Shown piece after piece: positions 1-64,000 of a stretch of DNA of 64,000 nt. How positions within the stretch are numbered: position 1 is the stretch's first letter; the number at the start of each line of letters is the position of its first letter. Source of the DNA: an uncultured Bacilli bacterium (GTDB lineage Bacteria > Bacillota_I > Bacilli_A > RF39 > UBA660); assembly GCA_934096705.1 (NCBI GenBank), contig CAKOMR010000007.1, forward strand, positions 690 to 64,689, written 5' to 3'. The translations under genes were made by a program, and so were the position numbers. The notes beneath the pieces are model-generated. The model had not been told where the DNA came from and did no database searches. It saw only the letters and a list, made by a program, of their open reading frames with translations.

Positions 1-971
1 ATTCCCCCTGTGATTATTATATAACTAATTTCTTTTTTTGTTAAGAGGTTAATTTGCTTTTTAATAAGACCTGATAATTCTTTTAATCTTGAAATTATTA
101 CAGCACTTACATCATACTCACTAATTGTTCTATCATCACCATTAATATCTTTAATAACGACGTTTTCATTAGGCCTAGCCATATGAATATCACAAACACC
201 CAAATTTTCTTTTAAAAATAATGCATCAACTTTCGAAGTTTTAAAAACATATGCAATATCTTTTTCAATTGATGATGAAGCAATATCAATTATTTCCGAA
301 GAAGTAAGAATTCCTTTATTGATTATTGATACCGTCGTGTTACTATAACCTATATTTACCACAGCACCAACTTCTTTGGCCATTTCTGGGGTTTTAAATT
401 CATAATAATCCGCAAGTGGAGAAACACATATATCAAATGCTTTAATTCCTATTTTTTCTAAACATTTTATAATATTATCAGAGTTATTTTTAGGAACCAA
501 AACCGCTACTACATTAACAGTTAATTTATTTGCTATTACTTTAAGTGGATTTGCTAAAACCTCATCATCATTTATTATAAACTTCGTAGGTAAAATAGAG
601 ACAAGTTCTTTATTATCACCTACTTTTTTATAAACACTTTTTTGCATTGCTTTAATTATATCATCATTTGTTACTACTTTATCTTCGTTTGTTATTGTTA
701 CACTACCACTAGAAACAAAACACTCAAGATTATCACTAGGAACATTTACTAATACTTTTTTTATAGGTAAGCCAATAATTTTTTCGGCCTTTTCAAAAGT
801 TTCCTTCAATGCATAAAATGCACTATCAGGATTAACTATATATCCTTGCTTTATTCCTTGAGAAGGACTTTCAACACATGCTAAAATATTAACTTTATTT
901 TTTTGAATTTCTCCAACAACAAGTTTTATTAAACTAGAACCAATATCCAAACTAGCAATAATCTTTCTCAT
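1..971 (-). CDS. ftsA: Cell division protein FtsA, N-terminal ~323 codons; the 3' end runs off the window
   Basis: Minus-strand ORF from the ATG at 971..969 reads MRKIIASLDIGSSLIKLVVGEIQK... and is still open at base 1 (...EISYIIITGG). It has the actin-fold DIGSS phosphate motif and an ITGG motif typical of FtsA. It is absent from the ORF track because it is truncated. Confidence 0.85.
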   Translation of the reverse strand, partial: MRKIIASLDIGSSLIKLVVGEIQKNKVNILACVESPSQGIKQGYIVNPDSAFYALKETFEKAEKIIGLPIKKVLVNVPSDNLECFVSSGSVTITNEDKVVTNDDIIKAMQKSVYKKVGDNKELVSILPTKFIINDDEVLANPLKVIANKLTVNVVAVLVPKNNSDNIIKCLEKIGIKAFDICVSPLADYYEFKTPEMAKEVGAVVNIGYSNTTVSIINKGILTSSEIIDIASSSIEKDIAYVFKTSKVDALFLKENLGVCDIHMARPNENVVIKDINGDDRTISEYDVSAVIISRLKELSGLIKKQINLLTKKEISYIIITGG

Positions 972-1032
972 TTCTCCCACCTATTTTTTATAAATTAATT
1001 ATACCTTAGATAATTATTCTTTACAAGCATAT

Positions 1033-1060
1033 TTGACTTAAAAAAAATATATATTATAAT
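1033..1060 (+). promoter_or_regulatory. Putative sigma-A promoter (TTGACT-16 nt-TATAAT) for the serine hydrolase gene
   Basis: TTGACT at 1033..1038 and TATAAT at 1055..1060. An AAAGGA RBS lies just before the ATG at 1080. Confidence 0.5.
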
Positions 1061-1079
1061 AGAAAGACAAAGGAAAATT

Positions 1080-2468
1080 ATGAATAAAACAATAAAAAGT
1101 ATTGATGAATTTTTAAATAGACTAGTAATTAATCAAAATAAAACCCCTATAGCAGATTTTAAAAATATTTATTCAAAAAGGGATTATTTTATTTTACTAA
1201 GCGATGTTGCATTACTACTTGCAGATTTTCCAGATGAGAATATAGAGTTTTATAAGAAAATCATTTTCGAATCTAGCAAAATCAAAAGTACTTTGTTAAG
1301 TTTTGTTATGGGTCAAAAAATGACTCCGAGTATGGTAGTAAAATATGGTAGTAAAAAATTAAATGACACTTTATATATAGGCAAAAGTGATGAAATAAAT
1401 GGTATTGATGTTATTAAAGACACACTATATGACCTAGCATCAACTTCGAAAATGTTTACTGCAGTAGCAATTTTAAAACTTTGTGAATGTGGTCTTATTA
1501 ACCTTGAGGATGAAGTTACAAAATATGAGCCTAGGTTTACAGGTCTTAAAGGAATTACTATTTTAGATCTTCTTTCATTTAGAGTACCTGTTAAAACAAA
1601 AGAAAGAATTGATGCTCAAAAAAGTGTAGCAGATGCTCAAAATGTACTTTTCACACTAGAAAAAGATGAAAATCATGACCCCAATTTTTTATACACAGAT
1701 ATGGGTTGTCTTGCTTTAAAATACGTTGTTGAAAATGTATCACAAATGACTTTTGACGAATTTTTAAATGAAGAAATTTTTAATAAGTTTGGTATGACTC
1801 ACACATGTTTAAATCCTGCAAATACGTATGATATTGCAAGTGAAAACTATGGCATGAAAGTAAATCAAAATGGAATTATTACCTTAGATAGAAACATTTT
1901 AACTGGTACTGTTCATGATCCTAAAACAAATGCTCTTGGACATAAAATTGGTAATGCTCCGGGACATGCTGGATATTTTTCAAGTGCTGATGATATGTTT
2001 TCATTTGCTCAAAATTTAGCACAGGAAAACATAATTAATAGAGAAAGTCTAGATTTATTAACTACTCCACTTGTTGGAAGTAATAATGCATATTATTTTG
2101 GACTTTTGAACTATTATAAACAAAATAATAAAAATTATATTAGAGTGCAAGATTTTTTGTCTGGAAAATCTAGTTTGTCACCCGGTTTTTCCGGAACATG
2201 TTTATGTGTTGATACATTAAATAACATCTACGGGTTTATCGGAGCAAATAGACTTCATAATAGAATTTATCAATTACCACCAAGATACAGAAGTAATATA
2301 GTTCCTATTTACGATGCCAGAATGTATCAAGGAAAATATGTAAATTTTGATTATACAGTAAAATGCTGTGATGTTATGAAAAAAATAATGGAGCTTTCAT
2401 TAAAATATGCATTTTTAGAGTATTTATTTGAACCTAAAAAAGAAATTAAATTAGTTAAAAAAATATAA
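1080..2468 (+). CDS. Serine hydrolase of the beta-lactamase / PBP4*-like (class C-like) family
   Basis: SxxK motif ASTSKMF, a later YTDMG (YxN-like) and GHAGYF (HxG replacing KTG). The 462-aa length is typical of EstB/AmpC-like esterases. Confidence 0.8.
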   Translation: MNKTIKSIDEFLNRLVINQNKTPIADFKNIYSKRDYFILLSDVALLLADFPDENIEFYKKIIFESSKIKSTLLSFVMGQKMTPSMVVKYGSKKLNDTLYIGKSDEINGIDVIKDTLYDLASTSKMFTAVAILKLCECGLINLEDEVTKYEPRFTGLKGITILDLLSFRVPVKTKERIDAQKSVADAQNVLFTLEKDENHDPNFLYTDMGCLALKYVVENVSQMTFDEFLNEEIFNKFGMTHTCLNPANTYDIASENYGMKVNQNGIITLDRNILTGTVHDPKTNALGHKIGNAPGHAGYFSSADDMFSFAQNLAQENIINRESLDLLTTPLVGSNNAYYFGLLNYYKQNNKNYIRVQDFLSGKSSLSPGFSGTCLCVDTLNNIYGFIGANRLHNRIYQLPPRYRSNIVPIYDARMYQGKYVNFDYTVKCCDVMKKIMELSLKYAFLEYLFEPKKEIKLVKKI

Positions 2469-2473
2469 AAAAA

Positions 2474-2493
2474 ATAATGCTTTTACGCATTAT
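2474..2493. terminator. Bidirectional rho-independent terminator between convergent genes
   Basis: ATAATGC-ttttac-GCATTAT hairpin with an A-run on one side and a T-run on the other. It overlaps the rplT stop codon. Confidence 0.6.
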
Positions 2494-3059
2494 TTTTTTA
2501 ATTTTTCAATTAATTCAGGTTTCTTTAACGTACTAAATCCTTTAATACCTTTTTCTTTAGCTATAGCTTTTAAATCAGCTAAACTCATTGATTCTAAATC
2601 TTCTTTTATTTCTTCAACTTTAGCTTCAACTTTTTCAGCTGCTTTTTTTACAGTAGATTTTACTTCTTTAACTGTTTCTTTGATTTCTTCTTTAACCATT
2701 TCACCTAATAGAGCTTTTTTAGCAGTAACTACTAAAGCTGAAAAACTTTTAGGATCATCAATTGCAAGTTCAGAAAGCATTTTACGATTAATTTCAATAC
2801 CAGCTTTAGTTAAACCACTAATAAATTTAGAATAACTTATATCATTTTCTCTACAAGCAGCATTGATTCTTGTAATCCATAATTTTCTGAAATTTCTTTT
2901 GTTTTGTTTACGGTCTCTATAAGCATATGCTCCACTATGGAATAATTGTTCTTGAGCTGTTTTATATAATCTGTGTTTACTTCCAAAGTAACCTTTAGCT
3001 TCTTTTAAAACTTTTCTTCTTCTGTTTTTAGCGACATTTCCGCCTTTAACTCTTGCCAT
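2490..3059 (-). CDS. rplT: 50S ribosomal protein L20 with a ~70-aa C-terminal extension (K/E-rich linker plus Rho_N/SAP-like helix-hairpin)
   Basis: The N-terminal ~118 aa, [38 protein letters not shown]...[23 protein letters not shown], is canonical L20. The tail ...[33 protein letters not shown] resembles the Rho N-terminal domain. The gene is last in the infC-rpmI-rplT order. Confidence 0.95.
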
Positions 3060-3073
3060 TAATTACACCACCC

Positions 3074-3268
3074 TTATATTACTTTAGAAAGGCCTTGAGC
3101 CATTCCTTTTGCTAATACGCCTTTTCCTCTTCTTTGACGAACAGACTTAGCACTATCCTTTCCAGTTTTGTGATTTGAATTACCCTTTTTAAAAGTAATT
3201 GTACCATTTTTCTTTTTGTTTAACACTTTACTACTAGCTTTATGTGTTTTTTGTTTACATTTTCCCAT
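3074..3268 (-). CDS. rpmI: 50S ribosomal protein L35
   Basis: A 64-aa very basic protein, MGKCKQKTHKASSKVLNKKKNG...RQRRGKGVL, located between infC and rplT. Confidence 0.93.
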   Translation of the reverse strand: MGKCKQKTHKASSKVLNKKKNGTITFKKGNSNHKTGKDSAKSVRQRRGKGVLAKGMAQGLSKVI

Positions 3269-3283
3269 AAATAAACTTCCTTT

Positions 3284-3805
3284 CTATTTTTTTGGAGCGA
3301 GCATCATATAAGCTTGACGACCATCCAATTGAGGTTTTTGTTCAACATCAGCAACTTCTGAAAGAGCCTCTGCAAATCTATTTAGTACATCGTATCCAAG
3401 TTCTGGATGAGCCATTTGTCTTCCTTTAAAACGAATAAATGCTTTAATTTTATGACCTTTTTTTAAATAACTCTCTGCATTTCTTCGACGTGTTTCAAAA
3501 TCACCAACATCAATTGTAACAGATAAACGATATTCTTTAATTTCTTTGCTTGTTTCTCTTTGTTTCTTTTGTGCATCTTTTAATTTCTTTTGTTTTTCAT
3601 AACGGAATTTATTATAATCCATTATCTTAGTAACAGCAACACCATTACCTTGGTTCATTAAAACTAAATCTAGCCCTGCATAATTTGCAAGTGTAAGTGC
3701 ATCACTTAGTTTTTTAATGCCCATCTTTTCCCCATTTGGACCTATTACCATTACTTCTTCAGCTTTAATCTGATTATTAATTGGTAACTCTTCAATCTTT
3801 GCTAT
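3284..3805 (-). CDS. infC: Translation initiation factor IF-3, probably initiating at a non-canonical ATA codon
   Basis: The track ORF starts at an internal Met (3751). The frame stays open upstream: ATA GCA AAG ATT GAA GAG TTA CCA ATT AAT AAT CAG ATT AAA GCT GAA GAA GTA ATG. This gives the conserved IF-3 N-terminus (INxQIKAxEV.VIG.xGE). A GGGAGG RBS sits 9 nt before the ATA at 3805..3803. Confidence 0.85.
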   Translation of the reverse strand: MAKIEELPINNQIKAEEVMVIGPNGEKMGIKKLSDALTLANYAGLDLVLMNQGNGVAVTKIMDYNKFRYEKQKKLKDAQKKQRETSKEIKEYRLSVTIDVGDFETRRRNAESYLKKGHKIKAFIRFKGRQMAHPELGYDVLNRFAEALSEVADVEQKPQLDGRQAYMMLAPKK

Positions 3806-3945
3806 ATAGCTTCGCCTCCCTTAATATAATTAAAAAGGTGGATATAATTATCCACCTTAAAAAGCTAATATAATCATTAGGCCTTTTACCTATCAATATT
3901 CTTGATCAGGTGGATATTTATCTCTTTCCTTCGTTAACTACAAAT
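3806..3945 (-). promoter_or_regulatory. L20-leader-type transcription attenuator of the infC-rpmI-rplT operon
   Basis: The minus-strand RNA contains a terminator hairpin AAGGUGGAUA-auua-UAUCCACCUU (3858..3835) followed by UUUAAUU. An upstream copy of UAUCCACC (3916..3909) can pair with the 5' arm as an alternative (antiterminator-type) structure. The position matches the Firmicute L20 leader. Confidence 0.6.
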
Positions 3946-3974
3946 AGTTTACACTTAAATATATGTTTTGTCAA
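3946..3974 (-). promoter_or_regulatory. Putative sigma-A promoter of the infC operon (TTGACA-17 nt-TAAACT)
   Basis: On the minus strand, TTGACA at 3974..3969 and TAAACT at 3951..3946. Confidence 0.5.
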
Positions 3975-3982
3975 GTATATTA

Positions 3983-4843
3983 TTACCTTAAAAATCTTAA
4001 AGTTCTAGATTTTTCTGGCATATTTGAATAATAAATAGTGTTCATTAACTTTTCCTTGTCAAAAGGTACATAAACTTTTTCAGTATCAAAACCACCATTT
4101 ATTTTTTCTTTTAAAATAATATAACTTGCTAAATCTTTATCACTTTCTTGCCATCCCATACCGGCAGCTCTTATTGTATGTATTTTTGTATTTTCTAATT
4201 CATCTTCCATTTTAAAATGCACATGTCCTTGAAAAACATCATCGTATTCAGTAACACTTTTACCATGAAATAATGGTTCTTCATAAGAGTCTTTACAACC
4301 TTTACCTTCTAAAATACCAGTATGCTGTAAATAATAATCTAAATTCTTTTGATATTCAGGACTATTTGTATATAAAAATTGTTGTGCACCCTTACCAAAT
4401 CCATAATTTCTTTGATAAGTCCATGTACTTCTTAATGAATAATCCCATCTAACATCATTAATAAAATGACATAAAGCAACTTTTTTCTTTCCAATATCTA
4501 AATCAATTGACGCTTTACTACTATTTAAATAGTCTAAATAATCAGAAATTTTTGAAAGTGTCCAATATATAAGTTCTTTTCTTGATTCACTTATATAATT
4601 AAAAGGCCCAGTTCCAAGCATTACATAACATTCTGAGTTTCCAAGAACTTGAGAAACATTATTTTCCTGCATAAGTTTTAATACTTCCACCGGGCTTGGC
4701 CCATCTATAATGCTATCGCCTAAAGAATATATTTCTGTTATGCCTCTTCTTTTTATATCGTCCATAATACTTTCTAAAGGTTCATACATTCCATGAACAT
4801 CAGTAAAAAGTGCAATTTGCCTTCCTGTATAAATATTTTCCAT
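3983..4843 (-). CDS. Metallophosphoesterase (calcineurin-like phosphoesterase family)
   Basis: Motifs DVHG, GDSIIDGP, GNSE and GHVH in the canonical order. The start is probably MENIYTG (4843) rather than the upstream ATG at 4897. Confidence 0.75.
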   Translation of the reverse strand: MENIYTGRQIALFTDVHGMYEPLESIMDDIKRRGITEIYSLGDSIIDGPSPVEVLKLMQENNVSQVLGNSECYVMLGTGPFNYISESRKELIYWTLSKISDYLDYLNSSKASIDLDIGKKKVALCHFINDVRWDYSLRSTWTYQRNYGFGKGAQQFLYTNSPEYQKNLDYYLQHTGILEGKGCKDSYEEPLFHGKSVTEYDDVFQGHVHFKMEDELENTKIHTIRAAGMGWQESDKDLASYIILKEKINGGFDTEKVYVPFDKEKLMNTIYYSNMPEKSRTLRFLR

Positions 4844-4903
4844 TACTAGTACCCCTGATTTGCCCAGTATTATACCAAAAAAAGAAAAAATAGTCAAATT
4901 TAA

Positions 4904-5941
4904 CTATTTTTCTTTCTTCTCCTCTTTTAAAATAGATGACTTAAATCCATAATGAGTACGTATTTTATTTTCTAATTCATCTTTTAAAGCAGGATTGTTT
5001 TTTAAATATGTTTTAACATTTTCTTTTCCTTGGCCAATTTTTTCGCCATTATATGAATACCAAGCACCGCTTTTATCAATTATATCAATATCACTTGCTA
5101 AATCAATAATTTCGCCTTCTCTAGATATTCCTTCTCCATACATTATATCAACACATGCAGTTCTAAATGGTGGAGAAACTTTATTTTTTACAACTTTAAT
5201 ATTTACTTTATTACCAATTACAGTATCTCCACTTTTAATTTGTTCTCCTTTACGAATATCAAGTCGAACACTTGCGTAGAATTTTAATGCTCTTCCGCCT
5301 GGAGTTGTTTCTGGGTTACCAAACATAATACCAACTTTTTCTCTTAGTTGATTAATAAAAATACATGTTGTTTTACTTTTATTCATATTTCCAGATAACT
5401 TTCTTAGAGCTTGACTCATAAGTCTTGCCTGAAGGCCAACATGAGAGTCTCCCATTTCACCATCAATCTCTGCCTGAGGTACAAGTGCTGCAACTGAATC
5501 GATCACAATTAAATCTACAGCTTCACTTTTAACTAAAGCATCACAAATTTCTAATGCTTGCTCACCAGTATCAGGTTGACTTAATAATAAATTATTAATA
5601 TTAACTCCTAGATTTTTTGCATATACTGGGTCAAGAGCATGTTCAGCATCTATAAATGCTGCTCTTCCACCTTTTTTTTGAACCTCAGCTATAGCTTGCA
5701 ATGCAATTGTTGTTTTACCACTACTTTCAGGTCCAAATATTTCGATAATTCTTCCTACAGGAAAGCCACCAACACCTAATGCAATATCAAGAGAAAGTGA
5801 TCCCGAAGAAGTCGTATCAATTTCAATATGTTCTTCGTTACCAAGGCGCATAATTGCACCTTTTCCAAATTGTTTTTCTATATCAGCAAGAACTTGTTCT
5901 AGTACCTTATCTTTATCCTTTTCATCTTTTGTTATTTTCAT
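4904..5941 (-). CDS. recA: Recombinase RecA
   Basis: [29 protein letters not shown] (Walker A), [10 protein letters not shown] and IVIDSVAAL. 345 aa. Confidence 0.98.
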
Positions 5942-5972
5942 ATGTTCTCCTTACTAAAACTCTGACATTTTC

Positions 5973-6009
5973 ATTGTATCTTACTTATAATTAAAAGTAA
6001 AGATACAAT
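5973..6009 (-). other. 14-15 bp stem-loop at the 5' end of the predicted recA mRNA
   Basis: ATTGTATCTTACTT / AAGTAAAGATACAAT inverted repeat with an 8-nt loop and no trailing U-run. It begins about 10 nt downstream of the predicted transcription start. Confidence 0.45.
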
Positions 6010-6026
6010 ACGTCTAAGATAATTTA

Positions 6027-6055
6027 ATTATATTATAGATATATTTATTTGTCAA
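6027..6055 (-). promoter_or_regulatory. Putative recA promoter (TTGACA-17 nt-TATAAT)
   Basis: On the minus strand, TTGACA at 6055..6050 and TATAAT at 6032..6027. Confidence 0.55.
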
Positions 6056-6067
6056 GAACATTTGTTT
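6056..6067. promoter_or_regulatory. Cheo-box-like LexA operator (GAAC-N4-GTTT; one mismatch to GAAC-N4-GTTC)
   Basis: GAACATTTGTTT lies directly next to the -35 of the recA promoter. recA is a classic LexA target in Firmicutes. Confidence 0.45.
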
Positions 6068-6068
6068 G

Positions 6069-6821
6069 CTATTTTCTGGCAACTATTCCATAGTACCTTC
6101 TTATAAGCCTAATTTTCCCATTATAAGTGTTTCTAGCAATATATTTATCAAGCTTTTCATCATCAATTTCATTAGATTGAATTATTTTTTCATCATCAAA
6201 ATCATTTATTATTGGAACTTTTAATAGAAACTCTTTAAAAACTTTTTTATTTTTAAAGTATTCTCTTTCATGGATTGGCACAAGTTCTACGTCTTTAAAA
6301 CCTGCACTTAATACATTTTCATAATCAATTATACTTATAGGCTTTTTTGGTAGCTCATTTTTTTTGCCAAATATTAGTTTCAATTCATAGCAATCATATT
6401 TATCAACACCTCTAATAAAAAGATAACCACCATTTTTTAATGAATCATATATTTGTTTAGGAGCTGTAACAGTATTTCTTGCAACAATTACATCATAATA
6501 ATTTTTAGGCACATTCATTTTTAAATTATCCATTATTTTAAAAGATATATTTTTTCTTTTACTTAATATAAGATTTTTCTTTGCTGTTTTAATCATCTGT
6601 TTTGAATAATCAGTTCCAAGTATTTCTTTTACATCTGGATAATTTTTAAGTAATTTTTCTCCCCCACCAGTACCAAGATCTAATATTTTTGAATTTTTAC
6701 TACATACCTTTCTTATATTTTCGTAAAGGTCCCAGTTTGTTAATTTTTCACTTTCAATTTCAAATTTGCTAAAATCCCAATTTTTTGTTTTTTCATAAAA
6801 ATCTTTTTCTAAAATTTTCAT
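6069..6821 (-). CDS. Class I SAM-dependent methyltransferase
   Basis: Motif I ILDLGTGGGE and a later DVIVARN. The start is placed at MKILEKDF (6821), which is preceded by AAAGGA. The track start at 6839 has no RBS. Confidence 0.75.
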   Translation of the reverse strand: MKILEKDFYEKTKNWDFSKFEIESEKLTNWDLYENIRKVCSKNSKILDLGTGGGEKLLKNYPDVKEILGTDYSKQMIKTAKKNLILSKRKNISFKIMDNLKMNVPKNYYDVIVARNTVTAPKQIYDSLKNGGYLFIRGVDKYDCYELKLIFGKKNELPKKPISIIDYENVLSAGFKDVELVPIHEREYFKNKKVFKEFLLKVPIINDFDDEKIIQSNEIDDEKLDKYIARNTYNGKIRLIRRYYGIVARK

Positions 6822-6860
6822 AACTACCATCCTTTTCATTTAAATTCATCGTGATTGTAA

Positions 6861-7028
6861 AAAATAAAAAAAGAACCTCCTTTCATGAACATACGACAAA
6901 AACCAATCACAAATAATTGTGTATGATTATTTGCCATTCATGAGGAGATTCTTAAGACTTCTCATTATTCCTTTAAACTATTCAGTTTATCTGGTAGTAA
7001 AACGCGAATGGACTAATTGAATTACTAC
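6861..7028 (-). other. Unclassified structured RNA region (compound terminator, leader or sRNA)
   Basis: A 7-bp hairpin GTAGTAA/TTACTAC (6994..7028). A long-range ~15-bp helix (6937..6951 with 6873..6890) encloses an inner imperfect hairpin. On the minus strand the helix is followed by UUUUUUUAUUUU. Its single non-Watson-Crick position is G-U only in the minus-strand reading. Confidence 0.3.
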
Positions 7029-7052
7029 AAACAAAATATAACATATTAATGT

Positions 7053-7448
7053 TTAATTTTCAAGAAAGTTTTTTATTATTTCAATTTCTTCATTAATATC
7101 TTTATAAGACTTAATAGTAAAGTTATTGCATCCTCTTGGAAGAGATGAAGGTATTGGCATATTTTCATCATATACCACTAAAGTTTTAGTTTTAAGCATA
7201 TGAAAAACTCCAAGTTCAAAGCCAACACCAGTAGATGGAATAGAAATATCTGCAATGCAAACATCTGCATTATTCATATTTTTATAATCTCTATTAAACA
7301 CAACTTCCGGTTCATAATCTTTAACTACCTTATCAGCCACAAATTCATTTAAAATTGTTCCATAATTTTTTAAATAATTAATAATTTGTTCATAATTTTC
7401 TTGTTTTTCTCTACTACCAGTCATTGAACCACAAAAATACAATTTCAT
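7053..7448 (-). CDS. Nucleoside 2-deoxyribosyltransferase-like / DNPH1 (Rcl)-like 2'-deoxynucleoside 5'-phosphate N-hydrolase
   Basis: MKLYFCGSMTGSRE...ADISIPSTGVGFELG mirrors the DNPH1 signature (YFCGSIRGGRED...PSLGVGYELG). Confidence 0.75.
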   Translation of the reverse strand: MKLYFCGSMTGSREKQENYEQIINYLKNYGTILNEFVADKVVKDYEPEVVFNRDYKNMNNADVCIADISIPSTGVGFELGVFHMLKTKTLVVYDENMPIPSSLPRGCNNFTIKSYKDINEEIEIIKNFLEN

Positions 7449-8326
7449 TAATTTCTCCTATTCTTACTTATAAGTTCCATGTCAATTGTAAGCTGCTTAA
7501 TTCTTTCTATAATCCTTCTTGCTTTAACAAAATCAATATTATCTTTCGTTAAAGATAAATGTTTTTCTAGCTCAGTAATATTTAAATTACTCGTAAAAAA
7601 TGTTGTCAAATGTTTATTCATTCGAGCTTGTAAAATAGTTCCAAGTATTTCATCTCTACCCCAAGTTGTAACATTTTCTGCACCAATATCATCTAACACA
7701 AGTACATCAACTAAACTATACTTTCTTACTTTACTATCTACTAAACTCAAGTCGTCTTTTAAAATTCTTAAAAGTTCTGGATAATAAACAATTTCATAAT
7801 TAATATTTTTTTTAATTTTAAGTTCATTTAATAAGGTTGCAACTAAAAACGTTTTACCGCTACCAAAACTTCCATGTAAATATAATCCTTTCAACCCTTT
7901 TCCAGGTTCATACTCATCATAAAACTTTTTTAAAAATTTAATTAATTCTATTCTATTTTTGTCGCTAACATCTATATCTTTCATTCGAGCATTTAAAAGT
8001 TCATTATTTTCATCTTGTTTACTAATTTTTTCTTCTTGCTCTTTTAACTTTTTACACTTTGCATAGCCAAAATAAATTTTACTTTCTTTATTTTCCGGAT
8101 AATAAACATAACCTTTAATTTTATTCTTACATTCATTAAGACATGTACAATTTTTGCAATTATTAAGTTCCTCCAAAGTTTCTTCAAAAGATGATAAATT
8201 ATTAATAATTTCGTTTTCAGGTACTTTAAATTTTTTCACTAAAGAAGAAAAATTTGGATCTAATTTAACTTTTAAATAATTTTCTTTTAAAATATTTTCA
8301 TTATAATTACTACTTATTTTTTCCAT
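7448..8326 (-). CDS. dnaI: Primosomal helicase loader DnaI
   Basis: N-terminal Cys-rich zinc module (CKNCTCLNECKN). AAA+ core GLYLHGSFGSGKTFL and VLVLDDIG. It directly follows Bacillus-type dnaB. Confidence 0.88.
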   Translation of the reverse strand: MEKISSNYNENILKENYLKVKLDPNFSSLVKKFKVPENEIINNLSSFEETLEELNNCKNCTCLNECKNKIKGYVYYPENKESKIYFGYAKCKKLKEQEEKISKQDENNELLNARMKDIDVSDKNRIELIKFLKKFYDEYEPGKGLKGLYLHGSFGSGKTFLVATLLNELKIKKNINYEIVYYPELLRILKDDLSLVDSKVRKYSLVDVLVLDDIGAENVTTWGRDEILGTILQARMNKHLTTFFTSNLNITELEKHLSLTKDNIDFVKARRIIERIKQLTIDMELISKNRRN

Positions 8327-9591
8327 TATTTAAACTCCTTTAATAAATCATTTAATTCATCTTGTTCTTCTTTCGAAGCATCTTTACTTTCTATATTCGC
8401 ATGAAACCACGCTGGTTCTTCACTTTTTTTAGAAACAGTTTTCCTGTTTTTATTTAATTTTCTTTGTTCTTTTTCCGCAAAGTTCATAGCCTCTTCGGCA
8501 GTTTTTAAGTCTGCCCTTTTCCACTGTCCTGCAATTGTTTGAACATAAGCATTTGTAAGTTTATTGTTATTTACTCTTAAACAATAATCAAGTAAAACAT
8601 TTACTACAGCCGGAGGTAATTCCACTTCCACTAAAAGATATTCCACAAGTTTTAAATCTTTTGATATAGGCGTAGCTCCTTTATTTTTACATTTCAAAAA
8701 TTCATAAGGACTAATGCTTTCAAACATTGAAACAATTTTTGCGTGAAGTGAGTTATCTCCACTTGCTTTTTTTAAATATTCGGGTTGAGTACGATATACA
8801 AGAGTTGGCAAACTATTTGATGATAAATTATAACTTTTTCGTGCATTTACTCTTAAAACTTTTTTATCAATCATGCCAAATTCATTTAAGCTTGATCTAA
8901 TAAGTTCGGTCATTTTTAATGTATCGTAATTATATATAAATGAAAGATTATCAATTAAATCTTTAGTTTTTTTATTAAGTGCCTTATCAGACATAATATT
9001 TTTAGGAATTGCATTATTTATTTGCTCGTAATTAATTTTACTATTAAGCCCTATAGAGTTGGAAATCCTATCTTTGCCATCGGAGCTTAAACTGAAATTT
9101 TCTGATTTATATACTTCATCCATTTTTTTAGTAACATCAACATAGCTTGAATAATCATATCTTTTCTTTTGATGAATACTTAAAAGTTTTTCATATTCTT
9201 CGCTACCTATATTGCTATATAACACAATATTTAAAATCGGATGATTAAAAAATTCTGAGGGTAACAAAGGTGAATAAAGTTCATAAATATATTCTTTTAC
9301 GTCGCCATCTTTTAAATAACTTTTCAAAAGGCCTACAGCTTCTAATGCTTGTCTTGCTTTAAATACTTTTTCTTTACTTTCTTTAAGAAGAGTTATTAAA
9401 TGATGATGAATTAATTCTTCACTACATTCTTCTTGAATATTTAGATCTTGCCACAAAGTTAAATATAAACTTACAGCAGTACAACCAATTATTGGCATAT
9501 AAAAAGATATTAAGATTTTTTTATCATTATCACTTAATATAGTTTTATTAATAACTTTATATTTATCTGCGGGTAAAAATAAATCATTCAT
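8326..9591 (-). CDS. dnaB: Replication initiation and membrane attachment protein (Bacillus DnaB type, DnaD-like domains)
   Basis: 421-aa protein with DnaB_2/DnaD-like repeats (AYVQTIAGQWKRADLKTAEEA). It forms an ATGA-overlapped operon with dnaI, as in B. subtilis. Confidence 0.75.
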   Translation of the reverse strand: MNDLFLPADKYKVINKTILSDNDKKILISFYMPIIGCTAVSLYLTLWQDLNIQEECSEELIHHHLITLLKESKEKVFKARQALEAVGLLKSYLKDGDVKEYIYELYSPLLPSEFFNHPILNIVLYSNIGSEEYEKLLSIHQKKRYDYSSYVDVTKKMDEVYKSENFSLSSDGKDRISNSIGLNSKINYEQINNAIPKNIMSDKALNKKTKDLIDNLSFIYNYDTLKMTELIRSSLNEFGMIDKKVLRVNARKSYNLSSNSLPTLVYRTQPEYLKKASGDNSLHAKIVSMFESISPYEFLKCKNKGATPISKDLKLVEYLLVEVELPPAVVNVLLDYCLRVNNNKLTNAYVQTIAGQWKRADLKTAEEAMNFAEKEQRKLNKNRKTVSKKSEEPAWFHANIESKDASKEEQDELNDLLKEFK

Positions 9592-9658
9592 AAATTTCCT
9601 CTACAAGTATTATAAGTTATTAAATAAAAAATCACAATAAAAAAAATAATCTTAAAGA

Positions 9659-10144
9659 TTATCTTTTCATTTCAGAATCAAGTTCTTTAACTTTTCCTAC
9701 GATTTGAACTTTAACATCTCCCAAAGGAATTGTACAAGGTACTTCTGCACCAATCATTTGGCCGTTAATAGCCATACCCATTGGAGAATTTAAACTTACA
9801 ACATCACGGTTAAATCCTACAACTTCATTTGCTAAAGTAGCTACCATAGTAAATGATTGTCCAAGCTCATCAGTTACAACAAGTTCAACTTTATCACCAA
9901 GACCTACAGTTTCTGTATTATTAAGTGTTGGATCAATAATTTCTGCAGTTGCTAACTCTTGATTAATTTTTTCAAGTTCATTTTTAGTTATTTGTTCTTG
10001 TTGTGAAATCAAATTAAAGTATGGTTCATCATTTCCTGCTCCACCTTGAAATAATCTTTTTTCTTGATCAATTCTTGCAAGACGTGCATTTAATTCATCT
10101 ATACGATTATTTTTCATTTGAAGTTCTTCGATTGTTAATTTCAT
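9659..10144 (-). CDS. GreA/GreB-family transcription elongation factor paralogue
   Basis: N-terminal coiled coil plus a Gre C-terminal domain (VGLGDKVELV...SLNSPMGMAINGQMIGAEV...VKVQIVGKV). The tip reads GGAGNDEPYF instead of the canonical GDLSENAEY. Confidence 0.7.
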   Translation of the reverse strand: MKLTIEELQMKNNRIDELNARLARIDQEKRLFQGGAGNDEPYFNLISQQEQITKNELEKINQELATAEIIDPTLNNTETVGLGDKVELVVTDELGQSFTMVATLANEVVGFNRDVVSLNSPMGMAINGQMIGAEVPCTIPLGDVKVQIVGKVKELDSEMKR

Positions 10145-10201
10145 CTTATCACCCTTTCAATTACCTAAATAATACCATATAATAACATTTTTAGCAACTA
10201 T

Positions 10202-11251
10202 TTAAAAATTTTTAAATAATTTTATAACTCTATAAACTCCATATTTTTCACTTGATTTTTTATATTTTTTAATCATTTTATTTAAACTATAAACATTAAA
10301 ATATGTCACATCTTCCTTCTGCATTGCATATTCAATAATTTTAATAACTAATTTTTCATTTGTATCTGCATTAAGTAAAGTTTTGTATTTTAAAATATCT
10401 TTACTAGAAACATTTTTCAAAACATAGTTATAATACCAAGAAGGACATTTTTTAAAAATATATCTTTCTCCAGGGTAAGACTTTAATACTTTAAGTGTAT
10501 CATAATAGCCTATTTGAATATTTTCATGTATGGCTTTTTTATTAACTGTTAAAGTTGAACTTAACTTTCTCGATGGCGTTATAGTAACTACCTTATTTTT
10601 ATCAATAAGTTTTTTCTTAAAACCCATTCCCTTAAGTTCTACACGGTATACTTTATCATAGCCTTTTTTAAGCATCATGTTCGCAGGACAATTATCATAA
10701 ATTCCACCATCAAAATAATAACTATCATCTTCGAGTTTTTCCATTTTAAATACAGGCAAATAGCAACTTGAAATAATATAATTATTAATTGAGCCTTTTC
10801 TCATATCAGCTTTAAATAACTCTAAAGGTTTTAAATCTTTTAATCTATATGTAATAAGTCCAAAATCAGTTTTACTATTTCTAATCTTATCCTCAAGATT
10901 AAAATCTTTTAAAGTTTTTTCTAGGCCATCAATGCTTATTCCTTTATTTTTAATTATTTTAGTAAAATTTTCGAAACCAAGTTTTAATAACTCAATTTCA
11001 TCTTTATTTTCTTTATTGACTAATTCAACATATTTTTTATCATAGCCTAAAATTTTGCCAATATCTGCATTGTTCCAAAAATCAAGCAATTCTTTATCCA
11101 TATTTGCAACGATCATCGCAGCATTAAATGAACCAATTGAAGTTCCACATACACAGTCAAATTTTATATGGCATTTTTTAAAAGCGTAATATGCACCTAT
11201 TTGATAACTACCTTTAACACCACCGCCTGCTAAAGCAAGACCAGTTTTCAT
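10202..11251 (-). CDS. Patatin-like phospholipase
   Basis: GLALAGGGVKGSYQIGA oxyanion motif, GTSIGSF nucleophile elbow and a DGG motif (YYFDGGIYDN). Confidence 0.85.
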   Translation of the reverse strand: MKTGLALAGGGVKGSYQIGAYYAFKKCHIKFDCVCGTSIGSFNAAMIVANMDKELLDFWNNADIGKILGYDKKYVELVNKENKDEIELLKLGFENFTKIIKNKGISIDGLEKTLKDFNLEDKIRNSKTDFGLITYRLKDLKPLELFKADMRKGSINNYIISSCYLPVFKMEKLEDDSYYFDGGIYDNCPANMMLKKGYDKVYRVELKGMGFKKKLIDKNKVVTITPSRKLSSTLTVNKKAIHENIQIGYYDTLKVLKSYPGERYIFKKCPSWYYNYVLKNVSSKDILKYKTLLNADTNEKLVIKIIEYAMQKEDVTYFNVYSLNKMIKKYKKSSEKYGVYRVIKLFKNF

Positions 11252-12165
11252 TCTTTCACCCCTTTAATTTTTAATAATAATTTTCCAATGAAAATATTTA
11301 TTTTTCGATTTTTGCTTCTTCTTTTAAGTTTCATGTAATAACTTTCAATCGAATCATTTTTATATTCTAAAATATCGTTAAATTTTTCACTATCCTTTAA
11401 AATTGGGCTATAAAAATATTCATCTAAAAATAATTTTTCAAGTATATATTTAAAACTTATTCCATGGTACTTTAATATATTATTAACTAAATCGTTATAA
11501 TTGCATCTTATAAGGCCAATATTTATTATTTTTTTATTTAAAGATGCACCTTTATCAATTATTTTACAAAATGCATAGGCGGCATCTTCTTTAGTAATGC
11601 ACTCAATTAATCCAGGGTGAACTTTATACATAAAAGAATCAGTTCTAAGATCTCCTAAAACTAAAGGAACCCTTACTATTGTATAATTTTTACATTTTTT
11701 TTGAATTAATTTTTCTGTCTTATACTTAGCATTATTATAATAATCAAGTTTATCAACTTTAATATCACTATTTACACTTCCTTCATTTTTACCATATAAA
11801 CTTGTCGAAGAAGCATATATTAAGTGACACTGTGGATTATAATAAATTATTGCTTTAACAATATTTTCAGTTACATTATATTCAATAATATCCGATAATC
11901 CTTTTTTATAATATGAAAGTGGTGGCAAACATGTAGCCAGGTTAAATATATAATCATGGTCTTTTACAAGCACCTCTATTAAGCTTCGGTCAAGACCATC
12001 CGAATAAATTACATTTACTCTTTTTCGGTATCTTTTTAATTTTTTTTCAACTTTGGCATTTTTTAAATCCATTATAGTAATTTCATACTTTCCTTCAGAT
12101 AATAAATATTTAAGCAAAGAAAGTCCAACTGTTCCTGAAGCACCTATAATTAAAACTTTTTTCAT
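11248..12165 (-). CDS. NAD(P)-dependent epimerase/dehydratase family protein
   Basis: Rossmann motif KVLIIGASGTVGLSL and YxxxK (YNNAKYKTEK). Confidence 0.75.
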   Translation of the reverse strand: MKKVLIIGASGTVGLSLLKYLLSEGKYEITIMDLKNAKVEKKLKRYRKRVNVIYSDGLDRSLIEVLVKDHDYIFNLATCLPPLSYYKKGLSDIIEYNVTENIVKAIIYYNPQCHLIYASSTSLYGKNEGSVNSDIKVDKLDYYNNAKYKTEKLIQKKCKNYTIVRVPLVLGDLRTDSFMYKVHPGLIECITKEDAAYAFCKIIDKGASLNKKIINIGLIRCNYNDLVNNILKYHGISFKYILEKLFLDEYFYSPILKDSEKFNDILEYKNDSIESYYMKLKRRSKNRKINIFIGKLLLKIKGVKE

Positions 12166-12173
12166 TGTTACTC

Positions 12174-12890
12174 CTAAATAAACCTTAATAATATAATTAT
12201 TATTACACCTAATATAATACCATAATAGGTATATCTATTTTTAATATTTTCAATAACTTCTTTAAATAATTCAAAAATAGTCAAATAAATTAACATTCCT
12301 AAAGTAAAACTTAATAAATATGTAGTAATAACTTCAGAAATATTTCCTATAAATAGATTTATTAATCCACCAACAAGACCTGATATGGTAAGAATAAATA
12401 TATTAAAATTATTTTCTTTTTTTAAATTACTACCAATTTGAAATCCTAAAGGTAAATTATGTAGACCAATTCCTAAACACATAAACATTCCTGATTTAAA
12501 ATTCTTTATTGCTACATTATATAATGCCATATTCTCAAGTATATTATGTAATAGTAAAGCAATTACAGTAATAGTTCCTATATGATTTAAATGATTATCA
12601 TGTTCTTTTTTATTATCATTTTTATCTTTATGATGATGGTCATGCTGCGGAACAAAAAAATCTAATATTTTTAATAAAACTAAACCGAGTAAAATAAATA
12701 AAAGAGCATAAAAGTTAAATGATTCACTTATTTCAGGTAATATATCAAAAATAATTAAATATAGCAAAATTACAAATGATAATGCTATAGATAAAATATT
12801 TATGTTTTTATTTCCTTTGCATATCTTATTAAAAAGTATTCCCATTAAAAAGAAAACACCAGTAATAACAGTTAATAACAATGCTTTCAC
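12174..12890 (-). CDS. ZIP-family divalent metal transporter
   Basis: Multi-pass membrane protein with a His-rich loop QHDHHHKDKNDNKKEHDNHLNH and the ZIP signature HNILENMA...GLHNLPLG. Confidence 0.75.
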   Translation of the reverse strand: MKALLLTVITGVFFLMGILFNKICKGNKNINILSIALSFVILLYLIIFDILPEISESFNFYALLFILLGLVLLKILDFFVPQHDHHHKDKNDNKKEHDNHLNHIGTITVIALLLHNILENMALYNVAIKNFKSGMFMCLGIGLHNLPLGFQIGSNLKKENNFNIFILTISGLVGGLINLFIGNISEVITTYLLSFTLGMLIYLTIFELFKEVIENIKNRYTYYGIILGVIIIILLRFI

Positions 12891-13030
12891 TACTAATCAC
12901 CAAATATATTTTAGCAAATTATAATGTAAATGTCTATTAAACAAAAAAAGAAAAACAATTATGCTTCTCTCTAATTATTAATATATTTTTTTATTTTATA
13001 AAATTCCATAATCCCCATTCCATTTATTAA

Positions 13031-13672
13031 TTAACACTCATGAACATTGTCAATATTTAATGTAGCATTATAACTAACGCTTTCATTTACTTTTTGTTCT
13101 ATATCTGGAAAATAATTAAATGTTACAATAGCTTTATAAGAAATAGTTTTATTAACTCTTTTTGTAGTATATATTTCATGATTTATATTTTCTATATTTA
13201 GTTTAACTGGAACATCAAGTTTACCAGTATATTTAGTAATATCCATATTATCTATTATTGGAATAAAATCTTCATTATTCTCTTTTTTTAATACGCTTAG
13301 ACTAAGTTCTGGTCTAGGATAATTACTATAATCAAATACTGTTTCATTAGGCATAACTAAATAAACATTATAACAATATTTTGCTTTTGGTTTTGTAGTA
13401 TCAAGTATTACATCAATAGTTGTATCTCCACTTATTGAGTGGCCAAGATCCTTAATAAAATTATAATCTGTTGCATGCAAACTTATATCATGATCACTTT
13501 TTATTTGAAGTGTATCAACACCTTTTGATCTTACATCAACATTAAAATTTCCATAATAAAAGTCATTTGTTATAAAGTAAGCATAAGTGCTTACTACCAC
13601 AAGCATTAAAAACATAAAAATAAAAAGTATTAAATAAACTTGTGTTTTTAGTTTTTTCTTATCTTTCATCAT
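13031..13672 (-). CDS. Secreted/anchored protein of the YAYF family (camelysin/TasA-like SipW-type N-terminus); divergent paralogue
   Basis: The N-terminus KKKLKTQVYLILFIFMFLMLVVVSTYAYFITND resembles the ...GTFAYFSD SipW-type signal. It shares C[YT]Y[ND][VI]Y, the FNYFPDIEQ / FYNFPTIDQ block and a C-terminal Cys with 13807..14493. Confidence 0.55.
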   Translation of the reverse strand: MMKDKKKLKTQVYLILFIFMFLMLVVVSTYAYFITNDFYYGNFNVDVRSKGVDTLQIKSDHDISLHATDYNFIKDLGHSISGDTTIDVILDTTKPKAKYCYNVYLVMPNETVFDYSNYPRPELSLSVLKKENNEDFIPIIDNMDITKYTGKLDVPVKLNIENINHEIYTTKRVNKTISYKAIVTFNYFPDIEQKVNESVSYNATLNIDNVHEC

Positions 13673-13744
13673 ATGCCTCTATTCTATAAATAATATATCA
13701 AAAATGAATATAATTTTCAATATAATTTATTAATTTGACATACA

Positions 13745-13776
13745 CAAAAAAACGACCTAAAAGGCCGATTTTTATA
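13745..13776 (-). terminator. Rho-independent terminator after the Ala/Thr-rich YAYF-family gene
   Basis: Minus-strand AAAAAUCGGCC-UUUU-AGGUCGUUUUUUU. Confidence 0.65.
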
Positions 13777-13806
13777 TTATTAAATTGTTAACTTTTAATA
13801 TAACTA

Positions 13807-14493
13807 CTATATTGCAGTTGTTCCACAAACTACAGTGTTTTCTTTAACGTAGAACTTACCAGCAAATGATTTTTCAGCTAAAGCAGTTTGGTCAATTGTT
13901 GGGAAATTATAGAATTTAACGTTAGCAGTTAATGTTTGAGTAGCAGTATCATTACTTACTGCAATTGAACCACTAGCAACTTTAACTTCAGTTGTTGCAC
14001 TTGAGAAAACACTAAAATCTTTTTCTGAAGTTGCAGCATAAGTAGCTTCAACTGTAATTCCAGTACTTGGAGTTAAAGTATAAGTAAATTCTTTATTATC
14101 TGTTCCAGTAGTTACAGGTGTAGCAGCTGCCCCATATACAGCAGAACCTTCATCATATTGATAATAAATATCATATGTACAAGTAGTTGTAGTTGCTGCA
14201 TCAGTAGCAGTTAAACTAACAGATAACTCAGCCTTGTCACCACTATAAGTACCTACTGCTGTAGCAGCTCCAGTTCCTTTTAACATTTCTGCACCAGCAA
14301 CATTTAATTTAAGTGATGCTGAATTAGTTGTAAAAGTTGAAGATTTAGCTGCCTCAGTTGTAACATTTACGCCTGCTTTGTTATCTACTGTAGTAGTAAA
14401 TGAACCGAAGTATGCGAATGTTGCTCCAACAACTGCAACAAGTAATGTAGCTACTGCAATAACAGTTAACAATAAAGTATTTTTCTTTTCCAC
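13807..14493 (-). CDS. Ala/Thr/Ser/Gly-rich YAYF-family protein; candidate major structural subunit (TasA/camelysin-like signal). GTG start
   Basis: (GTG)EKKNTLLLTVIAVATLLVAVVGATFAYFGSFTTTVDNKAGVNV... It is low-complexity and beta-rich, with its own terminator. The gene is visibly more G+C-rich than its flanks because of Ala/Gly/Thr codons. Confidence 0.6.
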   Translation of the reverse strand: MEKKNTLLLTVIAVATLLVAVVGATFAYFGSFTTTVDNKAGVNVTTEAAKSSTFTTNSASLKLNVAGAEMLKGTGAATAVGTYSGDKAELSVSLTATDAATTTTCTYDIYYQYDEGSAVYGAAATPVTTGTDNKEFTYTLTPSTGITVEATYAATSEKDFSVFSSATTEVKVASGSIAVSNDTATQTLTANVKFYNFPTIDQTALAEKSFAGKFYVKENTVVCGTTAI

Positions 14494-14581
14494 TTCTTTC
14501 CTATCTCCTTTCTATTATAAATTTATCACAAATTATAATCATAAATCAAGTCCTTTAAGCAATTTTTTAAAATTATTATTT

Positions 14582-15670
14582 TTATTTGCTTAAAGTAACA
14601 GCCCCTGTTGAGGAATTTATATTAATATTAATTCCCGTTATATCAAGTATTGCAAGTGATTCTCCACCCGTAATAACGTAGGATGCTGGCACACTATATG
14701 AACTTGTAGGCGCCACTGTACTATACGAAGTTAATGAATTTGCTTTTATCAGTTTGTTTACAGTCGTATAGTAAGTATATGCACAATTTTGTAAAGGTTC
14801 ATTTGCACTGCATGTTGTTGCAGCCCTTGCTATAACAGATGTGGTAGCTCCACTTTGTAAATGAACCGTAGTTTCATAAATTTTATTATTATAAGTAATT
14901 CCTAAATTATAAGTTCCCACAGGAACATTAGAAAGTGTAAAAGCCCCACTTGAAGATGTGGCCTTAATTGTATTATTTTGAATTGATAGAGTTGCTCCAC
15001 TAACAGCAGTACCATCAACTTTAACAGTACCTTTTAAATTATATAAAGACTTTCCTACTAAAGGGACTTGTTCAATATTAACATCAAGTAAAACAGCTTT
15101 ACCATCTAAATCATCTGGAGTTTCCGGATTAAGCCATGCTTTTATGTAATAAGTTTTACTCGCACTACCCGCAGCAAAATTTGCAAAAGAAAGCAAATAA
15201 ATATCTTTATAATGGTCAGATGTATTTACACTCAAAAGTGGAAGTTCTGCTATTGAAACAGGCCCAGCTATTGGTGTAGTCGAAGATGCAGAATCAAATA
15301 TAGCTAGCCTAATAAATTCCATTGGAAGTAAGTCGTCCTTGGTAATTCCATATGAAGATAAAGAGTCTGTAGAATATCCTATATTTAAAGTATAAAAAAC
15401 TGTATATTTATTAGATTTAGATATTGCAACTTTAGCATAAGTTGTTTGATTTATACCATCTTCATCACTTAAAGGAGCTACCTGAGCATTTGTAATTTGT
15501 GTATATGATAAACTCGCATTTAAATTTCCTGTAGTAATATTTTGATTCATAGTGGAAACGGCTAATCTAGATAAATAAGAATATGATGTTCCTATAGAAA
15601 CGCAAGTTAAAGAAATAACCGCAAGAAAAACAACAACTAATGGACTAGCATTTCTCTTCATACCCTTCAC
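14582..15670 (-). CDS. Larger YAYF-like family member with a CarboxypepD_reg-like beta-sandwich domain
   Basis: N-terminus RNASPLVVVFLAVISLTCVSIGTSYSYLSRL. The central GTVKVDGTAVSGATLSIQNN...SSGAFTLSNVPVGTYNLGITYNNKIYETTV matches the carboxypeptidase-regulatory-like fold pattern. Confidence 0.55.
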   Translation of the reverse strand: MKGMKRNASPLVVVFLAVISLTCVSIGTSYSYLSRLAVSTMNQNITTGNLNASLSYTQITNAQVAPLSDEDGINQTTYAKVAISKSNKYTVFYTLNIGYSTDSLSSYGITKDDLLPMEFIRLAIFDSASSTTPIAGPVSIAELPLLSVNTSDHYKDIYLLSFANFAAGSASKTYYIKAWLNPETPDDLDGKAVLLDVNIEQVPLVGKSLYNLKGTVKVDGTAVSGATLSIQNNTIKATSSSGAFTLSNVPVGTYNLGITYNNKIYETTVHLQSGATTSVIARAATTCSANEPLQNCAYTYYTTVNKLIKANSLTSYSTVAPTSSYSVPASYVITGGESLAILDITGINININSSTGAVTLSK

Positions 15671-15700
15671 CTATTATAAATAATAACACATTTTTTATTT

Positions 15701-16066
15701 CTAAACAATATCTTTAAAATCTATTTTACTCTTTTCTAAATTTTCTAAATAAAATTTTTCTATACTTGTTAAATTATAATTTTTAAATAGTTTTATCTCA
15801 CTAGAAAATAAATCATCAAGTAAATTTTTTAACTTATCTTCTGAAGTTGATAAAAGTTTTAAAGTATAGAAGAAATCATCTTTTACTTTAATAAAAAAGT
15901 TATCTTCAGAAATATTTTTTGTTTTAGTAATATTTAAAATCTTTTGATATTTTTTTATCTGATAATCTATCTTTTGTTTTATCTTTTTGTTTGTAACATT
16001 AAAATATATATTCTTCAGCTTAAAAACCAACCTATTTGCACTTTCATACACATTTTTATATTCCAT
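15701..16066 (-). CDS. Hypothetical cytoplasmic helical protein (121 aa) heading the YAYF cluster
   Basis: ORF only: K/E/L-rich with no TM segment. It lies between rnj and the cluster on the same strand. Confidence 0.4.
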   Translation of the reverse strand: MEYKNVYESANRLVFKLKNIYFNVTNKKIKQKIDYQIKKYQKILNITKTKNISEDNFFIKVKDDFFYTLKLLSTSEDKLKNLLDDLFSSEIKLFKNYNLTSIEKFYLENLEKSKIDFKDIV

Positions 16067-16106
16067 AGAAAAACACCTATTTTTATTATAGGTGTATTTA
16101 GTTTAT

Positions 16107-17741
16107 TTATACTTCTTGAACAACTGCAATTATCATTGGTTTACACTCGGTTTCTTCATATAAATATGCTCCAAGTTCTTCTCTAATTTGTGTTCTAATT
16201 AAGTTATAATCAACATATTTTGGTGTAATATTGTTAGTTATAACCTTTTCACATATTTTTTTAATTTCTTCAATCATTTCCTTAGAATCTTTTACATAAA
16301 TAAAACCTCTTGTAACAATTTCTGGTCCTACTAATAAAACCTTATCTTTTTTAGAAACTGTAGCGCTTATTAAAACAATACCATTTTCTGCAAGAACTTC
16401 TCTATCTTTGATAACTAAATCGCCAATATCATCTGAACTTTTGCCGTCAATGAATATATCATCAACATTAATGTGTTCAAATTTATCATCAATAACTTTA
16501 TCTTTAATATTTATAACATCACCATTTTGTTTAAGTAGAATATTTTCAGGTTTTTTACCAAGACTTAAAGCAACATTTGCATTTCCAACCATATAACGAT
16601 AGTCACCCTTAACAGGAACATAATAAAGTGGATTTACAAGTTTTAGCATAAGCATAATATCTTCTTTTGAGGCATGCTGTAAAATAGAATACTTTTTAGG
16701 AATATCAATTACATTACAGCCATACTGTGCAAGTTCATTTTCCATTTTAACAAATAATTTTTCACTACTATCATATTTTGGTTCTGCAAAAATTATTGTA
16801 TCTGATGCAAGTAAATTAATATATTTATCATATCCAGTATAAATTTTATTAATATTAGCATACGGATTAGCTCTATCATCACTTATTAAAATAATTACAT
16901 TTTCATCTTTTAAATTTGATAAATCGCCAATAATATCAGGTTCAGTAACTAAATAATTATTTGTAATTGCATAATTTATTACATTTTGAAGTTTCTTACC
17001 CATTACTACAATTTTACGATGAGTTCCCGCAGCAGCATGAAAAATTTCTTCTATTGTATATAGATGATCTGGTAAAACAGAAAATATAATTCTTTTTTCA
17101 TTATGTTTAATTACATCTTTAAAAAAATCAATTAATTTATGTTTCGGAGATGTATGACCTGGATTTTCTGAAAAAATTGATTCGCTTAATAAACAAAGTA
17201 CACCTTGTTTACCAACATATGCAATTTTTCCTAAATCCATTTCATAGCTTCCCATCATTCCTGGATCAATTGTAAAATCACCTGTATAGCAAATACTTCC
17301 ATCACTTGTATATAAAACATACATTACAGCATCAGGAATGCTATGAGACATAGTTATAGGAAATATAGCACATTTACCAAAATTAATTTTTTTATGAGCT
17401 TTTATTTCAATGATATTATCTTCATTTACACCATCTAAAGTTAAGCAAAATTTTGTAAACTTTGTAGCATATATTTTTACATTAGGAATTTGGCTAATTA
17501 AATCGCACACACTTCCCATATTTTCTTGATGACCATGAGTTATAAAAACACCTTTGATCCTTTTTTGATTCTTTATTAAATATGAAAAATCAGGAATTAT
17601 ATAATCTATACCAAGTAAATTACCTGTAGCATATTTTAAACCACAATCGAAAACAAATATATCATCATCAACTTCAACAACATAACAGTTTTTCCCATTT
17701 TCGTCTAAACCGCCCAAGCCAAAAATTTTTATATTACACAT
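16107..17741 (-). CDS. rnj: Ribonuclease J
   Basis: IFGLGGLDENGKNCYVVE, metallo-beta-lactamase motif THGHQENMG and the beta-CASP/C-terminal domain. The start is placed at MCNIKIFGLGG. The track's 23-codon upstream extension has no counterpart in RNase J. Confidence 0.92.
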   Translation of the reverse strand: MCNIKIFGLGGLDENGKNCYVVEVDDDIFVFDCGLKYATGNLLGIDYIIPDFSYLIKNQKRIKGVFITHGHQENMGSVCDLISQIPNVKIYATKFTKFCLTLDGVNEDNIIEIKAHKKINFGKCAIFPITMSHSIPDAVMYVLYTSDGSICYTGDFTIDPGMMGSYEMDLGKIAYVGKQGVLCLLSESIFSENPGHTSPKHKLIDFFKDVIKHNEKRIIFSVLPDHLYTIEEIFHAAAGTHRKIVVMGKKLQNVINYAITNNYLVTEPDIIGDLSNLKDENVIILISDDRANPYANINKIYTGYDKYINLLASDTIIFAEPKYDSSEKLFVKMENELAQYGCNVIDIPKKYSILQHASKEDIMLMLKLVNPLYYVPVKGDYRYMVGNANVALSLGKKPENILLKQNGDVINIKDKVIDDKFEHINVDDIFIDGKSSDDIGDLVIKDREVLAENGIVLISATVSKKDKVLLVGPEIVTRGFIYVKDSKEMIEEIKKICEKVITNNITPKYVDYNLIRTQIREELGAYLYEETECKPMIIAVVQEV

Positions 17742-17814
17742 TATTATCACTCTTTTCTTTAAAGTTTTCCTTGGTAAGTTAATTTTATCAAAGAAGTGAT
17801 AATTTTGCAAGTTC

Positions 17815-18585
17815 TTATTTTTTTTCAGAAATTAGTTTTGATAATGAATATACCTTTAAATCATGGTACTTTAGACTAATTAATAAGAGTTTAAAATTTG
17901 ATAAAGATAAATTATCGTCAATAAAAATTATATCTCCACTTGAAATATTTTCTTTTAAATAAATATTAGAATCATTAATATTATAAGTAGGTTTTACTAA
18001 ATAATAATTGTTGTTTAAACAATACTTATCTATATTACTTTCTACAATGCATATTTCTTTATTTAAATTATTATCTTTTAAAAGTTTATCTACTTTTTCA
18101 AAATTATTCCTATCATAGTCTATTTGTTCAAAGATTGACTTTTTAGAAAATGAATTGGTATCAACAAGTCTTGTTATATCAAGTTTATCTATGCTTTTTA
18201 AAACTTCATCATTGTTATAAACTAATATTGCTACTCCACCTTTAATATAATTTGCTTTATTTATAATATATTTTTTATTTTGTTCGAGAGACACTTCAGG
18301 AACTATTTCATTAAAAACAATTTTATCTTTTTGAAATAGATTTTCACTTTTCATATTATAATAACTTTCTAAAACATTTACTTTAAGACCATTTACTCCT
18401 GGGATAATATAATTATCAGTAATAACTGCATTTACATATTTTTTTTCATAACTACTTTTTTTATTATTGATTTCTTTCATTAAACTACTTTTATTAATTA
18501 CCAATGAAGATATTTTATCGGCATAATAAAAACTTGCCACTATTAAAATTAAAACTAATAAATAACTCAAAAAATTTTTCATCAT
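17815..18585 (-). CDS. Hypothetical membrane-anchored extracytoplasmic protein
   Basis: N-terminal TM LSYLLVLILIVASFYY followed by a soluble domain. I recognise no family confidently. Confidence 0.4.
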   Translation of the reverse strand: MMKNFLSYLLVLILIVASFYYADKISSLVINKSSLMKEINNKKSSYEKKYVNAVITDNYIIPGVNGLKVNVLESYYNMKSENLFQKDKIVFNEIVPEVSLEQNKKYIINKANYIKGGVAILVYNNDEVLKSIDKLDITRLVDTNSFSKKSIFEQIDYDRNNFEKVDKLLKDNNLNKEICIVESNIDKYCLNNNYYLVKPTYNINDSNIYLKENISSGDIIFIDDNLSLSNFKLLLISLKYHDLKVYSLSKLISEKK

Positions 18586-18652
18586 TAAAATATATGATAC
18601 AAAAATGGTTTTATTAAGAATAAAAAAAATTTAATTTAAAAAATAATTTAAA

Positions 18653-19006
18653 TTAAATTTTCTTTTTAATACGCGATATGCTTTTATGTGGATCTGTTAA
18701 AAGTGCTTCTTGTAAATCTTTATCTTTTCGAAGTTCATTAATAAAATCAACTTCTTCTTTAGAAAAGGATTGATATTTTTGCACACTTTCATCAGTATAT
18801 TCTACAATTACATCTGTACCAAGTAAATAATCTGCACTTACTCCAAGAGTATACATAAGTTCTATTAAAGTATCAATTTTTGGATTACGTTTTTCTTTTT
18901 CATACAAACTTATTGCAGATTTAGAAACACCTACAAGTTTGCCTAATTCAGATGAGCTTAAATTACATTTTTCTCTTGCCTCTTTTAATCTTTTTCCTAC
19001 TAACAT
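18653..19006 (-). CDS. XRE-family helix-turn-helix transcriptional regulator
   Basis: VGKRLKEAREKCNLSSSELGKLVGVSKSAISLYEKEKRNPKIDTLIELMYTLGVSADYLLG is a typical HTH_3 domain. Confidence 0.85.
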   Translation of the reverse strand: MLVGKRLKEAREKCNLSSSELGKLVGVSKSAISLYEKEKRNPKIDTLIELMYTLGVSADYLLGTDVIVEYTDESVQKYQSFSKEEVDFINELRKDKDLQEALLTDPHKSISRIKKKI

Positions 19007-19067
19007 AATTATATTACTTTCCTTTAATGGTTTAAGTATAAAACAAGGAAAATCAGTTTTGGGGCAA

Positions 19068-19084
19068 GTTAACCATAGGTAAAC
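19068..19084. promoter_or_regulatory. Imperfect palindrome GTTAACC-ATA-GGTAAAC upstream of the XRE gene (possible auto-operator)
   Basis: 6/7 matching half-sites about 60-80 nt upstream of the XRE start codon. Confidence 0.3.
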
Positions 19085-19129
19085 GTTTATAAATAAATTT
19101 TTAAAAATTTTACATATTTTTACACAATT

Positions 19130-19501
19130 TTATTGTTTGGTTTTCTTTTTTGAGGGTGCTTCTTTTATTTCTTCTTTAGTTTTTGCAGCTGAAGATAAAA
19201 ACGTAACTCTTTCTGCAACTACTTCAGTAACATACACTTTTTTATTTTCTTGATTTTCATAAGAGCTTGCTTGAAGTCTACCTTTAATACCAACGACATC
19301 TCCAACTTTGCAATATTCGCCTATTGCTCCAGCTATACCATTCCATAAAGTACACTTAATAAAATCTGTTTCATAGATTCCATCGGCATTTTTGTAATTA
19401 CGATTTACAGCTACAACAATATGCGTAACTTGCTTACCATTTTCAGTTTTAGTAACCTCAGGATTAAAGGTAAGTCTTCCAACTAAAACGACGCTGTTCA
19501 T
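19130..19501 (-). CDS. ssb: Single-stranded DNA-binding protein paralogue lacking the acidic C-terminal tip (SsbB-like)
   Basis: OB-fold MNSVVLVGRLTFNPEV...FIKCTLWNGIAG. The C-terminus ends ...EAPSKKKTKQ instead of DDD(I/L)PF. The gene is not in the rpsF-ssb-rpsR context. Confidence 0.8.
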   Translation of the reverse strand: MNSVVLVGRLTFNPEVTKTENGKQVTHIVVAVNRNYKNADGIYETDFIKCTLWNGIAGAIGEYCKVGDVVGIKGRLQASSYENQENKKVYVTEVVAERVTFLSSAAKTKEEIKEAPSKKKTKQ

Positions 19502-19652
19502 TTATCCTCCTTTCAAAAAGAATATAGCAAATAAAAATCAAAAAATAAAAAGTCTAAATTTCAAATTTTGTATTAAGAAATTTCAAGCTTTGAATTAAAA
19601 AATTATAATTATAAATTTAAAAAATTCTAAAAATTTAAATTTTATTAAAAAT

Positions 19653-19686
19653 AAAAAGAATAGTTATTTTACGTAAACTATTCTTT
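19653..19686 (-). terminator. Rho-independent terminator after sufB
   Basis: GAATAGTT/AACTATTC hairpin (19658..19683) followed by a U-run on the minus strand. It overlaps the stop codon. Confidence 0.55.
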
Positions 19687-20970
19687 AATTAATCTATTAA
19701 GTTCTACCGCATATTCCATTGGTAAACTTTTTTTGAAATCTGACATAAAACCTAAAACGTATAAATCTTTAGCAGCATCTTCACTTATACCTAAACTTTT
19801 TAAGTATAATAATTTTTCTTCATTTATTTTGGAAATAGTAGCTTCATGTTCTAAAGTACTACTATTATTTAAGACAATATTTTTAGGATATGTATTTGAA
19901 GACGACTTACTATCTAAGATAATATTATCACATTTAATAATAGCAAAAGAGTTCGTAGCATTTTCACCTATTTTAACAGTTCCTCTATAATCACTATGTC
20001 CTCCACCAGATGCAAGTGATTTACTAATAATTGTACTTTTAGTATTTTTTCCTAAATGAAACATTTTAGCACCAGCGTCAAGATGTTGCCCTTCTTTTGC
20101 ATATGCAATACTTATAGAACTAGCAGAAGAGTTGTCCCCTTTTAAAATGCAAGAAGGATATTTCATAGTAACTTTACTACCTATATTTCCATCAACCCAT
20201 TGCATAAACCCATTTTCTTCGACTATTGCTCTTTTAGTTACTAAATTATAAACATCTTTGCTCCAGTTTTGAATTGTAGAATATTTACATTTACTATTTT
20301 TGCCAACATATATTTCTACTACACCAGCATGAAGTGATGATGAAGAATAATTTTTTGCAGTGCACCCTTCAATATAATGAAGTGATGAATCATGGTCTAC
20401 AATAATTATAGTTCTTTCAAATTGGCCTAAATTTTTTGTATCAATTCTAAAATAACTTTGAAGTGGTCTATCAACATTAGTATAAGGTGGAATATATATA
20501 AACGAGCCTCCACTCCATAAAGCACTATTTAAAGCTGTGTATTTATTTTCATCATATTTTACTAAATTATTAAAATACTTTTCAAATAAATCAGGATATT
20601 TTTTTAATGCTTCATCTGTAGACAAAAATATAATTCCACTTTCATCTTTCATATTATGATACACAACTTCACTTTCATACTGATTAGAAACGCCTTTTAA
20701 ATATTTTTCTTCAGCATCTATTACACCTAAAGAAGAAAATGTATCTTTTACATTTTTATTTACATTATTCCACGAACAACTTGGGCTTTTAAATGAACCT
20801 TTATAATATGTAATATCATCAAAATTAATATTAATTTCAGGTCCAAAACTAGGATTTTCAAGTTCTAAAAATTTATGATATGCATTTAATCTAAATTCTT
20901 TCATCCAAATTGGTTCGTTTTTATTTTTAGATAAATTTATAATAAAATCTTCATTTAATTTATTTCCCAT
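19678..20970 (-). CDS. sufB: Fe-S cluster assembly protein SufB/SufD family
   Basis: EFRLNAYHKFLELENPSFGP N-terminus and the beta-helix core ...IIVDHDSSLHYIEGCTA..., with a C-terminal LGFMSDF... 430 aa. Confidence 0.85.
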   Translation of the reverse strand: MGNKLNEDFIINLSKNKNEPIWMKEFRLNAYHKFLELENPSFGPEININFDDITYYKGSFKSPSCSWNNVNKNVKDTFSSLGVIDAEEKYLKGVSNQYESEVVYHNMKDESGIIFLSTDEALKKYPDLFEKYFNNLVKYDENKYTALNSALWSGGSFIYIPPYTNVDRPLQSYFRIDTKNLGQFERTIIIVDHDSSLHYIEGCTAKNYSSSSLHAGVVEIYVGKNSKCKYSTIQNWSKDVYNLVTKRAIVEENGFMQWVDGNIGSKVTMKYPSCILKGDNSSASSISIAYAKEGQHLDAGAKMFHLGKNTKSTIISKSLASGGGHSDYRGTVKIGENATNSFAIIKCDNIILDSKSSSNTYPKNIVLNNSSTLEHEATISKINEEKLLYLKSLGISEDAAKDLYVLGFMSDFKKSLPMEYAVELNRLIKE

Positions 20971-21064
20971 ATAATGCCTTCGTAAATATAATACAATAAT
21001 ACCCCCTAAAAAAGCAATTGTATTTTAAATAAATGTTTGATAAAATTTAATTATAGTAGGAGAT

Positions 21065-21571
21065 ATGGCAATGAGTAGATATGACGAAGCTTATTTTGAA
21101 AACTTAGCTAATCAAGCAAATATTATGTATAAATATTTGTATTATAATAATCTTACTGACGATATGAAAAAATCAATAATAGATTATTTAGATACATATT
21201 TTTTACAATATAAAAAATATACAAATATGAATGTAAGAGATGAAAATCTTTCTAGAATTTTCAGCATTTTAGAAGGTCCTATAAACGAAGCAAATAATCA
21301 ATATAACTTATCATTAAACGATGGAAAACCCCACCCTGCCGTAGATATTATAAAACAAAAACTATCAGAATTTTTTATGCAAATGGATAAAGAAAATGCT
21401 AATGAAACTGGCTCTTTAGAAAAAGGATATACAAGAACGTTGAATCCTCCAGGAATAAGCGGAATAAAGTTATTTAATGATGAAAACGGATTTGCAAAAT
21501 CATTTGTTATAATACTTTCTACAATAATTCTTGGAATAATAATTGCAGTTTTAACAATTAAATTAAAATAA
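21065..21571 (+). CDS. Hypothetical tail-anchored membrane protein
   Basis: 168-aa ORF with a single C-terminal TM FVIILSTIILGIIIAVLTI. No recognised family. Confidence 0.45.
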   Translation: MAMSRYDEAYFENLANQANIMYKYLYYNNLTDDMKKSIIDYLDTYFLQYKKYTNMNVRDENLSRIFSILEGPINEANNQYNLSLNDGKPHPAVDIIKQKLSEFFMQMDKENANETGSLEKGYTRTLNPPGISGIKLFNDENGFAKSFVIILSTIILGIIIAVLTIKLK

Positions 21572-21590
21572 AAAGCCAATATTGGCTTTT

Positions 21591-23040
<1,450 letters not shown>

Positions 23041-23066
23041 TTATCTTATATTATTAAAATTGTATA

Positions 23067-24098
23067 CTATTTAATAAACATTGCATCCCCAAATGAAAAG
23101 AAACGATAATTATTTTCTATTGCATGTTTATATGCATTTAATACATTTTCTTTGCTTGAAAACGCGCTTACTAACATTACTAAAGTACTTTTTGGTAAAT
23201 GAAAATTTGTTATAAGACCATCAATAGCCAAAAATTTATATCCTGGATAAATAAATATATTTGTATTTTCATTGCAAGAAACAAATTTATGATATTTATT
23301 CATAATTGCCTCAAGTGTTCTTGTAGAGGTAGTTCCTACAGCATATATTTTTCTTCCCTCTTCTTTTGCTTTATTTAATTTATCTGCTACATCTTGAGTC
23401 ATAATAAAATGTTCACTATGCATATGATGTTTAGTAATATCTTCTTCATTAACAGGTCTAAATGTTCCAAGTCCAACATGTAACGTTACATATAATACTT
23501 CTACTCCCATATTTTTAATTTCTTCTAAAAGTTCTTTAGTAAAATGAAGACCTGCAGTCGGAGCTGCAGCACTTCCTAAATATTTTGCATAAACAGTTTG
23601 ATATCTAGTTTGATCTTTTAAACTTTCATGAATATAAGGTGGAAGTGGCATTAAACCAATTTTTTCGATTTGTTCAATAAAAATGCCCTCATAAGAAAAC
23701 TTAACATTTACTATGCCTTCCTCAAGTTTTTCTACTACGGTGCAGTAAAGAGTATCTGAAAAAGTTATTTTCGTGCCTACATTTAACCTTTTAAATGGTC
23801 TAGATAAACATTGCCATAAATCATCGCCTAAATCTTTTAATAAAAGAAGTTCTATATGGGCATTAGTTTCTTCTTTCTTACCAAATATTCTTGCAGGAAG
23901 AACTTTTGTATCATTTAAAACTAAAACATCTCCACTATGTAAATAAGAAGTTATATCTTTAAAAATTTTATCCTCAAGAGCACCAGTTTTTCTATCCATT
24001 ACAAGTAGTTTTGATTCACTACGATTTTTAATTGGAGTTTGCGCAATTAACTCTTCTGGTAAATTATAATCAAATTCATTTATATCCATTTTCGTCAC
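23067..24098 (-). CDS. queA: S-adenosylmethionine:tRNA ribosyltransferase-isomerase
   Basis: [30 protein letters not shown] and [10 protein letters not shown]. Confidence 0.97.
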
Positions 24099-24151
24099 CT
24101 AAAAGATATTATAAAGAGTTTTTACATTTTTGTCTATCAAAAAAGAATGGA

Positions 24152-27100
24152 TTATTTTCCATTCCTTTCAAGTTTAATACCAACTTTATAATCATTTAAA
24201 GTTAAATCTTTATCAATTGAATCTACAAAATTAATTTCCGTAGCCAAAGTTTCATTTTTAACATATTCTAAATTACCTTTTATAGACTGAGCAAACTCTT
24301 CATCAGCATTAACAGTAATCGTTATCCTATTTTCTATATCAAAGTTAAGTTCTTTTCTAATTGCTTGAACCTTTGATACAAATTCTCTGGCATTACCCTC
24401 TTTTTTAAGATCATCAGTAATAATAGCATTAAGTATAACAAACTTACCATTATCCATACCAATATCAAAGCCTTCTTTAGCGCTATATCTTATATCAATT
24501 AAATCTTTATTAATTATGTAATCATTGCCATCGATATTTAATGAAATTTCTTTATCATTAATTAATAAATCAATATCCTCTTTACTTAATTTTCCTAATA
24601 GTGATTGATATTCTTTCATATTTTTGCCAAATACTTTACCTGCTTCTTTGAAATTAGGTTTAATTTCAAAATTCATATAAGTATTTACATCTTGAATATA
24701 TTTTACTTCTTTGACATTTAATTCCTCTTTTATTAAAGAAGTAAGTAAACCAATAATATCTTTATATTTTCCATCAATTAATACCTCTGATAAAGGTTGA
24801 CGTACTTTAATTTTATTTTCTTCACGAACATATCTTCCGATAGAAATTAAATCTCTTACTAAATCCATTTTTTCTTCTAAAGGGTTATCAATAAATTTTT
24901 CATTGCAAACTGGATACTCTGCTAAATGAACAGAAGTTTCACCTGTTAAGTTTGTATAAATTTCTTCACTTACAAAAGGAGCAATTGGAGCTATTAGTTT
25001 GCATAATCCACTTAAAACTTCGTAAGTTGTTTTGTATACACTTTTTTTAGAATTATCAAGTTTGTTTCCCCAGAATCTATTACGATTACGTCTTATATAC
25101 CAGTTAGATAAATCATCTGAAACAAATGATGTAATATATCTTGTAACTTTATTTAAATCATATTCATCGAATGCATTTCTAACATTTTTCACTAAATTAT
25201 TATATTTAGAAAGTAACCATTTATCTATTTCTTCACGTAAAGAATATTCAATTTCACATTCACTAATATTAATATTATCTACATTTGCATACATCTGGAA
25301 GAATGAATAAGTATTTTTTAAAGGATTTACAAATTTTGAATAAACTTCCTTGACACCATCCTCATCGAATTTAAGCGGAGTCCATACTGGAGAAGCATAA
25401 AGCATATACCATCTTATAGAATCAGCACCATACTTTTCCATAATAGCTACAGGATCAATAATATTACCTGTAGATTTACTCATTTTTTTGCCATTCTTAT
25501 CAAGCATCATGTCATTTACAACAACATTTTTAAATGAAGATTTTCCACTTATTATTGTACTTATCACAAGAAGAACATAAAACCAACCACGAGTTTGATC
25601 GATGCCCTCTGCAATAAAATCTGCTGGAAAATGTTTATCAAACCACTCTTTATTTTCAAAAGGATAATGGCATTGTGCATAAGGCATTGATCCTGAATCA
25701 AACCAAACATCAGCTACATCACTTACTCTATGCATTGTACCACCACAAGAACACTTCATTGTAATATTATCTACATATGGTCTATGTAAATCTATATCTT
25801 CATATTTAAGCTTTTGGTCAGCTTTTTCAATTAATTCTTCACGAGAACCAATTACATCAAATTTACCACAATCATCGCATACCCAAAATGGAAGTGGACA
25901 ACCCCAGTACCTATTTCTAGAAATTCCCCAGTCTACCATATTATCAAGCCAGTTTCCAAATCTTTTTGTACCAACATACTGTGGATACCAATTAATTTTA
26001 TTATTCTCTTCAATTATTTTATCTTTATAATCAGTTGTTTTTACATACCATGCTGGTTTTGCAAAATAAATAAGTGGGCTTTTGCATCTCCAGCAATGAG
26101 GATAGTCGTGCTCGATTTTGATTTTTTTAAATAATTTATCATTTTCTTTTAACCATTTGATAATAGTAATTTCTAATTCTTTATCAGTAACTAAAGTACC
26201 TTTCCAAGGACCAACTGTATATTTACCTGCAAGGTCTACACTTTGAGTCCAACCAAAGCCATTTTCTTGGCAAACTCTATTATCATCTTCTCCATATGCT
26301 GGTGCAATGTGAACAATACCAGTTCCGTCAGTAGATGTTACATAGCTATCTGCAACTACTTCAAATGCTTTACCACCTTCAACAGTTGCAAACGGCATTA
26401 ATTGTTCATATTTAAGCCCTACTAAGTCAGTTCCTTTAAATGTTTCTAAAACTTTATAATCTTCACCTAAAACTTTATCTGCAAGGTCTTTACATAGTAT
26501 AAATTTATATCCCATAGACTGTGCTTTAATGTAGTCATAATCTGGATTAACACATGCAGCAACATTATCAAGAAGTGTCCATGGTGTTGTAGTCCAAACA
26601 AGTAAGTATTCATCTTTACCAACTAATTTAAATGGAACAATTACTGTATTAACTGGATCTAATTGATATCCTTGATCGACTTCAAACTTAGCAAGTTCTG
26701 TACCACATCTTGGACAATATGGAAGTATTTTATTACTATGATAAATAGCACCTTTTTTATGCATTTCTTTAAGTAAATACCATTCAGTTTCATGATAATC
26801 ATTTTCACAAGTAATATACGGATGCTCTTCATCAATAAATTGGCCCATCATATCAGTAACTTTTTTTACTTCACTAATATTTAAAGCTGTATTTTTCTTA
26901 CACTCTTCGATAAACTTTTCAATTCCCATTGCTTCAATGTCTTTTTTGCCATTAATGCCTAATTTCTTTTCAACATTATATTCAATAGGAAGTCCGTTAC
27001 AATCAAGTCCGATTTTTCTGTCAACTCTATATCCGTTCATAACATTATACTTACAAAAAGCATCTTTAATTGTTTTAGCAAATACATGATGAATTCCAGG

Positions 27101-27247
27101 TTTAGCATTAGCATATATTGGGCCATCATAAAATACAAAGTTCTTATCTCCCTTAGTAGTAAGAGATAAAATATCTTCTTTTTGCCAAGTATCTAATATA
27201 CTCTTTTCTACTTCATTAGTACTTCTTTCATCTAACTTTTTAAACAT
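24152..27247 (-). CDS. ileS: Isoleucine--tRNA ligase, long (type 2-like) form
   Basis: HIGH-region PGIHHVFAKT, KMSKS (GKKMSKSTGN) and the CP1 editing domain. About 1031 aa from MFKKLDERST, with RBS GGAGGG. The track's 20-codon extension would read through the T-box terminator. Confidence 0.95.
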   Translation of the reverse strand: MFKKLDERSTNEVEKSILDTWQKEDILSLTTKGDKNFVFYDGPIYANAKPGIHHVFAKTIKDAFCKYNVMNGYRVDRKIGLDCNGLPIEYNVEKKLGINGKKDIEAMGIEKFIEECKKNTALNISEVKKVTDMMGQFIDEEHPYITCENDYHETEWYLLKEMHKKGAIYHSNKILPYCPRCGTELAKFEVDQGYQLDPVNTVIVPFKLVGKDEYLLVWTTTPWTLLDNVAACVNPDYDYIKAQSMGYKFILCKDLADKVLGEDYKVLETFKGTDLVGLKYEQLMPFATVEGGKAFEVVADSYVTSTDGTGIVHIAPAYGEDDNRVCQENGFGWTQSVDLAGKYTVGPWKGTLVTDKELEITIIKWLKENDKLFKKIKIEHDYPHCWRCKSPLIYFAKPAWYVKTTDYKDKIIEENNKINWYPQYVGTKRFGNWLDNMVDWGISRNRYWGCPLPFWVCDDCGKFDVIGSREELIEKADQKLKYEDIDLHRPYVDNITMKCSCGGTMHRVSDVADVWFDSGSMPYAQCHYPFENKEWFDKHFPADFIAEGIDQTRGWFYVLLVISTIISGKSSFKNVVVNDMMLDKNGKKMSKSTGNIIDPVAIMEKYGADSIRWYMLYASPVWTPLKFDEDGVKEVYSKFVNPLKNTYSFFQMYANVDNINISECEIEYSLREEIDKWLLSKYNNLVKNVRNAFDEYDLNKVTRYITSFVSDDLSNWYIRRNRNRFWGNKLDNSKKSVYKTTYEVLSGLCKLIAPIAPFVSEEIYTNLTGETSVHLAEYPVCNEKFIDNPLEEKMDLVRDLISIGRYVREENKIKVRQPLSEVLIDGKYKDIIGLLTSLIKEELNVKEVKYIQDVNTYMNFEIKPNFKEAGKVFGKNMKEYQSLLGKLSKEDIDLLINDKEISLNIDGNDYIINKDLIDIRYSAKEGFDIGMDNGKFVILNAIITDDLKKEGNAREFVSKVQAIRKELNFDIENRITITVNADEEFAQSIKGNLEYVKNETLATEINFVDSIDKDLTLNDYKVGIKLERNGK

Positions 27248-27251
27248 TTTT

Positions 27252-27465
27252 CTTCCCTCCAATAAAAAAAGGTGCGTACCAAAAGGGTGCATATAGCACG
27301 GTACCACCTTTATATTTTACTTAATTATCCTTAATGCGGACTAGACAGTTTATCCTATTTACTTAGATAAACAACTCCCAAGTGATTCAAATTACTTTCT
27401 ATTATTAACTTTCACCTATCGTTAACTCTCTAAAAATATTAAAGTAATTTCGTCTTGTTCATAAT
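27252..27465 (-). promoter_or_regulatory. T-box riboswitch leader, probable Ile (AUC) specifier
   Basis: On the minus strand: AGAGAG...GGUGAAAG stem I elements. Specifier-loop context GAAAGUAAUUUGA-AUC-A. Conserved T-box AAGGUGGUACCGUG (27310..27297). Terminator AAAGGUGGUACC...GGUACGCACCUUUUUUU directly before the ileS RBS. Confidence 0.8.
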
Positions 27466-27484
27466 TTTTTAAAAATATATCTAA

Positions 27485-27513
27485 ATTATATGACCTTTGA
27501 GTTACATTGTCAA
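27485..27513 (-). promoter_or_regulatory. Consensus sigma-A promoter (TTGACA-17 nt-TATAAT) driving the ileS T-box leader
   Basis: On the minus strand, TTGACA at 27513..27508 (immediately after the nrdG stop) and TATAAT at 27490..27485. Confidence 0.65.
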
Positions 27514-28005
27514 TTATTCAATTATACATATTTCATTATTTTTTAAACTTTTTTGAACATCTATTACTCTTTGATTCGAAGATCCTTTCCATTTTAGTGT
27601 TGGATTTGCAAGATTTTCAACAAATCTTCCATCTACTAAAACATCAATGTATTTTAAAACTTCTTTATCTTTTAAATCTTTATCAAATAAATATCCACTC
27701 CATACCCAAATATTTTTATTTGGATATTTTTCTTTAAAAGCCCTAGCAAGTAAAGTCGTTCCCTCAATATTTTTTGGATGCATTGGCTCTCCACCTAAAA
27801 TGGATAGTCCAACAATGTAGTCTTTATCACTTAATTTTAATACTTTATTAATTGTATCTTCATTAAATTCTTCGCCAGCTTTAAAATCCCAAGTTTCAGG
27901 ATTAAAACAATTATTACAATGAAATTCACATCCTTGCATGAAAATTGAAACTCTTACACCAGGTCCATTAGAAATATCCATTTTTCTAATTTTATGATAT
28001 CTCAT
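27514..28005 (-). CDS. nrdG: Anaerobic ribonucleoside-triphosphate reductase activating protein (radical SAM)
   Basis: DISNGPGVRVSIFMQGCEFHCNNCFNPETW (CxxxCxxC cluster) and GLSILGGEP. Confidence 0.95.
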   Translation of the reverse strand: MRYHKIRKMDISNGPGVRVSIFMQGCEFHCNNCFNPETWDFKAGEEFNEDTINKVLKLSDKDYIVGLSILGGEPMHPKNIEGTTLLARAFKEKYPNKNIWVWSGYLFDKDLKDKEVLKYIDVLVDGRFVENLANPTLKWKGSSNQRVIDVQKSLKNNEICIIE

Positions 28006-28007
28006 AT

Positions 28008-30161
28008 TTACGCATCCTTATTATCTATATGAATAACTCTTTCTTTTATTTCTTGAGTTCTACCTTTGTTCCAAAAGTTTGCTCCAATATATCCACATGT
28101 TCTTCTAGCAACGTTTAATTTGCTGTGATCTCTATTACCACAATTTGGACAATACCACTCTAAATTATCATCAATTAATATTTCACCAGTATAACCACAT
28201 TCTTGGCAATAATCAGATTTCGTATTAAGTTCAGCATACATTATATTGTTATAAATATATTCAATAACTTCAAGAACTACGTCAAGGTTATTTTCAAGAT
28301 TTGGTGTTTCAATATAACTTACTGCACCACCTGGAGAAAGTTTTTGGAATTCACTTTCAAGTTTTAATTTTGTAAATGCATCAATTTCTTCAAATACAGG
28401 TACATGATAAGAGTTTGTTATATAATCTCTATCAGTAATTCCTTTAATCTTACCAAATCTTTCTTTTAAACATTTAGCAAATTTATAAGTTGTTGATTCG
28501 ATAGGAGTTCCATATACAGAATAATCAATATCCTCTTCTTCTTTCCATTTTTTGCATTTATCGTTCATATATTCCATAACTTTTAAGCCAAATTCCTTAC
28601 CGATTGACTCATCAGTATGTGAGTGTCCTGTCATATATTTAACGCATTCATAAAGTCCAGCATATCCAAGAGAAATTGTCGAATATCCATGATGAAGTAG
28701 GTCATGAATACTTTCACCTTTTTTAAGTCTTGCAAGTGCTCCATGTTGCCATAAAATTGGAGCTACATCACTTGTAACTTTAGAAAGTCTTTTATGCCTT
28801 ATTTGAAGAGCTCTATGACATAGTTCAAGTCTATCATCAAATATTTTCCAGAAAAGTTCCATATCTTTATCTGAAGAAAGAGCTACATCTGGAAGATTTA
28901 TTGTTACAACACCCTGATTAAATCTACCATAATATTTTGGTTTACCTTCTTCGTCAACATAAGTTGTTAAAAAGCTTCTACATCCCATACATGGATAACA
29001 TTGTCCATTACCATTTTTATCAACCTTAAGTTCTTTCATAATCTTTTCAGAAATATAATCCGGAACCATTCTTTTAGCAGTACATTTAGCGGCAAGCTTA
29101 GTTAAATAATAATATTTACCGTCTTTTTTAATATTATCTTCCTCTAAAATATATAAAAGTTTTGGAAATGCAGGAGTTATATAAACACCTTTTTCATTTT
29201 TCATGCCTAAAATTCTTTGTTTTAAAAATTCTTCAATAATCATCGCAAGTTCTTCTTTGTACTCATTAGTTTCGCCTAAATACATACAAACACTTAGAAA
29301 TGGTGCTTGACCATTTGTAGTAGTCATTGAATTAATTTGATATTGGAATGTTTGAACACCATCAGTTATTTCTTTTTGTAAATCTTCTTTGGCATATTTT
29401 TCCGCATCTTCTTTTTTAAATTTTCTATTTTTATATTTTTCTAAATATCTTTCGTAACTACATCTAACAAATGGTGCTAAATGAGTAAGAGTTATAGTAC
29501 ATCCACCATATTGAGATGATGATACAGCAGTAATGATTTGTGTAGCAATAGTCATAGCAGTTAAAAATCTATGTGGTTTTTCAATCATTACTCCATTAAT
29601 ATTAGTTCCATTTTGAAGCATATCATCAAGATTAATTAAGTCACAGTTATGTAAAGCATTTTGTGCAAAATAATCTGCATCATGAAAATGTATAATACCT
29701 TCATCATGTGCTTTAACAATATCTTCAGTAAGTAAAAATCTACGTGTTATATCAGTGGATGTTATACCCGCTAAATAATCCCTTTGAGTAGTTACAATAC
29801 GCGCATTTTTATTAGAGTTTTCCGTATTCCAATACTCGCTTTCCCCATCGATTAGTTCTTTTATTGAAAGATCAGTTGTGTTACTTTTTCTAACTAACTC
29901 TCTTGTGTATCTATATGTAATATATTCTTTTGCTAGTGCATACTTTCCAAGAGCCATCAAGCGGTATTCAATAATATCTTGAATATCTTCAACAAGCATT
30001 CTTTTTTTCTTTAATCCTTCAATATATTTTACAATATTTCTTATTTGAATTTCACTTACTCTATCTTCTTCAGCAACTTCATCATTGGCTTTTTTTATGG
30101 CCATTTCAATTTTTTCAGGACAATAATCTACGATATGTCCGTCTCTTTTAACTATTTTCAT
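28008..30161 (-). CDS. nrdD: Anaerobic ribonucleoside-triphosphate reductase (class III)
   Basis: ATP-cone N-terminus (MKIVKRDGHIVDY). C-terminal Zn ribbon CQECGY...CPNCG. Glycyl-radical motif RRTCGYIG. Confidence 0.97.
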   Translation of the reverse strand: MKIVKRDGHIVDYCPEKIEMAIKKANDEVAEEDRVSEIQIRNIVKYIEGLKKKRMLVEDIQDIIEYRLMALGKYALAKEYITYRYTRELVRKSNTTDLSIKELIDGESEYWNTENSNKNARIVTTQRDYLAGITSTDITRRFLLTEDIVKAHDEGIIHFHDADYFAQNALHNCDLINLDDMLQNGTNINGVMIEKPHRFLTAMTIATQIITAVSSSQYGGCTITLTHLAPFVRCSYERYLEKYKNRKFKKEDAEKYAKEDLQKEITDGVQTFQYQINSMTTTNGQAPFLSVCMYLGETNEYKEELAMIIEEFLKQRILGMKNEKGVYITPAFPKLLYILEEDNIKKDGKYYYLTKLAAKCTAKRMVPDYISEKIMKELKVDKNGNGQCYPCMGCRSFLTTYVDEEGKPKYYGRFNQGVVTINLPDVALSSDKDMELFWKIFDDRLELCHRALQIRHKRLSKVTSDVAPILWQHGALARLKKGESIHDLLHHGYSTISLGYAGLYECVKYMTGHSHTDESIGKEFGLKVMEYMNDKCKKWKEEEDIDYSVYGTPIESTTYKFAKCLKERFGKIKGITDRDYITNSYHVPVFEEIDAFTKLKLESEFQKLSPGGAVSYIETPNLENNLDVVLEVIEYIYNNIMYAELNTKSDYCQECGYTGEILIDDNLEWYCPNCGNRDHSKLNVARRTCGYIGANFWNKGRTQEIKERVIHIDNKDA

Positions 30162-30218
30162 TCTACTACCTCTCCTATTAAAACCACTCTAACTATAACA
30201 CAAATTAAATAAATGTAT

Positions 30219-30234
30219 TGTTGCAATTGCAACA
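30219..30234. promoter_or_regulatory. Perfect 16-bp palindrome TGTTGCAATTGCAACA (5-N6-5, Crp/Fnr-type architecture)
   Basis: Seen directly in the nrdD / crp-fnr divergent intergenic region. It lies 21 nt upstream of an extended -10 (TGT TATAGT, 30200..30192) on the nrdD strand. That puts the dyad centre near -41.5. Confidence 0.55.
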
Positions 30235-30274
30235 TTTTAATAAAAATGATAAAATTTTACTGGGTGAGATGTAA

Positions 30275-30916
30275 ATGATAAATTTATTTGACAATATACC
30301 TGTAAAAGAGCAAAAAAAATTAGAAACCGAACTTGAAGGATTAACTTTTACTTTTAAAAAAAATATGAATATATCAAAAAATTTAAGAGACAACATTATT
30401 GGTATAATATCAGAAGGCAATGCTAAAATAGTTCATAATGATTATAATGGAAATACTCTTGTGTTCGAGGAACTTTTCGAAGGTAGTATATTTGGAAGTA
30501 ATTTATCATCTCTTTATAATGAGGAATATGAAATTATTGCTAGCACTGATGTTAAAATTACTATATTTGATTATGACTTTATTATAAAAAACGAAAATTC
30601 CTCAATATATTTTAATAGATTTTTAAAAAACCTACTTTTAATATTAAATGATAAAATTGTAGAAAAAAATGATAGACTACAAATAATAAGCAAAAAAACT
30701 ATTCGTGACCGTCTTCTTGAATATTTTAATGTTCAAAGTAAAAAACATGGAAGCAGTATTATATATTTACCTTTTTCGTATTCTGAATTAGCTGATTATT
30801 TATCTGTTGACCGAAGTGCAATGCATAGAGAACTCAAAAATTTAAAAGAAGAGGCATTTATCGAAATAAAGGGGAAAAAAATTATTTTATTATACCGACA
30901 CTCTTTTGCAATTTAG
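30275..30916 (+). CDS. Crp/Fnr-family transcriptional regulator
   Basis: An N-terminal cNMP-binding-like beta-roll and a C-terminal HTH YSELADYLSVDRSAMHRELKNLKEEAFI. No N-terminal Cys cluster of the E. coli FNR type. Confidence 0.8.
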   Translation: MINLFDNIPVKEQKKLETELEGLTFTFKKNMNISKNLRDNIIGIISEGNAKIVHNDYNGNTLVFEELFEGSIFGSNLSSLYNEEYEIIASTDVKITIFDYDFIIKNENSSIYFNRFLKNLLLILNDKIVEKNDRLQIISKKTIRDRLLEYFNVQSKKHGSSIIYLPFSYSELADYLSVDRSAMHRELKNLKEEAFIEIKGKKIILLYRHSFAI

Positions 30917-30957
30917 AGTAAGTTAAAGTATAATATAATCAAGAAAGGAAGATTTAT

Positions 30958-32313
30958 ATGTTTAATAATAAAAAAATACATATGATTGGTATCGGAGGAA
31001 TTTCTATGAGTGGAATTGCCGAAATATTATTGTCTTTTAATGCACATATCACAGGTTATGATGCATTTTTAACAGATATTACTAAACACCTAGAGGAAAA
31101 AGGCATTAAAGTATCAAACGTGCCAAACATTGAAAATATAAAAAATGCTGATATTATCGTTTATACCGCTGCAATTCATGAAGATAACGAAGAATTAAAA
31201 TATGCTAGAGAAAATAATAAAACTGTTTATGAAAGAAGTACATTTTTAGGACTTTTAATGAAAGAATATGAAAATGTATTATGTATAAGTGGAACTCATG
31301 GAAAAAGTACTACTACTGGAATGGTGAGTACAATATTTTTAAAAGCAAACTTAAATCCAACAATTATGATTGGAGCTATGCTTCCAATAATTAATAGCAA
31401 TAATCATGTTGGTTCTAAAAAATATTTTATTGCAGAAAGCTGTGAATACGTAGATAGTTTTTTAGAATTTTCTCCTACTAGTGAAATAATACTTGATATC
31501 GATGATGACCATTTAGACTATTTTAAAAATATTGATGGCATTATTGCCTCATTTAGAAAATTTGCAAATAAACTTAATAATGATGGAAATTTAATAATCA
31601 ATAACGATGATGAAAACACAGTTAAATGTGTAAGTGGTTTAAATAAAATAACATATGGTATAAATAAAGATGCAAATTATATGGCAAAAAATATTTCTTA
31701 TAATGCATATGGTCATCCAAAATATGATTTATATATAAATGGAAAAAAAGAAACTGAAATTACTTTATCAGTATCCGGAATTCATAATATATATAACTCT
31801 CTTGCAGCAACGGCAATGTGTAAACTTTATGATATTGATTTAAATGCAATTAAAGATGGACTTGCCTCTTATACGGGTGTTGGAAGAAGATTTGAGTTTT
31901 TGGGAAAAGTTAATGGAGCTTTAGTATATGATGATTATGCACATCATCCAAGTGAAATTAAAACAACACTGGATTCTGTAAAAAAAACAAGTCATAATAA
32001 AAGTTATGCAATATTTCAATCACATACATATTCTAGAACTATTGAACATTTAAATGAGTTTGCAGATGTTTTAAGTAATTTTGATAATATTGTTATTGCA
32101 AAAATATATCCTGCTCGCGAAACTAATATTTGGAATGTTAAAGAGGAAGATTTAGTTTCTCTAATTAAAAAGAAAAATTCAAATGTTATATATTTAGATA
32201 CCTTTGAAAAAATTGAAGATTATATTAAAGAAAACGTTAAAGAAAATGATTTAGTAGTTACTATTGGTGCAGGCCCAATAAATGAAGTAGCCAAAATGCT
32301 AGTTAAGGAGTAA
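30958..32313 (+). CDS. murC: UDP-N-acetylmuramate--L-alanine ligase
   Basis: HMIGIGGISMSGIAEIL and ISGTHGKSTTTGM. 451 aa with Mur ligase domain order. Confidence 0.95.
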   Translation: MFNNKKIHMIGIGGISMSGIAEILLSFNAHITGYDAFLTDITKHLEEKGIKVSNVPNIENIKNADIIVYTAAIHEDNEELKYARENNKTVYERSTFLGLLMKEYENVLCISGTHGKSTTTGMVSTIFLKANLNPTIMIGAMLPIINSNNHVGSKKYFIAESCEYVDSFLEFSPTSEIILDIDDDHLDYFKNIDGIIASFRKFANKLNNDGNLIINNDDENTVKCVSGLNKITYGINKDANYMAKNISYNAYGHPKYDLYINGKKETEITLSVSGIHNIYNSLAATAMCKLYDIDLNAIKDGLASYTGVGRRFEFLGKVNGALVYDDYAHHPSEIKTTLDSVKKTSHNKSYAIFQSHTYSRTIEHLNEFADVLSNFDNIVIAKIYPARETNIWNVKEEDLVSLIKKKNSNVIYLDTFEKIEDYIKENVKENDLVVTIGAGPINEVAKMLVKE

Positions 32314-32315
32314 AA

Positions 32316-32849
32316 ATGAATCGTGATTTAAAAACGCCAAAAAGAAAAAATAATAGTACTATAGTATTAATTCTTTCTATAATAATTACAGTAGTAATAT
32401 TATTTACAGTATTCTATTTTTTAAGAAGTGAAAAGAAAAAAGAATTTGATAAACTTTATAATGAAGAATACTATATAAGAGTAAACTTCGGAGAAACTAC
32501 CAAAGGTAACACTTTAAAAGATAAAGGTACCTTTTTAAAGGAAACTGATATTGATAAAAATTATTATTTATATATCACAAAATCAAATGTGGTTTATGCA
32601 TACTACACAGATTATTTTTATTTTTTTGACCCACTTCATGGATACCATATAGATTTTCAAAAAACACTTAGTGAAAATGAAGTTAAAGAAATTTTAAATC
32701 AAATCGATGAAAACAAAGAAACCACATTACTCAATAAAAACAAAGATGATTATTTAATACTTCGTTTTAATAATGAAAACTATTATATGAATAAAAAAAT
32801 ACTACAGCAAATACTTCAGTATTATGATGTAATTTTAGAGATAAAATAA
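32316..32849 (+). CDS. Hypothetical membrane-anchored protein
   Basis: N-terminal TM IVLILSIIITVVILFTVFYF plus a soluble domain. It is translationally close to murC. Confidence 0.45.
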   Translation: MNRDLKTPKRKNNSTIVLILSIIITVVILFTVFYFLRSEKKKEFDKLYNEEYYIRVNFGETTKGNTLKDKGTFLKETDIDKNYYLYITKSNVVYAYYTDYFYFFDPLHGYHIDFQKTLSENEVKEILNQIDENKETTLLNKNKDDYLILRFNNENYYMNKKILQQILQYYDVILEIK

Positions 32850-32871
32850 AAAAGGGCTATGTCCCTTTTTT
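32848..32871. terminator. Bidirectional terminator between convergent genes
   Basis: AAAAAAGGG-ctatgt-CCCTTTTTT. Confidence 0.6.
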
Positions 32872-33862
32872 ATTTTGACAAATTTTCTTTGTTAATACTT
32901 TCCAAATAATTATCTAAAATTTCAATTATTTTACTTTGACTTCTTTCCTTACAAATCATATTTTTTACTTCACTATTATTAGGCATACCTTTTAAATAAT
33001 ATAAAAAATGACTTCGTATTTCAATTGTTGCTTCACTTTCTCCTTTTTCTAAAACCAAATTATTTAAATGTGTTTTCATCATTTGAATTTTTTCTTCATA
33101 AGACACTTTTTTAGGAAGTTTTCCATATTCTAAATAATCATTGCACTCTTTAATAAGCCAAGGGTTACCTAAAAGTCCTCTTCCTATCATAACTGCATCA
33201 CACCCAGTTTCATCAAGCATTTTCTTAGCATCAAAGTAGCTTACAACATCACCATTACCGATAACTGGAATATTTACACTTTCCTTAACTTTTTTTATAA
33301 GTGACCAATCACTATGTCCTTCATAACCTTGACTTCTTGTTCTTGCATGAAGTGTTATTGCACTTGCGCCAGCTTTCTCGCATATTTTTGCAACTTCAAC
33401 ACAGTTTATACTATTTTCATCCCAACCACTACGAATTTTAACTGTTACAGGACATGGAACAGTTTTACTAACTGCCTTAACAATTTCATATATTTTTTCA
33501 GGATTTTTCAAAAGTGCACTTCCAGCCTGAGAACGCATTGCTATTTTTGGTACAGGACAACCCATATTAATATCAATAATATCTGGATGCATATAATCGT
33601 ATATAATTTTTGCAGCCTTACAAAAACTATCTATATCACTTCCAAAAATTTGTTGTGAAATAGGTCTTTCTTTTTCGTCCATTTTTAAGAGCTTCTTTGT
33701 TTTTTCATTACCAAAAACTAAAGCTTTATCTGAAACCATTTCCCCTACTACTAAAGACGCTCCAAAATCTTTACAAATCATTCGAAAAGTTTTATTGCTA
33801 ACGCCAGCCATCGGAGCTACAATTATTTTTCCATCAATTTCTACATTACCTATTTTAAACAT
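32870..33862 (-). CDS. dusB: tRNA-dihydrouridine synthase
   Basis: VAPMAGVSNKTFRMICKDFGA, DINMGCP and VTVKIRSGWD. Confidence 0.93.
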   Translation of the reverse strand: MFKIGNVEIDGKIIVAPMAGVSNKTFRMICKDFGASLVVGEMVSDKALVFGNEKTKKLLKMDEKERPISQQIFGSDIDSFCKAAKIIYDYMHPDIIDINMGCPVPKIAMRSQAGSALLKNPEKIYEIVKAVSKTVPCPVTVKIRSGWDENSINCVEVAKICEKAGASAITLHARTRSQGYEGHSDWSLIKKVKESVNIPVIGNGDVVSYFDAKKMLDETGCDAVMIGRGLLGNPWLIKECNDYLEYGKLPKKVSYEEKIQMMKTHLNNLVLEKGESEATIEIRSHFLYYLKGMPNNSEVKNMICKERSQSKIIEILDNYLESINKENLSK

Positions 33863-33927
33863 AAAAAAATCTTTCCTTTATCAGAAAAGATTATAACATC
33901 ATAAATTAATACTGTAAATAAAATAAT

Positions 33928-34491
33928 TTATTTTAAAATTATTTTGGCAGTGTCACCTTGATTTATTAAAAAAGCACATGCATCGTCTTTATCAATATGT
34001 AGTTCTAAAACTGCATTATCTCTTATTTTAACAAAGCTTTCAATAATACCAGATTTTTCACTACCAAGTTTAACTAAAACTTTTTCTCCATGAGTAAGTC
34101 CTAAATTATCCGCTTCATTTTTAGAAATATGAATATGTCTTTGAGCAATAATACAAGCTTTGACTTCAATACTATTTTTAGGAGTTTCAACTATGATTTT
34201 TTCTGCTCCTACCAAATCTCCACTTTCCCTTACCGGAGGATTAATGCCAAACTTAATTGCATCAGATTTAGCAATCTCCACCTGTGTATAATCACGACAT
34301 GGTCCTAAAACTTTTACATTATCAATTTTAAATTTATCAGTTTTAAGAGTAACTACTTTATCAGTTGCAAACTCTCCAGGTTGTTTTAAATTCTTTAAAA
34401 TATTATATGGTTCATCAAATAAAAGGTCATAAACTTCTTTACTTAAATGAACATGTCTATTACTAATCCCTATATTTATTTCTTTTTCCAT
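33928..34491 (-). CDS. pduL: Phosphate propanoyl/acetyl-transferase PduL
   Basis: Duplicated PduL signature: GISNRHVHLSKE and QRHIHISKNEAD. Confidence 0.85.
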   Translation of the reverse strand: MEKEINIGISNRHVHLSKEVYDLLFDEPYNILKNLKQPGEFATDKVVTLKTDKFKIDNVKVLGPCRDYTQVEIAKSDAIKFGINPPVRESGDLVGAEKIIVETPKNSIEVKACIIAQRHIHISKNEADNLGLTHGEKVLVKLGSEKSGIIESFVKIRDNAVLELHIDKDDACAFLINQGDTAKIILK

Positions 34492-35468
34492 TTTTTCTCC
34501 TTTATTACCATAAATGGTTTACATAATACAAAACTTATAAAATAACTACTAAAAAATGTAACTATTAAACAAACTATTATTGAATATGCAGAATAATAAT
34601 TTAATAAATCATAATGTTTACTAATATAACTAAATATTAAATTGCTAAATAAATATGCTCCAAACAAATATGGTGTAAATGATTTAAAATTTAAATCGCA
34701 TTTATCATCAAAATTAATTATATAATATATAAGTAAAGTTAATACCATCATTAATATATTATTATTTTCAATTAAGGTTCTATCAAAATTTTGCATACCC
34801 TTGGATAAAACATACGTAATTATCACAATATAAATAAATAAAATTAAGCTTATTATTATACTTAAAATTAAACTTTTAGTTTTTTTACTATCATCATTTT
34901 TTAATAAATATCCCATTATAAAATAACTTATCATCATATAGTTATTTATTAAAGGAATATCTAAAGTAAAAGTAAATTCTTTAAATAAACTTATTAAATT
35001 TAACGTACTCCATAAAAGAGTTAATAAAACAAATAATTTGTCCTCCTTTTTTGTCATATTAGAAACTAACTTTTTAATAAATGGATAAATTATATATAAA
35101 CTTAAAATATTAAATAATATACTTAAATGACTGTTAAATGGATTAAGTAAATATTTATAAAAATGATTTAGATTATGATTAAAGAAAAGTAAGTTTATAA
35201 AAGTAAAAATTATAAATATAAAAATTATAAATAAAATGTTTTTAATATAATTTTTTAAATTAAATTCACTATTAAGTAAATAGTAACCAAGTGCCATAAT
35301 GAAAAGTGGATAACCTATTTTTCCTAAAATATAATATACTGAAGAAAAAATAAAATATACATTTCCATAATTATTAAACACATAAGTGTATTCTTTGGAT
35401 ATAAACGAAAGCATTATTAAAATAATACTTATAAAAAAAGTTTTATTAATAGTTAAATTTTTTTTCAT
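34476..35468 (-). CDS. Polytopic integral membrane protein, family not recognised (possibly acyltransferase-like)
   Basis: About 10 predicted hydrophobic segments. 330 aa. No diagnostic motif. Confidence 0.45.
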   Translation of the reverse strand: MKKNLTINKTFFISIILIMLSFISKEYTYVFNNYGNVYFIFSSVYYILGKIGYPLFIMALGYYLLNSEFNLKNYIKNILFIIFIFIIFTFINLLFFNHNLNHFYKYLLNPFNSHLSILFNILSLYIIYPFIKKLVSNMTKKEDKLFVLLTLLWSTLNLISLFKEFTFTLDIPLINNYMMISYFIMGYLLKNDDSKKTKSLILSIIISLILFIYIVIITYVLSKGMQNFDRTLIENNNILMMVLTLLIYYIINFDDKCDLNFKSFTPYLFGAYLFSNLIFSYISKHYDLLNYYSAYSIIVCLIVTFFSSYFISFVLCKPFMVIKEKKWKKK

Positions 35469-35469
35469 A

Positions 35470-35565
35470 CTATTTAATAATGTATGTAATTACTCTTGCA
35501 ATTGAAATGCCAAATAATATAATTGAAAAACAAAATACTAAACTTTTATAAACTTCTTTTTTCAT
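35470..35565 (-). CDS. Unannotated 31-aa hydrophobic peptide MKKEVYKSLVFCFSIILFGISIARVITYIIK
   Basis: An ATG preceded by GAAAGGAA. Its TAG stop is 1 nt before the ATG of the downstream membrane protein (TAG-T-ATG coupling). Not in the ORF track. Confidence 0.35.
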   Translation of the reverse strand: MKKEVYKSLVFCFSIILFGISIARVITYIIK

Positions 35566-35577
35566 ACATATTCCTTT

Positions 35578-36192
35578 CTATAAAATAATCTTTTTTATAT
35601 TAGTTAAATTTCTATCATCAAAATTTAATTTATATATACTTATGTCATTTATATCACCAGAATAAATAACATCATCATTATATTCTAAAATAAGTTCATC
35701 TTCGAGATTATAACCTACTTTTGTATGATTTATTAAATAACTTAATATTGTTCTTAAATGTGTAAAAACTACTACTTTATTTACTTTATTTAAATATACA
35801 ATATGATTTATGCTGTCTGTAAATCTTTTGCAAGTTTCATTTAATGACTCACCATTTTCAAGTTTTATGTTAAAATCATGCTCCTGCATAAAATATATAT
35901 TTTTTAAATCTTTATTTTTAATGTTACCAATTATAGGAGCATCTAATTTATCATCTAAATAAACATCCTTTTTTATTCTTTTTCCTAAATACTGAGCAAA
36001 TATTCTTGCACTTGCACTTGTTGATGAATATATAGCACCAGTATTATTAAACATAGATAATAAAGAAAGCCTTTGCGCGTAATCTTTATTTTTACTAAGC
36101 AAAGGTATTTTCAGTTTTTTTTTATCTATTTTTTCATTATTATAAAGTAAGTTATTTTCTATTAAGTTGTTGCTCACTAAAATAACTTCCAT
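35578..36192 (-). CDS. Hypothetical protein (weak histidine-phosphatase-like C-terminal pattern, no RHG motif)
   Basis: 204-aa ORF. VVVFTHLRTILSYL loosely resembles the second His motif of the phosphoglycerate-mutase superfamily. The N-terminus reads ILVSNN rather than RHG. Confidence 0.35.
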   Translation of the reverse strand: MEVILVSNNLIENNLLYNNEKIDKKKLKIPLLSKNKDYAQRLSLLSMFNNTGAIYSSTSASARIFAQYLGKRIKKDVYLDDKLDAPIIGNIKNKDLKNIYFMQEHDFNIKLENGESLNETCKRFTDSINHIVYLNKVNKVVVFTHLRTILSYLINHTKVGYNLEDELILEYNDDVIYSGDINDISIYKLNFDDRNLTNIKKIIL

Positions 36193-36196
36193 TACT

Positions 36197-37045
36197 TTAC
36201 TCCTCTTTTAAATATTTTGCACTTAAAATATAACCAACTAAAAGAAGTATCATACCAACTATAAATTCAGCTACTTTAATCTTATAACCAAATATTAATA
36301 TTATTATATTTACAATTGAAGCAAATACAAAACCTACAATAGCAAAATATGTTTTAATTTTATGCTTTTCAAGTAAATACTCCATAAGTTTACTAACAGC
36401 AATTATTCCTATAAGCATGCCTATACCAAAAACTATTATTATAAAAATATTTGGATTCAAATTATTAAAATGAACAGTTTCAGAAATAATATTTAAAAGA
36501 GGTGTATAATATCCTAAAATAACTAGTATAGCTGAGCCACTAACTCCTGGAATAATCATTGTACCTGCAGCAATTATTCCTACGCCAAATAGTTTTAAAT
36601 AGCCAGCTAAATCAGTGCTTATACTTACGCCTTCTTTACTTCCTAGAAGTGATATTCCAATTAAAATTAAAGCGCCAATAACTGTACATAAAATATTTGC
36701 TACAGAATATTTTTTTTCGGTCTTTTGAACTATCATCTTAACTCCGCCAAGGATTAATCCTACAAAAAATAATAATGTTGCAACAGGAAATTTATTTAAT
36801 GTAATATTTAAAAGCAAACAACAACATATTGCAGATGCTACAACTCCTAGAGCAAAAAATATAATAAATTTTTTATTTTCCTTAAATGATGAAAAGAAAT
36901 TATTTATTATTTTAATAATTCTTTCGTAAATTCCCATTGTCATAGCAAGAACTGATGAACTAATAGGAAATATAATACCAAAACCTATTACAAAACCTTT
37001 TAAAAATGTAATAAGTGCACTATCTTCTTTTTTAGTCTTTGTCAT
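36197..37045 (-). CDS. DUF368-family membrane protein (polyprenyl-phosphate transporter family)
   Basis: Duplicated motif P.SSSVLAM / PGVSGSAILVILGYY, characteristic of DUF368. Confidence 0.75.
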   Translation of the reverse strand: MTKTKKEDSALITFLKGFVIGFGIIFPISSSVLAMTMGIYERIIKIINNFFSSFKENKKFIIFFALGVVASAICCCLLLNITLNKFPVATLLFFVGLILGGVKMIVQKTEKKYSVANILCTVIGALILIGISLLGSKEGVSISTDLAGYLKLFGVGIIAAGTMIIPGVSGSAILVILGYYTPLLNIISETVHFNNLNPNIFIIIVFGIGMLIGIIAVSKLMEYLLEKHKIKTYFAIVGFVFASIVNIIILIFGYKIKVAEFIVGMILLLVGYILSAKYLKEE

Positions 37046-38111
37046 TTTCCACCTCTATCTTTTTGATTTCAACTCTATTTATAGAATCAAATTTCTTTGT
37101 AATTTTTTCTGTTGTCGTAGAAAGTTCATCTACGGAATTATTAACCGCCTTTATATTCTTAGATAGTTTATCCCAACGATCTTTATATCTTGAAAATTCT
37201 ATACTTAATTTGTTTAATTCATCATGGATAACTTTAGCATACTTATCTCTTTCAATATTTTTAATAATCATTGATATTGTAGATAATGTAGATATTAATG
37301 TAGTTGGACCAGTTATCCATACCTTACTATTATAAGCATACGTAATAAGTTCAGGATGATACGCATTTATTTCTGCGAAAATTGCTTCTGCAGGTAAAAA
37401 CATAATTGCCTCATCGCTAGTTACCCCTGGAATAATATATTTTTCCTTAATATCATTAATATGTTTCTTCACGTCTTGAACAAATAATTTTTCATAGTAT
37501 AATCTTTCTTCTTTAGTCTTACTTTTATCAGTCATTTTTTGATAATTTTCAAGAGGAAATTTGCTATCAATAGAAATCGTTCCAAGCGGAGATGGAGCAA
37601 ATAAAAGTGCATCAACTATATATCCGTTTTCAAATTTATATTGAGATTTATAAATTCCAGTTGAAGAAGATCCAAAAGCATTATTTAAAATATATTCAAG
37701 ACTAACTTCACCGAAAGTCCCTCTTGTTTTTTTATCAGTTAACACACCTTGTAAAGAAATAATATCTGCTCCTAAATCATCAATTTTCTTTTGTGCTTCA
37801 TCAATTTTTGAAAGTCTTTCCAAAACAGAGTTAAATGTTTTATTACTTTTTTCAAAGTTTTTATCAAGTCTTTCATTAACCATATCATTTATTAATGTTA
37901 GTTTTCTTTCAACGCTTTCATTTAAAGAATCAAAATCTTCTCTTAAGATTTTAGAAAAATCATATTTAAAATCACCAATTGATTTTGTAATATTTGTATC
38001 AAATTTGCCTAACTTTTCAACTATATCACTATTATTATTTTTTCTAGATAATAAAATAATCAGTAAAATTATAGTGAAAATTAAAAGGCCTATTATTATG
38101 TAATCTATCAT
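37032..38111 (-). CDS. rmuC: DNA recombination protein RmuC
   Basis: An N-terminal TM, a long coiled coil, then the RmuC nuclease-like core (GTFGEVSLEYIL...VDALLF...ISIDSKFPLENY...MFLPAEAIF). Confidence 0.85.
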   Translation of the reverse strand: MIDYIIIGLLIFTIILLIILLSRKNNNSDIVEKLGKFDTNITKSIGDFKYDFSKILREDFDSLNESVERKLTLINDMVNERLDKNFEKSNKTFNSVLERLSKIDEAQKKIDDLGADIISLQGVLTDKKTRGTFGEVSLEYILNNAFGSSSTGIYKSQYKFENGYIVDALLFAPSPLGTISIDSKFPLENYQKMTDKSKTKEERLYYEKLFVQDVKKHINDIKEKYIIPGVTSDEAIMFLPAEAIFAEINAYHPELITYAYNSKVWITGPTTLISTLSTISMIIKNIERDKYAKVIHDELNKLSIEFSRYKDRWDKLSKNIKAVNNSVDELSTTTEKITKKFDSINRVEIKKIEVENDKD

Positions 38112-38512
38112 TTTTCAGCCTTTCTCATTATTTGCATTAATGTATTATCCATTTTAACAGGACTAATATAAATTTCTTTTCCATTTTTAAGTTTCAAAGC
38201 TATTCTTTTGTAAGAAGTTGAATAAAATGGATTTATATTGCTTACTATAAAGCATTTTTTTATTTGTTTATATGGAATAACTTTTTTTATAAAACCTGCT
38301 CTAATTGTAATACTTTTTTCATTAATTCTATAAACTCTAAAATAAAAAAATATTATTAAACCAAGAACAATTATTAAAAAAATTAATCCCAAAATAACAT
38401 ATAAAGTGCTAACATGTAAAGATAGTATTATAGAAATAAAAGCTAAACAAACAGTAAAATAAATTCCAAAAAAAACATAATAAAAATTGTCATAATAATT
38501 TTTTATTTTCAT
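38108..38512 (-). CDS. Small membrane protein with a bacterial PH-like domain
   Basis: Two N-terminal TM segments, then KSITIRAGFIKKVIPYKQIKK..., typical of bPH_2-type domains. Confidence 0.45.
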   Translation of the reverse strand: MKIKNYYDNFYYVFFGIYFTVCLAFISIILSLHVSTLYVILGLIFLIIVLGLIIFFYFRVYRINEKSITIRAGFIKKVIPYKQIKKCFIVSNINPFYSTSYKRIALKLKNGKEIYISPVKMDNTLMQIMRKAEK

Positions 38513-39198
38513 TTGTCATCCTTACATCTAATGTTTTCCACATAAAAGTTTCCTGAAAAAGTTTTTCCTTGAATACTTGCTTGTGATTCTGCTAAAATAT
38601 AAAATTTTAAATTAATATTCCAAGATTGAGTTGTACCAGTACCATTTAAATCTTTTATTATTGCATCTTTAACAACAATTTTTTTATAGCCAACATTTTC
38701 AGTTTTTGCGCTCCATGATGAATCATATGCAAAGTTTTTTTCAGTACTGTAATTATTAATGCCAACATTTGTTCCCTTAATTGTTAAAGTTAATTCTTTG
38801 GAACTAGGATTTGTTACTGGAGTTTCAGCATCTCCATAAATCTTGCTATCAACATCATACTCAAATACAATATCATAAGTACAACTATAAGTACTTGAAG
38901 CAGTACCTAAAGTCAAAGTTACATTTAAATTACTGTTACTGTCAGCTACAACATCACCTGCTGAGGCATTTATCATATTTGCAAGCGTAGCATGTAAATC
39001 AAGTGGTGCCGTCGTAGAAACAAACGAAGAAGAAATTCCTGAACCTGTATTTACATTTACAGATGCTTTATTATTTACTCTAGTACTAAACGAACCAAAA
39101 TATGCAAAAGAAGCACCCGCTACAATCGCAAGTAAAAAAATAATTGCAAAAATACTTGTTATATTTACCTTTTTAGTAATTTCATTATTTTCATTCAT
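38509..39198 (-). CDS. YAYF-family protein, close paralogue of 13807..14493
   Basis: ITSIFAIIFLLAIVAGASFAYFGSFSTRVNNKASVNVNTG... Shared blocks are CTYDIVFEYD..IYGDAETPVT and FSGNFYVENIRC, against CTYDIYYQYD..VYGAAATPVT and FAGKFYVKENTVVC in the paralogue. Confidence 0.6.
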   Translation of the reverse strand: MNENNEITKKVNITSIFAIIFLLAIVAGASFAYFGSFSTRVNNKASVNVNTGSGISSSFVSTTAPLDLHATLANMINASAGDVVADSNSNLNVTLTLGTASSTYSCTYDIVFEYDVDSKIYGDAETPVTNPSSKELTLTIKGTNVGINNYSTEKNFAYDSSWSAKTENVGYKKIVVKDAIIKDLNGTGTTQSWNINLKFYILAESQASIQGKTFSGNFYVENIRCKDDK

Positions 39199-39243
39199 AA
39201 TAAATCTATCCTTACAACTAATATAATACTATATTTTAAGATT

Positions 39244-39280
39244 AAAAAAAAGAATAAATAATAAAATTTATTCTTTTTTT
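39244..39280. terminator. Rho-independent terminator (A-run / hairpin / T-run)
   Basis: AGAATAAA-taataaaa-TTTATTCT flanked by A7 and T6. Confidence 0.55.
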
Positions 39281-39295
39281 GTAAAATACCTTCTA

Positions 39296-40771
39296 TTAAT
39301 AATAAACTATAGTAGCTAAAATTAATAGTGCAACTAGCATTAATAATGCAAACATCCAAACATATTTAAACCAAGATTTATAATCAATTTTTAAATATGA
39401 TAATCCAACCATTAAAAGACCACTTGTAGGTACGAAAATTTGAACAATTCCGTAAGTAGTAACATATAATGTGTGAATAAGTGATAAACTTTCAGAATAT
39501 CCTGTGCTCACAAATTTTCCTACTAAATAACCTGTGTATCCTAAATCAGCATGGAATATTGATGTTACAAATGCAGTTAAAGTAGCAATGTATGGATTAA
39601 ATGTTTTAGTTAAACCATAAGACCAATTTGTAATAGTTGGAATAAATGGTGCCATATATGCAGTAACAAATACAGTATAAACTAATACATATAAACATAC
39701 AGGTTTAAGCATTTTCTTAGCTCCAGAACCAAAGTTTACTAAGTAATCATTAAATGATACTCTGTCCATAGCAGCAGCAATAACTGACATAATAAATACT
39801 ATAACAGTTATAGTTGTTATTTCAAATGAACCAAATGCAGTAGCGGATGTTCCTAATAAATATTTAAATAATGTAAAGTCCTTACCAATAGTTAAACCAG
39901 TTAACCAAGTATGGAAGTCACTAAAAATAGTTATTTTGAAATAATTTTCCCAGTCGACAAAACCAAGTACTATAAATATAGCAAGAACTGCGAAAATTAC
40001 TACTACTGGCCAAGTTGAAACTTTTCCTTTAACTTCTTCAACAGCAAATGGATCACTTTCAAGTTCTTCTTCAGTATTTACTTTCTTCTTATTTTTTCTT
40101 GTAAGACGTAATACTAATAAAGCTTCATAACCAAGAAGTGCAATAACAGCTATGATAATACGATATTTTAATCCAATATCAATTCCCGTTCCAACATAAT
40201 TGTTGAAAAAACTTAAACTGTCAGTACCATAAGTACATCCTAAAGCACCTGCAATAATTGAACCAAATGTAACAATAAATGCAGTTAATTTATCAAATTT
40301 TGCATTTAATAAAATTGAAATTACAAAAGGAACAAATACTAATAAAGCAAATGTATTCTTTAAAAGTGATGCTAAAATTGCAAATAAGCATGAAATAATT
40401 ATACTAAATAAAAGTTCTTTTCCTTTTATTTTTTTAGCAACTTTTTTAACTGTTGCCTCATAAATCTTTGTTTTAGATAAAACGCCATAAAATCCACCTA
40501 ATACAAATAAGTAAATTATTGTTGTTAATCCAAAATATGCACCATAGTAAACTATAGATGTAAGATCTCCAAGGCCTAGACGGTTCATTCCGTATTCTGT
40601 ATATGTTGTTCCGCTAAAATAACCATAAGGGATTACCCAAGTAAAACAAAATGCAACAAAGAAAATGATAAGTAACCATCTAAATAAATCGCTATGTTTG
40701 CTTTTACATGTTAATACTGCAAAAAATGCCGCAAGAGCAAGTACTATAACAATGCCAATAACAATTCCCAT
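39296..40771 (-). CDS. YfcC/DcuC-like anion or amino-acid transporter family membrane protein
   Basis: 491 aa and polytopic. The N-terminal FTWVIPYGYFSG resembles the YfcC signature TWIIPAGxY. Confidence 0.5.
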   Translation of the reverse strand: MGIVIGIVIVLALAAFFAVLTCKSKHSDLFRWLLIIFFVAFCFTWVIPYGYFSGTTYTEYGMNRLGLGDLTSIVYYGAYFGLTTIIYLFVLGGFYGVLSKTKIYEATVKKVAKKIKGKELLFSIIISCLFAILASLLKNTFALLVFVPFVISILLNAKFDKLTAFIVTFGSIIAGALGCTYGTDSLSFFNNYVGTGIDIGLKYRIIIAVIALLGYEALLVLRLTRKNKKKVNTEEELESDPFAVEEVKGKVSTWPVVVIFAVLAIFIVLGFVDWENYFKITIFSDFHTWLTGLTIGKDFTLFKYLLGTSATAFGSFEITTITVIVFIMSVIAAAMDRVSFNDYLVNFGSGAKKMLKPVCLYVLVYTVFVTAYMAPFIPTITNWSYGLTKTFNPYIATLTAFVTSIFHADLGYTGYLVGKFVSTGYSESLSLIHTLYVTTYGIVQIFVPTSGLLMVGLSYLKIDYKSWFKYVWMFALLMLVALLILATIVYY

Positions 40772-40808
40772 ATTCTACCTCCTTAACAAAATTATACTAC
40801 GTATAAAA

Positions 40809-40841
40809 TAAAAAAAAAAGCAAATTACACTTTTTTTGCTT
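40809..40841 (-). terminator. Rho-independent terminator after lysS
   Basis: Minus-strand AAGCAAA-aaaagtgtaa-UUUGCUU followed by U9. Confidence 0.6.
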
Positions 40842-42328
40842 TATTTCTTAATATTTTTCATAGTTGGGAATAAAATTACATCCCTAATTGAGTCTTGCTC
40901 TGTAAATAACATTACAAGCCTATCAATGCCATAACCTATTCCACCTGCTGGAGGCATTCCATATTCAAGCGCTTCAATAAAGTCCATATCAATATCATTT
41001 GCTTCGTCATTACCAAGATCTCTTTCTTTAAGTTGACTTTCAAACCTATCAAGTTGAGTAATTGGATCATTAAGTTCAGTATATGCATTAGCAAACTCTT
41101 TGCCTCCTATAAATAATTCAAATCTTTCTACAAATCTTGGATCACTAGGATTTGCTTTTGTAAGTGGGCTAATTTCTACTGGATGGCCATATAAGAATGT
41201 TGGCTGAATCAATGTTTCTTCAACATACTTTTCAAAAAATAAATTTATAATGTGTCCTACAGTATGTTCATGTTCTTGAACTTCAATTTGATGCTCACTT
41301 GCAAGTTTTAAAGCATCATCGACACTCATTTCTTTAGAAAAATCAATACCAGTTATTTCTTTAATCGCATCAACCATACTAATTCTTTTCCAAGGTCCAG
41401 TTAGATTAATATCATAACCGCACCAATTATATTCCATTTTACCTATTACTTTAGTAGCAATTTCTTGATACATTTTTTCAGTCATATCCATCATGCCTTC
41501 AAGATCAGAATATGCAAGATATGCTTCCATTAAAGTAAATTCAGGATTATGTTTAGGATCCATACCTTCATTTCTAAAAGTTCTGCCTATTTCATAAACT
41601 GCTTCCATTCCACCCACTAATAATCTTTTTAAAGGTAACTCTAAAGCGATTCTTAAATACATATCAATATCTTGAGTATTATGATGAGTTATAAATGGTC
41701 TTGCACTTGCTCCTGTAAGAAGTGTTTGAAGTACTGGAGTTTCAACCTCAATAAATCCTCTATTATCCATAAAATTTTGGATACAGCGAATGATTCTTGG
41801 CCTAGTATAAGCAACTTTTCTAGTATCATCATTCATTATTAAATCAACATATCTACGACGATATCTTTCTTCAATATCAGTAAGTCCATGAAACTTTTCA
41901 GGAAGTGGTCTTAAAGCCTTAACCAAATGTGTATATTCAAGGCATTTAATTGTAACTTCACCAGTTCCTGTTTTCATAACTTTACCTCTTACGCCTACTA
42001 TATCACCAATATCAGCACTTTTAAATAAGTTATAAACATCTTCACCTACATCATTTATTGATATATATATTTGAATATTACCAGTTTTATCTTTTATAGA
42101 GAAAAATGAAGCTTTACCCATTTTTCTTATAAACATAATTCTACCAGCTACAGTTTCAATATCATTACGATTTTCAAATTCGTCATGAGAAATATCTGCA
42201 TATTTTTCTTTTATTTCTTTTGCAAATCCACTTCTTTCAAATCTTTGACCAAATGGATCTATTCCAAGTTCATTAAGTTTTGCAAGTTTGTCTCTTCTTA
42301 CTTGTTCTTGTTCTGTAAATTCTCTCAT
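40841..42328 (-). CDS. lysS: Lysine--tRNA ligase (class II)
   Basis: An OB anticodon-binding domain and class II motifs (FRNEG; [13 protein letters not shown]). 495 aa. Confidence 0.97.
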
Positions 42329-42407
42329 AAAATCACCACTGGGTATATTTTAACACAAAAAAAAATTATTAGAAAGTCCTAATAATCTTTTTTAAACCTT
42401 TTAATTA

Positions 42408-42965
42408 TTATATTTTATAAAGTTTAGTTTTTTTCTTAGATACTGAATAAACACCAACTCCAAGAACTAAACCAACAGCAATAATAACTATTGGTAAGCT
42501 AGCACCAGTGTCAGGGTTAGTTGTACCTTGAGAACCACCATTTATTACAGCAATACTACAATCTTCTGTACTGTCTTTTGGAACTGTTACAGTAAGTGTT
42601 CCTACTTGGAAATCATTTCCTGTGTCTGAAGAACCATTTTTGTCAAATACACAAGTTATTGTTGTTTCACCATCTGAATTTTTTCCGTTATTTGTAGTAG
42701 TGGCAACAAATTCACCATAGTCTCCACATGTAGCTTCAGTAATAGCTTTGCCTAGTTTAAACTTTACAGTTTTTTTAGTAACTTTTTGATTTTCAGTGTT
42801 ATTTTCTAAAGTTACTCTGATTTTGTATGTTCTTTGTTGATCACCATTATCAAGTTGTTTAGTTGTGTAATCATCTGGAACACTAACTTTTTCAGTTACA
42901 GCATTAACAATTAATGGTAAACAAAACACACCTAAAACTAGTAAATAACTAAAAAACTTTTTCAT
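42408..42965 (-). CDS. Small surface protein with a signal peptide and an NPDTG-type C-terminal cell-wall sorting signal
   Basis: MKKFFSYLLVLGVFCLPLIVNA signal. The C-terminus TTNPDTGASLPIVIIAVGLVLGVGVYSVSKKKTK has the motif, a hydrophobic stretch and a basic tail. Confidence 0.75.
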   Translation of the reverse strand: MKKFFSYLLVLGVFCLPLIVNAVTEKVSVPDDYTTKQLDNGDQQRTYKIRVTLENNTENQKVTKKTVKFKLGKAITEATCGDYGEFVATTTNNGKNSDGETTITCVFDKNGSSDTGNDFQVGTLTVTVPKDSTEDCSIAVINGGSQGTTNPDTGASLPIVIIAVGLVLGVGVYSVSKKKTKLYKI

Positions 42966-43093
42966 CCATCAACTCTCCTATCTTTATTATGACCTAATTA
43001 TATCATAAAATTCAAAAAAACAATATATTTTTAAAAAATTTATATTAAAAAATGTCAACTTGTGTTATCATATTAAATATAAGGTGGATAAAA

Positions 43094-44647
43094 GTGAAGA
43101 TACTAATAAAGATTAAAAACGATAGATTATGTTTTATTAACAAAAAAAAACTTAATATAGAATATAAAAATATGCTTAATACTAATGTAATTAGTAACAA
43201 CGAACTTGTATTTAGTGATGAGTATATTTTGTTAAATCAAAAAATAGTTTGTACATTTTTAAATGAACTTATAAAAACTTATTCTATAACTACTTTATCT
43301 TTTCAAAATATTGAAGTTTTAAATATTATTCTTCCACTTATAAACAAATTCAAAAATATTAATTCTATTTATGTAGAATCTGAGGAAGTAATAAGTTATA
43401 AGCTTTGTGAAAAATTAAGAAAATTAAATGGTTTAAAATTTATAAGTTTTGAATACATTCCAGTATATATGTTTGAACTACTTGATAAGTATGGTATTAT
43501 TCCAGAATCAAGAAGTGAAATATTATTTACATCAAACTTTATGCAAACTAATAATCTAAAAACATATTCTCAATTATTTTATAAAAATAATATATATTTA
43601 CAGTTTCCATTATCAACTGAAGATATTCAAGATTTTAATGCATTTTGTGATATTAATAGACATCTTAAAGTAATTCATATAAATAAAATTAATAAAGTAA
43701 ATTTAGAACAAATAATCTATATTTTAAAAGAAAATAATCAAAAAAATATTAAAATAATTTTACATGGTGATGAACATGATGAAAATGTCATTGAATATTT
43801 AAGAAAAAACAATAAAATAATTAAGAAAAAATATAAAATTTCATTTAAATTAAAATATTCAGACAAATATATTGAAGACAACATTGTTAAAGAAACTAAC
43901 AATGGAATATTAAGAATGTGTGGTCTTTTAATACTACTTATTGTTGCATTTTCTTTTATCTATGTTTTTTATGATAACTATACTTCAATGATGAAAGTAA
44001 GTAAAATTCAAAAAGAAGTTACTAAATATATTGAAGAAAAAGAAGTCAAAGAAGAAATTAAAACCGTAAAAACATTAAATGGTATAGAAATTAAGAATAA
44101 TTATATTTACTCTCTTACAGAGATTAATCCTGATGTTGTTGGTTGGTTAAAAGTAAATAATACAAATATAGATTATGCTATTACACAAACTCTTGATAAT
44201 GATTATTATTTAAATTATAACTTATATAAGAAAAAAGATAATAATGGTTGGCTATTTATGGACTATGAAAATAATATTACTCACACTGATGATAACATAA
44301 TAATTTATGGTCACAATAGATATTTAAATGGTGTAATGTTTGGCACACTTAATAAAACCCTTTATAAAGATTGGTATACAAATAAAGAAAATCAAATCAT
44401 AAGACTCGACACTTTATATAATTCTTATAAATATCAAGTATTTTCTATTTATATAGTACCTACTACAAATGATTACTTAACAGTTAATTTTGATGATGCT
44501 AAGTCAAAGATGGAATTTTTAGATAAAATAAAAAATCGTAGTATTTACGATTTTAATATCACACTTGATGAAAATAGTAAAATACTTACACTTTCTACTT
44601 GTCAAAGTGAAACAACTAGACTTGTTCTTCATGCAGTACTTGTTTAA
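43094..44647 (+). CDS. Class-B-like sortase with a ~275-aa N-terminal cytoplasmic extension
   Basis: C-terminal domain: INPDVVGWLKVNNTNIDYAITQ, IIIYGHN, LTLSTCQ (catalytic Cys) and TRLVLHA (Arg). A single TM LLILLIVAFSFIYVFY is preceded by a K-rich segment. The GTG start at 43094 is preceded by AAGGTGG; the track's ATG at 43052 is in frame upstream. Confidence 0.8.
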   Translation: MKILIKIKNDRLCFINKKKLNIEYKNMLNTNVISNNELVFSDEYILLNQKIVCTFLNELIKTYSITTLSFQNIEVLNIILPLINKFKNINSIYVESEEVISYKLCEKLRKLNGLKFISFEYIPVYMFELLDKYGIIPESRSEILFTSNFMQTNNLKTYSQLFYKNNIYLQFPLSTEDIQDFNAFCDINRHLKVIHINKINKVNLEQIIYILKENNQKNIKIILHGDEHDENVIEYLRKNNKIIKKKYKISFKLKYSDKYIEDNIVKETNNGILRMCGLLILLIVAFSFIYVFYDNYTSMMKVSKIQKEVTKYIEEKEVKEEIKTVKTLNGIEIKNNYIYSLTEINPDVVGWLKVNNTNIDYAITQTLDNDYYLNYNLYKKKDNNGWLFMDYENNITHTDDNIIIYGHNRYLNGVMFGTLNKTLYKDWYTNKENQIIRLDTLYNSYKYQVFSIYIVPTTNDYLTVNFDDAKSKMEFLDKIKNRSIYDFNITLDENSKILTLSTCQSETTRLVLHAVLV

Positions 44648-45704
44648 TAATTTTATTGTTATTTAATATTCTTTCATTACTTGATAAAGATATTGCTATA
44701 TTACTATATTTTAAAGCAATATCTTTTTTATTTAAATAAAAAAGTATTACCGCATATAAATCATATATTTCTCCATTCCAAGCAAATGGTTCATTTATAT
44801 AACTTTTACTTCTTTCTTTAATTAAGAAGGCTTTATTAAGAAGATCAAGAGCTATTTCATATTTTTTATCATTATAATATAGACTTGCAAGTTCCACATA
44901 AGGCTCTCTTAAATATGGAGATTCATTGATTGCCTTATTAAACCAAAATATAGCCTCATCTTTATAACCAACTTTCTGATAACATCTTGCCATAAATCTC
45001 ATTGATGCACTTCTTTCATCTTTCCAAACACTATTTTTACAATTTAGATGTCTATGAAACATTTTAATTGCTTTCATATTTTGATTATGATACATATATT
45101 CTCTTGCTAAATAATGAAGATTTCTATCATCATCTGGAGACTCCTTAACACTTAATTTTAAAAGTGGCAAATAATTACTTCTGGATTTTGATTTATCTTG
45201 ATAATGATTTAAAGTTATACCATCAATTAATAAAATCTTTTCTTCTTTCAATGGATGCAAAACTTCATGAACTGGATGAGTCCAAACATAATCTTTTGTA
45301 TGAATCTTATCTAAATAAAATGTTGTTGCAGGTTTGCCTTTCTCATCAAACGACCAATTATATAAATATTTAACTCTTGTATAAGATTTATCATAGTATT
45401 TTTCTAATTTTTTTCGCCATCCTTTATTAAAACGTTCATCTAAGTCAGTACACACATATAAATCATATTTTTTCTTAATCATTTTAAAAGACTCATTTCG
45501 TGCATTATCAAATCTAAATGGAATAATTTTTTTACTTTTTACATAAATATTTAAAGATTTTAATATTTTCACACTATTATCACTGCTTCCAGTATCAAGA
45601 ACATAAATAGCATCAGCTTCTTTCATACTCTTATACCATTTTATAATATTTTTTTCTTCATTTTTACAAATTGCATAAACACAAATTTTTATATTAATCA
45701 CCAA
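44616..45704 (-). CDS. Family-2 glycosyltransferase fused to TPR repeats
   Basis: N-terminal ICVYAICKNEEKNI...YVLDTGSSD...CTDLDE (GT-A DxD), then TPR-like repeats (ARCYQKVGYKDEAIFWFNKAI...). Confidence 0.7.
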   Translation of the reverse strand: MVINIKICVYAICKNEEKNIIKWYKSMKEADAIYVLDTGSSDNSVKILKSLNIYVKSKKIIPFRFDNARNESFKMIKKKYDLYVCTDLDERFNKGWRKKLEKYYDKSYTRVKYLYNWSFDEKGKPATTFYLDKIHTKDYVWTHPVHEVLHPLKEEKILLIDGITLNHYQDKSKSRSNYLPLLKLSVKESPDDDRNLHYLAREYMYHNQNMKAIKMFHRHLNCKNSVWKDERSASMRFMARCYQKVGYKDEAIFWFNKAINESPYLREPYVELASLYYNDKKYEIALDLLNKAFLIKERSKSYINEPFAWNGEIYDLYAVILFYLNKKDIALKYSNIAISLSSNERILNNNKIIKQVLHEEQV

Positions 45705-45789
45705 TATATTTTATGAAATAAAAGAACTTTAAGAGATAATAAAAGTCTATATTTATTAATTAAAAAAGTAGCATTTAATATGCTACCTT

Positions 45790-46836
45790 TTAATCAAATG
45801 TACAATCAAATTTTAGTTTGTTTCTATAATAGTTACTTATCTCATTATATGATGTAGGAAACGAACTTCCGTATTCTTGATCTAAAATATCGCTTTGAAG
45901 CATTTTAACTAAAGTTATAGTTCTTTTAGAATAATCTATTAAAGCATAACCCTTATCATCATCAATAGAAAGAATTCCATTATCTATTTTGCTTATCATA
46001 TCATTTAATTCAGTATCACTATTATATGTATATATATTCATTCTGACAGATTTATTTATATTTTCTTTGTTTGAATCGAACAAAGTTTTATCAACGACTT
46101 TTCCATCAGGACTTTGACAACTAAATTTAATTTTTGGTTCACTATCAATTACATAAATAAATGATGTATATGTTTTTTCAACATTATTTGCATCAGTTAC
46201 TTTTATATTTATACTTTGAATACCTAAATCATTAATAATAGACTTAGCCTCTTCTTTATCAGCAAAAGCATAAGTATATTTTTCATCAGATGAAATAAGT
46301 CTTTCCGGATTTATTTCACTACCTTTAGTTAAATAAACAAATTCATTTTTGATTTTAAATTCATTTTGCGAAGATGTATTGTCACCGTTTTCGCCTTCTA
46401 CTACTATTACTTTTGCAGTATATTTTGAAGTACTACAAACAACATAATATGGATAGGTTCCAGCTTTCGAAGTATCAACTTCGTTTGTATTTAACTTGCA
46501 ATTTGTAATATCCAAATTAGAAAAGTTTCCATATTCGTTTAAACTTGAAGATAATTTATCACCAACTTTTATTGTTATATCATTTAATAAAAATGTTGGA
46601 GTTGAATTTTGATTATTTTTATTTTTTGCAAGATTCAAGTAATAATAAACTCCAAATGCTACGCCACCCATCAACATTAATATAAGTAAAATAAATAATA
46701 CTTGTTTTATTAAACTGGGTTTCTCTTTTTGTGGTTTATTATTGTTTGGCTTTTCTTCATTCTTTTTTTCAGGTAGAACGTCAAGTGAATCAATAACCTC
46801 TACTAAAGTTGGATCTGTACCAATTTCATTTCTCAC
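45790..46836 (-). CDS. Hypothetical type II membrane protein with a large extracytoplasmic domain
   Basis: A cytoplasmic K/P/E-rich N-terminus, TM VLFILLILMLMGGVAFGVYYYL, then a beta-rich ectodomain. A terminator hairpin GTAGCAT/ATGCTAC lies at its 3' end. Confidence 0.45.
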   Translation of the reverse strand: MRNEIGTDPTLVEVIDSLDVLPEKKNEEKPNNNKPQKEKPSLIKQVLFILLILMLMGGVAFGVYYYLNLAKNKNNQNSTPTFLLNDITIKVGDKLSSSLNEYGNFSNLDITNCKLNTNEVDTSKAGTYPYYVVCSTSKYTAKVIVVEGENGDNTSSQNEFKIKNEFVYLTKGSEINPERLISSDEKYTYAFADKEEAKSIINDLGIQSINIKVTDANNVEKTYTSFIYVIDSEPKIKFSCQSPDGKVVDKTLFDSNKENINKSVRMNIYTYNSDTELNDMISKIDNGILSIDDDKGYALIDYSKRTITLVKMLQSDILDQEYGSSFPTSYNEISNYYRNKLKFDCTFD

Positions 46837-46872
46837 ACTATCACCCTTTACTCTATTTAAATTATATCTTTA

Positions 46873-48189
46873 TTACATATTTTTTGCAAGATTTTTAAAT
46901 TCATCCCCACGTAATTCAAATTTTGCATATTGATCCCAGCTTGCAGATGCAGGCGAAAGAAGTACCACTCCACTTTCTATACTGTCTTCTTTAACGCATT
47001 TCATAGCTTCTTTTAAAGAATAGCACTTTGTGCAAGGAATATTTACGCTTTGTGCATAATCATAAACTTCATCAGTAGTTTCTCCGATAGCATATATTTT
47101 TTTGACATTTTTTATTGCATTATCAAGTTCATGAAAATTTTGTTTTCTTTGCATACCACCCAATAAAAGGTATGTATTTTCATCAAAAGCATTGAGTGCT
47201 GTAATTGTACTTGTTGGATTTGTAGCTTTAGAATCATTATAGAATTTTAAATTTCCTTTTTGACAAACAAATTCAATTCTATGTTCAACGCCTTTAAATT
47301 CTTTAAAGAATTTTATAACAACATCTTTATCTATTTTAAATTCCTTTAAAACTAGTAATGCAGCCATAATATTTTCATAATTATGTTTTCCTTTAACTAA
47401 TATATCTTTAGTATCAATTATTTTTTCACCTTTAATAAAAATTGCATTATCTAGTAAATATGCATCTTTACCATTAAAATATTCTTTAGTACTATTAATA
47501 TCTTTTGTAAGAAGCATACTATCAGCATTTCCTGCATTAATTATTGCAAGATCATTTTTTGTATGATGGTTAAATATATTATGTTTTACCTTTTTATAAT
47601 TTTCATATGTTCCATGATAATCTAAATGTGTTTGACATAAATTTGTAAGAACACTTATATCAGTTTTAAAGTCATGAAAGTTTAATAACTGATGATCAGA
47701 TATTTCAAGTAATAGTACATCCCCATCCTTTATCAAAGGAATTACTTCACTTAAAGGGTATCCAATATTTCCACCTAAAACGACACTAATATTTTCTCTT
47801 TTTAATAATTCATATATCATTGTTGTTGTTGTCGTTTTACCATTTGAACCAGTAACTCCAATAATTTTTATATTTTTAGGAAGAAAATGATATGCTACTT
47901 CCATTTCATTATAAATTGGAATATTTAGTTTTTCAGCTTCAATTAATAGTTCATGAAATGGCATAATTCCAGGGTTTTTAATTACCATATCAAAACTATC
48001 ATCAAAAATTTCTAATGGATTCTCACTTTTTACAAATTTAACACCTAAACTTTCAAGCTCTTTAACTTTTTCTTCATCTTGGTCATTTTTATCTGTTATA
48101 AGGATTTCATTATTTTTACATAATAGTTTAGCTACATTATAGCCACTTTTAGCCATTCCCAATATAAATATTTTTTTATTTTTAAACAT
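46873..48189 (-). CDS. murD: UDP-N-acetylmuramoylalanine--D-glutamate ligase
   Basis: KIFILGMAKSGYNVAKLL and GVTGSNGKTTTTTM, with Mur ligase domain order. Confidence 0.93.
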   Translation of the reverse strand: MFKNKKIFILGMAKSGYNVAKLLCKNNEILITDKNDQDEEKVKELESLGVKFVKSENPLEIFDDSFDMVIKNPGIMPFHELLIEAEKLNIPIYNEMEVAYHFLPKNIKIIGVTGSNGKTTTTTMIYELLKRENISVVLGGNIGYPLSEVIPLIKDGDVLLLEISDHQLLNFHDFKTDISVLTNLCQTHLDYHGTYENYKKVKHNIFNHHTKNDLAIINAGNADSMLLTKDINSTKEYFNGKDAYLLDNAIFIKGEKIIDTKDILVKGKHNYENIMAALLVLKEFKIDKDVVIKFFKEFKGVEHRIEFVCQKGNLKFYNDSKATNPTSTITALNAFDENTYLLLGGMQRKQNFHELDNAIKNVKKIYAIGETTDEVYDYAQSVNIPCTKCYSLKEAMKCVKEDSIESGVVLLSPASASWDQYAKFELRGDEFKNLAKNM

Positions 48190-48205
48190 TTTTATACCTT
48201 CTTTT

Positions 48206-49957
48206 TTATTTAAGCACTGCTTTAATACGTCTAACGCCTGCGGAAGAACTTTCTTCTTTAACTATTTTGAATTCTCCAAGTTTATTAGTATTTTCAACAT
48301 GTGGTCCCATGCAAATTTCTTTTGAAACATCTCCTATAGAGTATACTGTTACAATATCAGGATATCTTTCTATAAACATTGCTTCAGCACCAGTTTTTAC
48401 AGCTTCCTCTTTTGGCATTTCTTTAATAGTCACAGGTAAACTTTCTTTTATCCATTTATTAACTAAATCCTCTGTATTTTGAATTTCTTCTGGGGTAAGT
48501 TTATGATCACAACTAAAATCAAAACGCATTCTTTCATCAGTTATATTACTACCTTTTTGGTGAACATTTTCTCCAACAGTAATTTTTAATGCAGCATTAA
48601 GTAAATGGGTTGCTGTATGGTATTTAGTTTCGATTTCGGTATTACCTGCAAGGCCACCTTTAAATTGTCCACTTGAGGCAGTTCTCGATAAATTTTGATG
48701 CTCTTTAAATTTTTCATTAAAGCCTTTCTCATCAACACTTAATCCTTTTTCACTAGCAAGTTCCATAGTAAGTTCTATTGGAAAACCAAATGTATCATAT
48801 AAGTGGAAAGCTGTTGATCCATCAATATTTTCATTATTACTTGTAATTTTAGAAAATTCTCTTAGCCCCTTTTCAAGTGTTTTATTAAATTTTTCTTTTT
48901 CGTTTTTTAAAACTTCATAAACTACATTTTCATTTTTAGCAACTTCTTCATAATATTTAGAATATTTGCTAATAATTAAACTTGCTATTTTTCTTTCCCA
49001 ATCACTATTTATATCAATACCTAAATTCTTAGCATGTCTAATAGTTCTACGAATAAGTCTTCTTAAAATATATCCCTGTCCTACATTTGAGGGTTTTATG
49101 CCAGCTTCATCAGCTGAAATAAATACAGATGTTCTAATATGATCTGCTATAATACGCATTGATTTTTCATTACCTTCATAACTTTTGCCAGATATTTCAC
49201 TTATCAAAGTAATAACATCTTTCCATATTGAAGATAAATAATTATCATTTACGCCCTCTAAAATTGCGGTTGTTCTTTCAACGCCCATTCCAGTATCAAC
49301 ATTCTTTTTTGGTAATAGTTCAACTTTCCCGTCCGCATCTTTATTATATTGCATGAATACATCATTCCATATTTCAACCCATCTTTCATCTTCAGGATCA
49401 AATTTTTCAGGAATTACATCATTACTTCTAAAGTAAAACATTTCTGTATCTGGTCCACAAGGTCCAGTTTCTCCAGCAATCCAGAAATTATCTTCCGTAG
49501 TTTTAGCTATTCTTTCCTCTGGAATACCTAAAGATAGCCAAAGGTTATAACTTTCCTCATCAAAAGGAATAATGTCATTCCCGGCGAAAACAGTTACTGC
49601 AAGCCTTTCAACAGGAATATTTAGAATTTTTGTTAAAAATTCAAAACTCCAATTAATAGCATCTTTTTTAAAATAATCACCTAAAGACCAATTTCCAAGC
49701 ATTTCAAAAAAAGTATGATGATATGTATCACCAATAACATCTAGGTCATTTGTTCTAATACATTTTTGTGCATCACAAAGCCTTGTTCCATAAGGATGTT
49801 CTTTTCCCATTAAATACGGAATAAGAGGTTGCATTCCCGCAGTATTAAATAAAACTGATGGGTCGTTTTCAGGAACTACAGGGGCACTTGGAATAACTTT
49901 ATGACCCTTAGATTCGAAAAAATCAAAATATAAATCTTTTAAGTTAATTTCTTTCAT
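48206..49957 (-). CDS. alaS: Alanine--tRNA ligase, short form (583 aa) ending right after the editing domain
   Basis: FFESKGHKVIPSAPVVPENDPSVLFNTAGMQP, FFEMLGNWSLGDYFK and GPCGPDTEMFY. Editing-site motifs HTATHLLNAAL and CMGPHV. The protein ends ...SAGVRRIKAVLK, with no C-Ala/DHHA1-like region. Confidence 0.9.
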   Translation of the reverse strand: MKEINLKDLYFDFFESKGHKVIPSAPVVPENDPSVLFNTAGMQPLIPYLMGKEHPYGTRLCDAQKCIRTNDLDVIGDTYHHTFFEMLGNWSLGDYFKKDAINWSFEFLTKILNIPVERLAVTVFAGNDIIPFDEESYNLWLSLGIPEERIAKTTEDNFWIAGETGPCGPDTEMFYFRSNDVIPEKFDPEDERWVEIWNDVFMQYNKDADGKVELLPKKNVDTGMGVERTTAILEGVNDNYLSSIWKDVITLISEISGKSYEGNEKSMRIIADHIRTSVFISADEAGIKPSNVGQGYILRRLIRRTIRHAKNLGIDINSDWERKIASLIISKYSKYYEEVAKNENVVYEVLKNEKEKFNKTLEKGLREFSKITSNNENIDGSTAFHLYDTFGFPIELTMELASEKGLSVDEKGFNEKFKEHQNLSRTASSGQFKGGLAGNTEIETKYHTATHLLNAALKITVGENVHQKGSNITDERMRFDFSCDHKLTPEEIQNTEDLVNKWIKESLPVTIKEMPKEEAVKTGAEAMFIERYPDIVTVYSIGDVSKEICMGPHVENTNKLGEFKIVKEESSSAGVRRIKAVLK

Positions 49958-50481
49958 TATTTCACCTTATCAAGTATTGCAAATACTTTTTCTTTTAATT
50001 TATCAAGCTCATCATTTGCTATAATGTAATCAAAATCTTGATAATCCTCTAAAGCTGTTTCAGTAATATGTGCTTGTTGTTCAACTGAAAGCTTACTATT
50101 TCCAAATTGATTAACAACGTAAATTGAATACACATTATCAAAAGCATTTTTAATATTGTCAATTTCATTTGGCATTCTTACATCACTTATTACTAAATTT
50201 TCTACGTATTTTTGATAAATAATAATATCTTTCATCATCGCATTAACTAGAAAATCTGGATCTTCCGCACGCATTTTATCTCCTAACTGTTGCATAAAAT
50301 CACGTGGTTTTTTTGTGTCCGTTCCATCCCAATCAGTAAGTTCTAATGCAAAATTTTTAATATATTTACTATAACTTGTTATAGCACACTCTTCAAGTTT
50401 ATATACATAATATTCCTTAATTAATTTTGCTATTACATTTTTTCCACTGCCAGCTTTTCCAGCTATTAAAAATATTCTCAT
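49957..50481 (-). CDS. P-loop kinase of the deoxynucleoside-monophosphate-kinase-like family
   Basis: Walker A IAGKAGSGKNVIAK. RDFMQQLGDKMRAEDPDFLVNAM and ISDVRMPNEI resemble phage-type dNMP kinases. Its stop overlaps the alaS start (ATGA). Confidence 0.6.
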   Translation of the reverse strand: MRIFLIAGKAGSGKNVIAKLIKEYYVYKLEECAITSYSKYIKNFALELTDWDGTDTKKPRDFMQQLGDKMRAEDPDFLVNAMMKDIIIYQKYVENLVISDVRMPNEIDNIKNAFDNVYSIYVVNQFGNSKLSVEQQAHITETALEDYQDFDYIIANDELDKLKEKVFAILDKVK

Positions 50482-50533
50482 TTCATTCCTCCAATTAAAT
50501 TATATAATATCAATTATTAATTTCTAAATCAAT

Positions 50534-52480
50534 TTATTTTTTGTAATTATAGGCAATTTTATAATAATTTGTATCAATTATATAACTACTTATATTTACT
50601 TTATTATTAACTACTTGTTTTACCTTTTTTATATAATCAGCATTACCATCTTTTTCTGACGAACTTTCATATTCTCCCGAAGATGCATAATATTTTCCTT
50701 CATTTGTAACCCATGAACGATTATCGAATATTGCCATGCCTTCTTCACTTGATAATATATCATTTCCAACAATAAGTCTTGAATCGTATTTAAGTCCAAA
50801 TAAATTATACAAAGTTGGAAGAACATCTATAGAACTACCCACTTTATCAATTTTAATTGTATCCATTTTAGAATTATATAAAATAAATTTACTATGATTG
50901 ACTTCTATCTTAGCATCTTTTTTATAATTTGAAATTTCATTAACTTCATCTATTGTAAGCTCATATGGATAATGATCACCTACAAGAGCAATTACAGTAT
51001 CATCCAAAATTCCTTTTTCAGAAAGTTTTTGAATTAAGCTTTCAAGTGCCTTGTCAAGTTCCATATTCGCAGCTAAATATGAAAGAGGTCCTTCAGAATA
51101 GTTTAGGTTATATGATTTAATTTCATTTTCGTGTTTTCTAGCCATAGCATTTTGGTTAAATTTATAGCCAGCATGACCAGATACAGTAGCATAAAATACC
51201 ATAAAGGGTTTTTCGCTATTTGCATAATCATCAAAAGTTGAATCAATCATTTCTACATCACTTTGTGGCCAAATATTACAATTTATTTTCTTTTCAAGTC
51301 CATTAAAACAAGCAGTAAAATTATCAAATCCTAACGTTTTTAAATAGACATTTCTATCTTGAAAAGCATAAGAATTATTATGATATGCATAAATATTATA
51401 GTCTTCATTTTTAAACATGTTTCCTATTCCTTGTGGAAATGAATTTGTACCTTCTCTAAAAGTTTTTAACGAAGAGAAATTGGCATATAATCCCGTCAAT
51501 TCCTGGAATTCTCCTCCAATAGTACTATATATGGTTGGTGTATAATAATTTTCAAAAACAAATCCACTATTTGCAAGTTTATATAAAGTCGGTGTAATAT
51601 CCTTTCTTACTGCTATTTCATTAAAACTTTCAGCCATAAAAAGAATTAAATTTTTTCCTTTAAATTTACCAGTATACTCATTTTGATAAGTGCCAGTAAG
51701 TCTCTTTATATAATTAGTAAGGGTAACAACTTTATCATTGCCTTTATAATCTTCTAAAATCCTATCAAAATCTATATCTAAATTATTTAGTTCATATTCA
51801 GTAGATGATGGCTTACTTTGTTCACCATTACTAATAACTATTTTTTCATCAAAACCAAAAATAAATCTATACGAATCAATGACAAAAGTATTTATAATTC
51901 CTACTTTCTCAATATTTAGCGATGGATTATTTACGTGATAGAATAGTTCATATGGACTATAACTATCATCTTTATTTATTCTCAATGAATATACATAACC
52001 TATCGAAGAAAAAATAAATAAAATTACTGCCATAGCTATTTTTATATTGTTTGTTTTTTTAAACCAAATCCTCTTCTTAAAAATTATAACTAAAATAAGT
52101 GGTAAGCAAAGTAGTAGTATTCCTGGTAATCTTTTGATTACTTCATAAACTGCTTTACCCAAAAATGATGTAACTTGATCAGCTATTTGTAAAATTGAAA
52201 AAGATATATAAAAATCAAAAAAGCCTTTAACAACGTATTGTGCTGAAAACCATAAAGACCAAAAAGCAAATGTAAAATAAAAAATGAATTTATTAATTTT
52301 TTCATTAAACACTCTAGTAAAAATATATAATAATATTGAAAAACACAATATAAATATTATCATATTAATATTTGATAAGATAAAAACCTTTTTGTAAAGT
52401 AAAAATCTATATACAAATTCCATGTATATAAATGATAAAAAATACACTATAAATACACTTGTTCTTTTATATTCTTTCAT
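50534..52480 (-). CDS. LTA synthase (LtaS)-family sulfatase-fold membrane enzyme
   Basis: Five N-terminal TM segments plus an extracellular sulfatase domain (NLILFMAESF...YYTPTIYSTIGGEF...GDHYPY). Confidence 0.8.
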   Translation of the reverse strand: MKEYKRTSVFIVYFLSFIYMEFVYRFLLYKKVFILSNINMIIFILCFSILLYIFTRVFNEKINKFIFYFTFAFWSLWFSAQYVVKGFFDFYISFSILQIADQVTSFLGKAVYEVIKRLPGILLLCLPLILVIIFKKRIWFKKTNNIKIAMAVILFIFSSIGYVYSLRINKDDSYSPYELFYHVNNPSLNIEKVGIINTFVIDSYRFIFGFDEKIVISNGEQSKPSSTEYELNNLDIDFDRILEDYKGNDKVVTLTNYIKRLTGTYQNEYTGKFKGKNLILFMAESFNEIAVRKDITPTLYKLANSGFVFENYYTPTIYSTIGGEFQELTGLYANFSSLKTFREGTNSFPQGIGNMFKNEDYNIYAYHNNSYAFQDRNVYLKTLGFDNFTACFNGLEKKINCNIWPQSDVEMIDSTFDDYANSEKPFMVFYATVSGHAGYKFNQNAMARKHENEIKSYNLNYSEGPLSYLAANMELDKALESLIQKLSEKGILDDTVIALVGDHYPYELTIDEVNEISNYKKDAKIEVNHSKFILYNSKMDTIKIDKVGSSIDVLPTLYNLFGLKYDSRLIVGNDILSSEEGMAIFDNRSWVTNEGKYYASSGEYESSSEKDGNADYIKKVKQVVNNKVNISSYIIDTNYYKIAYNYKK

Positions 52481-52525
52481 TATTCATCCTCATATAGATT
52501 ATAACATAGATTATTAACTTAATTT

Positions 52526-52560
52526 AAAAAAAATGTAAACAAATTATATTTTATTTACAT
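52526..52560 (-). terminator. Rho-independent terminator after the ABC permease gene
   Basis: ATGTAAA/TTTACAT hairpin followed by U7 on the minus strand. Confidence 0.5.
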
Positions 52561-52606
52561 CATTTTTTTGATAATTTTACTATTTTATATTTTAAATTTC
52601 CAAATT

Positions 52607-54214
52607 CTAATATGATAATTCTTGAATAGATTTTTTTCCAAAAGTATTTATAAGTAAACTTAAAATTATTATCATAAAAGAAAATATCGAGAGTTCACTT
52701 ATAATTAAAACATGAACATCTCTTATATATTTTAAAATTAAGAAAATACTTATAAAAACCAATATCATTCCAGTAAATGTGCAAATCATTGTACTCGTAC
52801 TTTGTTTAACTACTTCAGTTTCATTATTCCACTTGAGTTTTGGATACATCAAGTTAATAAACAGTCCAAATAATGATGATAAAATTGGTACAATAAATGT
52901 TGCAAGTAAAATATAAATTATATAAATAAATTTCACTTTAAAAAATAGTATAAATAATATATCGCAAACTAAAATTACCGGTATTACAAGTATATTACTA
53001 AAAATTATTTTTGATAAAAATATTTTATTGTAACTTATAGGAAGACTTTTAAGTAAATTGAATGATTTTCCCTCTAAAGATATTGAACAGCATGTAATGC
53101 ATGACATAAATCCTGTAAATAAAATCATTTCATAAAAGAAAAATGGTGCATACTTATTTATCAATTCTGATGTAATTATTATATCCGTGCTAGATTGCAA
53201 AATTGATATGAAACTTTCAACATTTGTACAAAGCAAAATAGTTAAAATAATAAATAACACCATTCCAAAAAAGGTATTAACTATATATACTGGCAATGAA
53301 AAATAATTTTTAACTTCTTTTTTTATTAAAGAATTTAAAGAACTTCTTTTTTTAAAATCCAAACTATTTTTTGTTTTTTTTACATAGTTTTTATTTGTTT
53401 TAAATATAATTCTAAAATAATAAATGGAAGCAATATAAATAAATATAATAAATGGAATAATATTTATTAAAATAAGTTTAATTAAATCAATAAAATTAAA
53501 TTTAGTTATAAGAGAAATATATAAATTAATAGGATAATATAAACTTGTAATTGCATCGTTTATTGCTGATGCTTTATTAGTAATATTATTGACTAAATTA
53601 TCAACATTAAATGAAAAATAAAATACTCCCACAAGTAAAACCATCGAAATAAATGTTTGGATATTTTTCTGTCTTTTAAAATTAATAGATATAATTTTAA
53701 TTATATAACCGATTACTGATGCTATTATAAGAGGAATAATTGGTAGTAGCAAAGTCATTATAATTGATATGATGTAAAAAATAGCACTTGGTTTTACAAA
53801 ATAAGCATAAATACAATATGTAGGCAAAATAAATAATAAGTCATATAGTAATTGAAATATATAAAATTTAAATATCCTTACGAAAAAAACTGATTTTTTG
53901 TCTATAGGTAACGATAAAAGCAAATCATTATCTTTACATTCAAAAAGCATTCCAAAAGATTTATAAAAACCTTCAATAATTGTATAAATTGATACGAAAA
54001 TCATAATCATAGAAAGAAGCACATAAGTTAAGCCAACTTCAGAAAGTGGTTTGGCAATTAAGTATGCATATGAGCCCAAGCTTACCATAATAAGGAGATA
54101 AATAAATATTGGAAATATTTTTTTATAAGTATTATTTTTGCTAGAATTTTTAATTTTAAATAAATTCATTCCCTCACTCATTGAGGCTTTAATTAAAGAA
54201 ATAATTTTTTTCAT
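52607..54214 (-). CDS. ABC exporter permease (large multi-TM, ABC-2-like)
   Basis: 535-aa polytopic protein. Its start overlaps the stop of the ATPase gene. Confidence 0.6.
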   Translation of the reverse strand: MKKIISLIKASMSEGMNLFKIKNSSKNNTYKKIFPIFIYLLIMVSLGSYAYLIAKPLSEVGLTYVLLSMIMIFVSIYTIIEGFYKSFGMLFECKDNDLLLSLPIDKKSVFFVRIFKFYIFQLLYDLLFILPTYCIYAYFVKPSAIFYIISIIMTLLLPIIPLIIASVIGYIIKIISINFKRQKNIQTFISMVLLVGVFYFSFNVDNLVNNITNKASAINDAITSLYYPINLYISLITKFNFIDLIKLILINIIPFIIFIYIASIYYFRIIFKTNKNYVKKTKNSLDFKKRSSLNSLIKKEVKNYFSLPVYIVNTFFGMVLFIILTILLCTNVESFISILQSSTDIIITSELINKYAPFFFYEMILFTGFMSCITCCSISLEGKSFNLLKSLPISYNKIFLSKIIFSNILVIPVILVCDILFILFFKVKFIYIIYILLATFIVPILSSLFGLFINLMYPKLKWNNETEVVKQSTSTMICTFTGMILVFISIFLILKYIRDVHVLIISELSIFSFMIIILSLLINTFGKKSIQELSY

Positions 54215-54921
54215 TATTCACCTAGTTCTAAGAATACTTCTTCTAAAGATTCATCGCCTTTAATATCTTTCATTTTGCCTACTTTTATTATCCTGCCTTT
54301 TTTAATAATGGCTACTTCATCGCAAATTTTTTCCGCCACATCCAAAATATGAGTTGAATAAAATATCGTTTTTCCTTCTTTTGCCATATCTTTCATTATT
54401 TTTTTCATATCAAATACAGCTTTTGGATCAAGACCTACAAAAGGTTCATCCATAATAAGAATTTTTGGTTCATGACATAACGCAGAAATAAGAGCTACTT
54501 TTTGTTTCATACCATGAGAAAACGAAGAAATTTCATCATTTAGATAATTATTCATTTCAAAAGCAGTAGCATATTTTTCTACATTTTCCTTCCTGGTTTC
54601 TAAAGGAATGTTATACATATCACAAATAAAATTTATAAAATCTATTGCTCTCATATTTTCATATAAATCCGGATTATCAGGTAAATATGCCATATCCATT
54701 TTACATTTAATTGGATTAGTTTTAATGTTATTACCATTAATTAATATTTCACCCTCATCAAAGTCAATTATACCCATTATAGATTTTATCATAGTTGTCT
54801 TTCCAGCACCATTGTGGCCAATAAATGCAAATATTTTACCATTTTCAATATTAAAACTAACCTTATCTAAAGCTTTAGTTTTCCCATTATAAGATTTACT
54901 AACATTTTTAATTTCTATCAT
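54214..54921 (-). CDS. ABC transporter ATP-binding protein
   Basis: Walker A GHNGAGKTT, signature FSHGMKQK and Walker B ILIMDEP. Confidence 0.92.
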   Translation of the reverse strand: MIEIKNVSKSYNGKTKALDKVSFNIENGKIFAFIGHNGAGKTTMIKSIMGIIDFDEGEILINGNNIKTNPIKCKMDMAYLPDNPDLYENMRAIDFINFICDMYNIPLETRKENVEKYATAFEMNNYLNDEISSFSHGMKQKVALISALCHEPKILIMDEPFVGLDPKAVFDMKKIMKDMAKEGKTIFYSTHILDVAEKICDEVAIIKKGRIIKVGKMKDIKGDESLEEVFLELGE

Positions 54922-54988
54922 AAGTCCTCCATATAATTATATTGTATCGCATAGTACATTATTTGTATAGACAAAAAAAGATAGATTA

Positions 54989-55426
54989 TTAATTTAATCT
55001 ATCTTTTACAATCTTACTAACTAGTGACATATCTGCATTAGTTATTTTTGAAGAAATCACTTTCATTAATGTTCCCATATCTTTCATAGAAGTTGGTTTA
55101 ACTTCATCAAAAGACATGTCAATAACTTTCATAATTTCTTCCTCAGTCATCTCCTGTGGTAAGTATTTATTTAATACCTCTACCTCTTTTTCTAGTTCAT
55201 TAACTGTCTCTAATTTGTTATACTTTCTATATTCTTCAATAGAATCTTTACGAGTTTTAACTTGTTTTTTTATAACTTTTAAAATGTCTTCATCAGTTAA
55301 TTCATGTAATGAACCCTTACGGCTTTCATTAATTAACTCACTTTTTAACATTCTTAAGACAGATAAGGTAAATTTATCACCACTTTTAAGAGCTTCTTTC
55401 AAATCTAAATCAATTTGTTTTTCCAT
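54989..55426 (-). CDS. yqeY: GatB/YqeY domain protein
   Basis: DLKEALKSGDKFTLSVLRMLKSELINE... is typical of YqeY. It follows rpsU, as in Bacilli. Confidence 0.88.
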   Translation of the reverse strand: MEKQIDLDLKEALKSGDKFTLSVLRMLKSELINESRKGSLHELTDEDILKVIKKQVKTRKDSIEEYRKYNKLETVNELEKEVEVLNKYLPQEMTEEEIMKVIDMSFDEVKPTSMKDMGTLMKVISSKITNADMSLVSKIVKDRLN

Positions 55427-55435
55427 ATTAACTCC

Positions 55436-55621
55436 TTAATTATGGCTTCTACGGCGTGAGTTTTTAATATTTTCTTTCTTTTCATTTCTTCTCTTTACGC
55501 CTGGTTTTTCATAGCATTTTCTCTTCTTAAGTTCTGAAGGGACGCCACTACGAGCAAATTTTGCTTTAAACTTTTTTAAAGCAAGATCAACATTACCATT
55601 TTGAACTACAACCTTTGTCAT
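55436..55621 (-). CDS. rpsU: 30S ribosomal protein S21
   Basis: MTKVVVQNGNVDLALKKFKAKFARSGVPSELKKRKCYEKPGVKRR... with RBS GGGAGGG. An adjacent ATG at 55624 is also possible. The track's start at 55690 would run through the promoter. Confidence 0.93.
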   Translation of the reverse strand: MTKVVVQNGNVDLALKKFKAKFARSGVPSELKKRKCYEKPGVKRRNEKKENIKNSRRRSHN

Positions 55622-55649
55622 CATATCCCTCCCTTCATTAGCTAAACAT

Positions 55650-55678
55650 ATTATAACACCTACCACTTTTTTTGACAA
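55650..55678 (-). promoter_or_regulatory. rpsU promoter (TTGTCA-17 nt-TATAAT)
   Basis: On the minus strand, TTGTCA at 55678..55673 and TATAAT at 55655..55650. It starts 6 nt after the stop of the second GG-leader peptide. Confidence 0.55.
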
Positions 55679-55683
55679 GATTT

Positions 55684-55842
55684 TTAGCAACTAGTATGAT
55701 TAAATAATCTTCTTAATGTTGAACCAAAATTTTGTCCATATCCATATACTGCAATAATAATTCTACCTACAGCGGATAAAAGTGCAGCTGTTACGCCTGC
55801 TCCTCCAACATATAAAATGCTTTCACCACTATTTAACACCAT
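55684..55842 (-). CDS. Double-glycine-leader peptide B (52 aa): leader MVLNSGESILYVGG, core AGVTAALLSAVGRIIIAVYGYGQNFGSTLRRLFNHTSC
   Basis: The ATG lies 1 nt after the peptide A stop. The leader matches the GG-leader pattern (L at -12, E at -8, Y at -4, GG). The core is hydrophobic and cationic. The track shows only a longer TTG-initiated version (55893). Confidence 0.65.
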   Translation of the reverse strand: MVLNSGESILYVGGAGVTAALLSAVGRIIIAVYGYGQNFGSTLRRLFNHTSC

Positions 55843-55843
55843 A

Positions 55844-55993
55844 TTATCTAATATTGCAAGCCTTTGGATTAGAAAAGCCATCAATAATTCCAAAAATAAA
55901 AGAACTAATCACAGATATTATAAATATACCCATGCCTGAAATTTTTGCACCGCCTGTATATTTAATTGCATCTGCTTCACTTAATTTAGTCAC
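55844..55993 (-). CDS. Double-glycine-leader peptide A (49 aa): leader (GTG)MTKLSEADAIKYTGG, core AKISGMGIFIISVISSFIFGIIDGFSNPKACNIR
   Basis: Not in the ORF track (GTG start). A strong RBS AGAAGGGAGG lies 7 nt upstream and overlaps the stop of the accessory gene. Leader has L at -12, D at -8, Y at -4 and GG. The core contains GxxxG (GIIDG). Confidence 0.7.
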   Translation of the reverse strand: MTKLSEADAIKYTGGAKISGMGIFIISVISSFIFGIIDGFSNPKACNIR

Positions 55994-56008
55994 TTGCTTA
56001 CCTCCCTT

Positions 56009-56407
56009 CTAGAAAATAAAATCAATAATTTTTTTGATTATTTTTTCTTTTTTATAATAAAATGTTATTTTCTTTACTTCATTTTCCCTTAGATTCAAAT
56101 TTGTTGTTATTTGATAATTTTGATAATTGTTAATATCTTTAGTATAAATTTCTGATATCTGCTTTATTTTATATTGGTATACATTATTATCTATTTTTAT
56201 TTTATTTCCTTTTACAATAATGTCAGAGTTTTTTAAATCAACAGGTATTAAAATACTATTTTTTTGAAATACACCATATACGGTAAATGAACTATACGCT
56301 TTCAAATTAAAACTTAGAAACAATAATATGAGCATTATTCCACTTATGGTGAATATTAATAAATAGTTTTTATAAGGAATATTTTTTAACCAAAAATAAT
56401 TATTCAT
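56009..56407 (-). CDS. Small single-TM accessory protein of the peptide exporter (mini HlyD/LcnD-like?)
   Basis: MNNYFWLKNIPYKNYLLIFTISGIMLILLFLSF (TM), then a beta-rich ~90-aa domain. The ATG at 56407 is preceded by GGAG and overlaps the ABC gene stop by 8 nt. Confidence 0.55.
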   Translation of the reverse strand: MNNYFWLKNIPYKNYLLIFTISGIMLILLFLSFNLKAYSSFTVYGVFQKNSILIPVDLKNSDIIVKGNKIKIDNNVYQYKIKQISEIYTKDINNYQNYQITTNLNLRENEVKKITFYYKKEKIIKKIIDFIF

Positions 56408-58451
56408 AATTTTCTCCAATATTAATAGCTCGTTCAAAAAGATTATCTATTTTTTTATGTGAAACATAAATTAACGTTTTATAAGGAAAATTTTTTATTA
56501 TATTATTTATTATTGTCTTCTCCATAAAATAATCAGTTTCACTTAATGCTTCGTCTAAGACTAAAATTTTACTATCTTTCATTAATGCTCGAGCTAAAAT
56601 AATTCTTTGTTTTTCACCACCAGATATGTTAATTGAATCATTACTAATTCCAAAATTATATCTAAATTTTCTTTTATTAACTATCAAGTCTATCAAACAT
56701 ATTTTACATATTTTTTGAAATTTAATTTCATCATTTTGATTTAACATAATATTTTCTTTAATAGTACCAGTAAAAATTTTTTCTTTTTGCCCTACATAAA
56801 TAATATTGTCTCTAATCGTTCTCAAGCTGTAATCATTTAAACATATGTCATTAATATAAATATTACCTTTTGTAGGTTCAATACTTCGATTAATAAGTTT
56901 GCATAAAGTACTTTTTCCGCAACCAGAATTACCTTTTAATAATACTTTCTCGTTTTCCTTAATCAATAAATTAACATTTTCTAAAACATGATTATAATCA
57001 TTATAAGTAAAACTTACATTTTCTAAATTAATATTCCCCGTTATAAATTTTTGTTTATTACCAAGAGTTTCTTCTTTTATATCTATAAAATCACATATTT
57101 TTTCAAAACTTGCTCGTAAAAAATTATATTTAGGTATTAATGATATGATATTTTTTATTGGTTCAATAAAATATGAAACAAAAGTATTAAACATTACAAG
57201 TTCTATTAAAGTGAATTTGTTATTATAAATTAAGAAAAAACCAAAGGTATTTATTATAAATATGCTTAATTCATAAAGTATATTTCGAAAGAAATTTATA
57301 AAATTTAAACTGGTAGTAAATGAATAATTATCAAATATTAAATCACATGTTTTGCTTTCAATTTTACTCAAAACATTTTCTGTTTCATTTAAATTTTTAG
57401 TGCTACTTATCATATTAATATTTTCAACTAATACACTATTAAAAACAGTTTGATATTCAATATTTTTCTTTATTCTTCGATAAATATGAAAGCTTACTAG
57501 TAAAGAAAATAAAATATAAATAAGTACAAATGCGAGTAAAATTAAAGTTAATGTTTTATTAATAATAAATAAAGTAACAGATGAACCAAGAGAAACCAAA
57601 AGATTTAAAAAGGAAGTAACAAAAAGTTCCGAAAATAAATTTTTAATACTTCCAATTTCACCAACTCTGGTTATTATCTCTCCGGATGTTCTTGAAGCAA
57701 TAACATTTAAAGGAAGAGAAAATAAATGATTAAGAAAATTTTTATATACACTTATATCAATATTTTTATTTAAATGATTTTCGTAATAATCTTTTAAATA
57801 ATTAAATATAATTTTAAAAATTAAACTAACTAGGAAAAGAAAAATAATATATTTTATTAAAGCAGTCGATTCATTTAAAATTATTTGGTTTAAACTTTTA
57901 AAATATAAACCATAGATTATAGTAAAAATCATAAGAAATAAACTACATAAAAGCATATTTAAACATAGTTTTTTGTTGTCTTTTAAAATATTAAAAAATA
58001 ATGAGTATATATTACTTTCTTTTTCAAGAACGATTATTTTGTCTTTGGGATATAATTCTAATATAACTTCTGAAAATATGCTTTCAAACTTTTCTTTATC
58101 CATTATAATTTTTCCTTTATCTGGATCCATAAATACATAACCATTTTTTCTAATCTCATATAAACACATAAAATGTGCTAATCCATTTTCATAAATAACA
58201 TGTACAATACAAGGTAAAATAATTTTAGATAAGTCATTAATGCTAATTTTTTTTGCAGATACATCAAAGCCATAGTTTTCAGCAGCTTTTTGTAAATGAT
58301 AAACACTAACCCCCTGCAGTGAAGTAAATGTATCCATTCTTATTTTTTCCACAGAAACATATCCATCATAATATCTAATTATTGAAGATAAACAGCAAGC
58401 ACCACAATCTTTTATATCTTTCTGGCGAACAATAACCATTTTTCTTTTCAC
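56400..58451 (-). CDS. Peptidase-C39-domain bacteriocin/competence-peptide ABC exporter (PCAT)
   Basis: N-terminal VRQKDIKDCGACCLSSIIRYYDG (C39 catalytic Cys context), a six-TM domain, and an NBD with GNSGCGKSTL, ISGGEKQRIILARAL and ILVLDEALS. GTG start with RBS AGGAGG. Confidence 0.9.
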   Translation of the reverse strand: MKRKMVIVRQKDIKDCGACCLSSIIRYYDGYVSVEKIRMDTFTSLQGVSVYHLQKAAENYGFDVSAKKISINDLSKIILPCIVHVIYENGLAHFMCLYEIRKNGYVFMDPDKGKIIMDKEKFESIFSEVILELYPKDKIIVLEKESNIYSLFFNILKDNKKLCLNMLLCSLFLMIFTIIYGLYFKSLNQIILNESTALIKYIIFLFLVSLIFKIIFNYLKDYYENHLNKNIDISVYKNFLNHLFSLPLNVIASRTSGEIITRVGEIGSIKNLFSELFVTSFLNLLVSLGSSVTLFIINKTLTLILLAFVLIYILFSLLVSFHIYRRIKKNIEYQTVFNSVLVENINMISSTKNLNETENVLSKIESKTCDLIFDNYSFTTSLNFINFFRNILYELSIFIINTFGFFLIYNNKFTLIELVMFNTFVSYFIEPIKNIISLIPKYNFLRASFEKICDFIDIKEETLGNKQKFITGNINLENVSFTYNDYNHVLENVNLLIKENEKVLLKGNSGCGKSTLCKLINRSIEPTKGNIYINDICLNDYSLRTIRDNIIYVGQKEKIFTGTIKENIMLNQNDEIKFQKICKICLIDLIVNKRKFRYNFGISNDSINISGGEKQRIILARALMKDSKILVLDEALSETDYFMEKTIINNIIKNFPYKTLIYVSHKKIDNLFERAINIGENYE

Positions 58452-58608
58452 CTACTTTTTCCTCCTTTCACCCTACTTATACCCATTAAAACTAAATTTT
58501 CCTTTTATTTTTTTAAATTTTCTTTCTTTTTTTATATCTTCGCTTTTCTTTGCAGTTATATTTTTTATTCATGAAAATATAATTTACTAGAATAAGGAGG
58601 AAAAAAGT

Positions 58609-59103
58609 TTGATTAATAAACAAAACCTATGGTTTATAACTTTATTTGCATTAATATTAATACTAGGAATTTATTATATAAGTTTGCCAGACAATAGCTT
58701 GCCAACATTTTCTAGCACTGAAAACAACTTAGATAATGCCATAAAAGTTACTGATTCTGATGTAATAATTGCTTTAAAAGTTGAGGAAGAAGAAAAGATT
58801 TTAAAAGAAATGGAAAATGCCCAAAAAATTCTTTTAGATAGTAGTTCTACAACAGAGCAAAAAAATGTTGCTTATGAATCTTTACAAGAACTAAATTCAA
58901 AAAAAGGTAAAATAATAGAAATCGAAAAACTTATAAAAGAAAAATTTAGTTTAGATTCTTGTGTAAAAATCGAAGGAAATAAAATAAATATTACCTTGTC
59001 AAGCAAAAATCAAGATGCTGAGTTTGCAAACAATGTTATAAAATCTGTACAATCTCTTTATACTGAGCAGATGTATATAACCGTTAAGTTTCAAGATAAA
59101 TAG
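58609..59103 (+). CDS. SpoIIIAH-like protein
   Basis: TTG start after AAGGAGG. NLWFITLFALILILGIYYIS TM, a coiled region, and ...KIEGNKINITLSSKNQD...ITVKFQ, closely resembling the SpoIIIAH C-terminal YscJ-like domain. Confidence 0.65.
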   Translation: MINKQNLWFITLFALILILGIYYISLPDNSLPTFSSTENNLDNAIKVTDSDVIIALKVEEEEKILKEMENAQKILLDSSSTTEQKNVAYESLQELNSKKGKIIEIEKLIKEKFSLDSCVKIEGNKINITLSSKNQDAEFANNVIKSVQSLYTEQMYITVKFQDK

Positions 59104-59171
59104 GCATATGTAAGGACCTTTTTTATAAAAATTTCATAAAATACTATGAATAGTGTAAGAAAGGAAGGCCT

Positions 59172-59378
59172 ATGAAAAAACTACTTACTAAAAGAGAACA
59201 CGAAATATTTTCGCTTTTAGTACTTAACAAAACAACTAAAGAAATATCCGAGCAATTAAATATTAGTCAAAAAACTGTCCGTAATCATATATCAAATACA
59301 ATGCAAAAATTAGGTGTAAAGGGCCGTTGTAATGCTATAATTGAATTATTAAAACTTGGAGCAATTTCATTAGATTAA
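59172..59378 (+). CDS. gerE: GerE-like LuxR-family HTH regulator (single domain, 68 aa)
   Basis: LLTKREHEIFSLLVLNKTTKEISEQLNISQKTVRNHISNTMQKLGVKGRCNAIIELLKLG is near-collinear with B. subtilis GerE. Confidence 0.8.
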   Translation: MKKLLTKREHEIFSLLVLNKTTKEISEQLNISQKTVRNHISNTMQKLGVKGRCNAIIELLKLGAISLD

Positions 59379-59381
59379 TCC

Positions 59382-59402
59382 AAAAGCCCTCGGGCTTTTT
59401 TT
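59382..59402 (+). terminator. Rho-independent terminator after the gerE-like gene
   Basis: AAAAGCCCTCGGGCTTTTTTT. Confidence 0.7.
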
Positions 59403-59445
59403 GAATAATGAGAAATTTTTTTAATATAATTTATTAGGTGATAAC

Positions 59446-60345
59446 ATGCTTAAAAAAAGAGCTATAAAAAGAATCATTACTTCTACTGGAGCATTATTTA
59501 TTTTTTTATTAATATATATTTTTCCAAAACAAGAAAAATATAGCATTCCCGAAGAAGTAATTTATGTTAATGAACTTACAATGCCTCTTTACACACTTGA
59601 TCAAAATAGTTATGTTGCTAGAACTAATATTATAAAAAAAAATGAAGATGATATAAATTATATAGTAAGTGTACTTACTAAAAATAGTATTAATTCAAAT
59701 TATTTGGCTACAAATTTTTCACCAATAATTCCAGAAAACACAAAACTACTTGATTACTCATTAAACGATAATATTTTAAAACTAAACTTTTCCAAAGAAT
59801 TATTAAATGTAAGTGAAAAAGATGAAGAAAAAATGATTGAAAGTTTAATATACTCTTTATGTGAAATTAAGGACGTTAATAAAATAATGATATTTGTCGA
59901 AGGAAAAGAATTAAATGAACTACCAAATTCAAAAATAAAATTACCTACTGTGCTTGATAAAAGTTTTGGTGTAAATAAAGTGTATGATGTTAATAATATA
60001 AAAGGTATTGTTAAAACTACTGTATACTATATGAACAAATATGATGATAACCTATATTATGTACCAATTACAAAAATTACAAATAGTGATAAAAAGTGCA
60101 TTGAAATAATTATAGATGAGCTTAAATCATCCCCTACTTATGAAAGTAATTTATTAAGTTTTTTAACAGCTTCTTATGAACTTGAAAATTATGAAATATT
60201 AGATAACTCTATATCACTTACTTTTAATAATAAATTACTGGCTAATTTAAATGATGAACAAATTATAGAAAAAGTAAAATACTCTCTTGCTCTTTCAATT
60301 AGAGATTCATTAAATATCGAAGATATAGTTATAAATATTAATTAA
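59446..60345 (+). CDS. gerM: GerM-like protein (two GerMN-type repeats, N-terminal anchor)
   Basis: TM IITSTGALFIFLLIYIF. Repeated modules end ...ILKLNFSKELL and ...ISLTFNNKLL, as in GerMN domains. Confidence 0.6.
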   Translation: MLKKRAIKRIITSTGALFIFLLIYIFPKQEKYSIPEEVIYVNELTMPLYTLDQNSYVARTNIIKKNEDDINYIVSVLTKNSINSNYLATNFSPIIPENTKLLDYSLNDNILKLNFSKELLNVSEKDEEKMIESLIYSLCEIKDVNKIMIFVEGKELNELPNSKIKLPTVLDKSFGVNKVYDVNNIKGIVKTTVYYMNKYDDNLYYVPITKITNSDKKCIEIIIDELKSSPTYESNLLSFLTASYELENYEILDNSISLTFNNKLLANLNDEQIIEKVKYSLALSIRDSLNIEDIVININ

Positions 60346-60364
60346 TTGTAAATACTAAATATTA

Positions 60365-60703
60365 GTGATAATTATGCCAATAATAGTATATAAAAATAAA
60401 TTTAAAGACTATGAATTAAGTTTTGCTTTTAATCTAGAATATATAAAAGGTTACAAACTTAAAAATAAAGATTATAATGAACTTTTTTCTGAAAATATCA
60501 AAAATATCATAAATGAGTCTATAGAAAATTTTAATGAAGATATTTATCAAAATTATTTAAGTGAATATAAAATAACATTTATTGCTTTAACTAAATATTT
60601 TATGGATAAAATACCTGATATTTTTTCTATTAAATACGAAAATAATAATGAAAACTCAATATTTTATGCTGACGAAATACAAAATTTAACAAAAAATGAC
60701 TAA
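60365..60703 (+). CDS. Hypothetical cytoplasmic protein
   Basis: ORF only (GTG at 60365 or ATG at 60374). No recognised motif. Confidence 0.35.
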   Translation: MIIMPIIVYKNKFKDYELSFAFNLEYIKGYKLKNKDYNELFSENIKNIINESIENFNEDIYQNYLSEYKITFIALTKYFMDKIPDIFSIKYENNNENSIFYADEIQNLTKND

Positions 60704-60709
60704 ATTTAC

Positions 60710-60738
60710 TTGTATTTAATTAAACATTGATATATAAT
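60710..60738 (+). promoter_or_regulatory. Putative promoter for tRNA-Arg (TTGTAT-17 nt-TATAAT)
   Basis: TTGTAT at 60710..60715 and TATAAT at 60733..60738, 11 nt before the tRNA 5' end. Confidence 0.45.
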
Positions 60739-60749
60739 TTAATTGTGAT

Positions 60750-60826
<77 letters not shown>

Positions 60827-60860
60827 ATTGATAATAAACTCGGTTTTTATCGAGTATAAT

Positions 60861-60890
60861 AAAAACGGCTTTTTATAAGTCGTTTTTATA
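60861..60890 (+). terminator. Terminator hairpin(s) downstream of tRNA-Arg
   Basis: AAAACGGC-tttttataa-GTCGTTTT followed by T/A-rich sequence. A smaller ACTCG/CGAGT hairpin lies at 60838..60855. Confidence 0.5.
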
Positions 60891-60963
60891 TTATTAAAAT
60901 AATGCATTTAATATTTTTATTAAATGTTTTTTTATTTTCAAAAAAATAGAACAAGATTTTATC

Positions 60964-62364
60964 TTATTCTACTATTCCATCTAAACTAAAACTTTTAGCA
61001 TCAGTTATTTTTACATTAACAATTTGGCCAATTAGTGATTTATCACAAGAAACATTTACAAGTTTCATTGTATCAGTATAACCGAAACATTTTTCTGGGT
61101 CTTTTTCACTTTCTCCTATTAAAAGAACAGAAACTACTCTACCCAAAAGTTTTTCATTACTTTCTTTTGAATATTTATTAATAAGTTCATTTAACTCATG
61201 TAATCTTCTTTCTTTATCTTCCTTTGAAACATCATCTTTCATAAGTGATGATGCAGTTCCTTTTCTTTCAGAATAAATAAATGTATAAGCACCATCATAC
61301 TTAAGTTTATTAACAACATCTAAAGTTTCTTTGAAGTCTTCCTCTGTTTCTGATGGAAAACCAACAATAATATCAGTAGTAATGCATACTCCTGGTATTT
61401 TTTCTTTCATTTTATTAAATAAATTAATATATTCTTCTTTAGTATATCGACGATTCATCTTCTTTAAAATTCTATCACTACCAGATTGAATAGGAAGATG
61501 AATATAAGGCATAACATTTTCATATTTTGCAATTACGTCAATCATTTTGTCAGTAAAATTCCAAGGATGAGACGTAACAAATCTAAGTCTTGGTATGCCA
61601 AGTTTTGCAACATTTTCAAGTAAATCTGCAAAATCATATCCTAAATTTAAATCATTTCCATAAGCATTAACATTTTGCCCTAATAAAGTTATTTCTTTAT
61701 ATCCATTTTGAACAAGGCATTTGCATTCTTCTATAATTGCCTCCATTTTTCTACTTCTTTCTCTTCCTCTAGTAAATGGAACTATACAGTAAGTACAAAA
61801 TTTGTCACAACCAAACATAACGTTTACCCATGCACATATATTTGAATCTCTTTTATAAATAATATTTTCTGGAACAACATCACTATTTGATTGAACAAAA
61901 ATATTTTGCTTATCTAATTTTTCTAATAACAATTTTGGTAAATCAAAAATATTATTTGGTCCAATGACAATATCAACATACTTATGATTTTTTTCAATAT
62001 CCTCGACAACATCAACTTGACCTGCCATACAGCCCATTAAAACAATTATTAAATCCTTTTTTATATTTTTTAAATGTTTGCATCTTCCTAAATAGCCAAA
62101 AACTTTATCATGAGCATTTTCTCTTATAGCGCATGTATTTAAAACTACTACATCTGCATCATCTAATTCATTTGTTTTAGAAAATCCTAATCTTTCCAAG
62201 AAAGAAGCAATTGCTTCAGAATCATGAACGTTCATTTGACAGCCATAAGTTTTTAAAAAATATTTTTTATTTTCATAAACTTTTTGAATTGCATTATCTA
62301 TATTTAAATAATTAATATTAACTTTCTCTCTATTTCTTGCAACATTATAATCGGGTTTTAACAT
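60964..62364 (-). CDS. miaB: tRNA-i6A37 methylthiotransferase MiaB
   Basis: UPF0004 domain (TYGCQMN...LNTCAIRE), radical SAM CDKFCTYC and a C-terminal TRAM domain. Confidence 0.93.
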   Translation of the reverse strand: MLKPDYNVARNREKVNINYLNIDNAIQKVYENKKYFLKTYGCQMNVHDSEAIASFLERLGFSKTNELDDADVVVLNTCAIRENAHDKVFGYLGRCKHLKNIKKDLIIVLMGCMAGQVDVVEDIEKNHKYVDIVIGPNNIFDLPKLLLEKLDKQNIFVQSNSDVVPENIIYKRDSNICAWVNVMFGCDKFCTYCIVPFTRGRERSRKMEAIIEECKCLVQNGYKEITLLGQNVNAYGNDLNLGYDFADLLENVAKLGIPRLRFVTSHPWNFTDKMIDVIAKYENVMPYIHLPIQSGSDRILKKMNRRYTKEEYINLFNKMKEKIPGVCITTDIIVGFPSETEEDFKETLDVVNKLKYDGAYTFIYSERKGTASSLMKDDVSKEDKERRLHELNELINKYSKESNEKLLGRVVSVLLIGESEKDPEKCFGYTDTMKLVNVSCDKSLIGQIVNVKITDAKSFSLDGIVE

Positions 62365-62591
62365 AAAAAATCACTTCCAACAAAATGTATTATAACAAAA
62401 TTAACATTTAATTGAAAGGGATTTTGGATATTCTAGGATATTTATTAAGTTTAAAGTTTAATGAAGAAGTATTTTTAAATTAGGGATGCATGATATGAAT
62501 TACTTTTTATCCAAAACCCGCTTTCACGTTGTAATTTACTCTAATTTAAAACCAATTTCAAGCACTTCGACAAAACTAGAAAAAACTAGAA

Positions 62592-63773
62592 TTATTTTGA
62601 CATTTTTCGACGTTTTTTTCTCATTCTTTTTAAAAGTTTTTTTACTATTTTCCAAAACATATATAATAAAATTATAGTTACAATAATTATAATAATTGAT
62701 GGATTATATTTTATATTTTTATCTAGATGTACATCTAAAGAAGTAAGTAAATTATCGCCATTATAAATATTTATTTTTCCAAGAAGCGTGCCTTTTTTTG
62801 TTTTGTATTTTATTTTTTCCACTCCATCAAATTCATAAGTAATATCAGCATTATTTTTTAAATACATTTCAATATCATCATTACCATAAATTATATATTC
62901 TTTTTCTTTACTTTTTTCTATAGGTAATCTCTTTATTTCTGTTTCCTTTGACAAAACTTTTTGATAACTATAATTATCTTTATAATAATCATATATAGTT
63001 AAAGAATCTTTTATTGCACTTGATGATTTTAAGGGATTTGATCCCAAAACTATAAGCATATAATCTACATTATTTAAGTTAGCAGTAGAAGCAAGGCATC
63101 TTCCCGCATCTAAAGTAAATCCTGTTTTTGCGCCTAAAATTTCATCTGTATTTAAGCCATTTTTATAAACATCAAGAGTTCTTAAAAGTTCAATTCCATT
63201 CGTTGTGGTATAACTTTTTGTAGTAAAAATCTTTTTAAAAGTATCATTTTTTAATGCATATGATAATAAAATAGAAACATCTTTTGCACTAGAATAGTTA
63301 TTTTCATCATCCATACCAATCGGATTTGAAAATGAAGTATTATTCATACCAATTTTTTTTGCTAATTCATTCATTTGATTAATAAAACTATCATAACCTA
63401 AAGTATTATTTATTATTGCATTTACCGCATCTGCACCACTTGGAAGCAAAATACCATATAATAAATCTAAATAAGTTACTTTATCATTTTCTTTAAAGCC
63501 AGCTTTTGAATAACCATTTAAACCCTCGAAATCTTTATTTTTAATAACTACATACTCATTTAAATCATTAATGTTTTCAATTGCAACAATACTAGTCATG
63601 ATTTTTGTTAAACTAGCAATTGAAACTTTTTCATTCTCATTTAAATTATATAAAACTGTATTATCAATTAAATTATATAAAATAATATTTTTGCTAGTTA
63701 CATCAAATTCATCAGCATATACAAAGCTAATACTTAGAAAAAAAGTTAAAATAATAGCATATATTTTCTTCAT
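62592..63773 (-). CDS. D-alanyl-D-alanine carboxypeptidase (PBP5/DacA-DacB-like) with a C-terminal membrane anchor
   Basis: Signal MKKIYAIILTFFLSISFVYA (start 63773, RBS GGTGGT), then SxxK ASLTKIM, LPSGADA and KTGFT. C-terminal TM IIIIIVTIILLYMFW. Confidence 0.85.
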   Translation of the reverse strand: MKKIYAIILTFFLSISFVYADEFDVTSKNIILYNLIDNTVLYNLNENEKVSIASLTKIMTSIVAIENINDLNEYVVIKNKDFEGLNGYSKAGFKENDKVTYLDLLYGILLPSGADAVNAIINNTLGYDSFINQMNELAKKIGMNNTSFSNPIGMDDENNYSSAKDVSILLSYALKNDTFKKIFTTKSYTTTNGIELLRTLDVYKNGLNTDEILGAKTGFTLDAGRCLASTANLNNVDYMLIVLGSNPLKSSSAIKDSLTIYDYYKDNYSYQKVLSKETEIKRLPIEKSKEKEYIIYGNDDIEMYLKNNADITYEFDGVEKIKYKTKKGTLLGKINIYNGDNLLTSLDVHLDKNIKYNPSIIIIIVTIILLYMFWKIVKKLLKRMRKKRRKMSK

Positions 63774-63862
63774 TTTTACCACCATACTAAAATTATAACA
63801 CAATAAAATTATTTAGAAATTAAAATAAATTAACTTGACATGATATTTAAACTTTGACATAA

Positions 63863-63895
63863 AAAAGCACCATTTTTAATTTAAATGATGCTTTT
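63863..63895 (-). terminator. Rho-independent terminator after the partial upstream gene
   Basis: 13-bp stem AAAGCAUCAUUU.../...AAAUGGUGCUUU on the minus strand, followed by a U-run. The single odd pair is G-U only on the minus strand. Confidence 0.6.
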
Positions 63896-63897
63896 AA

Positions 63898-63999
63898 TTA
63901 AATATTATATTTTTTATTTTCTATACAATCATTAATTTTTTCAACAAACTTTTCTGTTGACATAGTTATAGTTTCAGGATTTCCAAATTTACGATAACT
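63898..63999 (-). CDS. 3' end of an unidentified gene entering from the right edge (...SYRKFGNPETITMSTEKFVEKINDCIENKKYNI*)
   Basis: An open minus-strand frame from the window edge to the TAA at 63900..63898, followed by a terminator. Confidence 0.4.
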   Translation of the reverse strand, partial: SYRKFGNPETITMSTEKFVEKINDCIENKKYNI

Positions 64000-64000
64000 A

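Follow-up and report, generated by a model that had tools for sequence, protein, structure and literature searches.

A stretch of 64,000 nucleotides from an uncultured Bacilli bacterium, called the window below, contains a small cluster of genes for secreted proteins whose N-termini recall that of TasA. The locus raises the question of whether such a cluster builds a polymer on the cell surface. In Bacillus subtilis, the tapA-sipW-tasA operon supplies TasA, which assembles into fibres via donor-strand exchange, TapA as anchor and nucleator and SipW as a dedicated archaeal-type signal peptidase. The reading favoured here, held with middling confidence, is that the cluster encodes a SipW-dependent, wall-anchored surface fibre or coat.

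An ORF reading of the window gives four ORFs at 13031–16066, all on the minus strand. Three of them are consecutive genes whose proteins start with a run of basic residues, then a hydrophobic helix and a common motif, exactly as an earlier note on this DNA had described them. The features are as follows.

13031–13672, minus strand: 213-aa protein, candidate minor subunit and remote paralogue of the 228-aa protein (ORF, BLASTP, intermediates)
13753–13767, minus strand: G+C hairpin plus T-run resembling a terminator, immediately 3' of the 228-aa gene
13807–14493, minus strand: 228-aa protein, putative major subunit (ORF, homologue alignment, AF2)
14582–15670, minus strand: 362-aa protein, predicted wall-binding partner (ORF, HMM, AF2, Foldseek)
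14681–14818, minus strand: LysM-like beta-alpha-alpha-beta unit of the 362-aa protein (about residues 285–330)
14834–15037, minus strand: CarboxypepD_reg/transthyretin-like domain of the 362-aa protein (residues 212–279)
15701–16066, minus strand: 121-aa Lys/Asn-rich protein, first gene of the cluster (ORF)
16073–16095, both strands: bidirectional terminator-like hairpin between the RNase J gene and the cluster
16107–17810: RNase J gene, beside the cluster
38509–39198, minus strand: 229-aa protein, solitary paralogue of the putative major subunit (39% identity, E = 3e-34)

Hairpins of the terminator type are present on both sides of the cluster, in addition to the one 3' of the major gene. The hairpin towards RNase J suggests that the cluster is transcribed separately from that gene. 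The 213-aa gene has a separate promoter-like site at 13720–13692. The GTG start of the 228-aa gene is preceded by the ribosome-binding site AAAGGAG, and the protein is probably highly expressed. The neighbours of the cluster are housekeeping genes (RNase J, SSB). The first gene encodes the small cytoplasmic protein that had been noticed ahead of the secreted ones. This 121-aa protein has no signal peptide, no transmembrane segment and no hydrophobic N-terminus, and searches of Pfam and NCBIfam gave no match. Its homologues (nine sources in total) are located directly upstream of the gene of the 362-aa family in the close relatives for which gene positions were read (L001, L002, L082 and L083). 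The protein diverges fast, with 70–75% identity versus 94–99% for the flanking genes.

In the three secreted proteins the hydrophobic helix leads into the motif [ST][FY][AS]-Y-[FL], and all aromatic strings quoted in the earlier note are found (VVSTYAYFITND, VVGATFAYFGSF, SIGTSYSYLSRL). The first 80 residues of each window ORF of at least 60 aa were scanned for at least 10 hydrophobic residues followed by [GASTV][TS][FYW][AS][YFW][FLMI]. The pattern occurs in 4 of the 87 ORFs, whereas shuffled controls (500 shuffles) yield a mean of 0.02 and a maximum of 2. Thus, the motif is not due to chance. The three proteins and the 229-aa paralogue all combine a basic n-region and a hydrophobic core with a small residue at position −1 and aromatic or hydrophobic residues at P1' and P2'. 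The predicted cut sites, marked by a slash, are TFA/YF (228 aa), TYA/YF (213 aa), SYS/YL (362 aa) and SFA/YF (229 aa). The register of the 228-aa protein, T25-F26-A27/Y28-F29, corresponds to TasA residue for residue (T25-[FW]26-A27/x28-F29 is common to both), and the cut position 27/28 is identical to that of TasA (TWA/AF). The predicted mature protein starts at Y28 with YFGSFTTTVDNK. It is the aromatic residue at P2' that renders the TasA site a poor substrate of LepB and a substrate of SipW (PMC10269814).

The check proposed with TIGR04088, the NCBIfam model of SipW-dependent-type signals (match threshold 19 bits), came out divided. The homologues answer to it, with matches in 33 of 80 family members from related loci (best E 3.1e-5), whereas the window's own three N-termini do not match even at E ≤ 10; TasA as positive control scores 38 bits. 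The sole related match of the major N-terminus is TIGR04090 (E 0.035). A signal peptidase of either type is absent from the 64-kb window by motif scan, tblastn and an HMM of SipW proteins of the lineage, in agreement with the earlier observation that no SipW is encoded here. None is present among the called genes within ~10 kb beyond either end, as judged from contigs sharing the end genes of the window. Among related loci, an archaeal-type signal peptidase I is found in the operon of full-length homologues of the 228-aa protein in 12 of 79; a single-copy gene would fall into about one locus by chance, given loci of 20 kb and an assumed genome size of ~1.7 Mb. Further loci with an in-operon peptidase include L086 and L090–L095, and two were fetched via the peptidase itself. 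The in-operon peptidase matches TIGR02228 (E 1.5e-30, 106 bits with a cut-off of 51.9) and the SipW model NF046067 (96 bits). In most of these loci the major-type protein of the peptidase operon matches the A1 profile, which represents the major type, over nearly its full length (E 1e-15 to 1e-22). The TasA register, the TIGR04088 matches of relatives and the peptidase within their operons indirectly support the view that the N-termini of the cluster proteins are SipW-type, as had been proposed; the register and the peptidase also bear out the likeness to a tasA/sipW-type system. The signal peptides are probably cleaved at the predicted sites.

The 228-aa protein is composed of a near-invariant signal peptide (residues 1–27, nt 14413–14493), an N-terminal extension of low confidence (residues 28–49) with a conserved VNVTT segment, and a beta-sandwich (residues 50–228) that is confidently modelled by AF2 (pLDDT 82.8). 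The pLDDT is below 50 at residues 21–49. In monomer models of BsaA the N-terminal segment is likewise of low confidence before donor-strand exchange (PMC11580942). The invariant residues of the mature protein among 30 homologues are M70, C105, Y120, E135, N196, Q202 and C223; the two invariant cysteines may well form a Cys105–Cys223 disulfide. The 228-aa protein has 1228 homologues, none of them named, and no Pfam match. Clustered at 50% identity, its family forms 1875 clusters, and 411 loci are found in GTDB species genomes. The mature domains are covered by no model of Pfam or NCBIfam, and only the signal model TIGR04088 touches part of the family. Most likely, the family is not yet described by any database. 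Proteins of 400–1159 aa from other lineages begin with the major-type module.

The blocks described as common to the 213-aa and 228-aa proteins are all present (CYNVY/CTYDIY, FNYFPDIEQ/FYNFPTIDQ and a C-terminal Cys). Pairwise BLASTP between the two is not significant (E 0.3–1.4). An intermediate, the major-type protein of L038, matches the 213-aa protein with an E-value of 1.5e-9, and both window proteins fall into one single-linkage family of 187 ORFs. The 213-aa protein has the N-terminus STYA/YF and ends with Cys; its gene is present in close relatives and is missing from L002. Accordingly, the set of three paralogues in the earlier note stands for the 213-aa and 228-aa proteins, which are remote paralogues. 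With these two the 362-aa protein has only the N-terminal region in common and is therefore not a paralogue in the full sense.

The 362-aa protein probably starts at the Met codon at 15661 (359 aa), three codons 3' of the listed GTG, as do its database homologues. Its SipW-type N-terminus, with cleavage predicted after S31, is followed by an Ig-like N-domain, CarboxypepD_reg, the LysM-like unit and a C-terminal beta domain. CarboxypepD_reg, already suspected in the largest protein, is found with E 5.2e-6 and 27 bits in the window protein, below the gathering score of 32.3; 20 of 25 family members have it clearly (best E 3.7e-14). The LysM assignment holds at the level of the family: PF01476 is matched by 8 of 25 members (best E 1.9e-8), and the family profile matches solved LysM proteins with E 2.9e-6 to 5.6e-5. 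The window's own protein has no Pfam LysM match at E ≤ 1; its AF2 model (pLDDT 77.9) has a strand-helix-helix-strand arrangement at residues 285–327. The LysM domain suggests a wall anchor, and the 362-aa protein presumably attaches the system to the wall. The family has 33 sources, and in most of them the gene is located just upstream of a major-type gene.

Foldseek places SdrD, the GBS pilus backbone, EbpB and BcpA among the best 50 matches of the 362-aa model (E 2.6e-7 to 1e-4, probability 0.8–1.0). Like these sortase pili and MSCRAMMs (BcpA, GBS PI-2b backbone, EbpB, SdrD), the model has arrays of Ig-like/CnaB-type domains and a CarboxypepD_reg/SpaA-type domain, and a sortase-domain gene is present in the window. 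In contrast to them, the protein has a SipW-type signal and a predicted non-covalent LysM attachment and lacks an LPXTG motif, a pilin motif and a C-terminal anchor. LPXTG/sortase-dependent proteins are ruled out by the C-termini of the secreted proteins (...VVCGTTAI, ...NIDNVHEC and ...GAVTLSK), which carry no sorting signal.

Beyond the N-terminus nothing resembles TasA, as the earlier note had stated. The searches it had proposed for camelysin (PF12389) and for TasA-like folds gave negative results: no window protein matches PF12389 or NF046066 at E ≤ 1, and the TasA fold (5OF1, 8AUR) is absent from the best 50 Foldseek matches of the 228-aa and 362-aa models. The best 50 matches of the 228-aa model include nothing at E ≤ 1e-3 and consist of weak TNF, CBM35 and viral jelly-roll similarities. 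The families listed for 25 members of the 362-aa family do not include PF12389, and hhalign of the profiles A1 and A3 against TasA gave probabilities below 2%. Neither sequence nor fold gives evidence of homology to TasA, camelysin or BsaA in these searches, and membership in the TasA/camelysin family is not supported. The TapA model TIGR04087 is not matched by the 362-aa family and is reached by 2 of 80 major-type proteins at E 0.15. The likeness of the 362-aa protein to TapA is thus one of role only, comprising the signal type, the position beside the major gene and the predicted wall contact.

The cluster resembles tapA-sipW-tasA in the cut register, in the archaeal-type peptidase of relatives' operons, in the combination of a major subunit with an accessory protein that has the same signal type and a predicted wall contact, and in a beta-sandwich subunit with a flexible N-terminal segment. 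It differs in that neither sequence nor fold homology to TasA or TapA is detectable (PF12389, NF046066, TIGR04087 and the best 50 Foldseek matches), in an anchor built from LysM, Ig-like and CarboxypepD_reg domains, in the near-invariant signal peptide and hypervariable major subunit with two invariant Cys, and in the absence of sipW from the cluster and the window.

The Clostridium perfringens bsa operon (sipW-bsaA-bsaB-bsaC, BsaA being TIGR04090) has a 27-residue SipW signal followed by a disordered donor segment and contains several divergent paralogues of a sequence-divergent family (PMC11580942). The present locus is alike in signal length, in a disordered segment with a putative donor role, in the divergent paralogues and in the weak TIGR04090 match of the major N-terminus. 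Unlike bsa, the cluster lacks a von Willebrand A protein, only some relatives have type IV pilin genes loosely in the vicinity, and the TIGR04090 score is 13.8 bits with a cut-off of 60. Membership in the BsaA family with its exchange-and-lock fibres is not supported, given this score and the lack of an Asn-Glu-Lys isopeptide triad, as the 228-aa family has no invariant Lys.

In the favoured reading of a wall-anchored fibre or coat, Sec would export all three secreted proteins, and a SipW-type (archaeal/ER-type) peptidase encoded elsewhere in the genome would then cut after the small residue of [ST][FY][AS]/Y[FL] in the TasA register. The 228-aa protein, with its own ribosome-binding site and terminator, would be the abundant structural subunit. 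Cleavage would expose its flexible extension of ~22 residues, and the VNVTT segment could slot into the following subunit's beta-sandwich by donor-strand exchange as in TasA and BsaA. The LysM domain of the 362-aa protein would tie the structure to peptidoglycan in a TapA-like role, and the 213-aa paralogue might serve as a minor subunit, as tip or terminator. Polymerisation of the cluster proteins and donor-strand exchange in the 228-aa protein are inferred in this reading.

The same proteins might instead remain wall-resident monomers or small oligomers with a SipW-type signal, the 362-aa protein being bound by LysM, and act as adhesins or a protective coat without forming a fibre. We regard this as possible but rather doubtful. 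SipW-type signals are known on non-fibre proteins too, the 362-aa model is as close to MSCRAMM adhesins (SdrD, UafA) as to pilins, and the long proteins headed by the major-type module have an adhesin-like architecture. However, a major subunit accompanied by paralogous minor subunits, an anchor and a terminator after the major gene is a typical fibre layout, and the monomer model shows the conserved extension at the N-terminus as disordered. Furthermore, operons around such fibres commonly contain several BsaA/TasA paralogues (PMC11580942).

Hypervariability between strains marks the 228-aa protein. In a contig comparison the protein is 61% identical between strains and the flanking genes are 94–99% identical; the first 32 residues of the protein are identical. 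Across the major family the N-terminal 29 residues are near-invariant and the rest of the protein is divergent. Up to 20 of 32 N-terminal codons differ synonymously with only 4–5 amino acid changes, and most positions have three to five synonymous codons for a single amino acid, which indicates purifying selection. Such strain-level variability of the major subunit suggests that phages or host IgA exert selection. If the 228-aa protein coats the cell, its exposed body would experience diversifying selection or exchange of alleles, in line with a dominant surface antigen or phage receptor.

The near-invariance of 29 residues exceeds the usual need of a cleaved signal peptide, so the helix could be retained. 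It would then act as an uncleaved membrane anchor or pilin-like core, giving a tethered coat or a helical-core filament, and the peptidase of relatives would serve other substrates. This is improbable. The extreme purifying selection includes the hydrophobic core and is more like that on type IV pilin N-termini, the stretch L7–A24 can span a membrane, and the window proteins do not match TIGR04088; but the hydrophobic region of TasA has equal length, and the motif register, the TIGR04088 matches of relatives and the SipW genes inside their operons point to cleavage. Additionally, no G/FTLxE or Flp-type prepilin site is present, and canonical type IV pilins are separate in related loci.

Type IV pilins and flagellins share with the major subunit the invariant N-terminus and the strongly strain-variable exposed body. 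Unlike them, the cluster has no prepilin-peptidase site, assembly ATPase or platform genes, and the all-beta sandwich body is not the alpha-beta fold of type IV pilins. Type IV/Flp pilins are ruled out by the absence of a Gly-ended leader with F/M-T-L-x-E (or G/xxxxEY) from all four proteins. Canonical KGFTLIELL pilins occur as separate genes in 13 related loci.

A more speculative proposal, which we consider unlikely, is that the N-terminus MEKKNTLLLTVIAVATLLVAVVGATFAYF, constant across hundreds of otherwise divergent proteins, is a new sorting or assembly signal beyond a SipW signal peptide, either retained structurally or read by dedicated machinery for site-specific secretion and polymerisation. 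If so, the SipW-like enzyme would act like a prepilin peptidase, and the locus would represent a Gram-positive surface filament of a class not recognised so far, its subunits antigenically variable, in uncultured Bacilli that are abundant in the gut.

Relatives are labelled by NCBI as 'Mycoplasma sp. CAG:472', 'Tenericutes' or 'Bacilli' MAGs. The lineage, which may belong to the order RF39, has wall genes in the window (a Mur ligase, an LtaS-like sulfatase and a sortase-domain protein), and these indicate that the host has a wall. Genes matching the SpoIIIAH and GerM (Germane) families are present in the window with a GerE-type gene between them, and spoIIGA and a sigma-factor gene are located just outside it in a contig of the same species. 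The host is walled and probably spore-forming, and belongs to an uncultured Bacilli lineage of the human gut.

TasA was first described as made during sporulation, SipW and TasA of B. subtilis are linked to spores, and a jelly-roll protein extended at its N-terminus and with conserved Cys loosely recalls, in our view, the subunits of Bacillus endospore appendages (Ena). It is nevertheless very improbable that the proteins form a spore-associated coat or appendage made during sporulation rather than a vegetative-cell structure: the sporulation genes in and beside the window speak for it, but the cluster lies among RNase J and SSB rather than within an operon for sporulation, the strong hypervariability between strains suggests that the protein faces host or phage on growing cells, the signals are Sec-type and no Ena or coat structures are among the best 50 Foldseek matches of the 228-aa model.

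The lineage is widespread in the human and animal gut, uncultured and genome-reduced. In these bacteria the major family appears to be the main surface component that depends on SipW. Should it form fibres, the TasA/BsaA principle of a dedicated archaeal-type peptidase combined with donor-strand fibres would reach gut commensals and a new fold family. The hypervariable major subunit is a natural strain marker. The invariant signal peptide provides a search handle for this part of the secretome and could be a target for capturing or labelling these organisms.

The 229-aa protein at 38509–39198 is a fourth member of the family and does not appear in the earlier note, nor do the LysM domain, the constancy of the signal peptide or the variability of the major subunit. 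Its N-terminus is ASFA/YFGSF and both Cys are conserved. The stop codon of its gene overlaps the start of a gene for a 134-aa membrane protein.

The window, from an uncultured lineage of the gut, encodes members of a protein family missing from all databases. They are probably secreted to the cell surface by means of a SipW-type signal, and are classed here with the SipW-dependent surface or matrix proteins. A cluster of four ORFs lies downstream of the RNase J gene, and a further paralogue is located elsewhere in the window:

16107–17810, RNase J gene
16073–16095, terminator-like hairpin between RNase J and the cluster
15701–16066, minus strand, 121-aa ORF without a hydrophobic segment
14582–15670, minus strand, 362-aa ORF; Lys-rich N-terminus, hydrophobic helix, then TSYS-YL
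13807–14493, minus strand, 228-aa ORF (major subunit); Lys-rich N-terminus, hydrophobic helix, then ATFA-YF
13753–13767, strong terminator-like hairpin directly after the 228-aa gene
13031–13672, minus strand, 213-aa ORF; Lys-rich N-terminus, hydrophobic helix, then STYA-YF
38509–39198, minus strand, 229-aa ORF, a paralogue of the major subunit standing on its own

As the earlier note described, three consecutive minus-strand genes share a basic stretch, a hydrophobic helix and an aromatic motif, which can be read directly from the ORFs. The 228-aa gene is preceded by a good RBS. A scan for the N-terminal pattern (ORFs of at least 60 aa; at least 10 hydrophobic residues and then the motif hexamer within the first 80 residues) retrieves 4 of the 87 window ORFs, with a mean of 0.02 in 500 shuffles. 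The fourth hit, missing from the earlier note, is the 229-aa paralogue. It shares 39% identity with the 228-aa protein (E = 3e-34), reads ASFA|YFGSF around the predicted cut and keeps both cysteines. This gene may represent a silent allele of the major subunit, or an alternative one. Its stop codon overlaps the start of a gene for a 134-aa membrane protein with two TM segments (38108–38512, minus strand), which is followed by a 359-aa gene judged by eye to be RmuC-like. The 71-aa ORF at 14378–14593 (plus strand) is an ORF-calling artefact, antisense to the conserved N-terminal coding region. It belongs to a "family" of 41 antisense ORFs seen in 31 loci, which recurs in relatives because the sense sequence is conserved.

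The register of the major subunit, T25-F26-A27 | Y28-F29 at the predicted cut, corresponds to T25-W26-A27 | A28-F29 of TasA. One study reports that the aromatic P2' residue makes TasA a poor substrate of LepB but a substrate of SipW (PMC10269814). The SipW signal of BsaA likewise comprises residues 1–27 (PMC11580942). HMM comparisons with TIGR04088 and PF12389 had been proposed in the earlier note. TIGR04088, which scores 38 bits with the TasA control, is matched by 33 of 80 diverse family members from related loci (best E 3.1e-5). The N-termini of the window itself do not match it and reach only TIGR04090 at E 0.035. Neither PF12389 nor NF046066 matches any window protein or scanned family member. 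In 19 of the 80 family members the signal-peptide region matches NF042931 ("SAG1386/EF1546 family surface-associated protein"), to which the N-terminus of the 213-aa protein also shows a weak match; a signal of the same type may be present in that streptococcal/enterococcal family.

For the gene neighbourhood, all ORFs of 79 related loci and the window were clustered (1.27 Mb). A protein of 250–320 aa with SxSMxP and KGDxN motifs is present in 12 of the 79 loci. It matches TIGR02228, the model of archaeal-type signal peptidase I, with 106 bits (E 1.5e-30, cut-off 51.9) and the Bacillus SipW model with 96 bits. By chance, a single-copy gene is expected in about 1 of 79 loci (20-kb loci, assuming a genome of ~1.7 Mb). 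In the sipW loci the major subunit comes first, in some cases followed by a small paralogue; next are a large repeat-rich protein that shares the N-terminal motif, then sipW and, in several loci, a member of the 362-aa family. Their major-type proteins match the profile of the 228-aa family with E-values of 1e-15 to 1e-22, mostly near full length. For the family, the earlier note's refuting case of a genome without a SipW-type peptidase is answered by these loci. A motif scan of the 1.27 Mb revealed no P-type signal peptidase.

The statement of the earlier note that the 64 kb contain no SipW-like signal peptidase holds: regex scan, tblastn and HMM search of the window were all empty, and no signal peptidase of either type is present. 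None was found among the called genes ~10 kb beyond either end, on contigs carrying the window's end genes; Tad-like pilus, cell-division and sporulation genes are located there. Searching with a SipW profile yielded more than 3988 homologues, and two prevalent candidates (P0190 and P0202) led to major-adhesin-sipW operons of other lineages.

In six sipW operons (loci L057, L076, L068, L066, L081 and L086) a protein of 436–1198 aa is encoded between the major subunit and sipW. It combines the same N-terminal motif with long acidic repeats (e.g. L057 10754–12958; L086 8598–9908). The repeats of L057 match Ser-Asp repeat regions of MSCRAMM models (SdrC/ClfA), and those of L086 appear by eye to be of the DxDxDG type. 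The protein is likely an adhesin. This adhesin-like component is absent from the window.

The three cluster proteins had been regarded as paralogues, which is correct for two of them. Pairwise BLASTP detects no significant similarity between the 213-aa and 228-aa proteins. The 213-aa protein matches the major-type protein of an intermediate locus (L038) with E 1.5e-9, however, and both cluster into one family through such intermediates. They have a Cys-containing block, an FYNFP..DQ block and a C-terminal Cys in common and are remote members of the same family. The 362-aa protein is built differently: its likeness to the other two is confined to ~35 N-terminal residues.

In its AF2 model (pLDDT 82.8) the 228-aa protein forms a β-sandwich from residue 50 onwards. 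Foldseek found no match at E ≤ 1e-3 and only weak resemblances to TNF, CBM35 and viral jelly rolls. The model of the 362-aa protein (pLDDT 77.9) has a low-confidence N-terminus up to residue 40, followed by an Ig-like N-domain and a CarboxypepD_reg/transthyretin-like domain, which is recognized in 20 of 25 family members (best E 3.7e-14). The third domain is a LysM unit. Pfam detects it in 8 of 25 members (best E 1.9e-8), the family profile matches solved LysM proteins (E 2.9e-6), and residues 285–327 of the model form the strand-helix-helix-strand arrangement. According to family alignment and model, the protein ends in a small C-terminal β-domain. Foldseek relates this model to SdrD, UafA, the GBS PI-2b pilus backbone, the basal pilin EbpB and BcpA (E 2.6e-7 to 1e-4). 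Pilin- or MSCRAMM-like Ig domains are combined with a LysM unit as predicted anchor; sortase signals are lacking, and LPXTG is absent from all cluster proteins. Homologues of the 362-aa protein occur in 33 sources, mostly just upstream of a major-type gene. By analogy it can be read as a wall-binding partner of the major subunit with a TapA-like role; the TapA model does not match it.

In their mode of working, tapA-sipW-tasA and the C. perfringens bsa operon are the nearest known systems, but the present system does not group with them at the level of sequence or fold. The suggested Foldseek comparison of AF2 models with TasA-type structures showed no such relation among the 50 best matches of either model, and the earlier observation of no similarity to TasA beyond the N-terminus was borne out: Pfam and NCBIfam scans, PDB-sequence profiles (no match for the 228-aa family), Foldseek and hhalign all remained without a significant relation beyond the signal peptide. 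With hhalign, the 228-aa and 362-aa families align to TasA with a probability of <2%. The alignment of the 362-aa family runs in register through "TGNL / SGTL" and "IqNNGsL / fENNGSL". Distant common ancestry with TasA-type proteins is not shown by these comparisons; it is conceivable because the study of BsaA stresses how extreme the sequence divergence of this superfamily is (PMC11580942). A BsaA-style isopeptide lock is rejected since there is no invariant Lys, and a type IV pilin reading is rejected as well, as the motif is absent, no prepilin signals are used and the canonical pilins are separate genes.

The segment MEKKNTLLLTVIAVATLLVAVVGATFAYF is almost constant among major-type proteins that are otherwise ~40% identical. 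In 57 genes, most N-terminal positions use 3–5 synonymous codons for one amino acid. Pairwise, up to 20 of 32 N-terminal codons differ synonymously with just 4–5 residues changed, whereas 24–30 of the next 32 residues are changed. The many synonymous differences with few residue changes demonstrate purifying selection on the peptide and not recent recombination. A cleaved signal peptide does not normally require selection of this strength, and an uncleaved or special sorting signal is therefore kept as an alternative; the TasA-like register and the sipW genes of related loci argue for the SipW-type signal.

The body of the major subunit is variable. In loci L007, L082 and L083 the patatin, epimerase, ZIP, RNase J, HTH and SSB proteins are 94–99% identical to those of the window and the 213-aa and 362-aa proteins 88–89%, but the major subunit (L082, 11167–11862) is just 61% identical to that encoded at 13807–14493, with the first 32 residues unchanged. 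For L007 alone the flanking genes are 95–99% identical. In the more distant L006 (flanks 72–87%) the major subunit is closer (76%). Such variation, known from pilins and flagellins, is typical of an exposed protein that serves as dominant antigen or phage receptor and undergoes allele exchange. The strain variation suggests allele exchange or diversifying selection. Several relatives carry major-type genes in tandem arrays. L002 has AAA_15 ATPase and RloB genes (7539–9430) between the 362-aa and major genes and a 641-aa ATPase-like gene after the latter; in L082 and L083 (12663–14203) the 213-aa gene is followed by those for HipA_C and HIRAN. This suggests a hotspot in relatives for the insertion of defence or toxin-type genes.

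From these features we infer cleavage, polymerisation, anchoring and disulfide formation as follows. The proteins would be exported by Sec, and a SipW-type peptidase would cut the major subunit after A27 (S31 or A31 in the partners), giving the predicted N-termini YFGSFTTTVDNK, YFITNDFYYGNFNVDVR and YLSR. The mature major subunit would start with YFGSF and a flexible extension of ~22 residues containing the conserved VNVTT segment. By analogy with TasA and BsaA fibres, where an N-terminal segment completes the sandwich of the next subunit (PMC9674648, PMC11580942), the VNVTT segment could do the same. The invariant C105 and C223 probably pair as a disulfide. The 213-aa paralogue would act as a minor subunit, and attachment of the polymer to peptidoglycan would fall to the LysM protein. 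A polymer is about as likely as not. The general principle of SipW-dependent surface and matrix proteins is already known, and the function here is a predicted one. The literature searched holds no report of SipW in RF39 or of the peptide motif. Nevertheless, the system is a sizeable unannotated one that combines an unusual invariant signal with a strain-variable subunit.

Of the 1228 relatives of the 228-aa protein in databases, none carries a functional name or a Pfam domain. An exhaustive profile search of its family yielded 1875 clusters at 50% identity (820 with E ≤ 1e-10); in many of these the major-type module is the N-terminus of a 400–1159 aa protein. Relatives are encoded at 411 loci of GTDB species genomes, from which the 79 distinct loci were kept. 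All are from gut MAGs, under the names "Mycoplasma sp. CAG:472", "uncultured Tenericutes", "Bacilli bacterium" and, in a few cases, "Muribaculaceae". The lineage is probably the RF39 group of Bacilli. The G+C content of the window is ~26%. It encodes:

46873–48189, minus strand, Mur ligase
50534–52480, minus strand, LtaS-like sulfatase
58609–59103, plus strand, match to the SpoIIIAH family
59446–60345, plus strand, match to the GerM (Germane) family

Since a Mur ligase, an LtaS-like sulfatase and a sortase-domain protein are encoded, the "Mycoplasma"-labelled host is walled, in agreement with the peptidoglycan predicted for most RF39 species (PMC10868615). The host probably forms spores; a GerE-type gene lies between the SpoIIIAH and GerM genes in L085, and spoIIGA, together with a sigma-factor gene, ftsA and ftsZ, is found shortly beyond the window on a contig from the same species. 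The sortase domain (E 1.4e-13) occupies the C-terminal 165 residues of a 531-aa protein (43052–44647, plus strand), while Pfam matches nothing in the long N-terminal remainder. The gene at 56400–58451 (minus strand) encodes an ABC exporter that includes a Peptidase_C39 domain. In L085 its homologue is followed by genes for 132, 49 and 65 aa (15958–16681), an arrangement suggestive of bacteriocin or peptide export. Locus L084, which carries the first gene of the window, contains a Tad/Flp-type pilus gene set (817–5274, ~5–9 kb beyond window position 1) with a TadE-like gene, a ParA/CpaE-like ATPase, a T2SSE ATPase and two T2SSF genes. It adjoins a sigma-factor gene, spoIIGA, ftsZ and ftsA and is a separate filament system of the same organism.

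Follow-up and report, generated by a model that had tools for sequence, protein, structure and literature searches.

A gene in the window (the whole stretch of 64,000 nucleotides analyzed here, from an uncultured Bacilli bacterium) almost certainly encodes a protein composed of a cytoplasmic domain, one membrane helix and a class B sortase outside the cell, and it adjoins the gene of an NPDTG-type surface protein (Table 1). The conservation of the substrate tail, the two classes of signal and the family-restricted distribution of this long sortase, all described below, are new in the present analysis.

Table 1 Features of the long sortase gene and of the divergent substrate gene, in positions of the window.
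Feature	Position	Strand	Description
NPDTG-signal surface protein gene	42408..42965	-	185 aa; ORF; predicted beta sandwich
Cytoplasmic tail SKKKTKLYKI-COOH	42411..42440	-	residues 176-185
Hydrophobic membrane segment of signal	42441..42491	-	residues 159-175; predicted helix 156-179
Sorting motif NPDTGASLP	42492..42518	-	residues 150-158
Divergent intergenic region	42966..43093	.	128 bp, substrate gene to sortase GTG
Shine-Dalgarno-like AAGGTGGA	43081..43088	+	5-6 nt 5' of GTG start; direct sequence reading
Long class B sortase gene	43094..44647	+	517 aa plus stop, GTG start, one ORF
N-terminal cytoplasmic domain (predicted)	43094..43903	+	residues 1-270: beta hairpin, then 8-9 strand-helix repeats (LRR-like)
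Single transmembrane anchor	43904..43981	+	residues 271-296; sole hydropathy peak of protein
Sortase catalytic domain	44147..44644	+	residues ~352-517; His (YGHN), Cys (TLSTC), Arg (RLVLHA)

The open frame of the long sortase spans 43052..44647 (+), and translation from the GTG at 43094 yields the 517-aa protein; this GTG is the likely start because AAGGTGGA lies just upstream. A sequence-only reading of the window had recognized a class-B-like sortase in the C-terminal part, which the family profiles bore out. TIGR03064 matched residues 276-508 with 166.4 bits (cut-off 153.75), PF04203 matched with 51.1 bits (cut-off 26.6; E 1.4e-13), and every motif quoted in that reading is present, namely VGWLKVNNTNIDY, YGHN, TLSTC and TRLVLHA. 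The sortase-family profile also matched solved SrtB structures (2oqw, 1ng5 and 4ux7, E 1e-64 to 1e-58), and in an alignment of 63 family members each catalytic position (His, Cys and Arg) reaches at least 90% conservation. By family profile and conserved catalytic residues, the window gene encodes an intact class B sortase, which, to judge from its family, would cut an NPDTG-type signal after the Thr and join the protein to the cell wall.

The same uninterrupted frame (516-592 aa) was found in 68 of the 201 genomes of the order, with one copy in each, and the N-terminal domain is carried by ~160 clusters at 50% identity; the frame also recurs in hundreds of database proteins. In a profile search, the domain was present in 14 of the 49 genomes of the window's own family, and 350 genomes drawn from 29 other Bacilli families yielded no match. 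The long form could in principle be an annotation artefact, in which two genes or a frameshift were accidentally joined or an internal start gives a normal-length sortase alone, as the sequence-only reading had cautioned; an in-frame ATG (Met274) near the membrane helix might suggest the latter. Met274 was nevertheless rejected as a start, as it has no Shine-Dalgarno sequence for ribosome binding and is missing in many relatives. The fused frame contains no stops across 67 further genomes, and the N-terminal domain evolves as a protein, with 23-77% identity among relatives, conserved motifs and a confidently predicted fold. An artefact is already contradicted by these data and is extremely improbable. 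Judged from the genomes compared, the fusion of the sortase with its N-terminal domain is real and under selection.

Hydropathy analysis of the whole protein revealed one transmembrane helix (Kyte-Doolittle mean of up to 2.52 over 19 residues) and no signal peptide at the N-terminus; hence ~270 residues stand before the only membrane helix, close to the ~275 residues proposed earlier. The extension had been assigned to the cytoplasm by the positive-inside rule, from a Lys-rich stretch said to lie directly before the helix. This stretch is actually found at residues 237-257, within the folded domain and 13 residues short of the helix, and the net charge across the 19 residues immediately N-terminal to the helix is ~ -1. 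The cytoplasmic location is retained, but it does not rest on the rule: the domain is placed there mainly because the sortase domain must be extracytoplasmic and the protein has one helix and no signal peptide. Going by the known site of action of the enzyme, the N-terminal 270 residues are predicted to lie inside the cell and the catalytic domain outside.

The AF2 model of the N-terminal domain (pLDDT 89.6) places strand starts at residues 37, 67, 91, 116, 136, 166, 193, 219 and 249, with a helix after each, and contains tandem strand-turn-helix units of 20-30 residues, a trait of leucine-rich repeat (LRR) proteins. A predicted helix at 257-269 leads straight into the membrane segment at 271, and strongly conserved polar motifs are found at 29-31 (NTN), N153 and N188; F40, Y44, F149 and F184 are conserved as well. 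The strand-helix repeats of the model are LRR-like, but LRR profiles do not recognize the domain, with no LRR Pfam family at E up to 1 across 63 members. Residues 1-270 had no match in Pfam or NCBIfam, and searching the PDB by sequence profile yielded nothing for them beyond ANP32A (E 0.48), the one LRR-type match. A protein-atlas look-up gave sub-threshold leads alone (0.83; LRR_4 and FNIP clusters).

A Foldseek comparison with the PDB gave TM-scores of just 0.2-0.3, with LRR, TIM-barrel and Rossmann folds mixed, and the top structural neighbors include peptide- and protein-binding LRR scaffolds. The F-box and NLR LRR domains among them (COI1 3ogk, SKP2 8cdj, Dia2 7pmk, NLRP1 7wge and ribonuclease inhibitor 2bex) have no sequence kinship to the domain, their matches span only half of the model, and TIM-barrel and Rossmann-type proteins score nearly as high. 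A closed TIM barrel is unlikely, since the abundant barrels were matched poorly. The likeness to LRR proteins is one of architecture and not of family membership. As modeled, the 270 residues form a well-folded, family-specific domain that the domain libraries searched do not contain.

The divergent gene encodes a 185-aa protein that has an N-terminal signal peptide (MKKFFSYLLVLGVFCLPLIVNA...) and ends with NPDTG, a 17-21-residue hydrophobic stretch and KKKTKLYKI, giving the full layout of a sorting signal and confirming the earlier description of a secreted protein with NPDTG, a helix and a KKKTK end. The gap between the two genes had been given as 86 bp, which is the distance to an upstream ATG at 43052; from the GTG at 43094 it is 128 bp. 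This intergenic DNA is AT-rich, and a promoter and terminator scan of it found 26 sites where 23 were expected, no better than shuffled sequence. In 27 of the 38 relatives' loci examined, the long sortase gene has a substrate ortholog as its neighbor, and long sortases without a neighboring substrate were also encountered (L024, L032, L036, L038 and L040). From this gene pairing, the 185-aa protein is a putative dedicated substrate of the long sortase.

The signal stretch of the substrate includes GTTNPDTGASLP. T153, G154 and P158 show little or no variation in the alignment of substrate relatives, and the mean pairwise identity of the sorting-motif region is 57%. The Pro of 'NP' is not conserved in orthologous signals, many of which lack it (TKTG, KQTG). 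NF033846, the model for the NPXTG-anchored protein domain, scored 18.0 bits against the substrate (cut-off 23.5, E 0.0025), and by this score the putative signal is related to the model and is not a member. The rule that the residue following TG is never Asp in this class was dropped, as the signal adjacent to the long sortase in L031 reads NPETGD.

No part of the substrate is better conserved than its cytoplasmic tail (...K-L/M-Y-K-I-COOH): the last five residues are 84% identical, compared to 23% for the ectodomain, and the substrate alignment shows no variation at K181 and Y183 and at least 90% conservation at I185. The Tyr and Ile codons of the tail vary synonymously, which places the constraint at the protein level. 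Of the 68 genomes with a long sortase, 25 contain the strict pattern TG-x-x-h-P...K-h-Y-K/R-h-stop (one match, in G044, looks spurious); the 133 genomes without one contain none, and the controls gave no match. The 30 signals neighboring a long sortase all carry Phe or Tyr within the last five residues, against 4 of the 15 other NPxTG signals, 8 of these 15 coming from genomes without a long sortase. Two signals from such genomes likewise end in basic residues and an aromatic one (KKRFN and KKRYN), and an aromatic residue near the C-terminus was therefore discarded as an exclusive mark of long-sortase genomes. In genomes without a long sortase, the whole-protein substrate profile also picked up the N-terminal portions of larger, unrelated proteins, and counts with this profile were therefore restricted to matches that run to the C-terminus of the model. 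The type of tail and the clade of the sortase each track organism phylogeny (the tree reported is a quick tree), and hence their match is not independent evidence. The conserved tail and the extra domain share one side of the membrane, predicted to be the cytoplasmic one.

What the N-terminal domain does can be read in several ways. It is quite possible, if short of probable, that it is a docking module for the cytoplasmic tail of the substrate. The domain would bind the short C-terminal tail while the signal helix sits in the membrane, reading basic residues and then a Tyr or Phe 1-4 residues before the last one (KLYKI here), and docking would keep the right substrates at the long sortase, apart from the 'NPKTGD' proteins of the short SrtB paralogs of the same bacteria. 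The sortase would read its substrates on either face of the membrane, by TG-x-x-L-P outside and, inside, through the LRR-like domain, by a tail of basic residues, Tyr/Phe and 1-3 more residues up to the free carboxyl, a picture that we regard as possible and somewhat doubtful. Docking is favored because conservation in the substrate peaks at the tail, because the substrate gene is commonly paired with the long sortase, because the strict pattern occurs only with the long sortase, because both features are predicted to be cytoplasmic and because the structural neighbors of the domain include peptide-binding LRR scaffolds. Long sortases lacking an adjacent substrate, forms of the domain lacking a sortase, and the KKRFN and KKRYN tails in genomes lacking a long sortase count against it. 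The same tail evidence would suit a variant in which the tail is bound for a different purpose, with the domain capturing the leftover helix and tail after cleavage and so clearing the residue or signaling that sorting has occurred. In Streptococcus gordonii, the C-terminal peptide that sortase cuts from its substrates is sensed inside the membrane. The sortase-substrate pair has no conserved protease or sensor gene next to it, however, and the present data do not separate binding before cleavage from binding after it; we consider such handling improbable.

Alternatively, the domain might serve as a localization scaffold that binds a cellular partner, for example wall-synthesis enzymes, the secretion machinery or the division apparatus, and places the sortase where its substrate emerges; the tail would then be kept for some other reason, perhaps to stay in the membrane or to be recognized by a third factor. 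LRR-like scaffolds bind a wide variety of proteins, several long sortases stand without a substrate beside them, and streptococcal and enterococcal sortases are focally localized, with short charged cytoplasmic segments contributing. Proteins consisting of the domain and helix without a sortase domain also exist, in G049 and among several database proteins of 279-301 aa; the G049 copy adjoins genes read by eye as mraZ and rsmH, plus a PrsA-like gene. This explanation nevertheless leaves unaccounted for why the tail is so conserved and confined to long-sortase genomes, no neighbor gene for a cytoplasmic partner is conserved across the relatives' loci, and we judge it rather unlikely. A regulatory module that responds to a ligand or to the state of the cytoplasm and turns the catalytic domain outside on or off via the membrane helix would fit the direct abutment of domain and helix (257-269 into 271), and the conserved NTN 29-31, N153 and N188 could make a ligand site. 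Yet family profiles and the protein-atlas look-up tie the domain to no known sensor, a helix that crosses the membrane once transmits signals poorly unless the protein oligomerizes, and no regulator or kinase gene lies in the neighborhood, which makes regulation distinctly improbable. In G049, no sortase remnant was found downstream of the copy and no tail-bearing substrate of this kind was detected.

Staphylococcus aureus SrtB with IsdC (NPQTN) and Bacillus anthracis SrtB with IsdC (NPKTG) are likewise class B sortases whose substrate gene is adjacent, and their structures (1ng5, 1qwz, 2oqw and 1rz2) are matched by the family profile at E 1e-64 to 1e-60. They share with the long sortase the His-Cys-Arg residues, an N-terminal membrane anchor and an NPxTG-type signal on the neighboring protein. 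To our knowledge, class B sortases described so far have only a short segment ahead of the anchor, whereas the long sortase carries a conserved 270-aa cytoplasmic domain that is predicted to be folded. The substrates differ as well: those of S. aureus and B. anthracis are haem-binding NEAT proteins, while that of the window is a small cohesin- or Ig-like predicted beta sandwich, and compared to IsdC-type proteins its family can dispense with the Pro of NPxTG in many orthologous signals and has a strongly conserved cytoplasmic tail. Clostridioides difficile SrtB (4ux7 and 5gyj; SPKTG/PPKTG) has the class B fold, is matched at E about 1e-58 and, like the window family, tolerates variation at the first two motif positions, but it is not known to have a cytoplasmic domain. 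We know of no report of a conserved substrate tail for C. difficile SrtB. Recognition by B. anthracis SrtB depends in part on residues that flank the pentapeptide (PMC11987632), and the conserved TG-x-x-L-P of the window substrate fits such a role.

If the domain and the tail do bind, this would add a new layer to sortase specificity, in which the 'charged tail' of a sorting signal is an address label that routes proteins to one of several sortase paralogs. Sortases are textbook enzymes and targets for drugs and engineering; their choice of substrate is generally assigned to the catalytic cleft, outside the cell, with the tail of the signal viewed as a passive retention or stop-transfer device. 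Binding would also provide a testable domain-peptide pair with possible use in orthogonal surface display. Even without tail binding, the domain is found in abundant uncultured gut bacteria and likely matters to them, as it is kept in genomes near 1 Mb.

The AF2 model of the substrate ectodomain (pLDDT 78) contains nine strands. Its Foldseek matches to cohesin are weak (E 2e-3 to 4e-2, target-normalized TM-score 0.35-0.55), and CLIPPER, YcnI, pilin and CBM domains rank beside cohesin as weak matches.

The long sortase gene lies in AT-rich DNA (~26% G+C for the window) on contig 7; the assembly comprises 1.07 Mb, with a completeness of 91%. The most likely start of the gene is a GTG at 43094, as AAGGTGGA sits 5–6 nt upstream, and the product from this codon has 517 residues. 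Residues 276–508 exceeded the cut-off of the class B sortase equivalog TIGR03064 (166.4 bits against 153.75), the C-terminus matched Pfam Sortase, and the family profile matched the solved SrtB of B. anthracis, S. aureus, C. difficile, and L. monocytogenes (E 1e-64 to 1e-56). The catalytic residues are all in place, His in YGHN, Cys in TLSTC, and Arg in RLVLHA, and across 63 relatives each is conserved at 90% or more. By all the features testable here, the protein is a class B sortase, as the sequence-only reading had concluded from its C-terminal part. Hydropathy gave one membrane helix only (271–296) and no N-terminal signal peptide. Because a sortase works on the outer side of the membrane, residues 1–270 (the N-domain) are inferred to be cytoplasmic; the earlier cytoplasmic assignment stands mainly on this logic and less on charge, the immediate flank of the helix having no marked basic character.

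Features discussed in the text, in the window or elsewhere in the genomes examined (G000, the window's own genome; C, contig; L, locus)
Feature	Location	Strand	Remark
Long sortase, open frame	window 43052..44647	+	
Substrate gene	window 42408..42965	-	divergent, 128 bp upstream of long sortase
Glycosyltransferase family 2 + TPR protein	window 44616-45704	-	362 aa
Alanyl-tRNA synthetase-like frame	window 48206-49957	-	583 aa
Predicted membrane or secreted protein	window 45790-46836	-	348 aa
Predicted membrane or secreted protein	window 38509-39198	-	229 aa
Two further SrtB-family sortases	G000:C3:51941-56983 (L002/L080)		272 and 246 aa (normal length); outside window
Protein ending PPHTSSNG...KKKEN	G000:C4:53173-54003		276 aa
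Second protein with class II-like signal	G000:C4:99891-100991		366-codon open frame, secreted; outside window
N-domain + membrane helix only	L041:3523-4392 (G049:C6)		289 aa; stop right after helix

When residues 1–270 alone were used as the query, 255 clusters (90% identity) matched, nearly all of 516–558 aa with a sortase domain and named, where a name was given, just "class B sortase" from uncultured Bacilli, "Mollicutes," or Candidatus Coprovivens. HMMER, run exhaustively against 1.84 billion representative proteins (E up to 0.001), returned 160 clusters, in which N-domain identity fell to 23–28% with length and layout unchanged, and no convincing other domain combination. Across the order sample, 68 of 201 genomes (36 of 98 genera) carry one copy each in an uninterrupted frame of 516–592 aa, and Met274, just before the helix, lacks a ribosome-binding site and is not conserved. 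An annotation artefact is thereby excluded for practical purposes, and with it the frameshift or internal start that the earlier reading had raised against itself. A profile of the N-domain detected the protein in 14 of the 49 genomes from the window's own family and in none of the 350 that represent 29 further families of the class. When catalytic domains from this family were placed in a quick maximum-likelihood tree, 52 long and 17 short sortases separated with one change, at a weak SH-aLRT of 69, so that the data are compatible with one origin of the fusion but do not prove it.

No Pfam or NCBIfam family matched the N-domain in any of 63 members, and a protein atlas look-up gave sub-threshold leads only. 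The AlphaFold2 model built from the 63-sequence alignment was confident (pLDDT 89.6, pTM 0.78), with an N-terminal beta hairpin followed by 8 or 9 strand-helix units of 20–30 residues. These repeats agree with the LRR-like pattern proposed earlier, which the family databases did not bear out. As structural matches span one half each (about 6–141 or 145–260), and enolase-type barrels and Rossmann-like folds come within one Z unit in score, we call the domain an LRR-like strand-helix solenoid, family not assigned. Conservation is highest at N29-T30-N31, I33, F40, Y44, N48, F55, F149, N153, F184, N188, I194, Y255, and Y259. The NTN...F...Y stretch falls where the model is least confident, a position that would be in keeping with a disorder-to-order transition upon binding.

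In the neighbouring substrate (185 aa), a signal peptide precedes a nine-strand beta sandwich, after which come NPDTG-ASLP, a hydrophobic helix, and the tail SKKKTKLYKI; the divergence of the gene, the motif, and the helix had been read correctly beforehand, the gap of 86 bp had not (see table). The sandwich model (pLDDT 78) matched cohesin, CLIPPER, YcnI, and pilin domains, all weakly. An orthologue of about 150–230 aa directly adjoins the long sortase in 17/19 loci of close and 10/19 of distant relatives. It is mostly transcribed divergently, in some loci it directly precedes the sortase gene in the same orientation, and lysS often flanks its far side. Among 19 aligned neighbouring proteins, 18–30% identical to the window's copy (67% for a same-genus orthologue), the invariant positions belong mostly to the sorting signal: G154 and P158 (TG-x-x-L-P), and K181 and Y183 in the tail. 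T153 and the C-terminal Ile hardly vary, and other residues can take the place of the Pro in "NP" (TKTG, KQTG, and QTQTG in relatives). Mean pairwise identity was 23% for the ectodomain, 33% for the membrane helix, 57% for the motif, 66% for the last ten residues, and 84% for the last five. The tail Tyr and Ile codons vary synonymously, and the constraint therefore acts on the protein.

A strict DNA pattern (TG-x-x-h-P...K-h-Y-K/R-h-stop) was found in 25 of the 68 genomes with a long sortase, one of these hits (G044) looking spurious, and in none of the 133 without; with the pattern reversed as a control, there were no hits. Neighbours of the long sortases of distant clades end in KIYHI, KKFHNV, SKF(N/R)NI, KKKK(F/Y)I, KFPQA, KFQKSV, or KKNYIR, all with basic residues and then an aromatic one 1–4 residues before the last. 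NPxTG-type signals fetched from genomes lacking the long sortase are mostly NPKTGD and end in RRKQTN, KKIRQN, KKMHA, KKRFN, or KKRYN; this "TGD" class also occurs in genomes having the long sortase. Phe or Tyr lies within the last five residues of 30/30 long-sortase-adjacent signals against 4/15 others, a descriptive comparison, since relatives are not independent. Tail type follows sortase clade, as expected from common descent alone.

The enzyme portion of the long sortase is of the ordinary kind and, by analogy with its family, would cleave after the motif Thr and then attach the protein to the wall. The N-domain, we propose, would dock the cytoplasmic tail of the substrate. We favour docking tentatively, at somewhat less than even odds, because the N-domain is a repeat scaffold of the peptide-binding kind that ends right at the membrane, the ten-residue tail is the most conserved element of the substrate and occupies the same membrane side, and the strict tail was found only in genomes with the N-domain. 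The main rival, localisation or scaffolding through another partner, seems to us rather unlikely; it draws on long sortases without an adjacent substrate and on proteins made of N-domain and helix without a sortase domain, namely the G049 copy, downstream of which no sortase remnant was found, and several database proteins of 279–301 aa, most ending a few residues past the helix. The N-domain could possibly instead capture the leftover signal peptide after cleavage, or regulate the enzyme.

Like SrtB/IsdC pairs, the long sortase has a dedicated neighbouring substrate; the window's pair differs in its cytoplasmic domain, substrate type, and conserved tail. In B. anthracis SrtB, residues beyond the pentapeptide matter (PMC11987632). 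A literature search for sortases extended at the N-terminus or on the cytoplasmic side yielded standard reviews and structure papers only. New here are the analysis of the tail, the division of the signals into two classes, the restriction of the distribution to one family, and the forms without a sortase domain.

The short SrtB genes of the window's genome adjoin proteins with another signal, PPHT-S/T-SNG...KKEN, which looks like a separate, possibly pilus-like, class. They flank a 1073-aa gene whose product ends ...LPPHTTSNG, hydrophobic helix, RKKEN, and is VWA-like by eye in its N-terminal part; the 276-aa protein of contig 4 has a similar ending. The secreted 366-codon protein ends NPNTGAFYP, helix, KNSTNKKALFKRL (signal NPNTGA...KKALFKRL), with a degenerate basic-aromatic tail, and is a candidate second substrate of the long sortase. 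Two SrtB of the same bacterial family, L069 (G570:C25) and L082 (G568:C47), carry different extensions before a single helix (at least 495 and about 160 aa), and the profile of the N-domain matches neither; sortases with cytoplasmic additions may be more widespread in the lineage. By eye, the G049 copy has mraZ and rsmH upstream and a PrsA-like foldase lipoprotein downstream.

Within the window, the glycosyltransferase/TPR gene converges on the long sortase, with a 32-bp overlap at the 3′ end of the latter; judged by C-terminal sequence similarity, it also appears to follow the long sortase in some relatives (L004, L016, L017, and L025), not in others. The 348-aa and 229-aa proteins have no Pfam/NCBIfam family. 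The alanyl-tRNA synthetase-like frame seems to stop after the editing domain; the usual bacterial enzyme is far longer, and the short frame could reflect reductive evolution in a 1-Mb genome.
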